The notes under the pieces: model-generated | Told to the model about the DNA's origin: nothing | What the model saw: the letters and a program-made list of their open reading frames with translations, nothing else | Databases searched by the model: none | Made by a program: the position numbers and the translations under genes | Shown: piece after piece, positions 1 to 64,000 of the stretch | How positions within the stretch are numbered: the stretch's first letter is position 1 | Layout of the letters: each line of letters begins with the position of its first letter | Source of the DNA: Squalus acanthias | Lineage: Eukaryota | Reading direction: 5' to 3' | Length of the DNA stretch: 64,000 bases | Assembly (NCBI GenBank): GCA_030390025.1 | Contig: CM059432.1 | Location: forward strand, 14,262,001 to 14,326,000

Positions 1-333
1 GGTGGAGCTGCAGCTGTGAGGAGGCCACCCACTTGTCAACCCGCCAGGTTTAGCTGGCATGGTTTAGGAGGGTCGTGGAATATGCTGGAAATGTGGAAAA
101 ATAACGAGGGTCTCTCAAAATAGGATTAGAGAGGCCCTTAACGACCATTTAAGGCTCTTAACAACCTCTTTGGCCTGCTGGAGGCGGGACCGTTTCGCAC
201 CCAGCAAAACCGCCTCTGGCAAAATTGCACGGAGGCGGGTTGGAGGCGGGTTCCGAACCCGCACTCATTTTTTGCGATTTTCCCACCTATCCCGCCTCCA
301 AACCCGCCTCCTCGGGGCTGGGAAAATCGCCCC
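1..333 (-). mobile_element. Partial family-A-related MITE cut by the window start
   Basis: Its end acccgcctcctcggggctgggaaaatc matches about 19714-19740 (acccgcctcctcggggctggtaaaatc). Confidence 0.65.
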
Positions 334-939
334 CCACATTTCCAATAATGCAGCACTCCTTCAGTAATGCACTGGCGTGTTAGCCTAGATTATGCACTCT
401 GGTCTACTGTGGGCTTGAATTTAGAATTGCGGGTATTGTGTATAATTATGGTATATAACACATTGGCTTGCTGTCTGGGAACCAAAAATGAATCTTTTTG
501 CCTCTGACGTTGTTTTGCTAACTCCAGCCCATCTGTCTCCTCATGTTCTCCTGGCAATCCCTTTCCAAATTTTCCTGCAGACTTATTTGCAAGCACTTTA
601 TTTAAAACCAGTATTCTTGATGCTACCTGGGGCAAACCCTGCCAGTAAGGGAACTTTTTTAATTACATAACCAAATTTAACAAAACTTTAAAATACTGTA
701 TGCATTTTATGTCAATGCTTGACATTTTTTCCTCCTGCAGTTCTCCTCTCACTTTCCTCCCCAAATCCCTGACAGTACATGTGGACCATAGTTCTATTAA
801 AAGGCGGGCCCTCTTGTATCTCAGCCAGTATTCATTCTTCATGGCTAAGCCGACAGCAAGCTATTTGGGGGCGAGGCATTGCAGGCAAGTGCCCGATTCC
901 ACCTTTAGCTGGTAGTCACACGCAAGCACCTTCTAATAG

Positions 940-1068
940 GAAACTTTTTCAGGGCTTTGGAGAAAGAGCAGGGGAGTGGGACTGATTGGATAGCTCTTTC
1001 AAAGAGCCAGCAAGGACACGATGGGCTGACTGGCCACCTTCTGTGCTGTATGATTCTATGATTCTAAT
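940..1068 (+). mobile_element. CR1 3' end fragment
   Basis: Matches the 3780-3900 tail; ends tatgattctatgattcta. Confidence 0.8.
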
Positions 1069-2875
1069 AGGAGTCAGTGGGTAGCAAGCTTGAGTGGGAA
1101 CCCTGACTGATTTTTCTTTCCCTAGCCAGGGGCCACTGCAGCCAAATCAGATCAGCCAACTCAAGAACCAGGAATCATCTAGGACCTTCTTGTGTGGCTC
1201 AGTGTCATGCCACACAGCACCCGTGAGAAAGTTTGTTATTTAAATCGGCACTACTATATATTTACTGAACTTAATGAAGGTTGAAATTAAATGTTTAACG
1301 AGTGTACCTACATTTTGAATAATTATAATCAAGAAATTCATTTCAACACACAGAAAATATGAAATGTAAAAGTGCAGCGAGAAAGCTAGTGAGGCAAAAG
1401 AGATTAAAACACACTCATTTCAAGAGTACTAAATAAAACATTTTTCTTACAGTTTCAGACCATGTTTATTAAATATTCACTCTATTTCTGATTTCCATTT
1501 CCTGCATTCACAATAAGGTGGAAACATTATTCTCGCAAGGAAACTCATTTCATTTGATATCATTGCAATGTGTCATCGGTTTGTGTTTGCTGATTATACT
1601 GAAACAATCCATTTTATGGTTTGGAAGTCAAGCTGGGCGCTTTGTAATCAGAATTACTAGGTGCTATGTTGGATAACATTTGAATTGTAGGGAATTTATT
1701 ATAAAAATAAGTAATATCACTTCCTTCCGTTCACCGGGTTGTAAGCGGAGGAGTCAACAACTTTAACCAGAAATTCTGAATTTTTACAACACAGTAAAGG
1801 TGGTGCAAAAGACTTCTCTGAGTTTGCAAATGCGTGATGTGATGATATCATCTGACTTGTAAAAACGTTCAAGGTTTGAAAAGGAAGGCTGGTCATTTCT
1901 AAAGATAACCCGTGAACACTTGGAAAGCAGGGAAACCAGTCTATTCCTAATCAAATAGGTGGTACAGTGGACCATTATAAGGGGGGGGGGTCAGGATGGA
2001 GGGCAAAATCAAGCTAGGTGGTGCCAGAGGACTGGAGAATTGCAAATGTTACACCATTGTTCAAAAAAGGGTGTAAGGATAAACCCAGCAACTACAGGCC
2101 AGTCAGTTTAACCTCGGTAGTGGGGAAGCTTTTAGAAACGATAATCCGGGACAAAATTAATAGTCACTTGGACAAGTGTGGATTAATTAAGGGAAGCCAG
2201 CACGGATTTGTTAAAGGCAAATCGTGTTTAACTAACTTGATCGAATTTTTTGATGAGGTAACAGAGAGGGTTGATGAGGGAAATGCGGTTGATGTGGTGT
2301 ACACGGACTTCCAAAAGGCATTTGATAAAGTGCCACATAATAGGCATGCCAGCAAAGTTGAAGTCCATGAAATAAAAGGGACAGTGGCAGCACGGATACG
2401 AAATTGGCTAAGTGATAGGAAACAGAGAGTAGTGGTGAACGGTTGTTTTTCAGAATGGAGGACGGTATACAGTGGTGTTCCCCAGGGGTCGGTACTGGGA
2501 CCACAGCTTTTCTTGATATATATTAATGACTTGGACTTAGGTGTACAGGGCATTATTTCAAAATTTGCAGATGACACGAAACTTAGAAGTATAGTGAACA
2601 GTGAGGAAGATAGTGATAGACTTCAAGAGGACATAGACAGGCTGGTGGAATGGACACATGGCAGATGAAATTTAACGCAGAAAAGTGCGAAGTGATACAT
2701 TTTTGGTAGGAAGAACAAGAAGAGGCAATATAAACTAAAGGGTACAATTCTAAAGGGGGTGCAGGAACAGAGAGGCCTGGGGGTATATGTACACAAATCG
2801 TTGAAGGTGGCAGGGCAGATTGAGAAAGCAGTTATTAAAGCATATGGCGGGATCCTGGGCTTTATAAATAGAGGC

Positions 2876-3273
2876 CATGATGCGGAGATGCCGGTGTTGG
2901 ACTGAGGTGGACAAAAGTGAGAAGTCGCACAACACCAGGTTATAGTCCAACAGTTTTATTTGAAATCACAAGCTTTTGGAGCGGCTGCTCCTTCGTCAGG
3001 TGAAGTGAAGAAATACAAATGGGCACAGCATATATAGACAGAGAACAATGCCTGTGCAGAGAACAATGCCAGATGACTACAGTTAATCTTTCTGACTGCC
3101 CTTTAACTGCAGTCGTCTGGCATTGTTCTCTGCACAGGCATTGTTCTCTGTCTATATATGCTGTGCCCATTTGTATTTCTTCACTTCACCTGACGAAGGA
3201 GCAGCCGCTCCGAAAGCTTGTGATTTCAAATAAAACTGTTGGACTATAACCTGGTGTTGTGCGACTTCTCACT
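2876..3273. mobile_element. Fold-back Penelope-like element (inverted pLTR pair) inserted in a CR1
   Basis: 174-bp arms 2913-3086 and 3103-3276 with a 16-bp spacer. 15-bp TSD TTTATAAATAGAGGC (2861-2875, 3274-3288). Each arm holds a hammerhead-like motif. Confidence 0.8.
3186..3223 (+). ncRNA. Minimal type-I hammerhead ribozyme motif
   Basis: Stem I tcac - CTGACGA - A - stem II ggagc/agcc/gctcc - GAAA - GCTT (palindromic AGCT in place of stem III, CUU cleavage triplet) - stem I gtga. Confidence 0.75.
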
Positions 3274-4995
3274 TTTATAAATAGAGGCATAGAGTACAAA
3301 AGCAAGGAAGTTATGATGAACCTTTATAAAACACTGGTTTGGCATCAACTGCAGTATTGTGTCCAATTCTGGGCACCGCACTTTAGGAAGGATGTGAAGG
3401 CCTTAGAGAGGGTGCAGAAAAGATTTACAAGAATGGTTCCTGGGATGAGGGACTTCAGTTACGTGGATAGACTGGAGAAGCTGGGGTTGTTCTCCTTAGA
3501 GCAGAGAAGATTGAGAGAAGATTTGATAGAGGTGTTCAAAACCATGAGGGGTTGAGACAGAGTAGAAACAGAGAGAAACTGTTCCCATTGGCGGAAGGGT
3601 TGCGAACTAGAGGACACAGATTTAAGGTGATTGGCAGAAGATTCAAAGGCGACATGAGGAAAAACATTTTTACACAGCGAGTGGTTAAGATCTGGAATGC
3701 ACTGCAATGCACTGGTGGTGGAGGCAGACTCAATTATGGCTTTCAAAAGGGAATTAGATAAGTACCTGAAGGAAAAAAAATTGCAGGGCTACGGGGAAAG
3801 GGCGGGGGATTGGGACTAGCTGAGGTGCTCTTGCAGAGAGCCGGCTCGGGCTCGACGGGCTGAATGGCCTCCTACTGTGCTGTAACCATTCTATGATTCT
3901 AGGATGAAGGAAAACCACATATCCTGTGATCTTGCAAATAGTGGGAAGAGGCTCTGGAGACAACATGAAAGCTTTTGATTGAACAGAGGAGGACAAAGAA
4001 GTATAGGATTGATCAGGGTGGGAAAGAAGTCGGCAAATCCCCCACTCCATTTTAACTGACCCCCCCCATCTGATTTCGGGGGGGTTGTGGGGGGGGAGTT
4101 AAAATCAGGAGCAATATTGTTCTTGCATTTCTAATTAGAATAAACTGCAGCGGGCATGGTGACATGCCAAAAATGGCGCAGCCACTAGCCATTGTACTTT
4201 CCATCACTCTATAGACAATTCCAGACACCTTCATTTAAAGCCGTCCTGACGATGCTTGATTTTGCCTGCCACGGATTAAACATCTGTACACATATCTAAT
4301 CTTAATTGGTGAATTGCTTCAGGTTTTGCCAAATTCTAGTGGTAAGAAGTTTCACTCACCCAAGACATAATGTTGGACAGGCATTTGAATATTACAGGAA
4401 AAGCTAGTGTCAGCATTGTGGCAGGAGGTTCGAGTTGAGTGCCATCTCTGTACGTACAAAAGCTGACCCTAGGTTTGTGGATGATACTGTTGAACGGGCC
4501 ACGTGTAGAAGATGATTGATGACCAATGATGGAGCCCTGGATCTCACCAGAGGTGATCGTGTGGAGACGGGAGGAAAATCTGTTTGAGGAGATGTAGTCA
4601 CTGCTTTGGGATGAGTAGGAATGGAAGCAGACACACAGAGGGAACCCGTGAAGGAGAAAGCGATTAGAAGAGAATGGAGAGGCCAACAATGGCGAATGTG
4701 ACAGAGAAGCTGAAGAAGACAAGGAGGGACAGTAAGCTGCAGCTGTAATCACACAAGACATCATCGGTGGCTTTGACTAGGAGCTATTACCTGGTGGAAA
4801 GTAATGTTAGTGACAGTACTAGCGGTGCACATGTTTCATGTACAGTATCTAGGTGCTGCATTTAGCTCGTTTATGTCACAAACTTCTCTATGTTGGTTGT
4901 GGATGTGCCCTTAGTTGAGGGAGTAGCCCTAGTGAATGATTGGAAGAGATACAGAAGACCCACAGTTATGGTTCAGGCTTTTGTCCCAGGTTTTT

Positions 4996-5146
4996 TGGGA
5001 ACGAAGGGAATCAAGGGACATGGGGATAGTGCAGGAAGGTAGAGTTGAGGTAGAAGATCAGCCATGATCTTGTTGAATGGTGGAGCAGGCTCGAAGGGCT
5101 GAATGGCCGACTCCAGCTCCTATTTCTTATGTTCTTACGTTCTTAT
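4996..5146 (+). mobile_element. CR1 3' end fragment
   Basis: aagggaatcaaggga...gatcagccatgatc...ctcctatttcttatgttctta tail. Confidence 0.85.
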
Positions 5147-5467
5147 AAAAACAATAGCCTCCATTGGCAGGCAGAGTCTCTTATGATCTGATACCTGCAT
5201 CTTATATTTGCAATGCATGGATTAGCATGACCAGTTTTAACAAGTAATCCCGAAGTCCACTGGAGAACACATGAGATGCCCACCATGTTCTCTTGTCTCT
5301 CTCAAAAGCCAGAATAAATCACACTTAGAGAGCAATGCATATAGGCTAAACTACTTCATCTAATAATAAAGAGAACTCAAATTACACAACAAGGTATTGG
5401 GGTAGATTTTCTGATCGGGCCACCATTTGTGTCTAAGATATTAGCACCCACCTGATAATCAGTGTGT

Positions 5468-5510
5468 TGACCCTGCCTGACCCGGCCTGACCCTGCTTGA
5501 CCCTGCCTGA
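5468..5510. repeat. 10-bp tandem repeat (TGACCCTGCC)x4
   Basis: Visible directly in the sequence. Confidence 0.8.
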
Positions 5511-6279
5511 TACAATGGAGCCAACTTCATTTACATACACTGGGTTGCAAATCCCAGTTTATTCATGGCGTTCCGATCTCTTGCCAGAACTGAAGCTGAG
5601 TAAGCAGAGCTGTGATTTATTCCTGTTATATTCATTTCCTTGATATAAACAAAGAGACTGAGAGTTTGAGAGATCTCTCACCTTGTGAGGTGAGGTGTTA
5701 ATATCTGAATATTGCTGCTTCTTCTATAACTTTTCCTCAGAGAGTCTAGAATTGTCTATTCAATTATCCATCAATCTGCATGTGTCAATGTTTCAAATAA
5801 ACTATTCTAGTTGCCAAGCAACTTTTAGACTTAATTGGTTTCTGAACAAAGGCATTGAAAAAAAGAGGACCCACTTAGGACAGACATTTCCCATTGAATA
5901 CATGGTGAAAGTCTAATTGTGTATCGGTTAACACTGCTACAAAAGAATGGGGCCCTCTCAGAAATACAGCTGGGTGAAGTCAACTTTTAAATCCGATGTC
6001 CACTATCTAACATCATGTAAAATGAAAATGCAGAAATCTCCCCGACTGTTACACTTCTAACTGCATCGACAGCTATCTAGTGACCTAGCAAGCCATTCTG
6101 TTGTATCGAAGTGCTATCAGTTTAAGAAGAAGGCCCACAGCCATCTTCTCAGGGCAACTAGGGATGGGCAATAAATGCAGCCTTGTCAGCGATGCCCAAA
6201 TCCTGAAAATGAATAATAAAACAAATCTATAAGATTTTAGAATCCCTTGTTCATAGTCCCTGTAACTTTTTTAAAAATT

Positions 6280-6698
6280 TGTTTATGGGATGTGGGCGTC
6301 ATAGGCAAGACCAGCATTTATTGCCCATCCCTAATTGCCCTTGAGAAGATGGTGGTGAGCCGCTTTCTTGAACCGCTGCAGTCCGTGTGGTGAAGGTACT
6401 CCCACAGTGCTGTTAGGGAGTGAGTTCCAGGATTTTGACCCAGCGACGATGAAGGATCGGCGATATACTTCTAAGTCAGGATGGTGTATGACTTGGAGGG
6501 GAACTTGGAGGTGGTGGTGTTCTCATGCGCCTGCTGCCCTTGTCCTTCTAGGTGGAAGAGGTCGTGGGTTTGGGAGGTGCTGAGAAGAAGCCTTGGCGAG
6601 TTGCTGCAGTGCATCTTGTAGATGGTACACAATGCAGCTACGGTATGCCGGTGGTGGAGGGAGTGAATGTTTAAGGTGGTGGATGGGGTACCAATCAA
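6280..6698 (-). mobile_element. 3' fragment of the same LINE family as 36190-37005
   Basis: LIGTPSTTLNIHSLHHRHTVAALCTIYKMHCSNSPRLL plus the shared tail. Confidence 0.88.
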
Positions 6699-6877
6699 AC
6701 TATGTTCCAAGTGAGCTAAAGGCAGCCATTAGTTTGAACCCCAAATATTCCATAGCAGCAGGGGGAGCATTCATAGGATATTATACCAATGGCCTGCATA
6801 AAAGAGGTCTCTCGAAGTCACTGGTTTTGTCATGTGCTTAAATGCAGATTGCAGTATAGCCAACTATTGCCCCATGA

Positions 6878-7217
6878 GTAAATAAAGAGAAACTGTTTCC
6901 AATGGCTGAAGGGTCGATAACCAGAGGACACCGATTTAAGGTGATTGGCAAAAGAACCAGAGGCGACATGAGGAAAAACATTTTTACGCAACGAGTGGTT
7001 AGGATTTGGAATGCACTGCCTGATCGGGTGGTGGAGGTAGATTCAATAGTAGCCTTCAAAAGGGAATTGGATAAATACTTGAAGGATATGGAAACATTTC
7101 AGGGATATGGGGAACGAGCAGGGGTGTGGGACTAACTGGATTGCTCTTCGAAAGAGCTGGCGGGAACTCGATGAGCCGAATGGCCTCCTTCTGTGCTGTA
7201 CTATTCTATGATTCTAC
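6878..7217 (+). mobile_element. CR1 3' fragment
   Basis: TRGHRFKV...FTQRVVRIWNALP...FKRELD plus the ATTCTATG tail. Confidence 0.9.
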
Positions 7218-7706
7218 AACATCATTTATGTGGAAGAAACCCGGGGTGATTTTTTTTTTCCTCTCCCTAGCTAGGATCACTTAGTATAAAGCAGGGATCC
7301 TGGTCTGTATGCTTTAGTACCACACCATTCAACTGCTACTCAACACATATCCACATCAAGCCATCTGTAGACTGTGAATTAAACAGAATACCATTTGTGA
7401 ACCCTAAAAATGCAGTCATAAAAACACTCATTTCAAATCACTATGGTTCAAGCCCGAGTTCATAACATAGGCCAAAACTACCATAAATGTGAAAAATGTT
7501 ACCTACTTGTCAGTTTGACTGCTATAGATTGTATTAGGGATGGGGAGCAGGGTGAAAGGATATTATCTCTGTCTACCACATGTTAGGCATATTGCTTACT
7601 GTCTATGCAATACAAATATACAGAAGTTGAAAATTCAAGAGCTGTGGAGAATGTGTGAGAAGAGAAGGCAGAAAGCAAATCACGTAGTGATTGAATCAGA
7701 AATGAA

Positions 7707-8550
7707 GGGCTCAATTTTCATCGGCCCGTGGAGGTGGGTTTGGAGGTGTGTGGGGTATGAAATTAGCAGATTCGGGGGTCCCGAACCCATCCCGCCCCCA
7801 ACCCGCCTCCATGCCAGTTTCCCAGGAGGCGGGTGTCCGACCTGTGCTGGGAGCCGCCTCCCCGAGGTGGGAAGGGGATTAGTGCCAATAAACTGCCTGT
7901 TAACAGATAGTTAACAGGCAGTTTTTTGCCTAATCCCTGTTTTTAGCCCTGAAGTGTGGGCTTCCCGACAGGTCCGAACCACGCTGATTTAGCGAGGCGG
8001 ACCGTCGGTCTGGAGGGCTTGGAGGGGTCGAGATGTCCGGTGTGCAGGTGAGTGATGGGTGCATGAGTGCAGAGGTAAGTGTGTTTGGTGTGTGTAAAGT
8101 GTTTTAAGAACTTGTACTTACCTTAACTTTGTCCTGCAGGCTAGCTTCCTTAAGGTGTCGGGAGTCCCTCACATCCACGGCACAGAAAGCAGAATGGCCG
8201 CGGAGCTGTCAAAAGCTGCAGTCTCTGCTTTCTGTGCTGGATTGATTTCTAACTGAGTCGAAGTACAGGGACTCACGTTAGAAATCATATTGTCAGTGTT
8301 TGACAGCTTCACAGAGCTGTCAAACGCTGAAATTTCATCTGTCAAAAGCTCTTGACAGATGAAATTTCAATGGCTGATGTCACCTGTATCCAAGGGACCC
8401 TTGATTGGCCTGTTAAGTCCGCTGGGCAGGCTTAACAAGGTCAATCAAGGGAAAATACAGTGGGTTGGCCACAAGTCGATGGAGGCGGGACTACAACCCA
8501 AAAAGTGGGAGTCCCGCCTCCATCACGTCCCCATTGACAAAATCCAGCCC
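7707..8550 (+). mobile_element. Harbinger-type MITE, family A, copy 1
   Basis: TIRs GGGCTCAATTTT / AAAATCCAGCCC; 3-bp TSD GAA (7704-7706, 8551-8553); homologous in inverted orientation to 18902-19746. Confidence 0.85.
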
Positions 8551-8574
8551 GAAGTTTCTTTCTTGGATTTTTTT

Positions 8575-8826
8575 TTATTCGTTCCGAGAATGTGGGCGTC
8601 GTTGGCAAGGCCAGCATTTATTGCCCATCCCTAGTTGCCCTTGAGAAGGTGATGGTGAGCCGCCGCCTTGAACCATTGCAGTCCATGTGGTGAAGGTACT
8701 TCCCACAGTGCCGTTAGGGAGGGAGTTCCAGGATTTTGACCCAGCGACGGTAAAGGAACGGCGATATACTTCTAAGTCAGGATGGTGTGTGACTTGGAGG
8801 GGAAACTGGAGGTGATGGTGTTCCCA
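8575..8826 (-). mobile_element. 3' fragment of the same LINE family as 36190-37005
   Basis: Shared tail gcatttattgcccatccctagttgcccttgagaagg... Confidence 0.85.
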
Positions 8827-8956
8827 CCTTGGATTGTGATGTTAGTTTTATGTTCGGTTAAGTAGCAGTCTAATGAATAAGCTCTGATCAAGGCACATTG
8901 TCCTCTATACTGTATTGTATATTCCTTTGGCTCTTAAGTAGGGACTACTTTCAGGA

Positions 8957-9150
8957 ATAAAACCAGAAAATGATGGAAACACTCAGCAGGTCAGGCAGCA
9001 TAGTTAACGTTTCAGGTCGGTGATCTTTCAAGGTCATCGACCTGAAACGTTAACTCTGTCTGTCTCTCCGTAGATGCTGCCTGACCTGCTGAGTATTTCC
9101 AGTATTTTCTGGTTTTATTTTCTGATTTCCAGTGTCTGCAGTATTTTGCT
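8957..9150. mobile_element. Fold-back Penelope-like pLTR insertion
   Basis: Inverted arms centred at about 9028; TSD ACTACTTTCAGGA / ACTACTTTAAGGA (8944-8956, 9151-9163, one mismatch). Confidence 0.78.
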
Positions 9151-9253
9151 ACTACTTTAAGGAGGTCAGTGTAAAATGATTCCTAATTCCCTGATTGTGG
9201 ATATAGTCTGCCACAAGCTGCAATGACAGCTACATGAATTGCATAAATATTGA

Positions 9254-9468
9254 AATAACAACAGAAAACGCTGGAAAAACTCAGCAGGCCAGGCAACATC
9301 CGTGGAGAGAGAAAGAGAGTTAACGTTTCAGGTCGAAACCCTCCGACGAAGGGTTTCGACCTGAAACGTTAACTCTCTTTCTCTCTCCACGGATGTTGCC
9401 TGGCCTGCTGAGTTTTTCTAGCGTTTTCTGTTGTTATTTCAGATTTCCAGCATCCGCAGTATTTTGCT
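9254..9468. mobile_element. Fold-back Penelope-like pLTR insertion (young)
   Basis: Near-perfect arms of about 92 bp (9251-9342, 9350-9441); perfect 16-bp TSD ATTGCATAAATATTGA (9238-9253, 9469-9484). Confidence 0.82.
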
Positions 9469-10089
9469 ATTGCATAAATATTGATGTTTGCAACTTGTGT
9501 TAGGATTCCGTTAAGAATGAAATATGATTTCTTTTGGTTTTCTTTGGATGGGACATTAAAGATATCCTGTGATGATTCTACTCCATTATTGTGGTAAGAC
9601 TTGTGAAAATATGTTCTTAATTCTTGTGCCATTGCAAGAATTTATCCCACAAACTGGTTTGGGAATCTGAATTTATTTTTACAAAGCTATTAGGTGTAAA
9701 TTTTATCAGATTGACAAAAGGCAGGTCAAATTCATATTTCTTCCTAAATGGTTGATGTTTGTAGAGAGTGAAAATACCATTCATTCCTGATCATTTTTTT
9801 TCAGAAGTATTTAGTTGTGCTCCAATATTACAATGAAAAGCTTCCAGGACTACAATCAGATCTCCTGTGAGACTCTGCGGCTGCCATTCCTTATAATTTA
9901 TGCTCCTGCACTGTATTTTCTTCAGTATTCTTCAGTATTCACATCCTTTAAACTACATCACTGGAGATGGAACTGTTCTATTTTTATATGACCTTCACCA
10001 ATACATCAGAAAATGACTCTCAGGATTGCTACTGTGTTTGGCAGGTATGTATTTGATGAATCCTCAGTCTGAATTCACTTCCAGTACTA

Positions 10090-10495
10090 TTAAACATCCA
10101 CTGCCTCCACCATCGGCGCACCGTGGCTGCAGTCTGTACTATCCACAGGATGCACTGCAGCAACTCGCCAAGGCTTCTTCGGCAGCACCTCCCAAACCCG
10201 TGACCTCCACAACCTAGAAGGGCAAGGGCAGCAGGTGCATGGGAACACCATCGCCTCCAAGTTCCCCTCCAAGTCACACACCATCCTGACTTGGAAATAT
10301 AATCGCCGTTCCTTCATCGTGGCTGGGTCAAAATCCTGGAACTCCCTCCCTAACAGCACTGTGGGAGTACTTTCACCACATGGACTGCAGCGGTTCAAGA
10401 AGGCGGCTCACCGCCACCTTCTCGGGGGCAAATAGGGATGGGCAATAAATGCTGGCCTCGCTATAGACACCCATATCCCGAGAATGAATTAAAAA
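10090..10495 (+). mobile_element. 3' fragment of the same LINE family as 36190-37005
   Basis: GSKSWNSLPNSTVG...LQRFKKAAH plus the shared tail. Confidence 0.88.
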
Positions 10496-11224
10496 AGTAT
10501 GGAGATTATTTATAAGGTTTGTAGAGGGCGCAGTGGTGAGGCATGTTGGTGGTAGGATACAGATTTGGACCCAATTATCCAAGTAGAAACGTTCTAATCT
10601 GCTGTACAAGGGTGGAACCAAGCAATTGCCAGCCAAATGGATACAGGAAATAACAGAGGAAAGGCACACCAGCCTTCTATTGCAGCCCTGGTAGCTGTAG
10701 ATTAGCAGGTCCTGCCAGATTACAAACTCCATCTTGCAGACTGAATCTCACTTGTTGCCTAACTGATGCACTGATAGTTAAAGGACTGACTATAAATGCT
10801 CATAATCAAACTGATTGATAATTACTGGAATCAAAGGAGCATCTGTAAATATTTGTACTCTCGGTCAGCAGAGCCCTGCTGCCCTCCCCTCTTCCCAGAC
10901 TATCTCCACCTCCCTTTAGGCTGGGAAATGGGACATGGTCCTAAATGAGCAAAATAAAATGGTGTCTAATAGCACTAGAAACAATCCGTATAAGAATTGG
11001 AGTTAGAACTCGCTATTACTGATTCTAATAGAAAGCTAATTGGCAGCTGTGATAATGACTGGAGTCAGCGGATTTAGAAGTTGGCACTCCAGGTCTTTAT
11101 GATGATGGCACTGTAACTAAGCAAACCAGCTGGCTATGGAGATTAAAGCAGTCTGAATGCTTAAAACATTTTCAAGTTATAGAACTATACAAGTTTAGAG
11201 AAGATTAGAAGTTTGCTGAAAGAA

Positions 11225-11682
11225 AGACTTGCATTAATATAGCGACTTTCACGACCACCGGAGGTCCCAAAGCGCTTTACAGCCAATGAAGTACTTTTTG
11301 AAGTGGAGTCACGGTTGTAATGTAGGAAACGCGGCAGCCAATTTGCGCACAGCAAGCTCCCACTAACAGCAATGTGGTACTGACCAGATAATCTGTTTTT
11401 TGTTATGTTGATTGAGGGATAAATATTAGCCAGGACACCGGGGAATAACTCCCCTGCTCCTTCTTCGAAATAGTGCCTTAGGATCTTTTCTGTCCAACTG
11501 AGAGGGTAGACAGGGCCTCAGTTTAACATCACATCTGAAAGACGGCACCTCCGACAATGTAGCACTCCCTCAGCAATGCACTGTCTACCTAGATTTTTGT
11601 GCTCAGTGTCTGGAGTGGGGCCATCAACCCACAACCTTCTGACTCAGAGGTACAGGTGCTACCAACTGAGCCACTGCCAACA
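11225..11682 (-). mobile_element. Full-length tRNA-derived SINE with L2-like tail (DeuSINE/SacSINE1-like)
   Basis: The minus strand starts gcagtggctcagttggtagc (A-box). Its body is shared with 51083-51505 and 57310-57530. Tail ...gtgaaa.gcgctatat.aatgcaagtc. The family name is from recollection, not from an alignment. Confidence 0.8.
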
Positions 11683-11689
11683 CAGCACA

Positions 11690-11920
11690 GATGAGGCCAT
11701 CATCCTAGAACAATCCAAAACTAATCCCTACTGCCCTGCTCTCCCCGTAGCCCTGTACCTTCCTTTGCATCAAATATTTATCCAGTTTTCTATTAATTGT
11801 CTCTGCCTCAGCCATTTCCTTTTCTATACCCCAACAACCCTCTGAGTAAATGCATTTCTCCACTCCTCTCTCCTTTCTCTCAGTGACACTTTTAAATTGC
11901 TGACCCCTCGTTACTGACCC
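11690..11920 (-). mobile_element. Degenerate CR1 3' fragment
   Basis: TRGQQFK...RKLDKYL..VQGYGESRA on the minus strand. Confidence 0.65.
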
Positions 11921-12326
11921 ACCCCCCCCCCCCGCCCCCCAGCCAGAAGAGATAGTGGGGGTGAAATTGGTCAAGGGTGGTAGCACAAAATGGGGGATGG
12001 TGAATCGGCAGCCTGTTTGATATCCCGCCAACTTTCTATTCCAGGGAAATTCCAGATACTGGCCCGATGATGATGAAGGAATGGCAATATATGTCCGAGT
12101 CAGGGCTGCGTATTAGCTCGAAGTGATGATGTTACGCGGATCACAAAACGCCATGGAGTGAGTTCATAGAAGTTGTGCTGAAGGAGGAAGCTTTCTGATG
12201 TGTAGTAGCTTCAGGAAAAACAATGGAAGGGGGAAAAGGGAAATGAGACTGAATCTAACATAATAACAATGATTTAAAGGAGGATTTCAGCCATTGTTTT
12301 TGTTTTAAAAACAGAAAATGCTGGAG

Positions 12327-12548
12327 TCATAGCATCATAGAAATTTATGGCACAGAAGGAGGCCATTCGGCCCATCGTGTCTGTGACGGCCAAAAATAGC
12401 TATCCAGCCTAATTCCACTTTCATTGCTCTTGGTCCGTAGCCCTGTAGGCTACGGCACTTCAAGTGCATATCAAGTACTTTTTAAATGCAATGAGGGTTT
12501 CCTGCCTCTACCACCCTTTCAGGCAGTGAGTTCCAGACTCCCACCACC
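12327..12548 (-). mobile_element. CR1 3' fragment
   Basis: catagcatcataga tail; cacagaaggaggccattcggccc; ggcagtgagttccagact. Confidence 0.8.
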
Positions 12549-12795
12549 TAATCGAAAGATGAGGTGCTGTTCCTCGAGCTTACGTTGAGCTTCATTGGAA
12601 AAGTGTAAGAGACCGAGGACAGAGAGGTCAGAGTGGGAGTGGAGCGGAGAATTAAAGTGACAGGCGACCGGAAGCTCGGGGTCACGCTTGCAGATTGAAC
12701 GGAGGTGTTCCGCAAAGTGGTCACCCGATCTGCTGCATATTTCCAGCATTTTCTGTTTTCATTTCCGATTTCCAGCATCCGCACTATTTTGCTCT
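12549..12795 (-). mobile_element. Penelope-like element fragment: GIY-YIG endonuclease C-terminus joined to an oppositely oriented pLTR tail
   Basis: The minus strand reads DHFAEHLRSICKRDPELPVACHFNSPLHSHSDLSVLGLLHFSNEAQRKLEEQHLIFRL. 12729-12795 on + matches the tail of the hammerhead-bearing repeats (ctgctg..tatttccagcattttctg...gatttccagcatccgca). Confidence 0.8.
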
Positions 12796-13339
12796 TGTTT
12801 TTGTTTTGTTCAAAATGTGTTGAAAGCCTCTGTGTCTCATTCGATGAGCTTCACTGACATCATGGCTGTGAACACCGTGCCAGCTTGAATTCCTGACGTT
12901 GAGAGAACGCAGGGACCAGTGATTAGACAAATACATCAAATGATTAAGGAGTTTCTTCTGTACTGAAATGCTTCTTTTTTACAACAGGATTACGTGTGAA
13001 TGCTAGATGCGTGATGAACTAGTGCCAATAGGAACAGCACTCCTGGCTCTTTGGATTGCTGGCTCGCTGTCAAGCACCCTCAGAGCCATGTTTCAGCACT
13101 CTGGTGAGGCCTTGTTTACACAAGCCCTGTCAGAGTTGCAGAGGCTGCCCACTATTTTAAGGTATGTGTTTCAGCCATACAAATAGTAAAACCCCAAGTG
13201 ATGATTTTTTTACTTCAAACCTTTCACAACTACAAACCTATATTTAGGTTTGAACAATGACAAACCTAACTTTTATCCATATTGGCAATGGATCAAGACT
13301 TTTCAGTGTCTGTGAATGAACAATTACCTTTACTCTCTT

Positions 13340-13505
13340 TTAAGATCCTCTTTAAAACCTACCTCTTTGACCAAGCTTTTAGTCTCCTCTCTTAATATCT
13401 CCTTCTTTGGCTCGGTGTCAATTTTTGTCCGATTATGTCTCTGTGAAGCGCCTTGAGACGTTTTCCTGTGTTAAAGGTGTTATACAAAAAAGTTGTAGTT
13501 GTTGT
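13340..13505 (+). mobile_element. L2-type LINE 3' end
   Basis: ctttaaaacctacctctttgaccaagctttt...ctgtgaagcgccttgagacgtttt...gttgtagttgttgt. Confidence 0.75.
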
Positions 13506-13871
13506 AAAATAGGTGCTCTTACTTGAGTGCTTATAGAAACTTCCGAGGGAAAAGTCATGCAAAGATTATCAAATAGAAATTCAGAACATTGATCCATCCT
13601 CCCATCTCTACTGTTCAACCCTGGTAGGCTGCCCTACCTAGATCAGGGGGATCTATATATGTTGTCCTACCCCAGTCCCAGGAGTAGAGGCACCATCATG
13701 TTCCATGATTGTGTGCCAATTGATTACTTCAATCTGCACCTATCCCTGTATCCTACAGTTCCTTACACAATCATATATTTATCTGGCTGTTTATATAAAA
13801 AATTATTACAAAATCACAGCTAGCTCGAGCTGTCTTCCCCACAGTCAACATTAACAGAGATAATACCTAGG

Positions 13872-14183
13872 ACATAAGAACATAAGAAATAAGAGCAGGA
13901 GTAGGCCATACGGCCCCTCGAGCCTGCTCCGCCATTCAATAAGATCATGGCTGATCATCGATTTCAACGCCACTTTCCCGCCCGATCTCCATATCCCTTG
14001 ATTCCCCTAGAGTCCAAAAATGTATCTATCTCAGCCGTGAATATATTCAAAGACTCAGCGTTCACAGCCCTCTGGGGCAGAGAATTCCAAAGATTCACAA
14101 CCCTCTGAGTGAAGAAATTCCTCCTCATCTCGGTCTTAAATGGCCGACCCCTTATCCTGAGACTATGCCCCCTAGTTCTAGAC
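13872..14183 (-). mobile_element. CR1 3' fragment
   Basis: SRTRGHSLRIRGRPFKTEMRRNFFTQRVVNLWNSLP; (CATAAGAA)n tail. Confidence 0.92.
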
Positions 14184-14844
14184 AACTGGACCTGGCGTGT
14201 TGCTGTGCATGCGGTCATATGTTTTCTTAGCTACCAGAAAGACATGTTTGTTAGTCAAATGTTTAAATTTTCTTTCATTCAAAGCATTTGTAAATTTTTC
14301 ACGAGGAAGCTGTTGCTACCTTTGTGTTGTGTCATGCAACCCAATTCATCTCCTGTGCCCTCAGGAATTCAAACTCAACGAGGCCCAAGTATTTGAATGA
14401 ACTGCAAAGCATGGTGTGTCTGTGCTCAGCAAAAAGTCAATTTCAATAAGTAGACCGAGTCGTCTATGAACTAGAACCTTATGCATGCTGTAAGTGGGAT
14501 AATGCAGCAAATGACTATGGTTTACCCCTTATCTATGGTATGTCGTAACAGAGATCAATGTTGGAAGTCCACCATGTTCTTCTGGCTACGCCAAAAGGTA
14601 TTAAACATCATACTGTCAGGTTGATATGTATAGGCTAAAAATAATAGTCGGATTTATTTACAAGTAAGGCATCACTCAGAGGTAGCAGGACCTAGTGGGA
14701 CCGATAATGGACGCTGATATCGCTGCTTCTTACATTGCTGCCTGTGCACAAATGAGCTGACACTGTACGTTAATAGAAAATCAGCTCATTGGTTTATGAT
14801 GTGCTGGGAGAGCATCAAGGTTGTGCAGATAGGATTTCCAGCAC

Positions 14845-15130
14845 CATAGAATCATACAGCACAGAAGGAGGTCATTCAGCGCAACGTGACTATGCTGGCT
14901 CTTTGAAAGAGCTATCCAATTAGTCCCGCTCCTCATAGCCTTCGTTATCAAGAAGTTATCCAATTCTCTTTTGAAATTTACTGTTGAATCTGCTTCCACT
15001 ACCCTTCCAGGCAGTGCATTCCAGATCACCACAACTCGCTGCCTACAAAAATGTCGCCTCACCTCCCCCTCTGGTTCTTTTTCCAGTCACCTTAAATCTG
15101 TGTCCTCTGGTTACAGCCGTTCCTCCCAGT
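14845..15130 (-). mobile_element. CR1 3' fragment
   Basis: RVVVIWNALPGRVVEADSTVNFKRELD; catagaatcata tail. Confidence 0.85.
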
Positions 15131-15444
15131 GCAACCAACTCCGCATAAATAGCTGCTGGTCCATACAATTTGCATGGGTGGGCGGAGGGGAAGGGGGAGG
15201 ACGGTGCCTGACCAGAATTAGCCTTATGAGGCCAGCAGTCCATCTGCAAACAAGCTGGGTGGCCCTCGTGGAAGATCAGGACCACCCAGATGAAAAAAAA
15301 AATTGAAACATTTCCCTACAGCCCTCCCTGGGAACAGGTGCAGACTGACTGGTGCATTTTTTAAGCATGATAGCCGCATTATGGGGAAACAGCCTGAATT
15401 TGCATCTGAAATATGCCCTTGATGAGCCTTGCATTTTTGTTTAT

Positions 15445-15768
15445 TTGTCCTCAGATTGTGGGCATCGCTGGCAAGGCTGCATTTATTGCCCATCCCTATG
15501 TGCCCGAGAGCATTGAGAGTCAACCATGTAGTGTGGGGACTGGAGTCACATGTAGACCAGACCAGGTAAGGAGTGGCAGGTTTCCTTCCCTGAAAGACAT
15601 TAGTGAACCAGTTGGGTTTTTACAACAATCTGGCAGCTTTTGTGGTTATTTTATCTGATGCCAGCCCACGAATGACCAGATTTACTAATTTCAACTTCCC
15701 AACTTGCTTTGGTGGAATTTGACCTCGCAGTCTCTGGATTGCTAGTCCACCAGTAGCTTGCTGTACCC
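15445..15768 (-). mobile_element. Shorter SINE-like derivative (head, 5' body, 3' tail) of the 16676 element
   Basis: Shares ggagtcaca...gacattagtgaacca with the reverse complement of 16850-16940 and ends in the same gcatttattgcccatccct tail. Confidence 0.7.
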
Positions 15769-16675
15769 TATATAGTTAGTGTACAGCCTCCTGGCACCCT
15801 GGGCGCTTGAAGCTGCATTGACCCGTGCTCAGCGCAATGAGCACGGGGAAGTCCTCACACCTCTGCAACCAATAACACAGGGTGGTGCTTTGGGCACCAC
15901 AGGCCACATTATCAGCCCCAGCGGGTTAATGATGATACAGATAGAATTACTAGCATCAATCCACGAAGGATTACAATACTCTCTCTGGAACATATTTCTT
16001 ATGCTGGGGGAGGGAAGTGGCTTCGAGCCCAAGATCAGCCATGACCTTATTGAATGGCGGAGCAGGCTCGAGGGGCCAAGTGGCCTATTCCTGCTCCTAT
16101 TTCTTATGTTCTTATGTTCAACTTACCACCCAAAGTAAATGTGGCTTTATAGAAACTGTCTGATAATTAATTTCTCGTAACTCAAAGGTGTCTATAATAG
16201 ACAGTCAACCTGTAGGACTGATTTTACACCCAGACGGTAAGTTGAAGATCTATCCTACAGTTCTTTAAGTTACATTTTTAGAACTGTTCCTCAGTCTGAC
16301 ATCGAGCTTCAGGAAAGGAGAGTAAATTAAGCGGGGGAAAAAAAAACAAAAGTAAACTAATTACTGTAGATTGTGCAGCTACTGCCACTAGAGATGAGTG
16401 AGAGTCTTCGACCTGTCTTAGCTCGTTTACATAGAAACAGCTTTGATGGGCTGAATAGCTTGCTCCTGCTTTTCAGTTTTGTTTTTAGCCTAAAGCACTT
16501 CAACCAGCTTCGTCACTGCATCCAACAAGTGAACCCCAGTCAAGAATGAATACCCTTATTTGTCTGTCATATGAATATACTCATATGAAGAGCCCTGAAT
16601 TTTGAGTTAATATTTTAATCCCCCCATCCCCGCTTTGAAACATGTCTACAATATTCTCTGGCAAATTTTTACTAT

Positions 16676-17460
16676 GGGAACGGTAGCATAGTGGTTATGT
16701 CACTGGGCTAGTAATCCAGAGGCCTGGACTAATTAATCTGGAGATAAGGGTTCAAATCCCATGATGGCAGCTGGAGAATTTAAATTCAGTTAATTAAATA
16801 AATCTGGAATAAAAAGCTAGTATCAGTAATGATGACCTATAAAACCCATCTGGTTCACTAATGTCCTTTAGAGAAGGAAATCTGCTGTCACTTACCAGGT
16901 CTAACCTATATGTGACTCCAGACCCACAGCAATGTGGTTGATTCTTAACTGCCCTCTGATAATGGCCTAGCAAGCCACTCGGTTGTACAAACACTACTAC
17001 ACAAAACAATAATAAGAATAAAACCAGATGGACCACCTAGGCACTGGCTGCAGACATGACAATGGCACACCCAGCCCAGCTGGCCCTGCAGAGTCCTCCT
17101 CACTAATATCTGGGGACTTGTGCCAAAATTGGTGAGAGCTGTCCCACAGACTAGTCAAACAACAGCCTGACATATGCATACTCACAGAATCATACCTTTC
17201 AGCCAATGTCCCAGACTCCTCCATTACCATCCTTGGGTATGTCCGGTCCCACCGGCAGGACAGAGGGCCACCAGAGGTGGTGGCAGCACAGTGGTATACA
17301 GTCGGGAGGGAGTGGCCTTGGGAGTCCTCAACATTGACCATGCGAGTACCTTCACTGCACCGGTTCAAGATGGCGGCTCACCACCACCTTCTCAAGGGCA
17401 ATTAGGGATGGGCAATAAATGCTGGCCTTGCCAGTGACGCCCACATTCCAGGAATGAGTG
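16676..17460 (+). mobile_element. tRNA-headed bipartite retroelement: pol III head, APE endonuclease start, LINE 3' tail
   Basis: A-box TAGCATAGTGG and B-box GGTTCAAATCCC. About 17099-17338 reads, across frameshifts, LTNIWGLVPKL..LSHRLVKQQPDICILTESYL...GYV.SHRQDR..RGGGSTVVY. 17362-17460 is the 3' tail of the 36190 family. Confidence 0.8.
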
Positions 17461-18579
17461 AAAAAAAATTTTTTTTTACCCTACTGCTACCTGACCCTGA
17501 CTTTGACGTGCTGAGCCCTGTTGGACAAGATCATGGGCCAAATGTATTTCGCAGCAATGCAACAAGAGCTTGAAAAACAAAAAGGTGAGAGGATGTGTTC
17601 AATGTGCATTTGGAAAATATTGCTGCAAATATTTAACATATGTCTCAATCACTCATAACAAACTGTCTGTTACCATTTCTTATTGGTGCTGTGCTGGATT
17701 ATGCATTGAAGTGATTATCATTTGTCGTGTACAATCTTTCTGTAGAATCTATAAGGCAAGGCTAGTAATTGATTTGTGAAAATGGAACATGTTTAAAAAT
17801 AATAGTATATTTTATGATAATGCGTTCACAGCTATTAGCATAGTTCTGATTCCATCCACTAAGTAATGTGATTACTCATTATTATTTGGGTAAATGAAGC
17901 ATAAATTACGAGTACTTTAATAGGACTTGACAGTCAGGTCATTTTTGTTCTCCCTCTTTAGAAAACCCCTGCTATAGTTTTATCTCACGCTCATTATCCT
18001 CTCTCTGCGAGGTTCAGCTGTTATAAAAGTTCACGAGGCTGGCCTGGCATGTTTTCTGAAGCACCATTTTACATCAATGAGAAGAAGCTGTCACTTTTAA
18101 AGGCCAACAAGTAAAGCATCAAACCATTTTCACTTTCTCCTACCTAGGTTTGTGTTCAAATTAATGAACTTCCTGTCTGCCAGATACCAGATCAAGCCAC
18201 ATTTTAACCAAAACAATATCAACAGCAGACATGAGCTCTAATACACTTATGTAACATGTTCATTAGTGCAGCTCTAATAAGCTCATTAATAGTCTCCTAA
18301 AGCATCACTGTGTAATTAACAAGCTGTCCAGTATAATTGGAAGTGCTGCCTTGTGTATCTGACCTTTTTACCCTTTTCCCTCCAATCAGCTACCTCTTCC
18401 ATACACAGTTCAGCTTTGGTCGTTAGCTATAATCACCTTTGAGAACGGTGGGTAGTCAATAATCTGCTCGCATCTGATTCACCTTCTGTTTCTGGAGCAT
18501 TGCATTGGTCTAATGGTTGTGCTAGATCTGGGCTGCCACCCACTTGGTTGTTGGATCAGACAGTACAGTTTTGGAGTAT

Positions 18580-18901
18580 TAGGAACATAGGAACATGAGT
18601 AGGCCATTCACCCCCTCGAGTCTGTTCTGTCATTCAATCAGAAGTGATGTTCCACAGGGGTCAGTGCTGGGACCACTGTTGTTCATCATTTACATAAATG
18701 ATTTGGACTCGGGAATTGAAAGTACAATATCAAAATTTGAAGACGACACCAAATTGGGAGGTATAGTTAATACTGAGGAGTACTAGAAGTCGTTAGCAGA
18801 ATGGGCGTGTAAATGGCAATTGAATTTCAATGTGGATAAGTGTGAGGTGGAACCTTTTGGTATGAGGAATAAGGAGAGGCTACCTACTCATTGGAAAATT
18901 A
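18580..18901 (+). mobile_element. Rearranged CR1 fragment (inverted 3' tail plus RT segment), interrupted by MITE A
   Basis: 18580-18640 is a minus-strand tail; 18641-18901 reads [20 protein letters not shown]...FEDDTKLGG; it continues briefly after 19749. Confidence 0.8.
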
Positions 18902-19746
18902 GGGCTGGATTTTATGAATGGAGACGTGTTGGATGCGGGACTGCTGCTTGCCGGGTCTCAGTCCTGCCTCCATCATCTTCTGGCCAACCAGCGGGATTTT
19001 CCCCTGATTGACCTTGTTAAGCCCACCCTGCGGGCTCAGCAGGCCAATTAGGGGGAAGTCACCGACAGAGCACGTCAACGTCTGACGTGCCATCTGTCAA
19101 GATTTCTTGAAAGAAGAAATGTCAGTGTTTGACAGCTCTGTGAAGCTGTCAAACACTGACATTCTGTATAGTTTGATGAGCCCTTGTGTTCAGGACTCAT
19201 CAAACCTTTCTATTTTGTAGAAATCAGATGACTGTTTGTTCAGAGGATCCAACAGCCAGTCTGTGAAATCTACAATGAAGATGTTGGGACTCCGGATCCA
19301 AAGCGGCTGAAGGCTGTAGGCAGAAACAAAGGTAAGTGAACATTTTCTAACACTTTACACTCACCTCACATACTTACCACTCCACACTTGCACCCATCAC
19401 TCACCTCTACATTGCACTTTCAGACCCCGCAGACCCCCGCAGACCTCCTACTCGACTCCTCCACCCCGGCGGGGTTCTCCGAGGTTGGGAAGCCAGCACT
19501 TGAAAAGGTAAAATGGGACTAATCCTTTTTTCTGCCTGTTAACTACCTGTTAACAGGCAGTTAAAAGGATTTAATCCCTTTCCCGCCTCGAGGAGACGGG
19601 ACCCGGGGCAGGACGGCTTCCCGCCTCCTGGCAAAAGGGCACGGAGGCGAGATGGGGGCGGTTTTGCCAGCCGCCCCCACTTTCTGCAACTTTACCGGCA
19701 GTCCTGCCTCCATACCCGCCTCCTCGGGGCTGGTAAAATCCAGCCC
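18902..19746 (-). mobile_element. Harbinger-type MITE, family A, copy 2, inserted in a CR1 fragment
   Basis: Perfect 13-bp TIR GGGCTGGATTTTA / TAAAATCCAGCCC; TSD TTA (18899-18901, 19747-19749), the canonical PIF/Harbinger target. Confidence 0.92.
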
Positions 19747-20681
19747 TTAGTCTAAATGGGGTAGAGGCACATTTTTGCTGAAAGTGTGGCAGGAACCCCA
19801 TTTATTTGTGTAAACAGGGTTTCTGTCGCACTTCCGGTGAAGTTACAGTGGCAGAACAGGAGCAGCTCCAAGGAAATTGAGGCCCTAGTCATTATCTCAT
19901 TGATGTTTGTGGCACCTTGCTATATGCGCATTGGCTGCCGTGTTCGCATAAGTTACAACAGTGCCGAAAGTAATTCATTGGCTGCGAAGCATTTGGGACA
20001 TCATGAGGATGTAACAGGTGCTATATAAATGCAAGTTCTGCCTTTCATTGTCTTAACAGCAGTGAGCAACCATCACACCAACCTCTCGGCCTACTGCTGA
20101 TACCTCATCTCTTTCATTTTTAGCACGATTGGCAATTAATTTGAATACCAATTAGAAGAAAAAGAAAACCCTTGATTAATATGTTTATTTTCTAATGAGT
20201 CATACGAGAACAAGTAGAAAATTTAAATGAATGAATAACAAATGAGCCAGACAGGTTACAAAAGGAATTGAAGGATTACCCTGAATCTCAGAATTAGCTA
20301 AAATATGCATTTATGCACAATGACTCCAGCATCCCAGTTAATGCTATGAATCACTGTAATTAGGGGGATTCATTCTGAATGCAATCAAAGACCACGTCAT
20401 AATTTCATTTCTCCATTGATTGACAAGCTGGATCCATGTCAAAATACCAAGATGTGTTTTCAGCAAGGATTTAGACAGATTAATATGGTAACAAATGAGT
20501 CATATTCGGATTAGAATTAAAGGAAATTATTTGGATATTTTGGAGTTTTATGGTTAATAGATTATGTGATCAATATGCATGCTCATTAACATACTCAAAC
20601 ATATTTACAAAATACCCTAGTGCTGGTCAACTGAAGAAAAATACTGAAGAGATTTCAAGACAATTTTATCGTTAAACATAT

Positions 20682-21574
20682 GGGGGAGAAATTCAGTATC
20701 GCCCCATTTGGGGCGTAATTATCGGCCGGGTGCAAAGATTAGCGCCTGGCGCTAATTATCGCCACCGACTGCAAACTTGACTTTTATCGCCCCTGGAGGT
20801 GATTGCAGCGCTAAATCAGGCGCTTCACACCTGTCTTAAGGCGCAAAGGCCGAGGAGCGAGACACTACCTCAGAGCGCTGGCGAAGCTCATGTAATGTCA
20901 GTCAGCAATGGAACACACACACAATGGCACGGGCCAGTTCTTAAAGGGGATGGTTAATCTTGCTTTCCATCCACATCCTGTTCATTGCAGCCTTGAATCT
21001 CGGCCTGGAGAGACCTGCACATCAAATGTGCTGGAAAGAACAATGGAGAGTACCAGGCCAAGAGCTCAGAGTACAGCCCCCACAGTCTCTGCTAAATCGA
21101 TACAAGGAATGGCAAATCAAAATGAACCTGCAAAGTGCTGCTCAGTACCCAAAACTCCTTCACACAATGTTGAATCTCTCCAGAAGTCTCTCCCTCTCTC
21201 TCTCAGAATGCGTAGTTCAAAAATGGCACCAACAATAAAAGGCAGGAAGCGGTCACCTTTAAATAGCGCTCCCCCTTTCCCTTCATGACTGCAGAACGCT
21301 CCCCTCAACCTGTCGTTGCTAGCGTCAGGCGGTAAGGCAGGGGGCACCACTCAATATCCGCTCCGGGGCGATACCGGGGCGTTGCGCACTCGAGTGACGT
21401 CATGATCTGCCGGCGCAGGATATCGTGGCGGTAGTGTTTAGCGCCGCCGCAAAATGTCTAGTTAATTTTGCGAGCGGCGCAAACTTCGCCGCGCCTGGGC
21501 GCTAGATGCTTTGCGCCCCATTAGCGCCCTCTTAAGGCGCTAACGGGAGGCGCAACCAACTGAATTTTTCCCCC
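20682..21574 (-). mobile_element. Internally deleted non-autonomous relative of the 37273-41506 Harbinger, inverted orientation
   Basis: Ends GGGGGAGAAATT / AATTTTTCCCCC. The left part resembles the reverse complement of about 41130-41506. The right part resembles the reverse complement of about 37273-37700 (e.g. gcgctaacgggaggcgcaaccaactgaattttt). Both coding regions are essentially missing; TSD ambiguous. Confidence 0.9.
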
Positions 21575-21811
21575 ATGGTATTATAATATTTTATAATATT
21601 TTTAAATTGCAATGAGTATTAGTGTCCTGGTGACAGCGAGCTAATTTAAAATCTCAACGTTGACTAGCATGCAAATTCTGGGCAATAAAATGCAACACAG
21701 AGGAACGTTGAGATACTTTGCTGGTAAGAGGAGGGGAGAGCTTCCAATGTAGGTCACACTTCAACATACCCCTCAGAGCAGTTTCAGTGGAGATGTACCT
21801 GGAAACTTTTT

Positions 21812-21957
21812 TTTATTCATTCACGAGATGTGGGCATTGCTGGTGAGGCCAGCATTGATTGCCCATCCCTAATTGCCCTTTGAGAAGCTGGTGGTGAGCC
21901 GCCTTCTTTGAACCGCTGCAGTCCATGTGGTGAAGGTACTCCCACAGTGCTGTTAGG
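21812..21957 (-). mobile_element. Short 3' fragment of the same LINE family
   Basis: Shared tail sequence. Confidence 0.8.
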
Positions 21958-22389
21958 TTAATTTAGCTGAACTTCAGGTTACATGGCTATAAAAAAGGAA
22001 GTAATGCACATAATTATATCAAGAAAACAAAACTGCATGGAGTAAAGTTGCGCTGTCTGAAGTTTGAATATTTAAATAATAGCCTTGATAGGCCAGCATT
22101 TTTTTCTAGAGATCTATTCATATTTTCAAGTAGTGGCAAACATTCCTTTTTTTCACCTCAGCTCTCCTCATCTTTCCTCTCCTGAAGGCAATGACTTATA
22201 AAATTCTTCATGTGCAAGTGTCATGTTTCGGGAATTTTGACTATGCTTCTACAAGGGGCCCATAGTATAATATATGTTAAAAATGCTACTTTGAGCTAAG
22301 TGTAACTCTTAAGGGTAAATTTACAGGGCAGCATGGCTGGGAGTAGATTAAGATTCAGATAGGGGTCTGAAGCAGTGGGGTTGGACAAT

Positions 22390-22968
22390 ACATAGATACA
22401 TAGATACATAGAAGATAGGAGCAGGAGTAGGCCATCCGGCCCTTCGAGCCTGCTCCGCCATTTAATGAGATCATGGCTGATCCTCCAATTCAGTATCCCG
22501 TCCCCGCCTTCTCTCCGTAACCCTTAACCCCTTTTGCCTGTAGAAATATATCTAATTCCCTCTTAAATATATTTAATGAGCTGGCGTACACTGCCCTCTG
22601 TGGCAATGAGTTCCACAGGTTCACCACCCTCTGAGTGAAGAAATTCCCCCTCATTTCTGTCCTAAATGGTTTAGCCCTTATCCTTAAATTATGTCCTCTA
22701 GTTCTGTTCTCACCCGCCAAGGGAAACATTCCTTCTGCATCTAGTCTGTCTAGACCTGTCAGAATTTTATACACTTCTATGAGGTCCCCTCTCAATCTTC
22801 TAAACTCCAGTGTGTACATCCCTAAACTACATAGTCTCTCCTCATAGGTCAATCCCGCCATTCCTGGTATCAGCCTGGTGAATCGCCGCTGCACCCCCTC
22901 CATGGCAAGAACATCTTTCCTCAGATGAGGCGACTAAAACTGTACACAGTACTCGAGGTGTGGTCTCA
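22390..22968 (-). mobile_element. Young CR1 3' fragment, nearly identical to 55077-55646
   Basis: Open ORF2 C-terminus 22490..22903; (CATAGATA)n tail. Confidence 0.95.
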
Positions 22969-23456
22969 GGCCAACATCCCCAGCATCGAAGCTTTGACCA
23001 CGCTCGATCAGCTCCGATGGATGGGTCACATTGTCCGCATGCCCAATACGAGACTCCCAAAACAAGCGCTCAACTCAAAGCTCCGACACGGCAAGAGAGC
23101 CCCAGGTAGGCAGAGGAAACGCTTCAAGGACACCCTCAAAGCCTCCTTGAAAAAGTGCAACATCCCCTCCGACACCTGGAAATCCCTGGCCCAAGACCGC
23201 ACAAAGTGGAGGAGAAGCATCCGGGAAGGCGCCGAACACCTCGAGTCTCTTCGCCGGGAGCAAGTGGAAGCCAAGCGCAAACAGCGGAAGGAGCGCACAT
23301 CAACCCAAGCACCCCACCCACCCGTCCCTTCAACCACTGTCTGCCCCACCTGTGACAGAGACTGTAGGTCCCGCATTGGACTCATCAGTCACCTGAGAAC
23401 TCATTTTTAATATGGAAGCAAGTCATCCTCGGTTCCGAGGGACCGTCTAAGAAGAA
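22965..23456 (+). mobile_element. RTE-clade LINE 3' fragment
   Basis: QLRWMGHIVRMPNTRLPKQ...GRQRKRFKDTLK...CPTCDRDCRSRIGLISHLRTH (C-terminal C2H2); (AAG)n tail. Confidence 0.9.
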
Positions 23457-23610
23457 TTCCTTTAAACTCATTGCCACGTTCGGCTGATGGATTATGTTCT
23501 GGAGGTGGTGGTGGGGGTGCTGTAGTAAAACATGACAGGATATTGCATGGGAAGGAGGTTAGAAGGGGGTTCTGCCCTGGCCTGAAGCAGAGAATATAGA
23601 AGGGTTAATC

Positions 23611-23765
23611 ACCGAGAATTTCCTCGGTGGTTTCTCTTGATCGTCCGTCGTAACTTCGGCGTAAGATCGGTGGGAACCCCAGATAGACATGTAAATGGGG
23701 TTGGTGCCGATCTTCCACTGAAGTTATGCCGGACGATCGGGTGAGCCCCGGAGGAAATTCCCAGC
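23611..23765. mobile_element. Small fold-back MITE (about 155 bp imperfect hairpin)
   Basis: Arms gaatttcctc...gatcgtccg..taacttc..aagatcgg..aacccc pair with ggggtt..ccgatctt..gaagtta..cggacgatc..gaggaaattc. Confidence 0.7.
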
Positions 23766-24211
23766 AATTTTGTTCAAGCCAAATAAGATGATCCACTGAT
23801 GGTCTTTGTGTAATGATTCATTATTGTGTACTAATACACAAAGACCAATTGCATCGATTGAAATAAGTGAATACGATCATAACTGTTGCTTTGTCTGTTC
23901 ATGTGCCCTGAAATAAAGCAGCTGACTGATTTGTATCAAGCCTCAAATCAACAAGTGTTCTCTAAATTTGTCTTGAGGGAGATTGAAGAAGCATTCGTGC
24001 AAAAGATTGAATCCGAGAAGATATCTACAGCAGATATGTAACAGCGATCTCCCCTCAGAAGTGCGCTGGCTGCCAAATTGGAATGCAGCAAATTCTAGGT
24101 GTGCAGGATGCCTGCTCAAAACAGGCATTCGGCATCTGGCATCTACCAATTGGAGTCTTAATACCGGTTGTAGGACCCTGATGCAAAATTGGTCCTCAAA
24201 TGGATGAATAT

Positions 24212-24744
24212 CATAAGAACATAAGAACATAAGAAATAGGAGCAGGAGTAGGCCAATCGGCCCTTCGAGCCTGCTCCGCCATTCAATAAGATCATGGCTG
24301 ATCTGATCCTCACCTCAAATCTAAAGAACACAAGAAGTAGGAGCAGGACCCGGCCACTCAGCCCCTGGGCCCGCTCCGCCACCCACAGGGCCGCGACCGA
24401 TCCGAACTCAGCCTCATGTCCAATTTCCTGCCCGCTCCCCGTAACCCCTAATTCCCTTTACTTCTAGGAAACTGTCTATTTCTGTTTTAAATTTATTTAA
24501 TGATGCAGCTTCCACAGCTTCCTGGGGCAGCAAATTCCACAGACCTACTACCCTCTGAGTGAAGAAGTTTCTCCTCATCTCAGTTTTGAAAGAGCAGCCC
24601 CTTATTCTAAGATTATGCCCCCTAGTTCTAGTTTCACCCATCCTTGGGAACATCCTTACCGCATCCACCCGATCAAGCCCCTTCACAATCTTATATGTTT
24701 CAATAAGATCGCCTCTCATTCTTCTGAACTCCAATGAGTAGAGT
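24212..24744 (-). mobile_element. CR1 3' fragment with a doubled 3' UTR
   Basis: ORF2 C-terminus 24414..24734; two successive tail motifs, each ending ctgctccta... Confidence 0.92.
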
Positions 24745-25465
24745 CATGTATGGTCTGCCCAGTTGTTCCGGGACATCAGTGGCCTAAATAGCATTCCTTA
24801 ACGGAACCACTGGAGGCTGCCTTCAAAAAAATAAGAAAACTTTGTCATCATTTTATTTCTGCAGAATCAAGAGTGCTTCTCCTGGCTCCACGAAAATACT
24901 GCAGCCTCACTGCTGGCCCAGGCCCCAGGCCCCAGGCCCGCCTCTCTCCGGTTTGCCATTTCCCACCCAGGACTACCTGCGGGCCAGCCGTAATTCCTAA
25001 GGCCCCGATCAGGTGCCCCTATGCACCTGGCCGGATTAATTCAATTGCGGCCCGATGACAAGTTTGGCTCGGGGGCCTCTTGCTGATGTTTTTTTGGTGC
25101 GCGTTCGATTGTGCTGTCCATTTTGCGGCAGAAACCGGCACGATCTGAATTTTCTCCCCAACGCCATAACCTGTCTTTTCTCTTCACAGATTCCAACTGG
25201 CGTAAAAGCCTACTTCCAGCATCTTCTGTTTTTATTTTAGATTTTCAACATTTGCAGTTTTTCTTTTTTTACTTTAAGGTCAAAAGAAATGGAAAGACTT
25301 GCATTCATATTGTGTTTTTCACAACCTCACTTCAGCATTAATGATCTGACACTGGATCTCACTACCACAATTATGTTTACAGAACACAATAAAGATACTT
25401 AGGAGTAAACATTCATTATCACGCTGGCATTTTCTCTATGTTGGGTTCTTTAAACTGATAATATT

Positions 25466-26221
25466 GGCCCAGAAATTCGGCTCCCTGGCTTCCCGCGGGT
25501 GCAAGGATCCTGCGCGCACCTACCTACCGCGCCTGCCGTTGACCTCTGGGCCCACGGGGACTTCAGCTCCTGGGCCTCTCCCTCGTGCCGGCGCGCAGTG
25601 CGTGCGTGTCCCAGGGGCGTCGTTAGTGCGATGCGTCCCCTGGGATCACGTGGGCCATGGAGAGCCAATGGCAGCAGACCATCTTTCATTCATAGATTGA
25701 CCTGTCAAATCTATGACTTGAAATCGGCCCCAAAACAACACCTAAACTTCAAATACATTTTTAAAAAACCATCACATTTTTAAAATAACTATAAGTTAAA
25801 TAAATTAACTACTTTAAACAAAAATTTTAATTTTTGAAAAAATTAAAATACTTTTTAACAGTGCTAAAAATAAACTTACCTTTCTTTAAAGTATCTAAAA
25901 AAGATAAACCTGTTGAAAAATTTTTTAAATTGTAATTAATTAACCACTTACCTTGCTGAAAACGGGTCTTGCACCTCCTTTTTAAAAGCGCAGGTTCTTC
26001 AATACTTACCCTCCCGGAGAAACCTGAAAAAAAACCTAAGTTTGCTGCGTGAGCGCAGCCTCTACTGCGCACGCGGTTCACCTCTGAACCTCCCCCTTCA
26101 CCAGACCGGAAGTTCCGGTTTTCCGCGCATGCGCAGTGCATGCAGTAAACCGGCACTTCAGGAGGCCTTACGGGTGAGTACACAGCGCGTACTCACCCGG
26201 GAAGGGCCGAATTTTTGGCCC
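25466..26221 (-). mobile_element. Harbinger-type MITE, family B, copy 1
   Basis: TIRs GGCCCAGAAATTCGG / CCGAATTTTTGGCCC; TSD ATT (25463-25465, 26222-26224); GC-rich arms around an AT-rich core; inverted homolog of 28850-29613. Confidence 0.88.
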
Positions 26222-28011
26222 ATTGTATTCCTGTAAATTGGAATTCCGATGGATTCCTAGTTTTGGAATCCCAGAAGCAAGAGAAGGGATGAGTGAAAAG
26301 CTAATGGGATAAATGTTGTGAGTTTGCCACAAAACAGTAAAACATAAAAAGGTGAGTCAGGGACCCGAGGGTTCAGTAGTTCATATTACATCCATGTGTA
26401 CTCAATCTGCCAAATATGTGTGTAACCAGGTTTGGCAATCAATGACCCAACTTGTCTAGTGGGGATTCTTGAAAGGCAAAGCGAAATGGGGTTGCATTCC
26501 TGAGGCAGTTCAACCGATTGTCTGCCATAACTGGTGGAAGAGCCTCAGATATCCAGGAACAACGGCATGAATGGTATATGAGAATCAAAGCCAGCTCTGG
26601 AAAGTGCCCGGGTAGTATAAACGCTGCTATTGATCCTGCAAAAAATGCCAATCTGAAGATTTATCTGAACCGTAACGACTCCCGAGGAAATCTCAGCGTC
26701 ATTTTTTTGTTACAATGAAGGCAAGTCAATTCTGGGACCAAACAATCAGTGAGCGAAGAACCAACTAAAGCTTAAGAGGACAAAGACTCAAGGGCTGATC
26801 CAGAAACCTTTTATTGCAATGAAGAAGTAGTGGGGGTGAATTTCTGTGGGGGGAAGCGGGGATACTGAGGGCGAGGGAAGAGAGGAAACCGAGGCCGTCC
26901 GCCAGATCTTCGTCGGAAAAACTGCAGAAACCCGGAAAACAGCACGTTTTCTTCCATGAGTTTTATTTTCCCTTTGGCACAAAGCATCATGCATTTGGCC
27001 TATTAGTGTGCCAGTTCTGTCAATGTAGTGTAATTTAGATTGTATCATGTTTAATTAGGTCCAATGCTTCAGAAAGGTGCAAACAAAATGCTGTAAGTAG
27101 TGTTCCTGAACATTTAGTCCCTGGCTGCAGGCGTTGTCTCATCTCCACCAAAGAAAATAACATTTGAACGATTGGAGTCTTAGTCTGCTCAAACATCTTC
27201 ACGCCTCTCTGTGCACCTGTCAAACAACAAAGGTTACACTTATGAGACATCTGTGCTTGTTGGGGTGCCTCTGGCTTCATTCTGTTGTTATGACACCTAA
27301 CACACATTTAAAAGAGAAATAAAGCACCTGGCTGGTTTAGTATCAAATATCCAGCATATGTGGTGACAGTCTGAAGGGGATTATTATGTTATCTGCAGTG
27401 GCCTGTAAAAAATGGATAGACTGTTCCCATTTTAAATCCCAACAGATTAGACATTATAAATGCAAAATTTTCCATCCATTGACTACCAATAGGCAGAAAA
27501 TCTACCAGTTTCTTTCCCATGGACTTATCTTAAACAGAACTACTGTCTGTCTCTTTAAGCCATCCTAGCTAAATCTGTCTGCTCAAATCAAAGGTGTCTC
27601 CTAATGATCTAATTAATGAGCCAGGCTGATGTATCAAAGTTAGACTGTTGTACTTTCTCTGACCTTTGTGTAGGCTTGCTATGATATGAAATGATTTATG
27701 ACTTCCCTTTGTGCAGAAGCCATCTTTCCCTTGGCATTGCATTAATTAGAAAAGAGCTGATATTCAAAGCAGTGTTAAACGATTGGCCAGAGTAAATTTC
27801 CCCTAAAGCTATGTTCTTGCAAGGAGCCTGACTTTTCCCCCAACAAGTCTACATTACATTTCATAACAAAAAAGAGGGACACTGGGACATTGCACTGTCT
27901 TAAGCTATCATATTTAATGCAGCTTTAATGGCATATATGTCAATCTCAGAAAAGGGAAAGTCACCTCCAAAATGTGCAGAACTTTCATTTCTGAGTTGGC
28001 CCATTCATTTT

Positions 28012-28840
28012 CATAAGAACATAGGAACAGGAGTAGGCCATTGAGCCCTTTGAGCCTGTTCTGCCATTCAATGAGATCATGGCTGATCTGCGACCTAACT
28101 CCATATACCCGCCTTTGGCCCATATCCCTTAATATCTTTGGTTAACAAAAATCCATCAATCTCAGATTTAAAATTAACAATTGATCTAGCATCAATTGCC
28201 GTTTACGGAAGAGAGTTCCAAACTTCTACCACCCTTTGTGTGTAGAAGTGTTTCCTAATTTCACTCCTGAAAGGCCTGGCTCTAATTTTTAGACTATGCC
28301 CCCTAGTCCTAGACTCCCCAACCAGCGGAAATAGTTTCTCTCTAGCTACCCTATCTGTTCCCCTTAATATCTTGAAAACTTTGATCAGATCATCCCTTAA
28401 TCTTCTAAATTCTAGGGAATACAACCCTAATTTGTGTAATCTCTCCTCGTAATTTAACACTTAAGTCCGGGTATCATTCTGGTAAACCTACGCTGCACTC
28501 CCTCCAACTCCAATATATCCTTCCTAAGGTGTGGTGCCCAGAACCGCTCACAGTACTCCAGGTGTGGTCTAACCAGGGTTTTGTATAGCTGCAGCATAAC
28601 TTCTACCCTCTTGTATTCTAGTCCTTTAGATATAAAGGCCAGTATTCCACTAGCCTTTTTGATTATTTTCTGTACCTGTTCATGACATTTTAATGATCCA
28701 TGTACCTGGACCCCCCAAGTCTCTTTGGACCTCCACTGTTGCTAGCTTTTCACCATTTAGAAAGTACCCTGTTCTATCCCTTTTGGGTCCAAAGTGGATG
28801 ACCTCACATTTGCTTACATTGAAATCCATTTGCCACAGTT
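28012..28840 (-). mobile_element. CR1 3' fragment
   Basis: YEERLHKLGLYSLEFRRLRDDLI...SRTRGHSLK...WNSLP; cataagaacatagg tail. Confidence 0.93.
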
Positions 28841-28849
28841 TTTTATATT

Positions 28850-29613
28850 GGCCCGAAAATTAAACCTAATACGCGAGAGTACGCACTGTGTACTCTCGCG
28901 TATTAGATCCCGAATTGCCGGTTTCCTGCATGCACTGCGCATGCGCGGGAAACCGGCACTTCGTGAATTGAAAAGGGGGCGGTTCCTAAGTGAACCGCAT
29001 GCGCGCTACAGGCTGTGCGCACGCAGTGCACTTAGTTTTTTTTTCAGCTTTGAACGCGCAGGTAAGTGGTGAAGATTTTACACACAAAGAAAGCAGGCGT
29101 AGGACCCCCTTTTAACAAGGTAAGTAGTTAATTAAGTGCTTTTTAAAAAAAAATTCAACAGGTTTATCTTTTTTAGAGACTTTAAAGGAAGGTAAGTTTA
29201 TTTTTATAACTTTTAAAAAGATTTAAAAAAATTTCAAAAATTTAATTTTTTGTTTAAAGTGGTTAATTTATTTAACTATACTTATTTTATTAATGTGATG
29301 GCTTTTTTTTTAATTTAATTGAGGTTTAGCTGTTCTTTTGGGGGTGTGTAGTATTCATAGCTTTGACAGCTCTTGCCGTCAAAACTATGAATGAAAGATG
29401 GTGTGCTGCCATTGGCTCTAACTGAATCACGTGATCCCAGAGCTCGCACGAACTAATTGCGCCTCTGGGTCACGCAAGCACTGCACGGTTCCAACAGAGA
29501 GAGCCTTTGAAACTAAAGTTCGTGTGGGCCCGGAGCAAAAAGGTAGGCGCAGAGTGCGATATCGCGGGGAATCCTTACCCCCGCGGGAACCATCCATGTT
29601 TAATTTCTGGGCC
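28850..29613 (+). mobile_element. Harbinger-type MITE, family B, copy 2
   Basis: TIRs GGCCCGAAAATTAAAC / GTTTAATTTCTGGGCC; TSD ATT (28847-28849, 29614-29616). Confidence 0.88.
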
Positions 29614-29999
29614 ATTATAACATATTTTCCTTGCTTTAGGCTATGCAGGTGATTTTGATAATCTCTCTGATAATAATTAAAATTATCAATCAGATTCTCG
29701 GCTTCATTAAGCTATCATAAAATAGGAACTAGGCTTGGTTAAATGTGCGTTGTGCATCTCACACTACAATGTGTCAATATCCTGCTGAACAAGCCTCAAG
29801 TGGGGGGCCGAGGACCTTCAGAATTGCTACGGGGTCCATGAGGTCATCAAATCTCTGTCTTTCTCATCAGATTTCTGTATCACTTTGCCTTTGTTGACTT
29901 ATTCATACATTATTTCTGTTGCTATATATACTAATAAATATACTTTCTGTAATTATAGCACTGTTTTGCTTTGGTTAGCTGACATTACAGTCTTTTGGA

Positions 30000-30145
30000 A
30001 ATTCGGACAGGAGGTCCCTTGGAGTGTGTCAATATTTGCAGGGGTCCCCAAGTGTGTTCCAATGTTTGGAAGGGGTCCTGGAATGTCAATATTCGCAGGT
30101 GAGCCTGAGGGAAGCGTTAGAAGTTTGCAAGAGGTCCTCAAAAAT
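30000..30145. repeat. Degenerate minisatellite of about 30 bp (aatatttgcaggggtccc-like)
   Basis: Four to five decayed units; a related array lies at about 57040-57128. Confidence 0.55.
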
Positions 30146-30688
30146 GTGTCACGAAGGCAGCCCAGAAATGACAGAATGAGTTAAACAAAACATGTGAGCC
30201 GGCTGAACAATGACAGATGAAATTTAATGCAGACGACTGTAAAGTTCTGCCCACAGGATCAATGTAAATGAAAATTGGGCGGTTTCTAAAACGGGCAGCC
30301 AATCCGCAATGCTGGGCGGCACTGAAAATCTACCCTTCTGTTTCTCTCGTCTAACTAGTTTTTAATCCAATGTTCTACCTTATCCTAATTTCATACACCT
30401 TAGTCCTCTCCAATAGTCTCCCATGTGGCACCTAACTGAGAATAAATTGCTTCAACACCTAAACCTACATTGTTCTCAGCGTAAGCATAGTCATACCAAG
30501 ACCTGAATATATCAATGTACTCCTCCAGTAAATACCATGTAATGAAAATGGACAATATTTTCATAAGTTATATGTACTTTTGACAACTCAATTATAAAAG
30601 CTGTAAAATATGTCTCAAAACTGACAGAAAGGAGAAGTACTCACCTTTGGGAATAGTTATGATTGTTCTAATAAAGGTATAGTCCACA

Positions 30689-31519
30689 TGACAAGGCCTT
30701 GGACAACGTGGACCACTTTCCATACCTCGGGAGCCTACTGTCAACAAGGGCAGACGTCGATGACAAAGTCCAACACCGCCTTCAGTGTGCCAGTGCAGCC
30801 TTCGGTCGCCTGAGGAAAAGAGTGTTTGAAGACCAGGACCTCAAACCCGGCACTAAGCTCATGGTCTACAGAGCAGCAGTGATACCTGCCCTGCTGTATG
30901 CCTCAGAGACATGGGCCATGTACAGCAGGCACCTCAAAGCACTGGAGAGGTACCACCAACGCTGCCTCTGCAAGATCCTGCAAATCCATTGGCAGGATAG
31001 GCACACCAACGTCAGTGTTCTCGCTCAGGCCAACATCCCCAGAATCTTAGCTTTGCCCACGCTCGATCAGCTCCGATGGATGGGTCACATTTTCCGCATG
31101 CCCGATACGAGACTCTCAAAACAAGCGCTCTACTCGGAGCTCTGGCACGGCAAGAGAGCCTTAGGTGGGCAGAGGAAACGCTTCAAGGACACCCTCAAAG
31201 CCTCCTTGAAAAAGTGTAATATCCCCACCGACACCTGGGAATCACTGGCCCAAGACCGCACAAAGTGGAGGAGAAGCATCCGGGAAGGCGCTGAACACCT
31301 CGAGTCTCTTTGCCGGGAGCAAGCAGAAGCCAAGTGCAGGCAGCGCAAGGAGCACATGTCAACCCAAGCACCCCACCCACCCGTCCGTTCAACCACCGTC
31401 TGCCCCACCTGTGACAGAGACTGTAGGTCCCGCATTGGACTTATCAGTCACCTGAGAACTCATTTTTAATGTGGAAGCAAGTCATCCTTGGTTCCGAGGG
31501 ACTGCCTAAGAAGAGAAGA
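30689..31519 (+). mobile_element. RTE-clade LINE, 5'-truncated, with TSD
   Basis: Open 256-aa ORF end (FPYLGS...VIPALLYASETW...LRWMGH...C2H2); 10-bp TSD ATAGTCCACA (30679-30688, 31520-31529); AAG-rich tail. Confidence 0.93.
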
Positions 31520-31734
31520 ATAGTCCACACACTGACAGAAAAAAAAAATTAATGCTATTGGCAAAATCAGAGGCATGCTACTCCTTTAAGACTCTTTGAT
31601 CAGAACCCACATCAATTCCCCTTATGTTGTCCTGTGACACCCCTCTTTCTCCTCAGGCAGTTACTTTCCGTTTTTTTTGACCAGAGCAGGAATCTCTGCA
31701 TTGGGCTCAGTGTGATTCCACACAATCTCAGTTC

Positions 31735-32775
31735 CTTTGGTTGGCAGACAGGAAGCAAAGAGTTGGAATAAACGGGTCTTTTTCCGAGTAGCAGGCAGTG
31801 ACTAGTGGGGTACCGCAGGGATCGGTGCTAGGACTCCAGCTATTCACAATATATATAAATAATCTAGACGAGGGAACTAGATGTAATATCTCCAAGTTTG
31901 CAGATGACACAAAGCTGGGTGGGCGTGTGTGCTGTGAGGAGGATGCAGAGAAACTCCAGTATGATTTGGACAGGCTGGGTGATTGGGCAGATGCATGGCA
32001 AATGCAGTATAATGTGGATAAATGCGAGGTTATCCACTTCGGTAGCAAAAACAGGAGGACAGATTATTATCTGAACGGCAATAGATTGGGAAAAGTGGAA
32101 GTGCAATGAGACCTGGGTGTCCTTGTGCACCAGTCGTTGAAGGTAAGCATGCAAGTGCAGCAGGTGGTTAAGAAGGCAAATGGTATGTTGGCCTTCATAA
32201 CGAGACCACACCTTGAGTATTGTGTGCAGTTTTGGTCAACTTATCTGAGGAAGGATGTTCTTGCCATGGAGAGAGTGCAGCGAAGATTCACCAGACTGAT
32301 ACCTGGGATGGCAGGAATGACTAATGAGGAGAGATTGGGTCGATTAGGCTTATATTCGCTAGAGTTTAGAAGAATGAGAGGGGATCTCATTGAAACTTAT
32401 AAAATTCTAACAGGACTAGACAGACTAGATGCAGGAAGGATGTTCCCGATGGCGGGGGAGTCCAGAACCAGGGGTCACAGTCTAAGGGTAAGCGGTAAGC
32501 CATTTAGGACTGAGATGAGGAGGAATTTCTTCACCCAGAGAGTGGTGAACCTGTGGAATTCTCTACCATAGAAGGCAGTTGAGGCCAATTCATTAAATAT
32601 ATTCAAGAAGGAGTTAGATATATTTCTTAAGGCTAAAGGGATCAAGGGATATGGGGAGAAAGCAGGGACAGGGTACTGAATTTGGATGATCAGCCATGAT
32701 CTCATTAAATAGTGGAACAGGCTCGAGGGGCCGAATGGCCTACTCCTGCTCCTATCTTCTATGTTTCTATGTTTC
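31735..32775 (+). mobile_element. CR1 RT-to-3' fragment, with stops and an internal deletion
   Basis: [31 protein letters not shown]; (TTCTATGT)n tail. Confidence 0.95.
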
Positions 32776-33682
32776 ATTGCAAAGGGCAGGGAAATATTCC
32801 TCCTGTTACATTTGAAATAGACCAACCATTCAACTATTAATGAAACAAGTTTACACACTAAAATTACATTTATTGTCATAAGAAATCCTCCCAGCAATGT
32901 ACAAAAAACAACTGAGAACAATTGTTAAAATAACCTTTAAAACATGACTATGACTGTCTAGATTAGCATCCTAAACCAACCTGACGGTGCAGATAAATAC
33001 ACTGGATAACTAAATGCCCTAAGAGAACACCAACATGCAGCCTGAATGGGATGAGTGGGAAATATGTGTGTTACGCCTTCATGTGAAGAATGAGGACTAA
33101 GCTGTACCTTTCTTCGTTTATTATACCCCGCATACCCTGGATTATTTTCCCACGGTAGTTCACGCAGGAAAGAAAAAGAAGCTTGTTCACCACGCATCCA
33201 GAGCAGGGCAAAGCTCTGTCATGTTGCACACTTGTGTCACTGCACAAGTAAAATTAACATTACATAGCAGAAGTAAAATTAGTAGCACTTGTTGAAAGAG
33301 AGTTGATTGCTCACAACTTTGTTGGAACGTCACTAACCCAACACAATAGGCAACAGAGTTTGGCTGAGTACACCGTGATTCCATTAGGATTCCCTAACCT
33401 TTTAGCTGATGGCAAAGAATGATGCAATGAACTAGCTGAGAATTTGGTCATTGTTTTGACCTAAAGGCTTTGTTCAGTTAGACGCAGCATGGTCAGATTG
33501 TCTTAGTTATACGATCAGTTTAAGATTTCACCTGCTGCTCACATAGTGGAATTCGTAGTTCTTTTCAGACATGTTAGCAACAAGGTAGAGGAGGCACAAT
33601 AACGTCCGCCAAATGCAATTTAGACAGCACCGTACGCAGGAATTGCAGAATACTAATAGGTCTATCAGTTTTTAATAGTCAG

Positions 33683-33717
33683 GTTCTGACGAAAGGTCAT
33701 CGACCTGAAACGTTAAC
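33683..33717 (+). ncRNA. Minimal type-I hammerhead ribozyme motif
   Basis: gtt - CTGACGA - A - aggtc/atc/gacct - GAAACGTT (palindromic ACGT, GUU triplet) - aac. Confidence 0.75.
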
Positions 33718-33780
33718 TCTGTTTCTCTCGCCACAGATGCTGCCTGACCTGCTGAGTATTTCCAGCATTTTGTGTTTTTA
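33684..33780 (+). mobile_element. 97-bp solo Penelope-like pLTR insertion
   Basis: Flanked by a perfect 15-bp direct repeat TTTTTAATAGTCAGG (33669-33683, 33781-33795); same family as the 8957 and 9254 elements. Confidence 0.8.
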
Positions 33781-33864
33781 TTTTTAATAGTCAGGCAATT
33801 GGTGCTGGAATCCCCATCTTTTCTAGCAGGGGTGATTCATTCTGTACGAACGAGCAAAGACTGA

Positions 33865-35649
33865 GGCCGCAATTTCCCCTACCTCGGCGGGTCTGTTGTG
33901 GGTGACATCGGTGGTGGGTCCCGACCCTGCTGCCGGCTCCAGCCCACTGTCCAAAATTAATTTCCTCTGATTGGGTTTGTTAAGCCCACCCAGCGCATTT
34001 GCCGGCCAATTGAAGGAAGCGGATCTGATGACGTCATTTGATGACGCGTCATCAGCCGGATTCCTTAAAGGGACTATGCGCAAATTGATTTTGGCATTTG
34101 TGCTGTCAGTGTTCTACAGCATTGAGGTGCTGCAAACACTGACAAGCACAGCACAGAGGTGGACGTTTGCACCCAGGCTCTCCCATGACTCTCTCCATAT
34201 GCTTATGGAGGGAGTCACAGCACGCAGGGAGGTTCTCTTCCCTTCCCATGGGCAGAAGAGACCTCCCCAGGAGATCAATGCAGTCTGGTTGCACATTGCA
34301 CAGGAGGGCACAAGCAGGGATGTCGTCAGGAGGACCAGTTTGCAGTGACGCAAACCTTTCAATGATCACAAAACGTTAGTACAAAGCCACACTCAACCTC
34401 ATCCTGCTGTGCCATTCATCACATCTCCATCACTCTGCCTTCCCTACCCTACTCGTGCACATCCTTACTCACACCAACTTACCTTGCACCTCCACCCATC
34501 CCTCTCTATCTACATTATCACATCCCCATCTCACTAGCCACCCCTCACACTCACCCTCATCCTAGTGCAATCATACCAACTAACAACACACAAAGGTAGG
34601 CACTTGGGTGTTTTATGCAATGTTCATGTAAAGTTTCTGTTAATGTGGTGTCAAACATTGAAACCTTTATTTTCAACACTTTGTGTTCTTGGACAGATCT
34701 GTGTGCACCTTTGGAAGTGGCTTAGTGAGTTGCAGTGAATGGTGAGACAAAACGGTAGCCCCCCCCCCCCTCCCCGCAATGGTCATGAGTGTGAAAGGAA
34801 TGGCTTGGGCATTGTAGGGATGCTTTATGGTGTTGGTGTGGGGTGGTGCCAACCTGGTGCATCACGTGGCAGCCAGGGTATACAGTGTCAAGTGAAGTAA
34901 ACCTGGCTGTGGTAAGGCCATCCCTGGCCTCCTGGGCAGCAATGTGGTCGAGTGCTGATACCCTCTGTCTTGTGCAGCATCAGGTGATTGCGGAGAAGGT
35001 TGATGTTGTTGGTGCTGCTGGTGTGCCTGGTGCTGCTAGTGTTGGGGCTGATCGTGACGGGATTCTGAGGACCACGGTGAGATAGTTTCAAGGGCACCGA
35101 TGCTGATGTAATAGATGGCAGGTGATCTTGAGATGACAGAAGCGATCTGTCAATGGTGAGTGAGGTTGTTCCAATGAGGTGACACTGGACAGAGAGTTTG
35201 CTCCAAACACTTGCAACCTGCCTAAAGCTCAATCTGTCTTCCAAATGCAATAAGCAACAGCTTTTAACATTGGAAAGTGAACAGATGTGAGATGGGAGCT
35301 TTTATAACACATTTTCAGCTGTCTAGTAATGAGATGATTCCATGGTCATACGACTCCTGACCTGCTTACTTGACGTGATCCCCGAGCAGTGTCGACCCCG
35401 TGGGCGACCTTGTAAAATGTAAAGGAGCGCTCAAAATACTTCTTAATGGGCTGTTAACAAGGTCATATGACCTGAATTGGTTCCCCCGCCGCTGCGTGTC
35501 GGGTCTGTTCAGCATTGACAGACCCAACATCTGGGAAAGGCACATGGCTGGGGGTTGACAGCAAGGTCCCAACCCGCTGTCAAAAAACTTTTTTCCCCCA
35601 CCCGACCCACCACCGAATGTGCCCGCTGACCCCCCGAAAAACTCTCCCC
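33865..35649 (+). mobile_element. Degenerate non-autonomous Harbinger with a Myb-domain remnant
   Basis: TGA flanks both ends (33862-33864, 35650-35652); TIRs are weak. About 34165-34370 reads APRLSHDSLHMLMEGVTARREVLFP...AVWLHIAQEGTSRDVVRRTSLQ*RKPFND, which parallels Myb exon 1 of the intact element. Confidence 0.7.
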
Positions 35650-36189
35650 TGAGTCTTCAGTTGGAGCAGTAGTCCGTCAACAAAAATGAGGCGGTACCTT
35701 GAAATTCCAGCCTGTTTTTGTGCCAGGTGGACTGTAGTTTCCTTGGCTCCAATTCTCCCACTGCATAAACTCTCCAGACAATGAAAGGTTGTTAGTAGTA
35801 ATTGATCAGAGATGGAGAAGGAGATTGAAGAGCATTTCCACTGGAATGTTGTCCTAAATTCTGGCAGGGTTCTGTGAAGTTTGGACCCAGACTTATTAAT
35901 TGTTTTAAGAGTGTGTGTTTGGGAGACCACTGGGCCACTATATTGGGCTGAGGGTTCATGAAGAACTTTGCACCTGAAGATATGCAGATGACCACTGCCA
36001 ACAATCCCAAAGCTCCAAGGTTGGCTTTTGCTATGATTCTACTGTCTGAGCTGAAAGGAAGAAAAGAAAGACTTCTATTCCTATAGCGCCTTTCACGACC
36101 TCAGGACATCCCAAAGCACTTTACAGCCAATGAAAAGCTTTTGAAGTGTAGTCACTGTTGCAATGAACAAGTTTCTCTTTATTTTTTTT

Positions 36190-37005
36190 ATATTCGTTCA
36201 CGGGATGTGGGCGTCGCTGGCAAGGCCAGCATTTATTGCCCGTCCCTATTTGCCCTTGAGAAGGTGGTGGTGAGCCGCCTTCTTGAACCGCTGCAGTCCG
36301 TGTGGTGAAGGTACTCCCACAGTGCTGTTAGGGAGGGTGTTCCAGGATTTTGACCCAGCGATGATGAAGGATCGGTGATATACTTCCAAGTCAGGATGGT
36401 GTGTGACTTGGAGGTGGTGGTGTTCCCATGCACTTGCTGCCCTTGTCCTTCTAGGTGGTAGAGGTCACGGGTTTGGGAGGTGCTGCCGAAGAAGCCTTGG
36501 CGAGTTGCTGCAGTGCATCTTGTAGATGGTACACACTGCAGCCACGGTGTGCTGTTGGTGGAGGGAGTGAATGTTTAAGGTGGTAGATGGGGTGCCAATC
36601 AAGCAGGCTGCTTTGTCTTGGATGCTGTCGAGCTTCTTGAGTGTTGTTGGAGCTGCACTCATCCAGGCAATTGGAGAGTATTCCATCACACTCCTTACTT
36701 GTGCCTTGTAGATGGTGGAAAGGCTTTGGGGAGTCAGGAGGTGAGACACTCGCCGCAGAATACCTAGCCTCTGACCTGCTCTTGCTGCCACAGTATTTAT
36801 GTGGCTGGTCCAGTTAAATTTCTGGTCAATGGTGACCCCCAGGATGTTGATGGTGGGGCATTCGGCGATGGTAATGCCATTGAATGTCAAGGATGGTGGT
36901 TAGACTCTCTCTTGTTGGAGATAGTCAATGCCTGGCACTTCTGTGGCGCGAATGTTACCTGCCACTTATCAGCCCAAGCCTGAATGTCGTCCAGGTCTTG
37001 TTGCA
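36190..37005 (-). mobile_element. CR1/L2-group LINE (second family), RT C-terminus plus 3' tail
   Basis: INILGVTIDQKFNWTSHINTVAARAGQRLGILRR...IYKAQVRSVMEYSPIAW...LDSIQDKA; tail gggcaataaatgctggccttgccagcgacgcccacatcc. Confidence 0.9.
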
Positions 37006-37580
37006 TTACATTTACTCTATCTAAACCCTTCATGATTTTAAACTCCTCTATCAAATCTGTTCCAAGGAGAACAACCCCAGCTTCCCTAGTCTATCCACAT
37101 AACTGTAATCCCTCATCCCTGGAACCATTCTAGTAAATCTCTTCTGTACCCTCTCCAAAGCCTTCACGTCCTTCCTAAATTGTGGTGTCCAGAATTGGAC
37201 ACAATGCTCCAGCTGGGGCCGAACTAGTGTTTTATATAGGTTTAGCAGCACTTCCTGGCTTTTATAGTCTATGGGGTAAAAATTCAGTTGGTTGCGCCTC
37301 CCGTTAGTGCCTTAAAAGGGCGCTAATGGGGCGTTAAGGCGCTAACGCCCGGGCGCAGCGCTGTTTGCGCCGCTCGAGAACTTAACTTGAGATTGTGCGG
37401 CGGCGCTAAAACTTACCGTTGCGACCACCTGCGCGCGCAGATTGTGACGTCATTCCGTGGTGCAACGCCCTTGGGGCGCCCCGGAGCGGAAATTGAGTGG
37501 CGCCCCCTGCCTTACCGCCTGGCGCTTCCAACGACCGGAAGACTGGAACGTTATCAATCGGTGTGGGGCTGGGGGGGGGC

Positions 37581-37590
37581 GCTATTTAAA
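37581..37590 (+). promoter_or_regulatory. Candidate TATA-like box for the transposase gene
   Basis: GCTATTTAAA about 200 bp upstream of the ATG. The same motif is kept in the deleted relative (TTTAAATAGC at about 21258, opposite orientation). Confidence 0.45.
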
Positions 37591-37785
37591 GGGGGCCTCT
37601 TCCTGTCTTTTTCTGTGGTCGACATTTATGCACCACTCGTTCTGAGAGAGAGAGAGAGATTCGGAGAGAGAGAGAGAGAGACTTCTACATTGACTCAACG
37701 CTTTGTGAGGTAGTTTGGCCTAGTTCATCCTAACTTTGCTGCTACTTTCGTTGCTGTACCTCATTACTTTTCTGGCAAAGAGAAT

Positions 37786-38946
37786 ATGGGGGCTGCAATG
37801 ATTGGGGGCGTCGTCCTGCTCCAGCTCAATCGGAGGATAGTGAGACGCAGACAGAGAGTGGCAATGATGGCCAGACGGAGGAGGGCCATCAGGCGCATGT
37901 ACAGGAGAGCTTACCCTCCCAGGGTATATCGTGAACAGCTCTCCTACATCCACATGTCCAAGGAGCTGTGTTTGCGAAGGCTGCGATTCAGCAAGGAGGT
38001 GGTCACTGAGCTCTGCCACCTGCTGCAGCCAGATCTGCAGCCTCAGCTGAGGTCCAGGACGTCTCTGTCGGTGGCAGTGAAGGTCACAGTGGCTTTGAAC
38101 TTCTACGCCACTGGCTCATTCCAAGCTGCTGTTGGGGACCTCGCCAATATCTCCCAGTTTGCGGTGCATCGCTGCATCCGGCAGGTCACCAATGCCCTCT
38201 TCACAAGGAGACGAGACTTCATCTCCTTCCCTATGACCCCAGACAAGCAGCATGACCGTGCTATGGGCTTTGCGAGGGTAGCGGGCTTCCCCATGGTGCA
38301 GGGCGCCATTGACTGCACGCATGTGGCTTTGCGTGCTCCGCGAGAGAATGCAGAGGAGTTCCGGAACAGAAAGGGGTTCCATTCCTTGAATGTGCAGCTG
38401 GTCTGTGACCACAGACAGGTGATTCTCGCTGTCAATGCCCACTATCCGGGCAGCTGCCACGATGCTTTCATCCTGCGCCAGAGTACTGTGGCAGAAATTT
38501 TCGAGGCACCGCATCAGCCAGTTGGTTGGCTTCTGGGGGACAAGGGGTACGCATTGAGCACCTGGCTGATGACACCGCTCCGTACGCCAAACACCCCTGC
38601 TGAGCTGCGGTACAATGAAAGCCATCAAGCAACCAGGAACATTATTGAGCGCACAATCGGCGTGCTCAAACAACGATTCCGCTGTCTGGACCATTCCGGA
38701 GGAGCCCTGCAGTACTCTCCTGAGCAAGTTTCCAAATTCGTAGTGGTGTGCTGCATGTTGCACAACATGGCAATCCTCAGGACGCAGCCAATGCCACCAG
38801 GCCTTGCAGCACCACAAGAGGAGGAGGAGGAAGAGGAGGAACAGGCCGAGGACGATGATCAGCAGCAGCACCAAGGCAGGAGGGCGGCCCACAATGGTCA
38901 AACTGCAAGGGCCGTCCGTCAACGACTAATAGCAAGCCGCTTCTAG
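37786..38946 (+). CDS. Harbinger DDE transposase (HARBI1-like), 386 aa, uninterrupted
   Basis: Motifs typical of PIF/Harbinger transposases: N-terminal HTH region (VTVALNFYATGSFQAAVGDLANISQFAVHRCI), GAIDCTH, FRNRKGFHSLNVQLVCD, PGSCHDAFIL, LLGDKGY, YNESHQATRNIIERTIGVLKQRFRCL, CCMLHN, then an acidic tail. Confidence 0.96.
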   Translation: MGAAMIGGVVLLQLNRRIVRRRQRVAMMARRRRAIRRMYRRAYPPRVYREQLSYIHMSKELCLRRLRFSKEVVTELCHLLQPDLQPQLRSRTSLSVAVKVTVALNFYATGSFQAAVGDLANISQFAVHRCIRQVTNALFTRRRDFISFPMTPDKQHDRAMGFARVAGFPMVQGAIDCTHVALRAPRENAEEFRNRKGFHSLNVQLVCDHRQVILAVNAHYPGSCHDAFILRQSTVAEIFEAPHQPVGWLLGDKGYALSTWLMTPLRTPNTPAELRYNESHQATRNIIERTIGVLKQRFRCLDHSGGALQYSPEQVSKFVVVCCMLHNMAILRTQPMPPGLAAPQEEEEEEEEQAEDDDQQQHQGRRAAHNGQTARAVRQRLIASRF

Positions 38947-39057
38947 GGCCCCTGCCAGTGCTACAAACATGAATCAACCCAGCACGCAACCCCTAAGCCG
39001 GCCAAGGCACCAATAATTCCAACCACCAGCCATGTATATTTTGAATACAGAAACTTA

Positions 39058-39113
39058 TTTATTGTACAAACTCTGTGTGTGTCAATTCCTCATGACAAAC
39101 TCATAGAAATAAA
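39058..39113. terminator. Opposed polyadenylation signals of the two convergent Harbinger genes
   Basis: AATAAA on + at 39108-39113 downstream of the transposase stop. TTTATT at 39058-39063 is AATAAA on -, downstream of the Myb stop. Confidence 0.5.
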
Positions 39114-39240
39114 CACAAAAAAACAGTCAATAACATAACTGGTTCTCACAACCTGGAGATAATGTCCAAAACACTAAACAAAAGTTGGGCCATGAACCTC
39201 GGCCTTTAATAAAAAAATGACCAGCATTTTGGCACACCTC

Positions 39241-41149
39241 CTACTTTTTGCCCTTCGAGGGTGATCTCCTTCCCTTGCGCACTTCCCCCCTTCTAACCCT
39301 ACTGCTCCTCCGTAATGGGACCTCAGTGGCTGCAGCAAGGCTGGTGGAAGGCTGCTGCTTGTCAGACCCTGACACTGCAGATGCCCCTGAAGGACGGCCT
39401 CGACCACTTCTGGGCCTGGAGGGCCCGGCTGCAGACTGCACCAACTCTGCATGGGCGGCAGCAGTCTGTCCTACAGGCGGTGGCAAGTGCAGTGGAGAAG
39501 TGACAGTGTTGGCAGCAGGAATGCTGTCATCGTGAGAGAGGACAGCAACTCCCTGCTCGCCCGACACACTGGCACTCCCACGGGGCAGCACTTCAGCATC
39601 CGGAGCAATTTGCCGGAGAACAGATTGCTGGCCTGCTGCGGCGCGGTGACAGCCCCGGGGACATGTGCACGAACCATCGAGGATGGCAGCAGTCAATGCT
39701 CGCGTGGCCTCAATCTGAGTCTGCATGAGAGCAGTCAGAGATGGGTTCCTGGCAGCCAGTGACTGAATTGCAGCACTAAGCTTTAGTGTGGCATCCGCCT
39801 GTGCTACAGCGAAGTGCTCCACACTCCTTGCCAGTGCCTCAATGCATTCGGGCACCCTTCCCACTGCACCCATGAGCTCAGTGTGCATGCCCACCGCCTG
39901 GCTGTTCATTTCTGCAATCAGCCGCTCCTCCTCTGCGTCCATTGCATTAGGAGTGTCTGGCATACTCTCCCTCTGGGGAGAAGGCTCCCGTTCTTCCCTC
40001 CCCCCCCCATGGCGTGGCTGCAGCCCGCTGGGTCCTGGAGCTTCACCATCATCAGCCCCTTCCCCCCTGCTCCCCCGTTCTTCCCTCCCCCCCCAATGGC
40101 GTTGCTGCAGCCCGCTGGGTCCTGGAACTTCACCATCATCAGCCCCTTCCCCCCTGCTCCCCTCCGGGGAAGGCGTGTTCCCAGTGTGGCCATGGGCTTC
40201 CTCGGGAGAGGGTGGCACTGATGCTCCGGCTTCCTCTTCCTCCTCAGCTGCAGCATCACTCCCAGTGGCAGCTTCAGGGACCATCTCCTCAGCTGGTGAA
40301 TCACCATCTGAAAGCAGGGAGGTACAAGAGTGGCTTTAGTGTGAGGACAGGGTGGCAGTAAGGGAGGAATAAGTGCAGCGAGTTAGCAAGTTGGATTGAA
40401 AGTGTCAAAGGCTGGTATTGTGAGGGACAAGTGGAAGGACAGAGGACAAAAAGGTGATGACCTTACCATTGCTGTCCACAACGGGGTCGGCGTCTCCAGT
40501 GGCGACGGGACCGATCACCCGGCTTGCCACAATCCTGTGGACGCGCTCCTCCAGATCGCTGAGGGGTTGCAGCTGAAGCCGCCCTCCACCCGTCCGTTGC
40601 TGCTGTCTCCGATTATGAGCCAGCTTAGCCTGCAAGAAAAAGGACAGCATCTGAGTCAATATACAGCCATGGTCTTGCTGATGTGCCTCCCATAGGTGAA
40701 TAGCCCTTACAATATGCAGCCATGGTCTTGCCTGATGTGCCTCCCATAGGTGAATAGCCCTTACTGTATGCAAAGTGTGGAATGTGTGTGTGTGTTTGAT
40801 GAAAGGGCCATAGGTGTTGCATGAGTGTTGTGCATTGGGGTTTTAAGACCCTCTGGCCATAGAGTGAGGTTGAGATGGAGGGATGGAGAGGTATTGAGAA
40901 AAAGCCACTCACCCTGACGACCCGAGTGAGGTCGTTGAACTTTTTGCGGCACTGAACATGGGTCCTGGGCACCATGCTCCTGGAGGAGACGCTCTGAGCC
41001 ACCTCCCTCCACACTCTTCTGAACTCGCGTGGCAAAGGCCTCCTGCCACTCTCCGGGAACAGCATGCATCGTCTGCGCTCCACTGCGTCAACCAGAGCAT
41101 CCAAGGCCCGCTCGGTGAAGCGATGAGCGCGTTCTCTCACCCTCTCCAT
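39241..41149 (-). CDS. Harbinger Myb/SANT-like DNA-binding protein, 3 coding exons, about 488 aa
   Basis: Exon 1 41149-40913 (79 aa: MERVRERAHRFTERALDALVDAV...WREVAQSV...RTHVQCRKKFNDLTRVVR, donor GTGAGT, phase 0). Exon 2 40629-40467 (acceptor tttttcttgCAG; AKLAHNRRQQQRTGGG..., donor GTAAGG, phase 1). Exon 3 40307-39241 (acceptor ctgctttCAG), which reads in frame into ORF 39241..40284 and ends in a basic NLS-like RRSSRVRRGEVRKGRRSPSKGKK. Confidence 0.9.
39988..40161 (-). repeat. In-frame 87-bp (29-aa) tandem duplication in Myb gene exon 3
   Basis: GSRGEGADDGEVPGPSGLQQRHWGGREER / GSRGEGADDGEAPGPSGLQPRHGGGREER; period 87 bp. Confidence 0.9.
40664..40764. repeat. About 53-bp tandem duplication in Myb gene intron 1
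   Basis: cagccatggtcttgc(c)tgatgtgcctcccataggtgaatagcccttac occurs twice. Confidence 0.85.
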
Positions 41150-42149
41150 GCTTGGCAGCAAAATGGATTACAGGTCTCTCCAGGCTGAGATTCAAGGCTG
41201 CAATGAGCAGGGTGTGGCTGGGGAGCAAGTGGCCCCCCCCGCTTTAAGAAGTGTCCGGCGCCAGTGTGTCTGTGTTCCCTCGCTAACTGGCAGCAGCTGC
41301 GCTGCGCTCGTGCGCTGAGGTAGCGCCTCACTCCTAGGCCTTTGCGCCTTAAGAGAGGTGTGCAGCGCCTAATTTAGCGCTCCACTCACCTCCCGGGGCG
41401 GTAAAAGTGAAGTTTCCTGTCAGTGCCGATAATTAGCGCCAGGCGCTAATATTTGCGCGCGGACGATATTTGCGCCCCAAATGGGGCGCGACCTAATTTC
41501 TACCCCTATGCCTCTATTTATAAAGCCCAGGATCCCATATGCTTTATTAACTGTTTTGTTAAACTGTCCCGCCACCTGCAAAGAGTTGAGCACAAGCACC
41601 CACAGGTCTCTCTGTTCTTGCACCTCCTTTAAAATTGTACCATGCAGTATGTATGGTCTCTTCTCAGTTTTCCTACCACTTGTGGTGTTTCCTGGGAGAG
41701 CATTCAAACGATCAAGTCAAGGTAGGAGTACGTGGGGTGTATTTTAACACCGGTATAAACCTATTAACCCATGATGTAGTCGGCTTCCTAGAGATTGATG
41801 GCTACTAACAAACCTCAATGGCAAACTGCTTGAATGATAATACCTGCTCTATCATAAAGTCTTTTCTTTATGAATTGTTTACAAACTTCTGAGGCTGAGA
41901 ATGGAGCAAGCCTTTCCCATTCTATTAGGTACCAGAAATTATTAGGAAAAGAATCTGTTGCCCTATCAGGTAAAACAGTAATATAAGAAACATTGCCAAC
42001 TTGAGGGAAATCTCAGAAGAGGAGAAGTGACATATGGCTGTGATCTTAATGGAACCACTTTAAATGGTAGAACGTATCTTTCTCGTGTTTCCCAAGCCTG
42101 AACAGTCCTACATTCCGATGGACATTGGGAATTATGGAAGAAGGAACTG

Positions 42150-42480
42150 AGTTATTTAAGTACATCTAGTGATTTCTTGTCCTCAACCTCTCCACAGAGT
42201 TGCATGTGCCATCCTCTTCCACCGTCTCTTCTCCATGGTTTACCTCCACGGGACTGCACCTGTTTGGTTCCAGTCCTACCTCTCCCAGTGCAGTCAGTGC
42301 ATTCCAGCAAAAGGTTTCTCCTTCTACTACTGCACATTCACCTCTGTTGTCCCTCAAGGCTTCTTTCTTGGCTCCCCTCCTTTTCCTCATTTAGATGTTG
42401 CCTCTTGGTGGTATCTTCCATAGCCGTGGGGTCAGTTTCTACATCTCTGCTGATGACACACAGCTCTACCTTGCTGGCAG
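42150..42480 (+). mobile_element. Degenerate L2-type RT fragment
   Basis: WFQSYLSQ...SVVPQG...; ADDTQLYL in another frame. Confidence 0.7.
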
Positions 42481-43364
42481 TGAATGGGTTAAATCGGTGG
42501 GCAGCATGCCGTGAGGAGCACATGCACTGTTCTCATGCTGGGCACATAATGGAAAAGTATTGAATGCTGTTAGACAGTAGATGGTAGAAAATGCTAAGTT
42601 TCATTTATGATAATAGGGATGAGAACATACCAAGGAGTGGAGAAGTCAGAGCCAATGGGAAAGGGTTAAGTGCGTGACAGACAGGAGGTAAATTGTTGAG
42701 TATGTGAGATCCTGGCTACAGAACTGGAATAATCTGGTTTTCTAGAGGGAGAACATTTAACATTCTTGAGAGGCCATGGTATGTCATGATCATAGCTGCT
42801 AAATGAGTATGTATTTGTTCCAGTATAAGTGTGTATTTGTTCTAGTATAAGTGTGTAAACTACACTGGGGGCTTTGACTACTTTGTTCCTAAGGGCTTTG
42901 TGGCAACTCCCGAGAGGTCTGCTATTTGTAAGTATATAAATGTATTGCTTGCAGATCTTATGCTACTGTGCTAATAAAGTATTAGCTTACTCCAGTGTTT
43001 TCAAGCCTTATTTGGATGGAAGAAAGTTCAATATATTATTCCAACTCTTTTGTCAACTCCACAACTATTCCTGCGCTATCAGACTGTCTGTCTTACATCA
43101 AGTTGTCGATGAGCCAGAATTTCCTCTAATTGAACATTGGGAAAAATACAGTTGCCATATTCTTCCCCATGCCAAAAATACTGTACTGAGCCAGATTCAA
43201 ACTCTCATATACTGGACACCACCAAGACTCCCATATCACAAGGTAGCACCATTTAATGCATAGGTGAGCATTATGCTTGGTGCAAAAGGCTGCACCGTCT
43301 AAAGGATGGGATGCATATTGATGAGCCAGGTGGTCTTTTCTCACCCTCTGTCCCATCACTGCGA

Positions 43365-43558
43365 GTTGTTGTGATCTGGAATGCACTGCCTGAAAGCAGA
43401 TTCAATAGTAACTTTCAAAAGGGAATTGGATATATACTTGAGAGGAAAACATTTGAAGGGCTATGGGGAAAGAGCAGGGGAGTGGGACTAATTGGATAGC
43501 TCTACCAAAGAGCACAGGCATCGAATGGCCTCCTTCTGTGCTGTTTCATTCTATGATC
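43365..43558 (+). mobile_element. CR1 3' fragment
   Basis: RVVVIWNALP followed by the CR1 tail gaatggcctccttctgtgctg...attctatga. Confidence 0.8.
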
Positions 43559-43574
43559 ATAGAAAAATCCCCAA

Positions 43575-43990
43575 TCAATGCCATTGTCACTGCCAGACTA
43601 GATTTCTCCAACACTTGCCTCTCTTACCTTCCAAGTTTCACCCCTCATGAAGTCCAACTCATTCAATATACCACCCCTCCCCCACATTATGTCTCGCACT
43701 ATGTCCTATTCGCTCATCACTCCAGTTCTCACTGATATACACTGGATCCCCATTCACTTATGTACTGATTTCAAAATCGTCATCATCTATCAATCCCTCT
43801 ACTGTCTTGCCTACCCAACACTGCGACCTCCTTAAGCCCTGTCGCAAACCCTTCATTTACCATAAATATACCCTCCTGTGCATTTCCTGTTCCACTTCAC
43901 TATTGCAGAGGCTCTTTCAGATGTCCTGAACCTACTCCATGAAACTCCTCCCTAAACCCCTCTGCCTTGCTCCTCATCTTCTCAAAACAA
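43575..43990 (+). mobile_element. Degenerate L2-type C-terminal fragment
   Basis: AIVTARLDFSN...; ITPVLTDIHWIPI...DFKI. Confidence 0.65.
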
Positions 43991-44049
43991 ATCCAATCAT
44001 TGATGGGCTTGCCGGTCTTTACTTTCACTTCCTTTTTGTATATCTCTGG

Positions 44050-44350
44050 ATTAGAGAAAATATGGGTGAATTGCTGTCGCATATGGAAGGAGTGTTTGGG
44101 GCCCTGGAGTGTTGTGTGGGTGGAAGTAACTGGATACATGTTGCGTCCCCTGTGATTGCATGGGACAGTGCAGGGGAAATGGTAGTTGGAGTAGGGATGG
44201 TGGAAGATGAATCGGGAATCATGGAGGGACACAGTCCCTCCAGAAGGCAGAGAGGAGAAAATTTGCTTGGTGGTGGGATTGTGTTGTAAGTGGAGGAATG
44301 GCAGAAGATGACCTGCCAAATGCAGAGGTTGATGAGGTGGAAGGTGAGAG
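44050..44350 (-). mobile_element. Degenerate Penelope-like element fragment (RT-endonuclease linker region)
   Basis: The minus strand reads PCNHRGRNMYPVTSTHTTLQGPKHSFHMRQQFTHIFSN, which resembles the Cys-containing linker before the PLE GIY-YIG domain. Confidence 0.6.
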
Positions 44351-45299
44351 CAAATGAAAAAAACCTTGCATATACTTATAACTTAAGCTACAAAGCCCAT
44401 GTAACCACCTGTTTTCATACATCATAAGTTTATAATCAGGGCCAATCTTGAAGTGTCAGGTATATGGGGAGATTGTCAGTTTTTTTGAAGCTGTTGGCCA
44501 GCTTTTGCTAATTTTCTAGGTTGGTATGTACTCCTTCTTGTGCCAGGGACTGAGAATGAGAATATTATCTGGGTTTGTGATCTTACTTCTCTTGAGGTTC
44601 TAGCCTTTGGTTTCAGACCAGGGATGGTGTAATCTGCAAACAACAGTTCCTTTTTTGAATGCAACATCCAGCAACCAGAGGGACCTATGTTTTGTTTTCC
44701 AAAAAGACTTTCACTTACCAAATAAAGCAGGAATAATGGAAATGTATCCTGTGTACAGTCATCCATCCTTTTACCTAGTACAGAAGCAAAGAAATGGCTG
44801 CAGAGGTAGCTCTAGTATGGCCTGGTCCATGTTCTTAATTCCCGCCACCCCCCACCCACTCTCCTGAAGGTATTGGCTCCTTGATGGGGTATGATTCCAC
44901 AGGCACAGGGCACCTTCCATTACTTCACCCAAATGACCACTTTTGTGTGAGCCTTGACAGTGAGTGTGGGCAGAGATTTTGACAATGGCGGGGCAAACAT
45001 CACACCTGAACTCCATCCTATCCTCCTGGACAGATATGAGGAATGGGATGATTTTTTCCCCCCCTCCCGAACCTAGGAGTGTGAACACTGCCTGGGTGTG
45101 ATCAGCTAATTCAACCCAGACTGGAGATCAAAACAGGGAACCATCCTGGCCTGTGGAGTTCAGCTACTTACTGTATACATTTGCTGAGCCATTTGGGGTG
45201 CCCAAGATCAATTTAATAGAGATAAATATAGTGCACTCTGAAAGAATTATAAAATGTAAGTAATTGTGTGCAAATTCTTTTGTGCTCATTCACAAAATG

Positions 45300-47264
45300 A
45301 AGTTTTTTTCTCAGTTTTATTTTGGCAGCTACCCAATAATTTAAATCTTTCAAATTTAAATGTCCTTCTAACAACTTACTGTACTAAACTGTGGTTGATC
45401 CATTTTGATTGCTAGCAATCTTAGTCATACCACACACTCACACTCACACTCACAAAGATGGGCCTGGACATTATATTAATAAGCCCTTTCACGCTTCACT
45501 CCAAATGAATTTGAAAAGCAACATCAGATGTTGGAAATTCGGACTTTTTATTTACGGGTAAGTTCTGTCTTACACTGAACCCTAAAGACATCCATTACAA
45601 TATTAAGTCTGAACAATATCTCAATATTTTCCAAAAAAATTATCAATACTGTACACAGACAGTTGAACTGTTACAATAATTTAGTTAAAAATGCTTTCTC
45701 CCTAGTTAATGCAAGAAACATCAATAATTAAAATACAGTACATGATTAACCTCACAACTTTCATTACAGTGGATTCTTCGTCTTTTTGTTCCTCATATTT
45801 ATGAGTGATGTTGGGGTACAGTAGCTATATACATGCACTAAAGTGCTATGGACCCAATGGCATGCAAGTCAAGTATTGTACCATCATACAGCTAACCTAT
45901 TAAGACTGTCCGTATCTCTCCTCTTTTTTTGCCTTTTGCTCTAGCAAAAAAAATTAAAAACTCTATTCAATATAGTTTTTTTTTTCTTGTCCCTAAACCT
46001 GTACGATGCAGCTCGCTTTCGTCAAGTGCACCATGGACTCTTTGTATCAATAATAACTAATGCTTCAATCAATACGAAGCACTTTACAAAGTCGCACTGG
46101 CATCAAGAGTAGAATAAAATTAATGTTTTATAAAAGAATATTATTAGGACTATTTTACATGGAAAACAATACAGTGCAATGTAAAAGAAAGGCAGCCCAA
46201 GTTACTGAGAGACCACTCCAAACCCATCAACTTCTCAGGATTCTGATTTCTTTCTCTTCTTCCCGTTATATAGACTGTACTTTTTACAGGCAAATACCTG
46301 GACACCATAACCGTCCTACTGAGACGTGCAACGCTGTATGGTAATACTGAGGAAACTACTGTAAGCAATGAATTACAAGACTTCGTTGATATAATAGTTA
46401 CAAATTTTATTGTAGATAATACTTCTTAACATTTTTTTTGCATTTATTGGAATTTTTCGCTTGAAAAAGAATTCCCCCACTTGACTTGACCCAATGCCTC
46501 CACGCAACCTTCAAGGATGGCAGGGCAATCCAAGCTGTAGACATCTCCACGGCCACTGCCACTTCCACTGCTGCTCTGTGATCAGCCAACAGAAGGTGCA
46601 ACTTTGCCAGGATGGGACCAACCACGTCGATTCCCAGCTCTCCCCCTTCCCCACTGGTGGAACACGAGGTCCTGTAGCTAATGGTCTGGTCAAAAAAAAC
46701 ACAGACAAACTCATCCCAACTGCGGTTGCAGATCTGACTAACAAGCAGCCCCGGGAACATAAACCCATGTCCTCCACCTTAATAAGGAGCTCAGCGCTGT
46801 TACCACTAGGCTTCCAGCTGCCAGGAAAACTATACTGAATACACATCACATGGTTTAAGAATTTAACTTGGTCTCTTCCTGTAGGCAGCAGTGAAAAAAT
46901 AAATCCTCACTGCACAGCCCAAACGGTGGAAGAAGAGGGGAGGTGGGGGGGCCTTCACAGTCTATACTGTGTACATTTCAAATTGCTTTGTCTACTCTCC
47001 ATAATGGCTAAATAAAAATAACAGAGACTCCTAAACAGTTGTTCTACAAGCAAAGAAATCTCCCTCTTTACAGCCATGTATGCTAGCTGGTCTCAATTTG
47101 GAGTACAGACATGTCCATAGTTTTATAGGTTCGATACACAACAGTTACGTCTCTATTCCTGATCTGTTGAATCCTTCGGAACTTCAACTGCTGACTAGGA
47201 TTGGCCATCCTGTAGAGCTGCTGTGACTGTGGATTGCAGTGTTCTTTTTTTATTCACCTGTGGA
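45300..47264 (-). other. Candidate 3' UTR of the host gene
   Basis: No recognisable transposon in about 2 kb; AT/U-rich; minus-strand AATAAA at 46406-46411, 45547-45552 and 45316-45321; TGTATATA (Pumilio-type) at 45826-45833. Confidence 0.5.
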
Positions 47265-47480
47265 TCACGCAGACTCGTGCTCTAGGTCATGGTCTGGCAC
47301 TGTTGCAGGTGGTTCTATGCTTCTGGGTTGTTCGGCACAAGCTAAATCCCCAGAGGACGAAGACCGGGAGGCAGAGGGGGAGCGTGAAGCCCATCGCGAT
47401 GGTGGACGTTGGTTGGCTGGCCTGGCAGGGCGTGAGAAGCAGGGTTCTAGTGGTGGAGCTACTGAGGACCAAGGTAACTC
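47265..47480 (-). CDS. Candidate terminal coding exon of an unidentified host gene (71 aa, Pro/Ser/Arg-rich)
   Basis: On the minus strand, branch-like CTAAT, a long pyrimidine tract and AG (ctaatcttccctttttccttctatttcctggttgtaAG) precede ELPWSSVAPPLEPCFSRPARPANQRPPSRWASRSPSAS...HDLEHESA*. GC/CpG-richer than its flanks, and followed by about 2 kb without recognisable repeats. Confidence 0.6.
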   Translation of the reverse strand, partial: ELPWSSVAPPLEPCFSRPARPANQRPPSRWASRSPSASRSSSSGDLACAEQPRSIEPPATVPDHDLEHESA

Positions 47481-50400
47481 CTTACAACCAGGAAATAGAA
47501 GGAAAAAGGGAAGATTAGAACATTGCAATGGAAGAAAAACAATCAGATCCTATCAATTGGGTCTATCATCAGCTTTCACTATCTCTTTTACTTCAATGGA
47601 TTCTTGCTGCAGTTTTACAGAGAACACGTGTTAAGAGCACCATAGTTACCACCGATCATTACTCCTGTTCTAGACTGTTCTCCACAGATATAAATGGGTT
47701 CATGACGTCAACAATGCCAGTTGATTAAACAAACGATTAAAAGAAACATTAAGTATTATGTTGGCTCTGTGATACGGAGTACATTTCAAACTCATGGAGC
47801 ATCTGAGCTCAGCTAGCCTTGTTCAATAATAATTGCTCACTCAATCTCACTTATTGAAAGCAGCCCAATTCGTACAACAATGCCAGAGTAATATATCATA
47901 TACATTTCTACTAACAATGAATCCATTCCTTGCCGAATCGTTCCCAGTATCCAATAATTGAATGCCTTTTAACTAGGGCTGAAGCGCAGAGGATTTATTT
48001 TATGCTCATGAAATTTGACCGTCATAATATTCAATTGCTCTTTATCCTGAAAGCTGACTGATGGAAAAATATCCTGGACAGAGAACAGTTGAATTTGATT
48101 CAGGTACGACCTTCGTGCAAAGCAGCATTTTACTGAACAGCGAGCAGCGAATGGAGGGCTAGATAATTAGCACAGCTCTTCTTAAAAAACCTTTGCTGGC
48201 AAGTATGGGTGTGTGGATATTATGGCCTCCCAACACTCGCTCTCCGGGCTCAAACATGATGGCTGGCCATTTGGGAACGGTACCGGATGGCTGTCCATTA
48301 GACTATATTGCAGCCAGAGTCAGCACCTTCAGGGGAAGAGGAGAGACAAAGTCCAAATACTGGTACATGGCAGCTAGAGACATGTGGAAGCGGAAAAGTA
48401 TCCTGCTGGTTGACATAATGATTTTGTTATTTATGTTTTGCAATGGAGGGCATTCTCTTCGGAGCCCCTGAAGCTCTTTGAAGTCAAGGTGGCCCGATGC
48501 ACTTCATAGAAACATTCTACAGTCTGTATAGAACCCCTCTAGGAAATATTTTGGGTCTTTACAACTTAGTGGAGCCACAGGGTACTCCATGAAAAAATAA
48601 ACTCTGTGAAAAAGGTACACCCCTACCCATGGGCTATGTTGGTTGGATCATGAGTGAACTTTTTGCAATACATCTCACATTTATACTATGAAAGTATTGA
48701 AAACTGGAAGTAATTCTGTATATTTAAATGGAAAGTTGAGGGGCAGCATAATGGGCAGCACCTTGACACACCCACAATGTATAAAGATGTGTGATTGCGT
48801 CCATGCTTCCCCACAGGGTAGGTTCCCTATCTCAGTTATGTTATCATAAGGAAGCACTGAGTGGAGTCCAGGTAGTTCCCAAACAGTGAGGGGAGGGTGA
48901 GGGAATGCTGTAGAGCTACTTATCTAGGGCATCATCACCACATTCCCAGCAGGCTGGCTATACAGTGCCATTTGCGGAGGTCTGAGATTTACTTTGTCCT
49001 CTAGCCAAAGGAAGGTGAATACGACAGGAAGACTTCAGGAGGAGTAAAAAGGTTAAATACAATAAAATGGGGAAAAAAATGAAATATAGACTTGACCTGT
49101 TCTGTGCTGTAAGTGTGAGGTTAGAGTACAAGACTGACGAAGACTTAACCTTCAGCCCATCCTTGTTATAGCAACTGAGTACGAAACAGTCAGTCCGACC
49201 AACACTAAACAGGCCCAGGGACGTTGCAGACTGATAAACTGCGAGATATATTTGGGGAGTTTAAAATAAGGCACAGGCTGTTTTCAAAGGTTGAAAAATT
49301 CTACGGCTTAAATGAGAAAAAGTGCCACTTACACTATAATAATTGAAAACATACAAAAGGGAGGATGCAGTTGACTCCAAATAGATGCGTACATGTACCT
49401 GATTCATCGGTAATCTTGATTAAAATCTATTACAAATTAAAATAAAAGAGTGGGTTCCAACATTGCATTTCAAATTGCATTGAAAACTCCTTTATCAGGC
49501 TCTGTCTATAGGTAAATCCATTTTAAAATGTAAACATTTGCATGCAGTACCTGTTATGGTGCTGTGATAGGGCATTTATATGTTAAATATGTCACATAAC
49601 GTTATGTTGAAAAGCAGGAGCTGATATTGTAATCTGAAAATTGCGAGTCTTCTTGCTGTTCCATACCCTGGCCTCCAGGTGGCTCTGCACCAGTATTCCA
49701 GTCCCACGTTAACTCGGACAAGTATTATTTCCAAAGTGAAATATTGGAATGAAGGTAATGTATGTAAGTTAAGATTTTGATATACTATTCATAACGGACC
49801 AACTTCCAGTCCACTTGTTTCCTTCCCCAACCTTTGAAAATGGCCTGTGTCTTATTTGAAATTCCCCATATTGATCTTATAGTTTAGCAGTCTGCAGCTT
49901 CTCTGCGTTCTGGGTTAATGACCCAAACCTCTATGAACCCTACCTCCACCCTGACCAATTCTTCAGACTTGCCCCCACACCATGCTGTGACCTGTCACAG
50001 ATTTTCATTGCCCCATTCATTCCTCCCTTATTAGTGGCAGCTCTCACACCCCCTTGATGGTGAATGGGTTTGTGGCTCTGGCCGATGTCACCTTTTCCAA
50101 AGAGCAGGAGCACACATCCTAAATGTTTTACATATTTGGTTTTACATAGAATTTACAGCATAGAATCTATGGGCCCTGGTGATTGATAATGTCCAATTGG
50201 GTGCCCTGAGTCCTTTTCTCCCCCTTCACACTCATGTTGATTTAGCTTTTTGCAGATGCTATCCACATACCACCCCGTCCTTTCTGAGTTGCTACCCCCA
50301 TATCCTGCTCAGGTGTAATGAAAATCCAGACCTTGGGCTTATGCGGGAGGAAAGAGAAACTTAATCCAAACCTCCCTCTGGGTCTGAGGGAGGGAAGGGG

Positions 50401-51082
50401 ATCTCAACACAACCACCCCCCTGCTAAGCCAATATTCCAGCCCTGCCAGAGGGAAGAGTGACTTACTGGAGCCCTCCCCTCCCCACTGAGATAGTCTCTG
50501 TGACCCTCTCCTCCATCCCATCCTTCTCCCCCATTCCCATCCTCCTCCTCTCCCTCACTCCCTCTCTCCTCCTCCCACCTTGTCTCCTCCCATCCAACCA
50601 CACACCCCTTTCCTCCTCTACTTACTGGGTTGAATTATCCCCCTACCTACTTGACCTGAATAATGAATTTGGTCTTGGCTCCCCAGGTGCGATGCCATGG
50701 GATTTGATTTGTAAAGAAGTAAAACCATTTCCCATTTATTCCTACTGTTCAACATTCCTGGCAGAAGGATAATAATTCTTCCCTGTAAATTCCCTAAGTC
50801 AAGCATAAAATATTCCTAAATTGTCTGGCTTAAACTATTCAGAACACTAGATATAGTTCATCTGCTGTCTGGTTTCACCAAGAGCCAGCAGAATTCTGAA
50901 CTCTTTTGTGTCAATCGAGGCTTTTGTTCAGACTGAATTGCTGAATGAGCGATTAGGGAGCTACATTAAAAATAGCTATTTCTATCCATAAATACAAAAA
51001 AAACCATTTAAAAGTAATACTGATCAAACAATGCTAGACAAGCTCGGTAAAATATTTTAAAAGGGATTTAAAAGAAAGAAAC

Positions 51083-51505
51083 ACTTGCATTTATATAGCG
51101 CCTTTCACGACCACCGGATGTCCCAAAGCGCTTTACAGCCAATGAAATACTTTTGAAGTGTAGTCACTGTTGTAATGTAGGAAACGCGGCAGCCAATATG
51201 CACACAGCAAGCTCCCACTAACAGCAATGTGATAATGACAAGATAATCTGTTTTTGTTATGTTGATTGAGGGATAAATATTGGCCAGGACACTGGGGAGA
51301 ACTCCCCTGCTCTTCTTCGAAATAGTGCCATGGGATCTTTTATGTCCACCTGAGAGAGAGTAGACGGGGCCTCGGTTTAACGTCTCATCCGAAAGACGGC
51401 ACCTCCGCCAGTGCAGCGCTCCCTCAGCACTGCACTGGAGTGTCAGCCTAGATTTTTATGCTCAAGTCTCTGAACCCACAACCTTCTGACTCAGAGGTGA
51501 GGGTG
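51083..51505 (-). mobile_element. Same SINE family, near full-length
   Basis: Colinear with 11225-11650. Confidence 0.85.
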
Positions 51506-51576
51506 TACGGCTGTAACACGCACTGAGTGAAATGATTCAAAGGTCGTGTCAGTAGGGAAGACCAATGCGTTATTTA

Positions 51577-53113
51577 AGAACATAAGAACATAAGAAATAG
51601 GAGCAGGAGTAGGCCAATCGGCCCCACGAGCCTGCTCCGCCATTCAATAAGATCATGGCTGATCTGATCCTAACCGCCAATCTACTATCTATCACAGAAC
51701 CATCTCCTGCATCTAACAGAATTGCACACACAAAATAGGAGCAGAATCAGGCTACACGGTCCCTGGGTCCGCTCCACTACCCACAGGGCCATGACCGATC
51801 CGAACCTAGACTCATGTCCAAATTCCTGCCCGCTCCCCGTAACCCTTAATGCCCTTTACTTCTAGGAAACTGTCTATTTCTGTTTTAAATTTATTTAATG
51901 ATGTAGCTTCTACAGCTTTTTGTGGCAGCATATTCCATGGACCTACCACCCTCTGAGTGAAGTAGTTCCTCCTCATCTCAGTTTTGAAAGAGCAGCCCCT
52001 TATTCTAAGACTATGTCCCCTAGTTCTAGTCTCACCCGTCATCGGGAACATCCTCCCCGCATCCACCCGATCCAACCCCTTCACAATCTTATATGTTTCA
52101 ATAAGATCGCCTCTCATTCTTCTGAACTCCAATGAGTAGAGTCCCAATCTACCCAACCTCTCCTCATATGACCACCCCCTCATCCCCGGGATTAACCGAG
52201 TGAACCTTTTTTGCACTGCCTCGAGAGCAAGGATGTCTTTCCTTAAGTAAGGACACCAAAACTGTATGCAGTATTCCAGGTGCGGTCTCACCAATACCTT
52301 GTACAACTGAAGCAATACCTCCCTATTTTTATATTCTATCCCCCTAGCAATGAAAGCCAACATTCCATTTGCCTTCTTAATCACTTGCTGCACCTGCATA
52401 CTAACCTTTTGAGTTTCGTGCACCAGGACCCCCAGATCCCTTTGCACTTCAGTACTCTCCAGTTTCTTGCCATTAAGATAATAAATTGCTCTAGGATTTT
52501 TCCTGCCAAAGTGCATCACCTCACACTTTCCAGTGTTGTATTCCATCTGCCAAATCTCTGCCCACTTACTTAGCCCGTCTATGTCCCCTTGCAGGTTTTT
52601 TATGTCCTCCTCGCTCACTACTTTCCCTCTCATCTTTGTATCATCTGCAAATTTTGATATGTTACACTTGGTCCCTTCCTCCAAATCGTTAATATAGATT
52701 GTAAAGAGTTGGGGACCCAGCACTGACCCCTGTGGAACACCACTAGTTACTGATTGCCAGTCTGAGAATGAACCATTTATCCCAACTCTTTGCTTTCTGT
52801 TAGATAGCCAATCCTCTATCCATGCCAGAATATTACCCCCAATCCCGTGATTTTTTACCTTAAGCAATAATCTTTTGTGTGGCACCTTGTCAAATGCCTT
52901 TTGGAAGTCTAAATACACTACGTCCACTGGTTCCCTTTATCCACTCTATATGTTACTTCCTCAAAGAACTCCAGCAAATTTGTCAAACACGACTTCCCCT
53001 TCGTAAAACCATGCTGACTTTGTCCTATTAAATTATGATTATCCAAATGTCCTGTTACTGTTTCCTTAATAATGGACTCCAAAATTTTACCTACCACAGA
53101 TGTTAGGCTAACC
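51577..53113 (-). mobile_element. CR1 LINE, 5'-truncated, 371-aa open RT/C-terminal segment, doubled 3' UTR
   Basis: [32 protein letters not shown] through to the stop at 51812; (CATAAGAA)n tail. Confidence 0.96.
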
Positions 53114-53117
53114 TACA

Positions 53118-53425
53118 TGTCCACCTACCTGTCCTTTAGATTACAAATCATTAGCGTACTGGCTAAAATCTGCCATGTAACCATGCACAGTAAAGACTGG
53201 AAACACTCAGCCGGTCAATCAGCATGTGTGGAGGGAACAACACCTAAAACATTAACATGACTGTTCTCTCCACAGATGCTGAATGACCTGCCGAGTGTTT
53301 CCAGTCTTTATTGTGCATTGATACATAGCAAAATTTTAGCCAGTACACTAATGATCTGTAATCTAAAGGACAGTAAGATGGACAGATTTATTTCAGATTT
53401 CTAGCATTTGCAGTTTTTTGCTTTT
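53118..53425. mobile_element. Older fold-back element with pLTR-like core and extended arms
   Basis: Imperfect arms of about 120 bp (53118-53240 and 53262-53384), followed by the family tail tttatttcagatttctagcatttgcag. Confidence 0.7.
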
Positions 53426-53724
53426 TATACACAAAAAATGGTTCGCCGGAGCCTGCAGAGTTGCATGGAACTGTCTCTTGGTGCACTATTGAGGGTTTAC
53501 TATTACTTTGGGTGTTTGAGGTTTGCAAAGGGAAGTATTTACAGTTTTCAGTAGGTGCGCCTAAAACGTGCTACTTAACACCTGACCAGCAGGCCAGCCA
53601 ATGGAACAGAAGAAGCAATAATTGTGGTACTATGGTGCGAACTGCAATTCGAAACCATTTAAACATCTGACATGGTAATGGGGAGAGCAGGGCAACTATT
53701 TAGTCTGAGTAACGTTGTTGTGGA

Positions 53725-54420
53725 ATGGAGCTCAGCAGAGAGCAGATTCCTTTTCTGGAAGGAGTCAGGAGGGAGGGACATGCTATATGGGGCCCGTGCC
53801 CCCTCGCTCAAGCACCTCACGCAGCAGGTAAGGGAAGAAGTTGCAGGGAGGGTGAATGCAGCGTCTGGGACCTGCAAGAGCGGGAGAAAGGTCAGGAAAA
53901 ATATGTCAGACAAGGCAACAATATTTTCCTGCATGATAAACACCTGCCCCAAGTACGCAGACAAATGGTTTCTAACAGATGAATCCTTTCATGCTTGAAG
54001 ATCCTAACAGTATGGTACCTGGACGCGTGCTGCCAAAATAGATCCAGGGCAAAGAGGGATTTGCTTGAATGGAGGCATTAAAGGATGCAAAGTTAAGAAT
54101 GCATATAGCAACCTACGCCCACCCCAATAATTCTAAAAGGGGCTTCACACAAGCAAAATTCATTCTCGTTTAGTAGCACGCTGTATGGACCTGAAACTGT
54201 GCAGCTGCACAACAGAATCATGGCTCTATGTATTTTCAATACTTCTATAATATTCTTTTGCTTGCAGGACAAGTTGGCATATAATCGACAAGAACAGACT
54301 CATACTGGTCCCAAGCAACTTAACGTTGACTCCTTTTGAAGAGGCCACCACAGAAATCATTGGCTGGGAAATCATCAAAGCAATGGGGATGGCAAAACTG
54401 GAGGCTTCACCTGACCGTAG
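53725..54420 (+). pseudogene. Fossil Harbinger Myb/SANT gene (exon 1 and exon 2 remnants)
   Basis: Frameshifted FLEGV / RDMLYG...EEVAGRVNAASGTCKSGRKVRK at about 53725-53910. Then a pyrimidine-rich acceptor (ttttgcttgCAG, 54267) is followed by DKLAYNRQEQTHTG / LTLTPFEEATTEIIG, matching exon 2 AKLAHNRRQQQRTGGG...PLSDLEERVHRIV. Confidence 0.7.
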
Positions 54421-54876
54421 AGCTCGTACCACAGTGTTCATGTCATGCTATGTGGCCCGACTAAGTTGACTGTCACACATTCATGCACTCAACCGCAGTT
54501 GCACCACACAGTAACTTAACTGAATTTTCCTACGCTAACCTACCCTCAAACCTGCGGGATGGTGGTGGAAAAATGAGGCAGTGAGGCCTACCGTCTCCAC
54601 CACACTCTGACCTGAATTTTTCTCTCCATGCCCCCATTGAGATTGGGGCTAGCCACCCCTTCTCCCACCGGTTGCATGTAAAGGCCAGCAGGGATGGGCA
54701 GAGCCTGGCCTCCTATTCCGTTTCCCTCCTGCGCATCCATTTCAATCGCTGGTCCCCGTGACCCCCTGGTAGAAGGTGGCGACAGGCCTGGGGTAGCGGA
54801 GTAATGGCACCAAGTTGCAGTAATGGAGGGAGAGGCCCTCGCAGATGCCTTCTCTCTCTCCAATTTGGCATCTACT

Positions 54877-56620
54877 CGACTGCAGCAGGACACAGAAAGG
54901 CTAGCAGAATGGGCAGACAAGTGGCAGATGGAATTTAATACAGAGAAGTGTGAGGTGATGCATTTTGGTAGAAGGAACAGGGAGAGGCAATATACACTGA
55001 ATGGCACAGTTTTAAAGAGTGTGCAGGGACGGAGGGACCTGGGAGTTAATGTGCATAGGTCCCTGAAATGACGGGACATAGATACATAGAAGATAGGAGC
55101 AGGAGTAGGCCATCCGGCCCTTCGAGCCTGCTCCGCCATTTAATGAGATCATGGCTGATCCTCCAATTCAGTATCCCGTCCCCGCCTTCTCTCCGTAACC
55201 CTTAACCCCTTTTGCCTGTAGAAATATATCTAATTCCCTCTTAAATATATTTAATGAGCTGGCGTACACTGCCCTCTGTGGCAATGAGTTCCACAGGTTC
55301 ACCACCCTCTGAGTGAAGAAATTCCCCCTCATTTCTGTCCTAAATGGTTTAGCCCTTATCCTTAAATTATGTCCTCTAGTTCTGTTCTCACCCGCCAAGG
55401 AAAACATTCCTTCTGCATCTAGTCTGTCTAGACCTGTCAGAATTTTATACACTTCTATGAGGTCCCCTCTCAATCTTCTAAACTCCAGTGTGTACATCCC
55501 TAAACTACATAGTCTCTCCTCATAGGTCAATCCCGCCATTCCTGGTATCAGCCTGGTGAATCGCCGCTGCACCCCCTCCATGGCAAGAACATCTTTCCTC
55601 AGATGAGGCGACCAAAACTGTACACAGTACTCGAGGTGTGGTCTCACCAGTGCCCTGTACAGCTGCAGCAAGGTATCCCTGTTCCTGTATTCCAACCCTT
55701 TTGCTATGAAGGCCAGCATACCGTTTGCCTTCTTGACCGCCTGTTGCACCTGCATGCTCGCCTTCAGTGACTGGTGTACAAGAACACCCAGGTCTCTCTG
55801 TACTTCCCCCTCTCCCAATTTATTGCCATTTAAATAATAATTTGCCCTCCCGTTCCTGCACCCAAGGTGGATAACTTCGCACTTGTCCACATTATAGTGC
55901 ATCTGCCATTTATCCGCCCAATCACCCAGTCTGTCCAAATTGCTCTGGAGCTATTGAGAGAGTGGTTAGCAAAGCATATGGGATCTTGGGCTTCATAAAT
56001 AGAGGTATTGAGTACAAAAGTAGAGAAGTTATGCTGAACCTTTATAAAGTGCTGGTTAGGCCACAACTGGAGTATTGCGTCCAGTTCTGGTCACCACACT
56101 TTAGGAAGGATGTGAAGGCCCTTGAGAGGGTGCAGAGGAGATTTACCAGAATGGTTCCGGGGATGGGGGATCTTAGTTACAAGGACAGGTTGGAGAAGCT
56201 GGATTTGTTTTCATTAGAGCAAAGGAGGCTGAAGGGTGATTTGATAGAGGTGTACAAGATTATGATGGGTTTGGGTAGGCTAGACGGGGAAAAGCTGTTC
56301 CCACTAGTTGATGGTAGAAGTCTAGGGGACACAGATTTAAGGTTTTGGGCAAGAGATACAGGGGGGTGGGGGGATGTGAGGAAAAACTTTTTTACGCAGC
56401 GAGTGGTGAGGACCTGGAACTCGCTGCCGATGGAAGTGGTGGAAGCGGAGACGCTCAATGTTTTCAAGGGGAGACTGGATAGGCACTTGAGGGAAATAAA
56501 CTTGCAGGGCTACGGGGATAGAGCGGGGCAATGGGACTGACTGGATTGCTCCACAGAGAGCCGGCACGAACTCGATGGGCCGAATGGCCTCCTTCTGTGC
56601 CGTTATGACTCTATGACTTA
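54877..56620 (+). mobile_element. CR1 3' fragment (host; pieces 54877-55076 and 55952-56620)
   Basis: RLQQDTERLAEWADKWQMEFNTEKCEV...VHRSLK, resuming as RVVSKAYGILGFINRGIEYK after the nested insert. Confidence 0.92.
55077..55951 (-). mobile_element. Young CR1 nested in the opposite orientation inside an older CR1
   Basis: Open 256-aa ORF2 C-terminus 55168..55938; CATAGATA tail. Confidence 0.95.
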
Positions 56621-57309
56621 CCGGTGTCGGCCTCAGTCTCTGTGAGGCCTACAAGACTGCTCCTCCTGCCATCCTCAGGGCTCTTATGCCCTTTTAAGGT
56701 CCCTCTTGTAGAGTCCCCACTGCAGCACCACCAGAGTTTCCTCAGAAGGGCCTCTTCTTGACTGTGGGACTCCTGCTGGGGGACCACCGTCCATGGCTAT
56801 TGAATATCAACCCAGGAAGATACGTCGAGGTTGTGGCGGTGGCAGCGAGGATGGTTCTCTAAGTCAGTTTTAACAGGTTTCCCACATTGTTCCCGACGTC
56901 AGCAGATTTCTGCCTACCATCAGATTTGTGTATTTTTCTGCACTTGCTGCCTACTAATAAAAAAACATTTCCTATAACTATAACACTGTTTTCCTTTGGG
57001 TAGCTGAAATTAGGACGGGGGGGGGGCGGTCTGTGGGTGTGTGTTAATATTTGCAGAGGATCCCTGACAGTATGTTAACAGTTGCAGTGGTCCCTGATTA
57101 TGTGTTAACATTTGCAGGTGGCTCCCCGAAAGAGAAAAGTTTATAAAGTACAGTTCTAAGGCTGATGTTAACTCACATTGTGGATGGAGCTCTTAACTGC
57201 ATTTAATGCTGTCACAGGGCAAAGTGGAAAACACTAATGGGTCAAGACTTCTCTCTCCCTCATCCCTTCACCAATTCAAGAGACAGTGCGGATGGAAAGC
57301 TAAATATGA

Positions 57310-57530
57310 AAGACTTGAATTTATATAGCGCCTTTCACGACCACCGGACGTCCCAAAGCACTTTAACAGCCAATGAAGAACTTTGGAGTGGAGTAATGTG
57401 GGAAACGCGGCAGCCAATTTGCGCACAGCAAGCTCCCACAAACAGCAATGTGATAATGACCAGATAATTTGTTATTGTTATGTTGGCTGAGGGATAAATA
57501 TTGTCCAGGACACCGGGGATAACGCCCCTG
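57310..57530 (-). mobile_element. Same SINE family, 3' half
   Basis: Colinear with 11225-11456. Other fragments lie at about 345-415, 19900-20040, 36065-36165 and 61970-62045. Confidence 0.8.
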
Positions 57531-58259
57531 CAACACAATAATATGAGTGAGGCAAAATGGATTTTAACAGCAGGATAAAAGAGGGCAGAATATCAATCAG
57601 TCTGTTAAGCCTGCCTCTGACTGACTGAGCTACTCTAAGGTAACCTTAATTTGGTGAACTGAAATTAAATATATAAGTACCAAAATCATTAAGAATTCAC
57701 ATTAAAAACTGTAAAGAGCTGAACACTTTATGTAGCAGTTTGTTTTAATCACCTTCAACCTTGTATCATTACATCACTGCCAACCAATGATTTTGCCAAA
57801 CTATAACCTTCCTATCTAAATAGCATTTACCTGATCGGGAAGATATTTCAATTGTAGTTTTTGATAAAGGTTCTTTGGTACTGATACTGAGGGTCAAGCA
57901 GAGTGTTACTAGGTAAATCCTAGATTCACTCTAAACTAATCTGATATGTACTGTGCTGGTTATGAGTCATAAGGATACCTTAATCATTCAGCCACAAATG
58001 CTAAGCTAGATCCCCAAGATAAAACCTCAGTCCTGACACCAGGAACACATGATGGACAATGATACTATGCGCCAAGATTTGCTGTTATATCCCACCTAGT
58101 ATGCAGAATTGTCATGGTTTGGCCAGGCATTGAAGTGATTGTCTACAAGCTTGCTTCTGTGAGTAAAATGTAATTTGGTGGCCTGGAATCAGTAGGTGTG
58201 GACAACAGATACGCTGACTGGTGTGACCAAGATATCAGATGGTATAATGGTATCACTAT

Positions 58260-58407
58260 TACTGATACAAACTTTTTGTTCCAGATTTATTTAATTGAAT
58301 TTAACATTCCCCAGCTGCTGTGGTGGGTTTCTGAACTCATATTTCAATGTTAGAAGCTCTCACTTGGATTACTAGTCCAGTAACATAACCACTATGCTAC
58401 CGTACCC
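58260..58407 (-). mobile_element. Isolated tRNA-like head of the 16676 family
   Basis: The reverse complement gggtacggtagcatagtggttatgttactggactagtaatcca matches 16676-16718. Confidence 0.75.
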
Positions 58408-59444
58408 TATACATCAGCCTATGTGCCTGAAACAGGTTGCAGTGATGAAGTTAATGGAAATGGGAATGAGGAGAGATGTATAACGGGCGGCCGAATCGTC
58501 ACCACCCGTTTTACACTATTACCCAAAATCCAAATTACCCCCCATTGAAACCCAAACTAATCACATATTCCTCTACCTTAACGCTTTTCTCCCCTACTCC
58601 TGTGTCCCCGTATTGCAAGCCCTGGCCCTTCACCTTGGCTGTTCAAATCAAAATTAAATTGCTTGACCTAAAGAGACCAGATAGCAATTCAGTGAAACAA
58701 CAGGGAGCGTGTGGATATGGACCATGAGCGATTGGTTCATATCTGTGAAAAATTGAGATGTACCATTGAATCATCACAAAATATAAAAGATAAAAAAACA
58801 TAATGAAAAAATAAAATGCTGGCAACACACTGCAGGTCAATCAGCATGTGTGAAGAACAGAACGAAATATAAATGGTTTTGTAGTCGGCAGCAGCTATCA
58901 ACAGCCATTGGGTAGGAGACAACTTCGGGCAAGATAAACAGTATAGCAGAGTGCGTGGAGGGACTATCAACCTGTCTGTCTCTCATAAGAGCACTGAATA
59001 TTTGAAAAGGACAGGGTGGATCTCACTCTCCAAATGTCTGAGCTGTGCCAAATTCACATTTTTCTGAAATAAATCCAAATTGGTGTAGGTCAGGCTATTC
59101 TGGATTTAGTGCGCTTCCTCAAACATAATCTGCTAAATCCTTGGCCAAAATTAGTATAAATGAAAACCAGTGTTTGTGATCCTGAATTTGTACTTGAAAC
59201 AGTCCTTTATCAAACTGACATTACTTTAACATCGTCATTTAAAACTTAAGTTTCGGAATAGATTACAATCTGGCTGTGCTGGAGGGCATCACACAGTAAC
59301 GCTGGTTTAAATACGTTCCGCAGCTGTGCTGTAATCTCAGACACAGGCTCATTATTATTTAATAACCACCCTTTTCATTTTCAATGCAATGTGATATGGT
59401 GAACTTTGCTTTACAAAATGCTCTCCAGTAAAATGCCTTCGTAC

Positions 59445-59690
59445 CACCACCTCCAAGTTCCCCTCCAAGTCACACACCATCCTGACTTAGAAGTATACCG
59501 CCAATCCTTCATCGTCGCTGGGTCAAAATCCTGGCACTCCCTCCCTAACAGCAGTGTGGGAGCACCTTCACCACACGGACTGCAGCGGTTCAAGAAGGTG
59601 GCTCACCACCACCTTCTCAAGGGCAATTAGGGATGGGCAATAAATGCTGGCCTGGCCAGCGACGCCCAGATCCCATAAACGAAATTTTAA
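59445..59690 (+). mobile_element. 3' fragment of the same LINE family
   Basis: GSKSWHSLPNSSVG...LQRFKKVAHHHLLKGN plus the shared tail. Confidence 0.88.
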
Positions 59691-60727
59691 AAAAGTGTTT
59701 CGGTAAACTTCTTTTGTCTGGGGAGTTGAAGAACCATGTAAGATTTTTTGTCATGATGCTGCTACCACAAGTTATGGGACGACTTAAGTAGCATCATCTG
59801 TCATGTGTTTGCAAGCTGGTGAAATAAGATTTGATGATGGTGGGTTGCAGAATTACAATCACAAAAATTAAAAAGATTTATTATTACATCCTAAATAATC
59901 CTGATGTTTAGACCCATCTGTTCTACACTTTCCTTGTAAAACAAAACAGCTGCAGTTTATCTATTAGAATGGATGGAAATATGAAACCAATAGTAAAAAA
60001 GCGTACAATCCCTGCATCTTGCTCCGCCTAAACTCTCGATAATGTGCTATTCATTAAAAAAGGGGCTCTGTTAAGGTCTTGGCAGTGATATTGTAATATG
60101 GGAATTCATTATTTCTTTTTATTATTTTACTCAGAGCTTCTGAATTGAAAAATGTAATGCCCCCTTTTTTTTTTAAACTAGCTTGTAAACAGGGCTGGTA
60201 GATGTCACAGCAAATGAGCGGTCAAATATGCCGTGACATACAATTAGAGACCTTTAAAATCGCTTCTTACTGATTGCCAGCGATAAATTCTTAGATTTTT
60301 GTGGGTACTGGATTAGTAAAAAAAACAAACGATTTTTGACTAATTTTTACCTTGTAAAAAACCGAATTCTTCTGCTCCGTGTGGATCCCGAGATGCACAC
60401 ATGACACACTGGTGATGTCATCACGTCCATGCAATTTACACAATGACATCACCAGCATGATGTGCGCGCTTCCTGGGACTAACGTTAAGTGCCATATTCT
60501 GAAGGTGAAGCCAGCTCACTTGTTGATACTGCTGGTCAAATTGCTTAATGCCTGTCTCACAAGCTTCTTTCTCACTGATTACACTGGGGTAAAGCAACTG
60601 AGAGCAGAAGTAAAGTGTGCCCTTGAGGTCACCATCAGCTGATGTGTGAGCAATGGATCAGTGCATGAGGTGTACAGAATGGTAGGGGATCTGAAGATAT
60701 TCCAGGATGATCCTGGAGCAGTGAGCA

Positions 60728-61475
60728 ACAAGAATAACAACAAATGGCATTTATATAGCACCTTTAACGTAGTCCAGAACCGGGGGTCACAGTCTAAGGA
60801 TAAGGGGTAAGCCAGTGAGGACTGAGATGAGGAGGAATTTCTTCACCCAGAGAGTGGTGAACCTGTGGAATTCTCTACCACAGAAGGCAGTTGAGGCCAA
60901 TTCATTAAATATATTCAAGAAGGAGTTAGATATATTTCTTAAGGCTAAAGGGATCAAGGGATATGGGGAGAAAGCAGGGACAGGGTACTGAATTTGGATG
61001 ATCAGCCATGATCTTATTAAATGGCGGAGCAGGCTCGAGGGGCCAAATGGCCTACTCCTGCTCCTATCTTCTATGTTTCTATGTAAAACATCCCAAGGCG
61101 CTTCAGAGGAGCGTTATCATTAAAAAAAATCTGACACCTAGCCATATAAGGAGAAATTGGGATAGGTTACCAAAAACAAAGAGATAGGGTTTCAGGAGCG
61201 TCTTAAAGGAGGAGAGAGAGGTAGCGAGGCGGAGAGGCTTAAGGAGGGAATTCTAGGGCTTCGGGCCCAGGCAGCTGAAGGCACGGCTGCCAATGGTGGA
61301 GCGATTAAAATTGGGGATGTGCAAGAGTCCAGAATTGGAGGAGCAGAGAGATCTCGGAGAGATGTAAAGCTGGAGGAGGTTACAGAGATAGATGGGGTGA
61401 GGCCATGGCGGGATTTGAAAACAAGGATGCAAATTTAAAAATTGAAGCATTGCGGGATTGGGAGCCAATGTGGGT
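60728..61475 (-). mobile_element. L2-type LINE 3' region (host of the CR1 above)
   Basis: Reverse complement of the tail ...gaagcgccttgggatgtttt..acgttaaaggtgctatataaatgc; IGSRAFSCLGP-type L2 C-terminal motif. Confidence 0.75.
60773..61084 (+). mobile_element. CR1 3' fragment inserted in an L2-type 3' tail
   Basis: Closely matches about 32460-32772; the host rejoins as cctttaacgtagt|aaaacatcccaaggcgcttc. Confidence 0.9.
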
Positions 61476-64000
61476 CAGCGAGTTTTGGCAGAGGAGAGCA
61501 GGGTCCGATAGTGCTTGTTCTGGTCCAGCCAGATCTGGTGATGAATGGTTGAACTAGTTGTGCACCATATATGTTCCAAGTCTGCACCCCTTGGATATAA
61601 AGGAGTGACAATGGGGGGGGGGGGGGCCTTACTAGGAGGAATGACCAGGGTGGGAGAGAGTAAGGGTTTTACTGGGGACAAGTGCATCAAAGGCAGAGGT
61701 GAGTCAGTGATTGAGCAGGTCGACAGCTGCAGAATTATCGTGGCGAAAGGAGGGCCAAAGGCTGGACAGTTGGGAGTTTGAAAGTGCCGATGTAAGTGAC
61801 TTGGGGGGGGAAGAGTTTTTTCCAGGGACGGACACAGAAGGAAGTGGGTTGGAAGGGGGATGTGAGTGGTGAGGGAGATAAGGTAGTGATCAGATATGGC
61901 CTTGTCTGTGATTGAGACGATGGGAATAGAGTGGCCTCATGAGATGGGCAGTATAGTCAGTTTTCTGACGTAGGCAAATGTGGCAATTTGCGTACCAGAA
62001 GGTCCCATAAACAGCAGTGAGAAAAATGACCAGCTAATCTGTTTTAACAACCATGTCGTAACATTCACATGTCCCTCTTGCTCCTGCTTACCTCTTAACT
62101 AGAGCTATGGAACTGGTCAGCAGTGCTGTCATTTTAAGGCCAACAATTAAAAAATAATTTCAAAATCCTCAAGTCTGAACTGAATATTGCTATGAAGCTG
62201 CAGGTTATAAGTTCATATCATAAAGTACACCTGCAGCAGCTGAAAATCCAGTTTTCATGATCCTAAGCCTCAAGTTTGTCATCGCCCAAAGGGAAATTTG
62301 CAATTTATCTGTCGAGTTGTTAAATCTCTTTGCAGTTTATACTTTTCTCGTGAACAACTGCTTTACCCATATGATTTGGCATAATCTGCAAACTTAATAC
62401 CTTTATTGAAATAATTTATTAATACTAGCCTGCAGACGCTAAATAATAATTAATGCTCGTCAATCACTTGGCCACTGGGAAAAATTATTTTAAAAAAGGT
62501 GAAATAAAAAGGAAAAGCTCTAAATGCTGGTTAATGTAGAAGAGGCATGCGGAGCGGGCCAAAGAAAAAGGGAAGGCATGCAGGAAAGCGGAGAGGTGAG
62601 CAGAAACAGTTACAAAAGAGTCGGTCAGAAAGAGAGTCACAATCACGAAGACAGATACTGATTTTTAAAATAAAAAGAGAACATGCTGGAAACACACATC
62701 AGGTCAGTCAGCATATAGAAAGAGAAACGGCAGGTTGTGACAGCTAGCAGATAAACAGGCATTTTAGTAAGGTTGGAAACTGAAAGAAAAAGCGGAGCGG
62801 AGTAGTGCAGATTAAAAAAAACAGACGGACTAATCACAGAGAGGAAGCTGATGTGCGAATGACCTACAAACTGCTAATTAAAGATCATTTGCGCTTGAAG
62901 ATTGAAAACGTCCTATAACTGGCGGTGGACCCTGATTTGCAAACACAAACAGCCTCCTGCCTGTTTCTGGGAGGAATGCTGGGCGGCCCCTTCCAAGCCT
63001 ACCCGTAAATTGTATCAGGCGGGCCTTGGGTGCCCAAGAGGTGCTGCTGTTTCCCTCCCATTTGCAACTGCCGTAAATTGCCCCAATCTTTAATAGTGTT
63101 GCAGAAAGGCAGTAGTGAGTGTTAATTTCACATTAACAGCACTTACGATGTTGGAAGAGTGCTTCTTTTCTTAAACAAAATTTACAACGTTTACTCCATG
63201 AATGAGGAAACTATTTTCTAATTAATTAATCTGTTTAGACCATTATGCCCGAGAAGCCATTACTAATGGTCGATACAAGTTTAATGCAGTATCATTAAAG
63301 CAGATGGATGGGAGGGGGACGACCAAAGAGGGTTCAGGAACCACATTTAGTTTATCATTTTCTTTTCTGAAAATCATTGCAGAAGTTGATTAAGAAAAAA
63401 TCTTTTTCAATGACTTGTACATTATGGATATTTTATAAAGTCTAAAATTAATAAAAGAGCAAAAAGGAGATCCAGATTGAGAAAGGTCCATTGTGTCCAC
63501 TTTATTCAGAGTCCTGTATGATTACTATATCACAGACTTCTCTCCCACACGCTTCCTTGATCCTCTACTTTAGGGAACGCTAATTTCCTTTCCCAGCCTT
63601 CAATAAAAAAAAATGACAATGTAATCTTTCCTGTCTGTCAAAATCGCTCCATGTATAATAAACAGAGGATACTCAATGATGTTTAAGACATTGATTTTAA
63701 ACGTTGAGGGAGCCCTGGCCTTCATTAAAAAATAAAACCACTATCTTACCTCTCACTGTCTATGACTCTCACCACATCTTGGTAATACAGAGAACAACTT
63801 GTGGATAAACATCAAAATGTGCTTCACAGGGGTGTAAGGAATATGGACGTCCAGCGAAGATGGAAAATTTAAGAGGGATGATCAAAGGCTTGGTGAAAAA
63901 GGTGGGGTTTATGGAGGGTCTCCTTAAGGATGAGAGAGAGGTAGAGGGGTTTAGGGAGGGATTTCCAGAGAGTGGGACCATGGTGGTTGATGGCACCAGA

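Follow-up and report, generated by a model that had tools for sequence, protein, structure and literature searches.

An inverted hammerhead-bearing insertion in a Squalus acanthias LINE is probably a truncated product of a longer Penelope-like repeat

A LINE in a 64,000-nucleotide stretch of Squalus acanthias DNA (the window, meaning the whole stretch that was analysed) is split by a fold-back insertion that is likely the doubled-back 3′ end of a longer, abundant repeat, a dead-end product of a Penelope-like element (PLE) and not a mobile unit. The insertion is a new example of a PLE pattern already published for many animals, in which an inverted copy of the terminal repeat (pLTR) is accompanied by a tail on one side. 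An earlier note on this DNA had taken the hairpin for a non-coding, ribozyme-bearing mobile unit, a reading contradicted by related sequences that continue past the centre of the hairpin. The link that the note had drawn to PLEs, minimal hammerheads, and inverted pLTRs has been strengthened by a 37-nt tail, by TATA-like and initiator-like (Inr) motifs, and by AT-rich targets.

The near-perfect hairpin of 364 bp described in the earlier note was confirmed, with arms of 174 nt each that are 98% complementary, stand 16 nt apart, and differ at 3 of 174 positions (3110/3079, 3115/3074, and 3212/2977). The features of the insertion and its host are collected in Table 1. A perfect 15-bp direct repeat flanks the insert, and since the right arm ends on the first TTT of this repeat, the true target duplication is 12–15 bp; the insert proper runs from 2876 to 3273 or 3276. 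The tail belongs to the left arm only, making the hairpin asymmetric, and the inverted repeat on the left begins 37 nt inside the insert end. On the minus strand, the order of parts in the left copy is spacer, arm, and tail, so the two copies stand head to head with both 3′ ends facing the target. The family sequence fits past the spacer to 3104–3105, so that 2–3 nt overlap the beginning of the right arm. The hairpin occurs once within the window. A 15-bp duplication inside a CR1 had been proposed; the perfect repeat and an RT-coding LINE around it both stood (RVT_1 match at 2018–2665, E = 4.6e-25), and we take the host to be CR1-type by its protein motifs and not by way of a repeat library. 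When the insert and one copy of the repeat are deleted in silico, the LINE frame becomes continuous through the site, and a second LINE copy (55953–56168) has the target site once, unduplicated. The host is 67–81% identical to its other copies in the window. A possible stem-loop in the tail folds no better than shuffled sequences (z −1.43), and an open frame of 54 codons in the left copy was not regarded as coding sequence.

Table 1. Positions in the window of the insertion, its parts, and the LINE that it interrupts
Feature	Positions	Strand	Basis
Host LINE, decayed RT gene split by the insertion (ends of the range unmapped)	2018..3900	+	RVT_1 match, restored frame
Target-site duplication, left copy, 15 bp, AT-rich	2861..2875	+	direct repeat
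37-nt tail, left arm only; last bases are the ATG at 2878–2876	2876..2912	-	arm comparison
Left arm, with the 3′ terminal repeat of the element in sense orientation (pLTR-like)	2913..3086	-	arm comparison, relatives
Left-arm hammerhead motif, G12>A at 2977 (CpG site), predicted inactive	2966..3003	-	
Left TATA-like box (3036–3030) and Inr-like TCACT (3008–3004), A at 3006	3004..3036	-	
16-nt spacer, extra 5′ part of the left copy	3087..3102	-	arm comparison
Right arm, inverted tail-less copy; own changes at 3110 and 3115; last TTT within the duplication	3103..3276	+	
Right TATA-like box (3153–3159) and Inr-like TCACT (3181–3185), 21 nt apart	3153..3185	+	
Intact minimal type-I hammerhead motif	3186..3223	+	descriptor match, folding
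Target-site duplication, right copy	3274..3288	+	direct repeat

The left half of the locus (2780–3110) was compared with four of 23 public runs listed, X5, X15, X21, and X22, which yielded related sequences in 13,572 contigs, 2,612 contigs, 15 reads, and 0 reads, respectively; contig depths in these data are not copy numbers, and figures for loose ends refer to the 13 rows listed of 302. Among the rows listed, tailed ends at 2876/2877 occur in 30 contigs of X5, 10 contigs of X15, and 3 reads of X21, and tail-less ends occur at 2913 (41 contigs) and 2908 (22 contigs). The flanks at these family ends are unrelated to one another and AT-rich, with an agreement of 0.38–0.48. Loose ends are also found at 3100 and 3105. 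Past 3105, the relatives share one sequence that is not the right arm (22 contigs of X5 with an agreement of 0.96, and 4 of X15), which is visible for only about 30 nt. The element is therefore longer than this copy, and because its relatives pass the centre of the hairpin without turning back, the centre is not a family trait. The single opposite-strand joint listed lies at 2916/3006 and not at 3102–3105. A few single contigs show joints that go back on the element, such as from 3006 to 2876, and a head-to-tail tandem is absent at the locus. No contig bridging the locus's own junctions is among the rows listed. In 8 of the 10 joint rows listed (12 contigs of X5 and 4 of X15), the LINE site at 2870–2873 is joined to a tail-less end at 2915–2924, which tentatively suggests that the site has been used repeatedly by independent insertions, the short side of these joints being only 20–24 letters long.

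The relatives also help to assign the three differences between the arms. Position 2977 reads G in 90% of the depth of X5, in 99.7% of that of X15, and in 3 of 3 reads of X21, so the A found here is a minority letter at a CpG and not a feature of the family; neutral CpG decay after insertion is the likely cause. Among the relatives, no difference from the left arm is listed at 3074 or 3079 at the 5% level, which places the origin of the other two mismatches in the right arm. CpG decay was considered for a second arm difference and rejected, as only 2977 fits among the letters of the relatives. The two right-arm changes at 3110 and 3115 lie at most 13 nt from the turn, neither is a CpG loss, and the change at 3110 perfects an 8-nt palindrome. 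Two further candidates were set aside. An 18-bp duplication in both arms does not serve as a marker of a common template, since relatives occur with it and without it, and a depth profile in X15 that is higher over the tail and falls across 2948–2983 was not used, as the RNA origin of X15 is a guess and contigs show neither RNA levels nor RNA ends.

A second hammerhead-bearing family is present at 8 loci in the window, with 3 of the 8 being fold-backs with a one-sided tail (8951–9150, 9251–9468, and 53118–53420) and 3 of the 8 carrying duplications of 13–16 bp (13, 16, and 15 bp). In the first two fold-backs, 8944–9163 and 9238–9484 with their surroundings, only the right arm has a tail, about 27–30 nt long; their spacers measure about 4 and 7 nt and their duplications 13 bp (1 mismatch) and 16 bp, respectively, and both turn inside the hammerhead core. 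The third is older, with 83% identity between its arms, a spacer of about 22 nt, a tail on the right, and an extra inverted stretch of 52 nt; a target duplication was searched for at this fold-back and none was found. A single tail-less copy at 33669–33795 starts 2 nt before the core; its duplication, a perfect one of 15 bp, is similar to the target at 2861–2875. Its intact minimal hammerhead at 33686 combines the same core with a different 5-bp stem II and an ACGU palindrome. The remaining copies are short, decayed, and single (12724–12793, 25211–25262, 58802–58852, and 62664–62714). Elsewhere in the window, a Harbinger-like DNA transposon at 37273–41506 (DDE_Tnp_4 at 37714–38943, Myb/SANT at 40628–41167) has inverted ends starting with GGGGTA and a 3-bp duplication, and sits in another copy of the host LINE, 3 nt past the sequence duplicated at 2861–2875. 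Two plus-strand open frames, 22835–23407 and 30675–31466, each have a single weak match to a C2H2 zinc finger at their end, which falls short of the Pfam cut-off.

At the locus under study, both 3′ ends of the element are joined to the two ends of a 12–15 bp stagger, and from this arrangement we infer target-primed reverse transcription by a PLE protein. In the sequence of events that we propose, the GIY-YIG endonuclease of the PLE would make a staggered cut, 12–15 bp apart, and the 3′ end of the top strand would serve as primer for reverse transcription, which would start from the tail end of an RNA. This template would have begun upstream of the pLTR promoter and would not have been cut at its hammerhead, or would have been religated. 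The RT would drop off after about 229 nt, and the new cDNA end would fold back on 2–3 complementary bases with a 16-nt loop and extend along itself. Synthesis would then stop, or the product would be cut, at the tail boundary, and the end would be joined to the other target end at the TTT overlap. The state of the template is tied to an observation at the locus: both arms extend through the predicted cut site, so the template RNA was uncut or religated. Under this scheme, the changes at 3110 and 3115 are possibly errors of the fold-back step.

We consider it probable, with moderate confidence, that the centre of the insertion was made by such a snap-back of one cDNA rather than by two separate cDNAs. 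Spacers of about 4–22 nt are found in 4 of 4 fold-backs (this insert and the three second-family loci), and short spacers in all four favour snap-back. Equal arms with spacers this short have P ~7e-4 if arm lengths are independent, under a crude exponential null with arm lengths taken by eye. Six inverted pairs were left out of this test: I3, I6, I7, and I11 match neither hammerhead family, and in I4 and I10 the paired arms belong to neighbouring insertions. The alternative, to which we give a distinctly smaller though still appreciable share of belief, is that both nicks primed synthesis while a dimeric protein held the two RNA templates, one start lying at the tail end and the other at the tail-less site, and that the two 5′-truncated copies were then joined by microhomology. 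This account would explain the exact coincidence of the right-arm terminus with a common family end (2913, 41 contigs among the rows listed), and a second template could be the source of the right arm's own two changes near the turn, which are not CpG losses. It also has a precedent in the anole PLE, which cuts and extends both strands, has a start site at either boundary of the tail, and has been modelled in dimeric form (PMC11167929). However, independent truncation of two cDNAs does not predict near-equal arms, and spacers of at most 22 nt recur in 4 of 4 cases. Snap-back of a single cDNA is therefore the reading that we carry forward.

The identity of the parent is drawn from the architecture of the insertion. 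The locus has a one-sided tail of 37 nt, within the 30–40 bp range, with both types of end common among its relatives; 5′ truncation with an adjacent inverted copy; and a short duplication of 12–15 bp in an AT-rich target, AT-rich flanks being found at both family ends as well. In the excerpts consulted of PMC8557442 and PMC8969392, an inverted 5′-truncated copy and a one-sided tail of 30–40 bp are given as general traits of PLEs. The terminal repeat carries both the hammerhead motif and putative promoter motifs: in each arm, TATATAT is followed 21 nt later by TCACT, immediately 5′ of stem I. This TATA/TCACT layout occurs at 7 sites on both strands of the window, which corresponds to roughly 0.01 sites in 174 nt. 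Downstream of the Inr-like site, the first ATG is formed by the last three bases of the tail and may be the start codon of a parent ORF. A MITE or foldback DNA transposon has inverted repeats at both termini and belongs to a family uniform in length and centre; this class was rejected for the insertion, given the inset of its left inverted repeat and the lack of a common centre among its relatives. A scan of metagenome, viral, and genome contigs with a 23-mer pattern gave 0 matches. Two matches from a 20-mer scan (L001 and L002) covered only 21–24 nt in contigs of 60–65% GC and were put down to chance. No description of this repeat family was found in the literature searched; repeat libraries were outside its scope and may hold one.

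A different parent would be a non-autonomous pLTR derivative, comparable to a non-LTR retrozyme or a SINE, that was moved in trans by a PLE protein, with the insert itself still a truncated fold-back. We think this rather unlikely. Its appeal lies in the coding content of the window, where no ORF for RT and GIY-YIG is linked to the insertion: a GIY-YIG match was found in 0 of the 109 ORFs of at least 95 aa, and the other RT pieces are LINE-like. The short stretch of shared sequence upstream, about 30 nt, would likewise suit a non-autonomous parent. In addition, pLTR-related retrozymes are reported from the one chondrichthyan sampled, with a mean consensus of 363 bp, in the portion available of bioRxiv 10.64898/2026.07.22.740005. 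On the other hand, a non-LTR retrozyme would be recognized by a head-to-tail tandem with sense hammerheads, whereas the locus is a head-to-head pair, and no tandem array other than one with a 10-bp unit was found in the part of the window searched (1–12000). The ending of the tail on ATG is also what would be expected if a parent ORF followed.

The hammerhead core that had been reported for the right arm was borne out at 3186–3223. Stem I (3186–89/3220–23, 4 bp) is followed by CUGACGA (3190–96), one extra A, stem II (3198–3202/3207–11, 5 bp), GAAA (3212–15), and AGCU (3215–18), with a CUU site and a predicted cut after 3219. The motif thus has the CUGANGA and GAAA boxes, the NUH site, and the helices I and II of a minimal type-I hammerhead, together with an extra base after position 9, a G10.1–C11.1 pair, and a palindrome for helix III. 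The left motif departs from this description at G12, which is catalytic in the hammerhead; the G>A change claimed for 2977 was upheld by comparison of the arms. With a relaxed descriptor of the minimal hammerhead, the window yielded 2 sites and a set of 30 Markov control windows yielded 1; in folding, the 38-nt motif is only modestly ahead of its shuffles (z −2.06, 7 of 200 as good). A search with the Rfam hammerhead models, which had been suggested as a check, gave no match in three scans, whether at E ≤ 5, at E ≤ 10 on 3160–3276, or at the gathering score in the window. Matches to Rfam miRNA models were below the gathering score, reflect the hairpin shape, and were discarded. Among relatives, variation at the 5% level falls in loop II (2983) and outside the motif, and in the core only at 2977. 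Stem I position 2967 varies in 9% of the depth of X5 with no listed partner, and stems I and II show no paired changes at the 5% level. The motif is conserved within the family, with no covariation seen at this level.

Whether such a motif could act at this locus depends on its partners. A 2-nt loop cannot close hammerhead stem III, so a second copy in the sense orientation is needed, and with the two motifs on opposite strands no dimer can form in cis here. Cleavage of minimal hammerheads as dimers is cited in the excerpt available of PMC6765202. In the parent, the hammerhead would cleave as a two-copy dimer through AGCU. Computed folds of a read-through RNA of the insert are hairpins of about −339 or −334 kcal/mol. 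In the RNA of the whole insert, the pairing probability of stem II falls to ~1e-19 on the plus strand and ~1e-17 on the minus strand, versus 1.0 in the isolated right arm. Each motif is thus predicted to be locked in a 174-bp duplex of the read-through RNA. The model energy of a double hammerhead is −21.7 kcal/mol, versus 2 × −11.3 kcal/mol for the monomers and −30.7 kcal/mol for a non-hammerhead dimer, and on folding grounds alone the double hammerhead has no advantage over the monomers or the other dimer. By these models, the hammerhead would be a sequestered passenger at this locus.

The reading of the earlier note, that the hairpin of 401 bp moves as a non-coding unit in its own right and has its RNA processed by its own ribozymes, would fit the clean duplication, the near-identical arms, and the one intact motif. 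It is contradicted by relatives that do not turn back at 3102–3105, with the listed opposite-strand joint located elsewhere (2916/3006), and it also faces a single copy in the window and motifs that lie on opposite strands and are predicted to be sequestered; we regard it as very improbable. A fold-back artefact of sequencing or assembly, which the absence of the locus's own junctions from the rows listed for another sample might suggest, is scarcely credible given that the arms differ at three positions, that only one side has a tail, and that the host frame is restored once the 15-bp duplication is taken out.

The ends of other copies may hold a record of RNA processing in the parent. Among the joint rows listed, from a table with 6 further rows, six have a 5′-side breakpoint within the element, at 3006 (twice), 2969, 2971, 3055, and 2944, each from a single contig. 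Four of these six lie at most 2 nt from the predicted start (3006) or the predicted cut (2969, 2971), a clustering with P ~1e-4 in a post hoc comparison with a uniform null. No position is listed in the public runs where many molecules begin or end, and in the anole no RNA ends were found at the hammerhead cut site (PMC11167929). That copy ends record the in vivo start and hammerhead cleavage of the parent RNA is a weak lead, and we would expect it to fail sooner than hold. If it were true genome-wide, the minimal PLE hammerhead would cleave in vivo and the cleaved RNA would be reverse transcribed; short spacers, if likewise general, would establish cDNA snap-back as the origin of inverted pLTRs. 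The origin of inverted pLTRs and in vivo cutting by minimal hammerheads are both left open in the parts at hand of PMC8557442, PMC4209133, and PMC11167929. A single locus matters little alone and is one data point among truncated PLE-type insertions. In a very abundant family whose duplications are precise, many fossil products are available, and both questions could be tested by counting junctions. Long hairpin insertions such as this one would also yield double-stranded RNA if transcribed.

Comparison with known systems places the insertion among PLE products. The portion available of PMC3846280 describes a rotifer Penelope in which the TATA box precedes TCACT by 20 bp; this element has a tail of 31 bp, a shorter pLTR in inverted orientation, and a duplication of 9 bp. 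Like Pen2a of Adineta in that source, the locus joins a head-to-head inverted copy to a one-ended tail, of 37 nt here and 31 nt in Pen2a. A short duplication, an AT-rich target, and a TATA motif about 20 nt before TCACT are shared with the PLE insertion units in the sections seen of PMC8557442 and PMC3846280. Unlike those units, the locus has no ORF between its repeats, the copy being reduced to 227 + 174 nt, and its duplication measures 12–15 bp versus 8–10 bp in the rotifer examples in the same part of PMC3846280. With the minimal hammerheads of PMC4209133, as far as its available text goes, the motif shares the core boxes, the extra base between positions 9 and 10.1, the G10.1–C11.1 pair, a 4-bp helix I, and the palindrome for helix III, and motifs in that study sometimes lie 100–700 bp apart on opposite strands. 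Helix II measures 5 bp here versus 7–8 bp in the Schistosoma families described there, and the Results and Discussion of that paper contain no shark motif among their examples. Animal non-LTR retrozymes are likewise non-coding, pLTR-related, and equipped with a type-I hammerhead, but in the excerpts available of PMC7229834 and bioRxiv 10.64898/2026.07.22.740005 they form head-to-tail tandems with at least two sense ribozymes, in contrast to the head-to-head copies with one sense motif per strand found here. PAc, a Poseidon element of Anolis carolinensis, uses unprocessed RNA as its main substrate, and its cleavage needs the protein (PMC11167929). The insertion resembles PAc in its two 3′ ends that bound a tail, its AT-rich targets, the joining of both target ends to 3′ ends of the element, and a template that passes the hammerhead site. 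The ORF of PAc starts at stem II, with the tail about 111–118 nt into the ORF (PMC11167929), whereas here the first ATG is the end of the tail. As for the palindrome, the available portion of PMC3846280 invokes self-priming on an antisense template, whereas fold-back of the cDNA is the origin favoured here.

Follow-up and report, generated by a model that had tools for sequence, protein, structure and literature searches.

Does the 64-kb window of Squalus acanthias DNA analysed here (the window being the whole stretch) harbour a two-gene Harbinger transposon that is intact, recent and perhaps still able to move, as a sequence-only reading proposed? A full-length PIF/Harbinger element with two genes spans positions 37273-41506 of the window (4,234 bp), and it shows these attributes of the autonomous type: a DDE transposase, a Myb/SANT gene, terminal inverted repeats (TIRs), a duplication of 3 bp at the target site (TSD), and multiple copies together with non-autonomous derivatives. 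To judge from these sequences, this is very probably a two-gene PIF/Harbinger transposon, likely a young subfamily copy, from a family that would number around ten thousand copies in the shark genome.

The perfect TAT duplication claimed for the element is indeed present (37270..37272 on the left, 41507..41509 on the right), and so are the 12-bp TIRs at both ends (37273..37284, + strand, and 41495..41506, - strand), although these agree at 11 of 12 positions and are near-perfect rather than perfect. They are shorter than the 25-50 bp that is usual according to PMC9179366. The TIR pattern occurs four times in the window, in this element and in a related miniature element (MITE), against 0.17 expected, and none of 100 shuffles reached four. 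When the whole window was scanned for TIR pairs that start with GGG and have a 3-bp duplication, five pairs emerged, two of them low-complexity chance occurrences, so that a TIR and a TSD alone are no proof of an element; the status of the present one as a Harbinger is secured because open reading frames and the junction with a CR1 LINE accompany its ends. The interrupted CR1 lies on the minus strand, with its downstream half at 37010..37272 (left bound approximate) and its upstream half at 41510..41720 (right bound approximate); with other CR1 pieces in the window these halves show 73-90% similarity. When the element and one TAT are removed in silico, an open CR1 ORF2 frame runs across the junction, which bears out the clean interruption described earlier.

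Within the termini, the 8-mer GGCGCTAA is found three times on the plus strand at the left (37319..37409, at 37319, 37338 and 37402), where it offers candidate binding sites for the Myb partner, and twice in inverted orientation at the right (41433..41449). All ten copies in the window sit in the ends of the element or of the MITE, a count matched by one of 500 shuffles. The MITE (20683..21574, - strand, about 0.9 kb) is a non-autonomous relative without open reading frames that carries the same subterminal 8-mers; both its ends are 79-80% identical to the element, and it is flanked by an ATG duplication, perfect at a boundary that was picked after this result was seen. It also keeps the putative TATA-like box that precedes the transposase gene of the element (37583..37590, + strand). 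The claimed CpG richness of the element termini holds (observed/expected 1.13 and 0.88, versus 0.38 and 0.18 over 4 kb on either side), but it says little about the age of the copy: as the MITE, at 79-80% identity, also has 0.84, high terminal CpG is a family trait.

The transposase gene (37786..38946, + strand, ATG at 37786, stop ending at 38946) is a single coding exon of 386 codons, free of stops and with the acidic motifs that the sequence-only reading expected (D176, D226, D252 and E288). I take the second Asp of the triad to be among these, and all candidate residues are intact. Two domains are recognised (PF13359, E 3.5e-40; PF04827, E 5.5e-11), and the protein agrees with its homologues at 135 of the 139 columns that they conserve, the top score of 73 well-covered sequences; all four acidic residues are kept in only 39 of 104 homologues. 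Its predicted structure, with a mean pLDDT of 81 over the core, is best matched by piggyBac (Z 9.3, rmsd 5.7, 235 aligned) and gives similar values with the Tn5 transposase (Z 9.2, rmsd 5.5, 239 aligned), while a Foldseek search returned no match at E<=0.001, hence no close solved structure. Position 59 is Lys in this copy and Glu in the family, the family letter dominating in all four runs examined; among homologues the position is acidic in 75 of 92 and Lys in three. It falls in the N-terminal region, with which the transposase of the zebrafish element Harbinger3_DR binds its Myb partner. Between subfamilies, 11 of the 13 listed differences in the transposase are synonymous, compared to 23% expected (P 6e-6), which suggests that purifying selection acted on this gene.

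The partner gene is convergent with the transposase gene, and the two have a 3' region in common (38947..39240) with an AATAAA-type signal for each strand (39108, +; 39058, -). Its three predicted coding exons on the minus strand (40913..41149, 40467..40629 and 39241..40307), separated by GT-AG introns of 283 and 159 nt, encode 488 amino acids without a stop, in agreement with the open spliced gene proposed before. Exon 1 specifies a Myb/SANT-like DNA-binding domain (PF13873, E 1.3e-09) and exon 3 an acidic linker, a conserved central block and a basic C-terminus, with an in-frame 87-bp duplication at 39987-40160; a pattern scan of the protein detected no classical nuclear-localisation cluster. 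Residues 11-485 of the predicted spliced product can be aligned with a sawshark protein of 554 aa (P0125, 36%), and the exon 1/2 junction is crossed by the alignments of 56 of 75 homologues. Full-length relatives came from a profile-free search with exon 1, and a word-index search with exon 3 returned no homologue. Two gaps make the central block shorter than in five homologues; one of these gaps is not private to this copy, as contigs cross it unbroken. Among the listed differences in this gene, 14 of 15 lie in exon 3, and no constraint is visible at these sites because 13 of 15 alter the amino acid. A complex prediction for transposase residues 1-338 and the partner central block scored 0.32 (mark 0.34, one control 0.52). 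None of the runs listed is recorded as RNA; both genes are covered in run X17, presumed to be RNA, with one contig unspliced over the border of exon 1 and intron 1, and no splice joint among the 15 of 130 joints examined.

By analogy with characterised relatives, the Myb partner would bind the element ends, with GGCGCTAA as the candidate site, and would carry the transposase into the nucleus via the transposase N-terminus, upon which the transposase would cut the element out and place it into a 15-bp target of loosely palindromic sequence, with a stagger of 3 nt. MITEs such as that at 20683-21574 would be mobilised by this pair of proteins as well. The present copy would have inserted during the amplification of its family and gained a few private changes since. 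That its own two proteins would function in a cell assay is conceivable, at somewhat less than even chances.

Family size was approached through the contigs of four of 24 runs, among them X1 and X2 (shark), X10 (another organism label) and X17. The depth of the element, as the median over 18 bins, was 17,900 times that of the unique right flank in X1 and 54,600 times in X2, and in the lowest-depth bin 7,600 and 22,900 times, respectively; because this depth adds up short contigs that overlap and is not a copy number, it points to an order of magnitude, and the family would number on the order of 10^4 copies in the shark genome. These copies are not all highly diverged, the outcome proposed beforehand as speaking against a recent element: contigs that are at least 99% alike number 11,226 of 40,323 in X1 and 18,241 of 63,265 in X2, and 24,875 of the 40,323 in X1 are 95-99% alike, LINE and CR1 flanks included. 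Subfamilies exist, and the copy carries the letter of a large subfamily at 29 of the 32 variable sites listed; at as many sites its own letter reaches a depth in X2 of about 950 flank-equivalents or more. At least three changes look private to the copy (among 40 of 97 differences), one of them the nonsynonymous change at position 59, and the differences listed include no insertion or deletion that sets its coding sequence apart from the family. The longer contigs of X10 depart from the copy at 37 of 2,563 bases (1.4%). The agreement with the large subfamily and the lack of a listed coding indel uphold the description of the copy as recent and structurally intact. At the mutation rate published for another species, the epaulette shark (7e-10 per base per generation), it would take about 10^6 generations to accumulate three changes over 4,234 bases.

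Contigs break within the CR1 (15 of 130 joints examined), and for this reason neither the filled nor the empty allele could be tied to the locus. A joint from 37263 to 41509, which skips the element, was considered as the empty allele and rejected, as eight other letters stand between its sides in X1, which fits a paralogous CR1. The window's letter at 37960 is missing from X2, and this was not taken as a missing insertion since contigs drop rare variants.

Could the locus instead be a domesticated host gene pair, akin to HARBI1/NAIF1? Database homologues of the transposase are labelled 'putative nuclease HARBI1', and several conserved shark and ray homologues look domesticated. However, these groups mostly lack the catalytic residues kept here, and the TIRs, the TSD, the insertion into a CR1, the related MITE and a depth that is 10^4 times the flank's all argue against domestication; unless read depth is an artefact, the multi-copy signal refutes it, and I give it practically no weight. 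A recent horizontal invader would account for the large homogeneous burst and for the element's words in runs under seven organism labels, and has a precedent in sea kraits. Runs under six labels other than that of the shark hold 49-66% of these words (over the runs of labels B, C, E, F and G the shares span 0.40-0.66, except four near-zero same-sample additions). In X10, however, the depth is about 20 for the element, about 90 for the neighbouring LINE and zero for the unique flank, with a LINE-to-element proportion close to that of the shark runs, which would fit trace shark DNA. Moreover, the four top protein matches of the transposase show local identities of 60-66% and the closest are all chondrichthyan, and in the tree it is nested, apart from sequences of bony fish and tetrapods, among those of sawsharks in a 23-row clade (100/99) in which 22 of 22 named rows are cartilaginous fish. 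Horizontal invasion is accordingly improbable, although transfer between two sharks may be compatible with the data.

A family that is extinct, its burst having ended millions of years ago, with slow mutation keeping copies fresh in appearance and this copy open by chance among some 10^4, is a different matter, and I put it only just short of an even chance. This explanation agrees with that of a young copy in a large transposon family on anatomy, and departs from it on present activity. Among copies on the order of 10^4 at 94-99% identity, some would be expected to retain both frames; the words under six other labels would fit amplification before a species split, if any of these is a related shark; and the sea-krait family is described as much less active despite its many intact copies (PMC8437027). 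The thousands of contigs at least 99% alike and the letters common to a large subfamily sit less well with extinction. Whether the family is transposing now, with this copy a competent and polymorphic insertion, appears doubtful, and germline activity today equally so. Both genes are open, the termini whole and the TSD perfect, and selection seems to have maintained the transposase between subfamilies; in addition, the private-divergence floor of 3/4,234 (0.07%) is lower than the difference in the unique flank between the window and two runs of the same label (7/1,584 and about 4/1,685), which would allow for an insertion that postdates the alleles. Against this, there are at least three private changes, including the nonsynonymous one at a usually acidic site, the sole element-skipping joint displayed fits a paralogous CR1, and shark mutation is slow. 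More doubtful still is the combined claim of a currently mobile family, with full-length copies on the order of 10^4 that fill tens of megabases of a slowly mutating genome, whose unaltered genes would support transposition in vertebrate cells, the target being a 15-bp palindrome. If true, vertebrates would have a sequence-selective integration system of two components that is native to them, and a lineage whose recent activity is credited to LINEs would owe much of its genome growth to a Harbinger family.

PMC9179366 gives the elephant shark as lacking Harbinger and calls for examining other cartilaginous fish; papers on the whale shark and the grey reef shark mention the superfamily once each, and I found no published account of a shark with a large and young Harbinger family. 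As far as this shark is concerned, a well-preserved family on the order of 10^4 copies would answer that call. In a group described as LINE-dominated, such an expansion of a DNA transposon would be notable. Intact two-gene vertebrate Harbingers as such have already been published, so the kind of system is known and this copy is one of many. In Laticauda sea kraits, Harbinger-Snek has 269 intact two-ORF copies in L. colubrina and likewise represents a massive young vertebrate expansion with short non-autonomous derivatives, but it was horizontally acquired, accounts for 8-12% of genomic sequence and has both genes covered by RNA reads (PMC8437027), whereas the shark family looks native to cartilaginous fish. 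Rice Ping/Pong with mPing is a natural two-protein PIF/Harbinger system moving a MITE, its work split between a Myb-like ORF1 and the transposase; it differs in being from a plant, with TTA/TAA targets, proven activity and engineering already accomplished (PMC2836001, PMC11254759), while the shark element has a TAT duplication, a resemblance to the vertebrate-type 15-bp target and putative activity. With a family of order 10^4, the sea-krait copies, and the rice Pong pair already a tool, the framing of this copy as a rare survivor was too strong. HARBI1, NAIF1 and MSANTD belong to the same two protein families, but are host genes that are fixed and lack element ends (PMC9392472), unlike the multi-copy shark element with its TIRs and TSD.

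The vertebrate Harbinger found in the literature as tested for transposition is only the zebrafish Harbinger3_DR, which was rebuilt from a consensus and moves in human cells (Sinzelle et al. 2008, as cited in PMC3016246, PMC2836001 and PMC9392472), so a working native pair would be handy, and could serve to study the unsolved two-protein mechanism as well as target-selective integration. The shark copy, by contrast, is genomic and is known here from its open frames. Harbinger3_DR and Harbinger3N_DR share with it a DDE transposase, a Myb-like partner, a 3-bp TSD and perhaps an extended palindromic target; their TSD is CWG, as opposed to TAT here and ATG in the MITE. Compared with the Harbinger3_DR target consensus, the flanks of the MITE agree at 9 of 12 positions (background 0.09%, with the boundary chosen after seeing the TSD), and those of the element, the other of only two sites, at 7 of 12, a value reached at 2.8% of window positions.

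The two-gene element at 37273-41506 (4,234 bp) is real and well preserved and belongs to a shark Harbinger family of very many copies; it shows the DDE transposase, the predicted Myb/SANT-like second gene, the terminal inverted repeats, the 3-bp duplication and the multi-copy family with non-autonomous derivatives that mark autonomous PIF/Harbinger transposons. The 12-bp terminal inverted repeats of the sequence-only reading have that length, with 11 of 12 positions identical between the ends, and the perfect TAT duplication described there is present at both borders. Taking out the element and one TAT leaves the ORF2 frame of the host CR1, a LINE, open across the junction, in agreement with the clean interruption proposed earlier. 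The pattern of the inverted repeats occurs four times in the window, where 0.17 occurrences would be expected, namely at both ends of the element and at both ends of a related MITE, a non-autonomous relative (20683-21574, reverse strand). The termini are CpG-rich as claimed (observed/expected 1.13 and 0.88), but as a sign of recency this is weak evidence, since the MITE shows a high value as well (0.84).

The element is present in 20 of 24 listed sequencing runs (seven organism labels plus unlabelled rows), and the assembled contigs of four runs, X1, X2, X10 and X17, were compared with it in detail. X1, of which approximately 55% was read, and X2 are deep runs that also span the unique right flank, a single-copy sequence used as depth reference. 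Over 18 bins, the summed contig depth of the element had a median of 17,900 (X1) and 54,600 (X2) times that of the flank and was in no bin below 7,600 times, although summed depth does not equal copy number, as short overlapping contigs inflate it by an estimated two- to three-fold. From this I infer a family in the order of 10^4 copies with at least 94% local identity, full length and including both genes. The contigs of a further run, X7, amount to only 1 million letters and contain 66% of the element's words, which a family abundant enough to assemble from very shallow data would give.

The sequence-only reading took this element for a recent, intact copy. Its intactness is supported by the open frames and by letters common to a large subfamily, while for its age I would say that the copy is probably young. 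Compared with long X10 contigs, the element differs at 37 of 2,563 bases (1.4%), which could be taken for decay. However, of 97 rows of sites where copies differ 40 were listed, 32 of these within the element, and at 29 of the 32 its own letter occurs in X2 at a depth of at least about 950 flank-equivalents, so that most of this gap reflects subfamily rather than decay. The exceptions are 37960, 38398 and 40340 (0, 18 and 472 flank-equivalents, respectively). No coding insertions or deletions relative to the family were detected in the contigs of the runs examined at a listing threshold of 15%. Synonymous changes make up 11 of the 13 differences listed for the transposase, where 23% would be expected (P 6e-6), which indicates several master lineages and selection for a working transposase; in the partner gene they make up 2 of 15. 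Among the sites listed at least three changes are private to the element (37960, 38398 and 40340), and at the pedigree rate reported for the epaulette shark, 7e-10 per base per generation (95% CI 1.4-14e-10, PMC10587355), these correspond to about 10^6 generations, a rough figure because the rate was measured in a different species and mutation is faster at CpG sites. In the unique flank, X1 and X2 depart from the window by 0.44% and 0.24%; as this exceeds the floor of 0.07% for the private divergence of the element, the insertion may be polymorphic at this locus. In the contigs, which break within the CR1, neither a filled nor an empty allele was linked to this site. I consider it unlikely that the two native proteins transpose the element and that the family is polymorphic as well.

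The transposase gene (37786-38946, forward strand) is uninterrupted and encodes 386 amino acids with a PF13359 match (E 3.5e-40), and D176, D226, D252 and E288 are all retained, in line with the acidic catalytic motifs of the first reading. All four acidic residues are present in 39 of the 104 homologues that span these positions. The protein matches 135 of 139 conserved columns, ranking first among 73 well-covered sequences, and its predicted structure is confident across the core, with DDE transposases as top structural matches, none of them close (piggyBac, Z 9.3; Tn5, Z 9.2). The change at 37960 leads to a lysine at position 59, where at least 99.6% of the depth in all four runs has a glutamate codon and the residue is acidic in 75 of 92 homologues; it looks like CpG decay. 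This position falls at the beginning of a helix of the predicted structure, within the N-terminal part, the part reported to bind the Myb partner in Harbinger3_DR (PMC2836001, PMC9392472). In the leader (37628-37785, forward strand), a five-codon upstream ORF is found at 37628, together with a donor-like site at 37705-37710 and a possible acceptor directly before the ATG; splicing of the leader, if it occurs, might influence translation.

The Myb/SANT partner gene is predicted on the reverse strand (exons 41149-40913, 40629-40467 and 40307-39241, with GT-AG introns of 283 and 159 nt), convergent with the transposase gene, and both have a common 3' region with one polyadenylation-type hexamer per strand. 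The spliced product would have 488 amino acids with the Myb/SANT domain in exon 1. Alignments of 56 of 75 homologues cross the junction of exons 1 and 2, 25 of 27 conserved N-terminal columns are matched, and residues 11-485 align with a 554-aa sawshark protein (36%); such homology argues for the predicted model. As noticed earlier, its spliced frame is open and contains no stop. The partner carries an in-frame 29-aa duplication missing in five homologues, a central block shorter than in the homologues compared, and a C-terminal RGRP stretch, presumably resembling an AT-hook core; a Pfam search of exon 3 returned no match. Tandem duplications are located in exon 3 (39987-40162, 87 bp, in frame) and in intron 1 (40657-40772, 53-54 bp), and because joints leaving out about one unit are seen in X1 and X2, their unit number differs among copies.

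In characterised Harbinger relatives both proteins are reported to be required for transposition, the Myb-like protein binding the element ends and the transposase N-terminus and carrying the transposase into the nucleus; as a rule the excision is perfect, and vertebrate Harbingers favour a 15-bp target (PMC2836001, PMC9392472). The 8-mer GGCGCTAA occurs ten times in the window, five times in the ends of the element, five times in those of the MITE and nowhere else, a count that 1 of 500 shuffled versions of these ends reached, and would be a candidate site for binding by the Myb partner. Compared with the Harbinger3_DR target consensus (PMC3016246), the flanks of the element match 7 of 12 positions (background 2.8%) and those of the MITE 9 of 12 (background 0.09%), the latter with a boundary chosen after its perfect ATG duplication had been noticed. 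Both sites conform to the motif A-N-N-Y / R-N-N-T, and the insertion into CR1 is therefore most simply a match to a suitable target.

The homologue search with the transposase found 393 sequences, 120 of which were listed; the best among these are from sharks and rays, the sawshark Pristiophorus japonicus first, and the top four share 60-66% local identity. In a tree of 44 of 121 sequences, selected with regard to coverage and range of taxa, the transposase branches among sawshark proteins within a clade of 23 rows (100/99), of which the 22 that carry names are cartilaginous fish throughout, and most bony-fish and tetrapod rows fall in a separate clade, which points to a shark-type host and suggests that the family is native to cartilaginous fish. 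Five short-branch groups annotated as putative nuclease HARBI1 are common to several shark and/or ray genera (homologues P0005/P0006; P0010/P0013; P0023/P0025/P0065; P0040/P0041; P0009/P0016/P0017/P0021/P0027). In none of these proteins are all four acidic residues present, and judged by sequence the groups appear to be domesticated Harbinger transposases that are specific to elasmobranchs and catalytically dead.

The earlier view of an intact two-gene vertebrate copy as a rarity goes too far, as 269 intact Harbinger copies are reported for Laticauda colubrina, with RNA reads across both genes of an intact copy in L. laticaudata (PMC8437027); the element belongs to an already known kind of system. 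Natural proteins of rice Pong are described as tools already (PMC11254759), and a preprint on Caenorhabditis inopinata reports a spontaneous insertion, that is, an active animal Harbinger family. For the elephant shark no Harbinger is reported, with a call for more species (PMC9179366), and two shark genome papers name the superfamily one time each. In a literature mainly outside subscription papers, supplements, Repbase and Dfam, I found neither a large young shark Harbinger family, on whose novelty the repeat tables in shark genome supplements may bear, nor an assay of an unreconstructed vertebrate Harbinger, on which large activity screens may bear. The element is a reasonable starting clone for a transposition assay, as a candidate for activity at most.

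The MITE is 0.9 kb long, with ends 79-80% identical to those of the element and the same subterminal 8-mers, and is also abundant, as its internal junction sequences recur as loose ends in X2 and X10. An 845-bp element at 18902-19746, with perfect 13-bp inverted repeats and a TTA duplication, is probably a MITE of a different Harbinger family. Inverted ends matching at 11 of 13 positions and a TAA duplication enclose about 5.5 kb with a LINE remnant at 22313-27803, possibly a further element, though this could be chance. At about 33860-35620 (forward strand, limits judged by eye) lies a degraded Harbinger-like element, in which tblastn (E 2e-12) recognises what is left of a Myb domain at 34169-34387.

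Follow-up and report, generated by a model that had tools for sequence, protein, structure and literature searches.

A three-exon Myb-like gene inside a full-length PIF/Harbinger transposon of Squalus acanthias

Results

A Myb-like gene assembled from three reading frames

We analyzed a 64,000-nucleotide stretch of the Squalus acanthias genome, hereafter the window, and found on its minus strand a three-exon gene that lies, together with a transposase gene, inside a complete PIF/Harbinger element. We are confident that the best explanation of this locus is a Myb-like helper gene of a full-length PIF/Harbinger transposon, spliced to give a protein of 488 aa. An earlier note on this DNA had proposed that three separate open reading frames were linked by GT-AG introns of phases 0 and then 1, with a product of about 488 aa. 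When joined, the minus-strand exons 41149-40913 (237 nt), 40629-40467 (163 nt), and 40307-39241 (1067 nt) gave 1467 nt, i.e., 488 aa plus a stop with no internal stops, and the three-exon model was confirmed. The features of the gene were as follows.

40913..41149, minus strand: exon 1, aa 1-79; Myb/SANT trihelix (Pfam match, model pLDDT 87)
40630..40912, minus strand: intron 1, 283 nt; GT-AG, phase 0, exon 1 frame open throughout
40467..40629, minus strand: exon 2, aa 80-133; completes Myb helix 3 and carries RTGGG and the conserved L(T/S)xxE motif
40308..40466, minus strand: intron 2, 159 nt; GT-AG, phase 1, joint 40307-40467 in runs X1 and X5
39241..40307, minus strand: exon 3, aa 134-488 plus stop; from the frame and homolog alignments
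39987..40162, minus strand: 87-bp (29-aa) tandem duplication, two 87-bp units with 3 differences
39607..39942, minus strand: spliced aa 256-367, predicted to form long helices (H122-233 in the model of exon 3)
39244..39402, minus strand: C-terminal tail, with RGRP (AT-hook-like core, aa 436) and a basic NLS-like cluster (aa 465-488)
39205..39210, minus strand: candidate polyadenylation signal of the Myb gene, ATTAAA, from sequence only
39108 and 39208, plus strand: AATAAA on the transposase strand, likewise

The 88 GT and 170 AG sites in 39200-41200 were ranked by a crude consensus score. The intron 1 donor at 40912 and acceptor at 40630 were the top sites of their kinds, and for intron 2 the donor at 40466 ranked joint second with two other GT sites and the acceptor at 40308 joint second with one other AG site.

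The gene lies within a complete PIF/Harbinger element

The Myb gene and the transposase gene are convergent within 37273-41506. The element and its parts, along with a short derivative found elsewhere in the window, are listed below.

37273..41506, unstranded: complete PIF/Harbinger element, 4,234 bp; both genes inside the terminal repeats and target duplication
37270..37272, plus strand: left copy of the target-site duplication, TAT
41507..41509, plus strand: right copy of the target-site duplication, TAT; a single triplet in the paralogous repeat 56278-55965
37273..37284, plus strand: left terminal inverted repeat; 11/12 terminal bases match the right end
41495..41506, minus strand: right terminal inverted repeat
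37285..37602, unstranded: left subterminal region; seven GGCGC(T/A/C)A, putative Myb sites
41177..41494, unstranded: right subterminal region; six GGCGC(T/A/C)A, including a 19-bp palindrome at 41432-41450
37786..38946, plus strand: Harbinger DDE transposase, 386 aa, single exon; DDE_Tnp_4 (PF13359), E 4e-40
20683..21574, unstranded: MITE, a non-autonomous derivative with ~80% identity to both element ends

Since a single pair of terminal repeats and a single 3-bp duplication enclose both genes, the Myb gene is the partner reading frame of the transposase, as had been suggested from the sequence. The catalytic triad of the transposase, D176/D226/E288, is intact, and its closest relatives among the matches listed were shark and ray proteins annotated as 'putative nuclease HARBI1', with at most 66% identity, as would fit a cartilaginous-fish host. 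A PDB sequence search with this protein returned three matches only, which were judged spurious.

The element flanks rejoin to a repeat also found at 56278-55965, which is presumably CR1-like, and the single triplet there represents a paralogous empty site. In addition, X1 and X5 contain contigs that lack the element and continue from the repeat at its flank into 41506-41507, and the element is thus an insertion into an older repeat. No host gene was identified in its flanks. Compared with the target consensus of the zebrafish element Harbinger3_DR, the insertion flanks matched at 7/12 bases, a value reached by 2.8% of the sites in the window.

At the left and right ends, GGCGC(T/A/C)A, a motif chosen after inspecting k-mer counts, occurred 7 and 6 times in 330 bp, with shuffle means of 0.50 and 0.38, respectively, and 0 of 300 shuffles reached the observed counts. 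Elsewhere, there was one copy in the element interior and four in the other 58.7 kb. The MITE retains several copies at the same offsets. The repeats are candidate binding sites for the Myb protein. The MITE has ATG on both sides and flanks matching the target consensus at 9/12 bases, stops just past the region of the Myb start codon, and keeps the 19-bp palindrome; loose ends in three sequencing runs resembled this MITE type. Variant contigs numbered 138, 887, and 1204 per run, which along with the MITE showed that multiple copies and non-autonomous derivatives exist. Collectively, the element has the five structural features of autonomous PIF/Harbinger transposons that were tested.

Divergence among copies and the state of this copy

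In the eight longest pieces of run X14, 41 of 2,367 bases (1.7%) differed from those of the window. Across runs, 40 of 183 differences, selected by support, were classified. In the transposase, 17 of the 23 listed differences were synonymous, the share expected being 0.235 (P 5e-7), showing that this gene is under selection. The 12 differences listed for the Myb gene included 3 synonymous and 9 non-synonymous changes, 8 of the latter being located at aa 173-194 and 320-321, and these data fit neutrality. Six indels were listed across runs, none of them frame-shifting in coding sequence. These observations fit an origin of the copy in an active lineage whose helper evolves fast, and a helper of this kind has been described for the Harbinger family (PMC9179366). 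The region of exon 1 and intron 1 (40743-41216) was near-identical across runs, with 0/261, 1/209, 0/123, and 4/246 differences, and run pieces outside it differed from the window by up to 8%.

It may be that the gene model is right and that this copy was inserted recently and is already inactive or silenced, its open frames reflecting youth. This agrees with a Myb-like helper gene spliced to 488 aa in everything save present activity, and we give it slightly better than even chances. Copy-level changes, such as the 29-aa duplication that is missing from homologs, point to it, and X1 and X14 have contigs that break close to corresponding points of the two 87-bp units; moreover, no read of any run was tied to the copy at 37273-41506. 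Pulling the other way are the intact triad, the open frames of both genes, the perfect target duplication, and a subterminal CpG content that is not depleted (observed/expected 1.19 and 0.89 versus 0.43 for the window).

Splicing of the Myb gene

Words of the element were present at 0.36-0.71 in 14 run rows, belonging to 7 studies and 7 organism labels, with no run recorded as RNA among the holders listed, and the public runs X1, X5, X14, and X15 were aligned to 37200-41600. X1 and X5 are probably RNA, as far as their status could be guessed, and come from different studies with different organism labels. One contig in each of them joined 40307 to 40467, skipping 159 nt with minus-strand GT-AG ends, at depths of 488 and 622 and with short sides of 18 and 24 letters. 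Divergence from the window was 4.0% and 4.5% in the longest pieces of these runs, and with copies about 4% divergent, the joint shows splicing of intron 2 in relatives. It was absent from X14, where a contig read through intron 2; since X14 is another organism, it is an imperfect DNA control. Thus, of the two junctions expected from the earlier note, the one at 40467/40307 was found in two of the four runs, and the one at 40913/40629 was found in none of the four. X15, the sole raw RNA run, yielded 0 aligned reads with about 12% of the run sampled.

For intron 1, the evidence comes from homologs. The set consisted of 75 proteins, i.e., 74 database homologs and P0006. Alignments passing aa 90 were obtained for 56 of the 75 with the spliced form versus 5 with intron 1 retained, and the spliced form scored better for 43 homologs and worse for 13. 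The best full-length relative, P0124, aligned over aa 11-485 with 36% identity (E 6e-59 in the 75-sequence database), with all three exons in order, and its tblastn matches broke off and resumed at the predicted exon edges. That homologs track all three exons in order is more than chance. Moreover, the Glu of the L(T/S)xxE motif in exon 2 was invariant in 32 of 32 aligned, selected sequences. Because homologs follow the spliced form, we infer that intron 1 is removed. As a separate observation, P0006, a Pristiophorus gene model, combines Myb exon 1-2 sequence with a Harbinger transposase within a single chain of 523 aa, and is either an annotation artefact or a rearranged element.

The exon 1 frame runs open across intron 1 until it meets a stop at 40625-40627, an openness matched by 407 of 20,000 shuffles (2%), and an X1 contig at 40743-40988 (depth 269) spans the intron 1 donor unspliced. 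Along with the missing intron 1 joint, these findings could mean that intron 1 retention yields a 174-aa Myb-only protein as the main product, possibly a transposition repressor. However, only those 5 of 75 homologs support the intron-coded part, the Pfam Myb model extends beyond the end of exon 1 in homologs, and the donor and acceptor of intron 1 are the best in the region. In addition, the runs cover the whole element including its ends, so unspliced or DNA-derived contigs are expected. A short main product is improbable, and the 488-aa spliced protein is the form considered below. Within intron 1, an internal duplication was observed on the minus strand (40764 and 40710; 54-bp spacing, 33-bp exact core), both copies of which begin with the donor-like site GTAAGG.

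Features of the Myb protein

The Pfam scan and the folding run were performed per exon, separately. Exon 1 matched PF13873 (Myb_DNA-bind_5) with E 1.3e-9 and 38.3 bits, above the cut-off of 21.7, and the Myb/SANT domain that had been read from the letters was thereby recovered by profile. The exon 1 model was a helical domain with a mean pLDDT of 87, whose nearest solved folds were the DNA-binding domains of Zeste and GT-1; all of these were weaker than E 0.001, and the fold search gave no match at E<=0.001. The PDB sequence search with exon 1 found 0 matches.

Other elements of the layout given in the earlier note were also present. The RTGGG motif is located at aa 91, the 29-aa duplication corresponds to the two 87-bp units at 39987-40162, and the basic NLS-like tail has 9 K/R in 17 aa. 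An acidic region of low model confidence agrees with the proposed acidic disordered stretch, and the helical segment is represented by the helices predicted at spliced aa 256-367, outside of which exon 3 is predicted to be disordered; the exon 3 model had pLDDT of about 80-97 across most of aa 255-344. The second unit of the duplication was missing in 10/10 aligned homologs, suggesting that it is probably recent. As for the AT-hook-like core of the tail, the homolog P0135 gave a weak AT_hook match (E 0.064), under the curated cut-off. Exon 3 matched no Pfam family and, when searched alone, found 0 homologs among 8,000 scored candidates; its homologs were reached via the exon 1 search.

Discussion

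Proposed function and comparison with known systems

In zebrafish Harbinger3_DR, transposition requires both proteins, and the Myb-like one, which binds the transposase as well as a 9-bp subterminal motif, carries the transposase into the nucleus, according to accounts in PMC9392472, PMC9710019, and PMC2836001. By analogy, the shark Myb gene would be transcribed from the right end of the element and spliced to a 488-aa protein, whose N-terminal trihelix would bind the GGCGC(T/A/C)A repeats at both element ends. This protein may also bind the 386-aa DDE transposase encoded by the opposite strand, aid its entry into the nucleus through the basic tail, and position it on the element ends. The transposase would then excise the element and reinsert it at A-N-N-Y-[3 bp]-R-N-N-T, duplicating 3 bp. 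Nuclear import is the weakest step of this scheme, because the transposase has a basic cluster of its own, as dense as that of the Myb tail (9 K/R in 17 aa), and co-expression of the rice Ping proteins in yeast left the localisation of both unchanged (PMC2836001). A complex prediction with the transposase and the first 46 residues of exon 2, run without alignments, scored 0.01, a value that weighs neither for nor against binding.

Harbinger3_DR (Sinzelle et al. 2008, as described in PMC9392472, PMC9710019, PMC2836001, and PMC3016246) has the same two genes, DDE transposase and Myb-like, and shares with the shark element a 3-bp target duplication and a repeated subterminal motif. The three Harbinger-type insertions in the window match its published 15-bp target consensus at 7, 9, and 10 of 12 flank bases, whereas their center triplets are TAT, ATG, and TGA versus CWG in Harbinger3_DR. 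In addition, Harbinger3_DR is a reconstructed consensus and the shark element a native copy with open frames, the two being compared here by description. The 12-bp terminal repeats are close to the length of about 15 bp given in PMC9710019 and below the 25-50 bp given in PMC9179366. The rice Ping/Pong ORF1 and the mPing MITE likewise represent a system of two proteins in which a short non-coding derivative with common ends is mobilized as well, but they belong to a plant clade, and the rice ORF1 did not change the localisation of its transposase (PMC2836001).

Among shark proteins, P0124 and P0125 of Pristiophorus japonicus and P0131 and P0135 of Heptranchias perlo were 28-36% identical to the Myb protein over most of its length, and resembled it in layout, with a Myb domain, TGG motif, and LTxxE motif followed by an acidic linker, a helical segment, and an Arg-rich tail. 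They differ in having no 29-aa duplication and a helical segment 29-50 residues longer, and are annotated merely as uncharacterized or MYPOP-like.

The earlier note had likened the protein to NAIF1/MSANTD-type proteins. NAIF1 and MSANTD1-4, with HARBI1, likewise derive from Harbinger Myb-like and transposase genes and have a trihelix, and genes of the NAIF1/MSANTD type are carried by cartilaginous fishes, as described in PMC9392472. The likeness holds as shared ancestry only, because the gene retains all the marks of a mobile element. Despite the common domain type and a cluster of ray proteins of the same Myb type that is 94-99% conserved, it is very unlikely that the gene has been domesticated in the way of NAIF1 or MSANTD1-4, host genes that are single, syntenic, and immobile (PMC9392472): the terminal repeats, target duplication, partner transposase, and MITE are all kept, the transposase falls outside five conserved groups described below, and neither the many variant contigs nor a best full-length relative with merely 36% identity fits a single-copy conserved ortholog.

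Two-gene Harbinger elements are already well known, and the copy described here, carrying a transposase and its Myb-like helper, is a cleanly annotated case of a known system. A 2022 survey reported no Harbinger in the elephant shark and proposed other cartilaginous fishes for study (PMC9179366). For sharks, Harbinger repeats have already been published in the form of repeat tables (PMC8455134, PMC12498223), and these tables could include the family of this element. Within literature coverage that lacks most subscription papers and Repbase, we found no gene-level account of a full-length shark Harbinger, and within the same coverage no account of shark-specific Harbinger domestication. The element therefore adds a gene-level, full-length example for cartilaginous fishes. 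If the copy is active, it would provide a vertebrate Harbinger that naturally has both proteins, along with a candidate binding motif, and a mechanism known from one reconstructed zebrafish element could be tested in a second animal system.

Conserved transposase-like groups in sharks and rays

A quick tree was built with 47 of the 120 listed transposase matches, true HARBI1 being outside this set. In this tree (n=47), the window transposase was placed among long-branch Pristiophorus sequences. Moreover, five well-supported, short-branch groups joined different shark orders, or sharks and rays. All five are composed of proteins annotated as 'putative nuclease HARBI1', and their members and within-group core identities, cluster members included, were as follows.

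P0022, P0024, P0205-P0207: 88-98%
P0009, P0012, P0208, P0210-P0213: 85-99%
P0039, P0040, P0215-P0218, P0220: 88-97%
P0008, P0016, P0020, P0026: 73-84%
P0004, P0005, P0221, P0222: 86-100%

Identity was 49-59% between groups and 50-62% to the window transposase, and Carcharodon carcharias was represented in four of the five. Glu was found at the position of E288 in 0/27 proteins of these groups, but it was also lost in 4/8 transposon-like controls, so this loss alone proves little. The signal of the five groups is their conservation, which makes them candidates for undescribed domesticated transposases of elasmobranchs. These groups are a better lead for new biology than the Myb gene itself. We can propose only tentatively, and think it rather unlikely, that the element is a native, still-autonomous vertebrate Harbinger, able to transpose with no need of reconstruction, from a lineage that yielded at least five undescribed domesticated transposase genes in sharks and rays; if true, one lineage would hold both a parent element that is still alive and several of its tamed daughters.

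On the Myb side, P0128, P0195, P0196, and P0201 are copies of a Myb_DNA-bind_5 protein of 409-420 aa, 94-99% identical among Hypanus, Hemitrygon, and two Mobula species, and may represent a domesticated Harbinger Myb gene.

Other features of the window

A decayed second Harbinger-type element of a different family was observed at 33865-35649. It has TGA on both sides, weak terminal repeats (6/12), and flanks matching the target consensus at 10/12 bases, and contains a remnant of a Myb exon at 34157-34387 on the plus strand, with about 40% identity and a stop inside; tblastn found no transposase match in it. At 30675-31469, a 264-aa plus-strand frame ends with a weak C2H2 zinc finger (E 0.003, under the cut-off), and the region resembles what we take to be the 3' end of an RTE-type LINE. 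A reverse transcriptase fragment (RVT_1, E 2e-19) at 51812-52936 belongs to a family of repeats that occurs several times in the window. Finally, a near-perfect inverted repeat is located at 2913-3276, with 174-nt arms that are 98% complementary and a 16-nt spacer.
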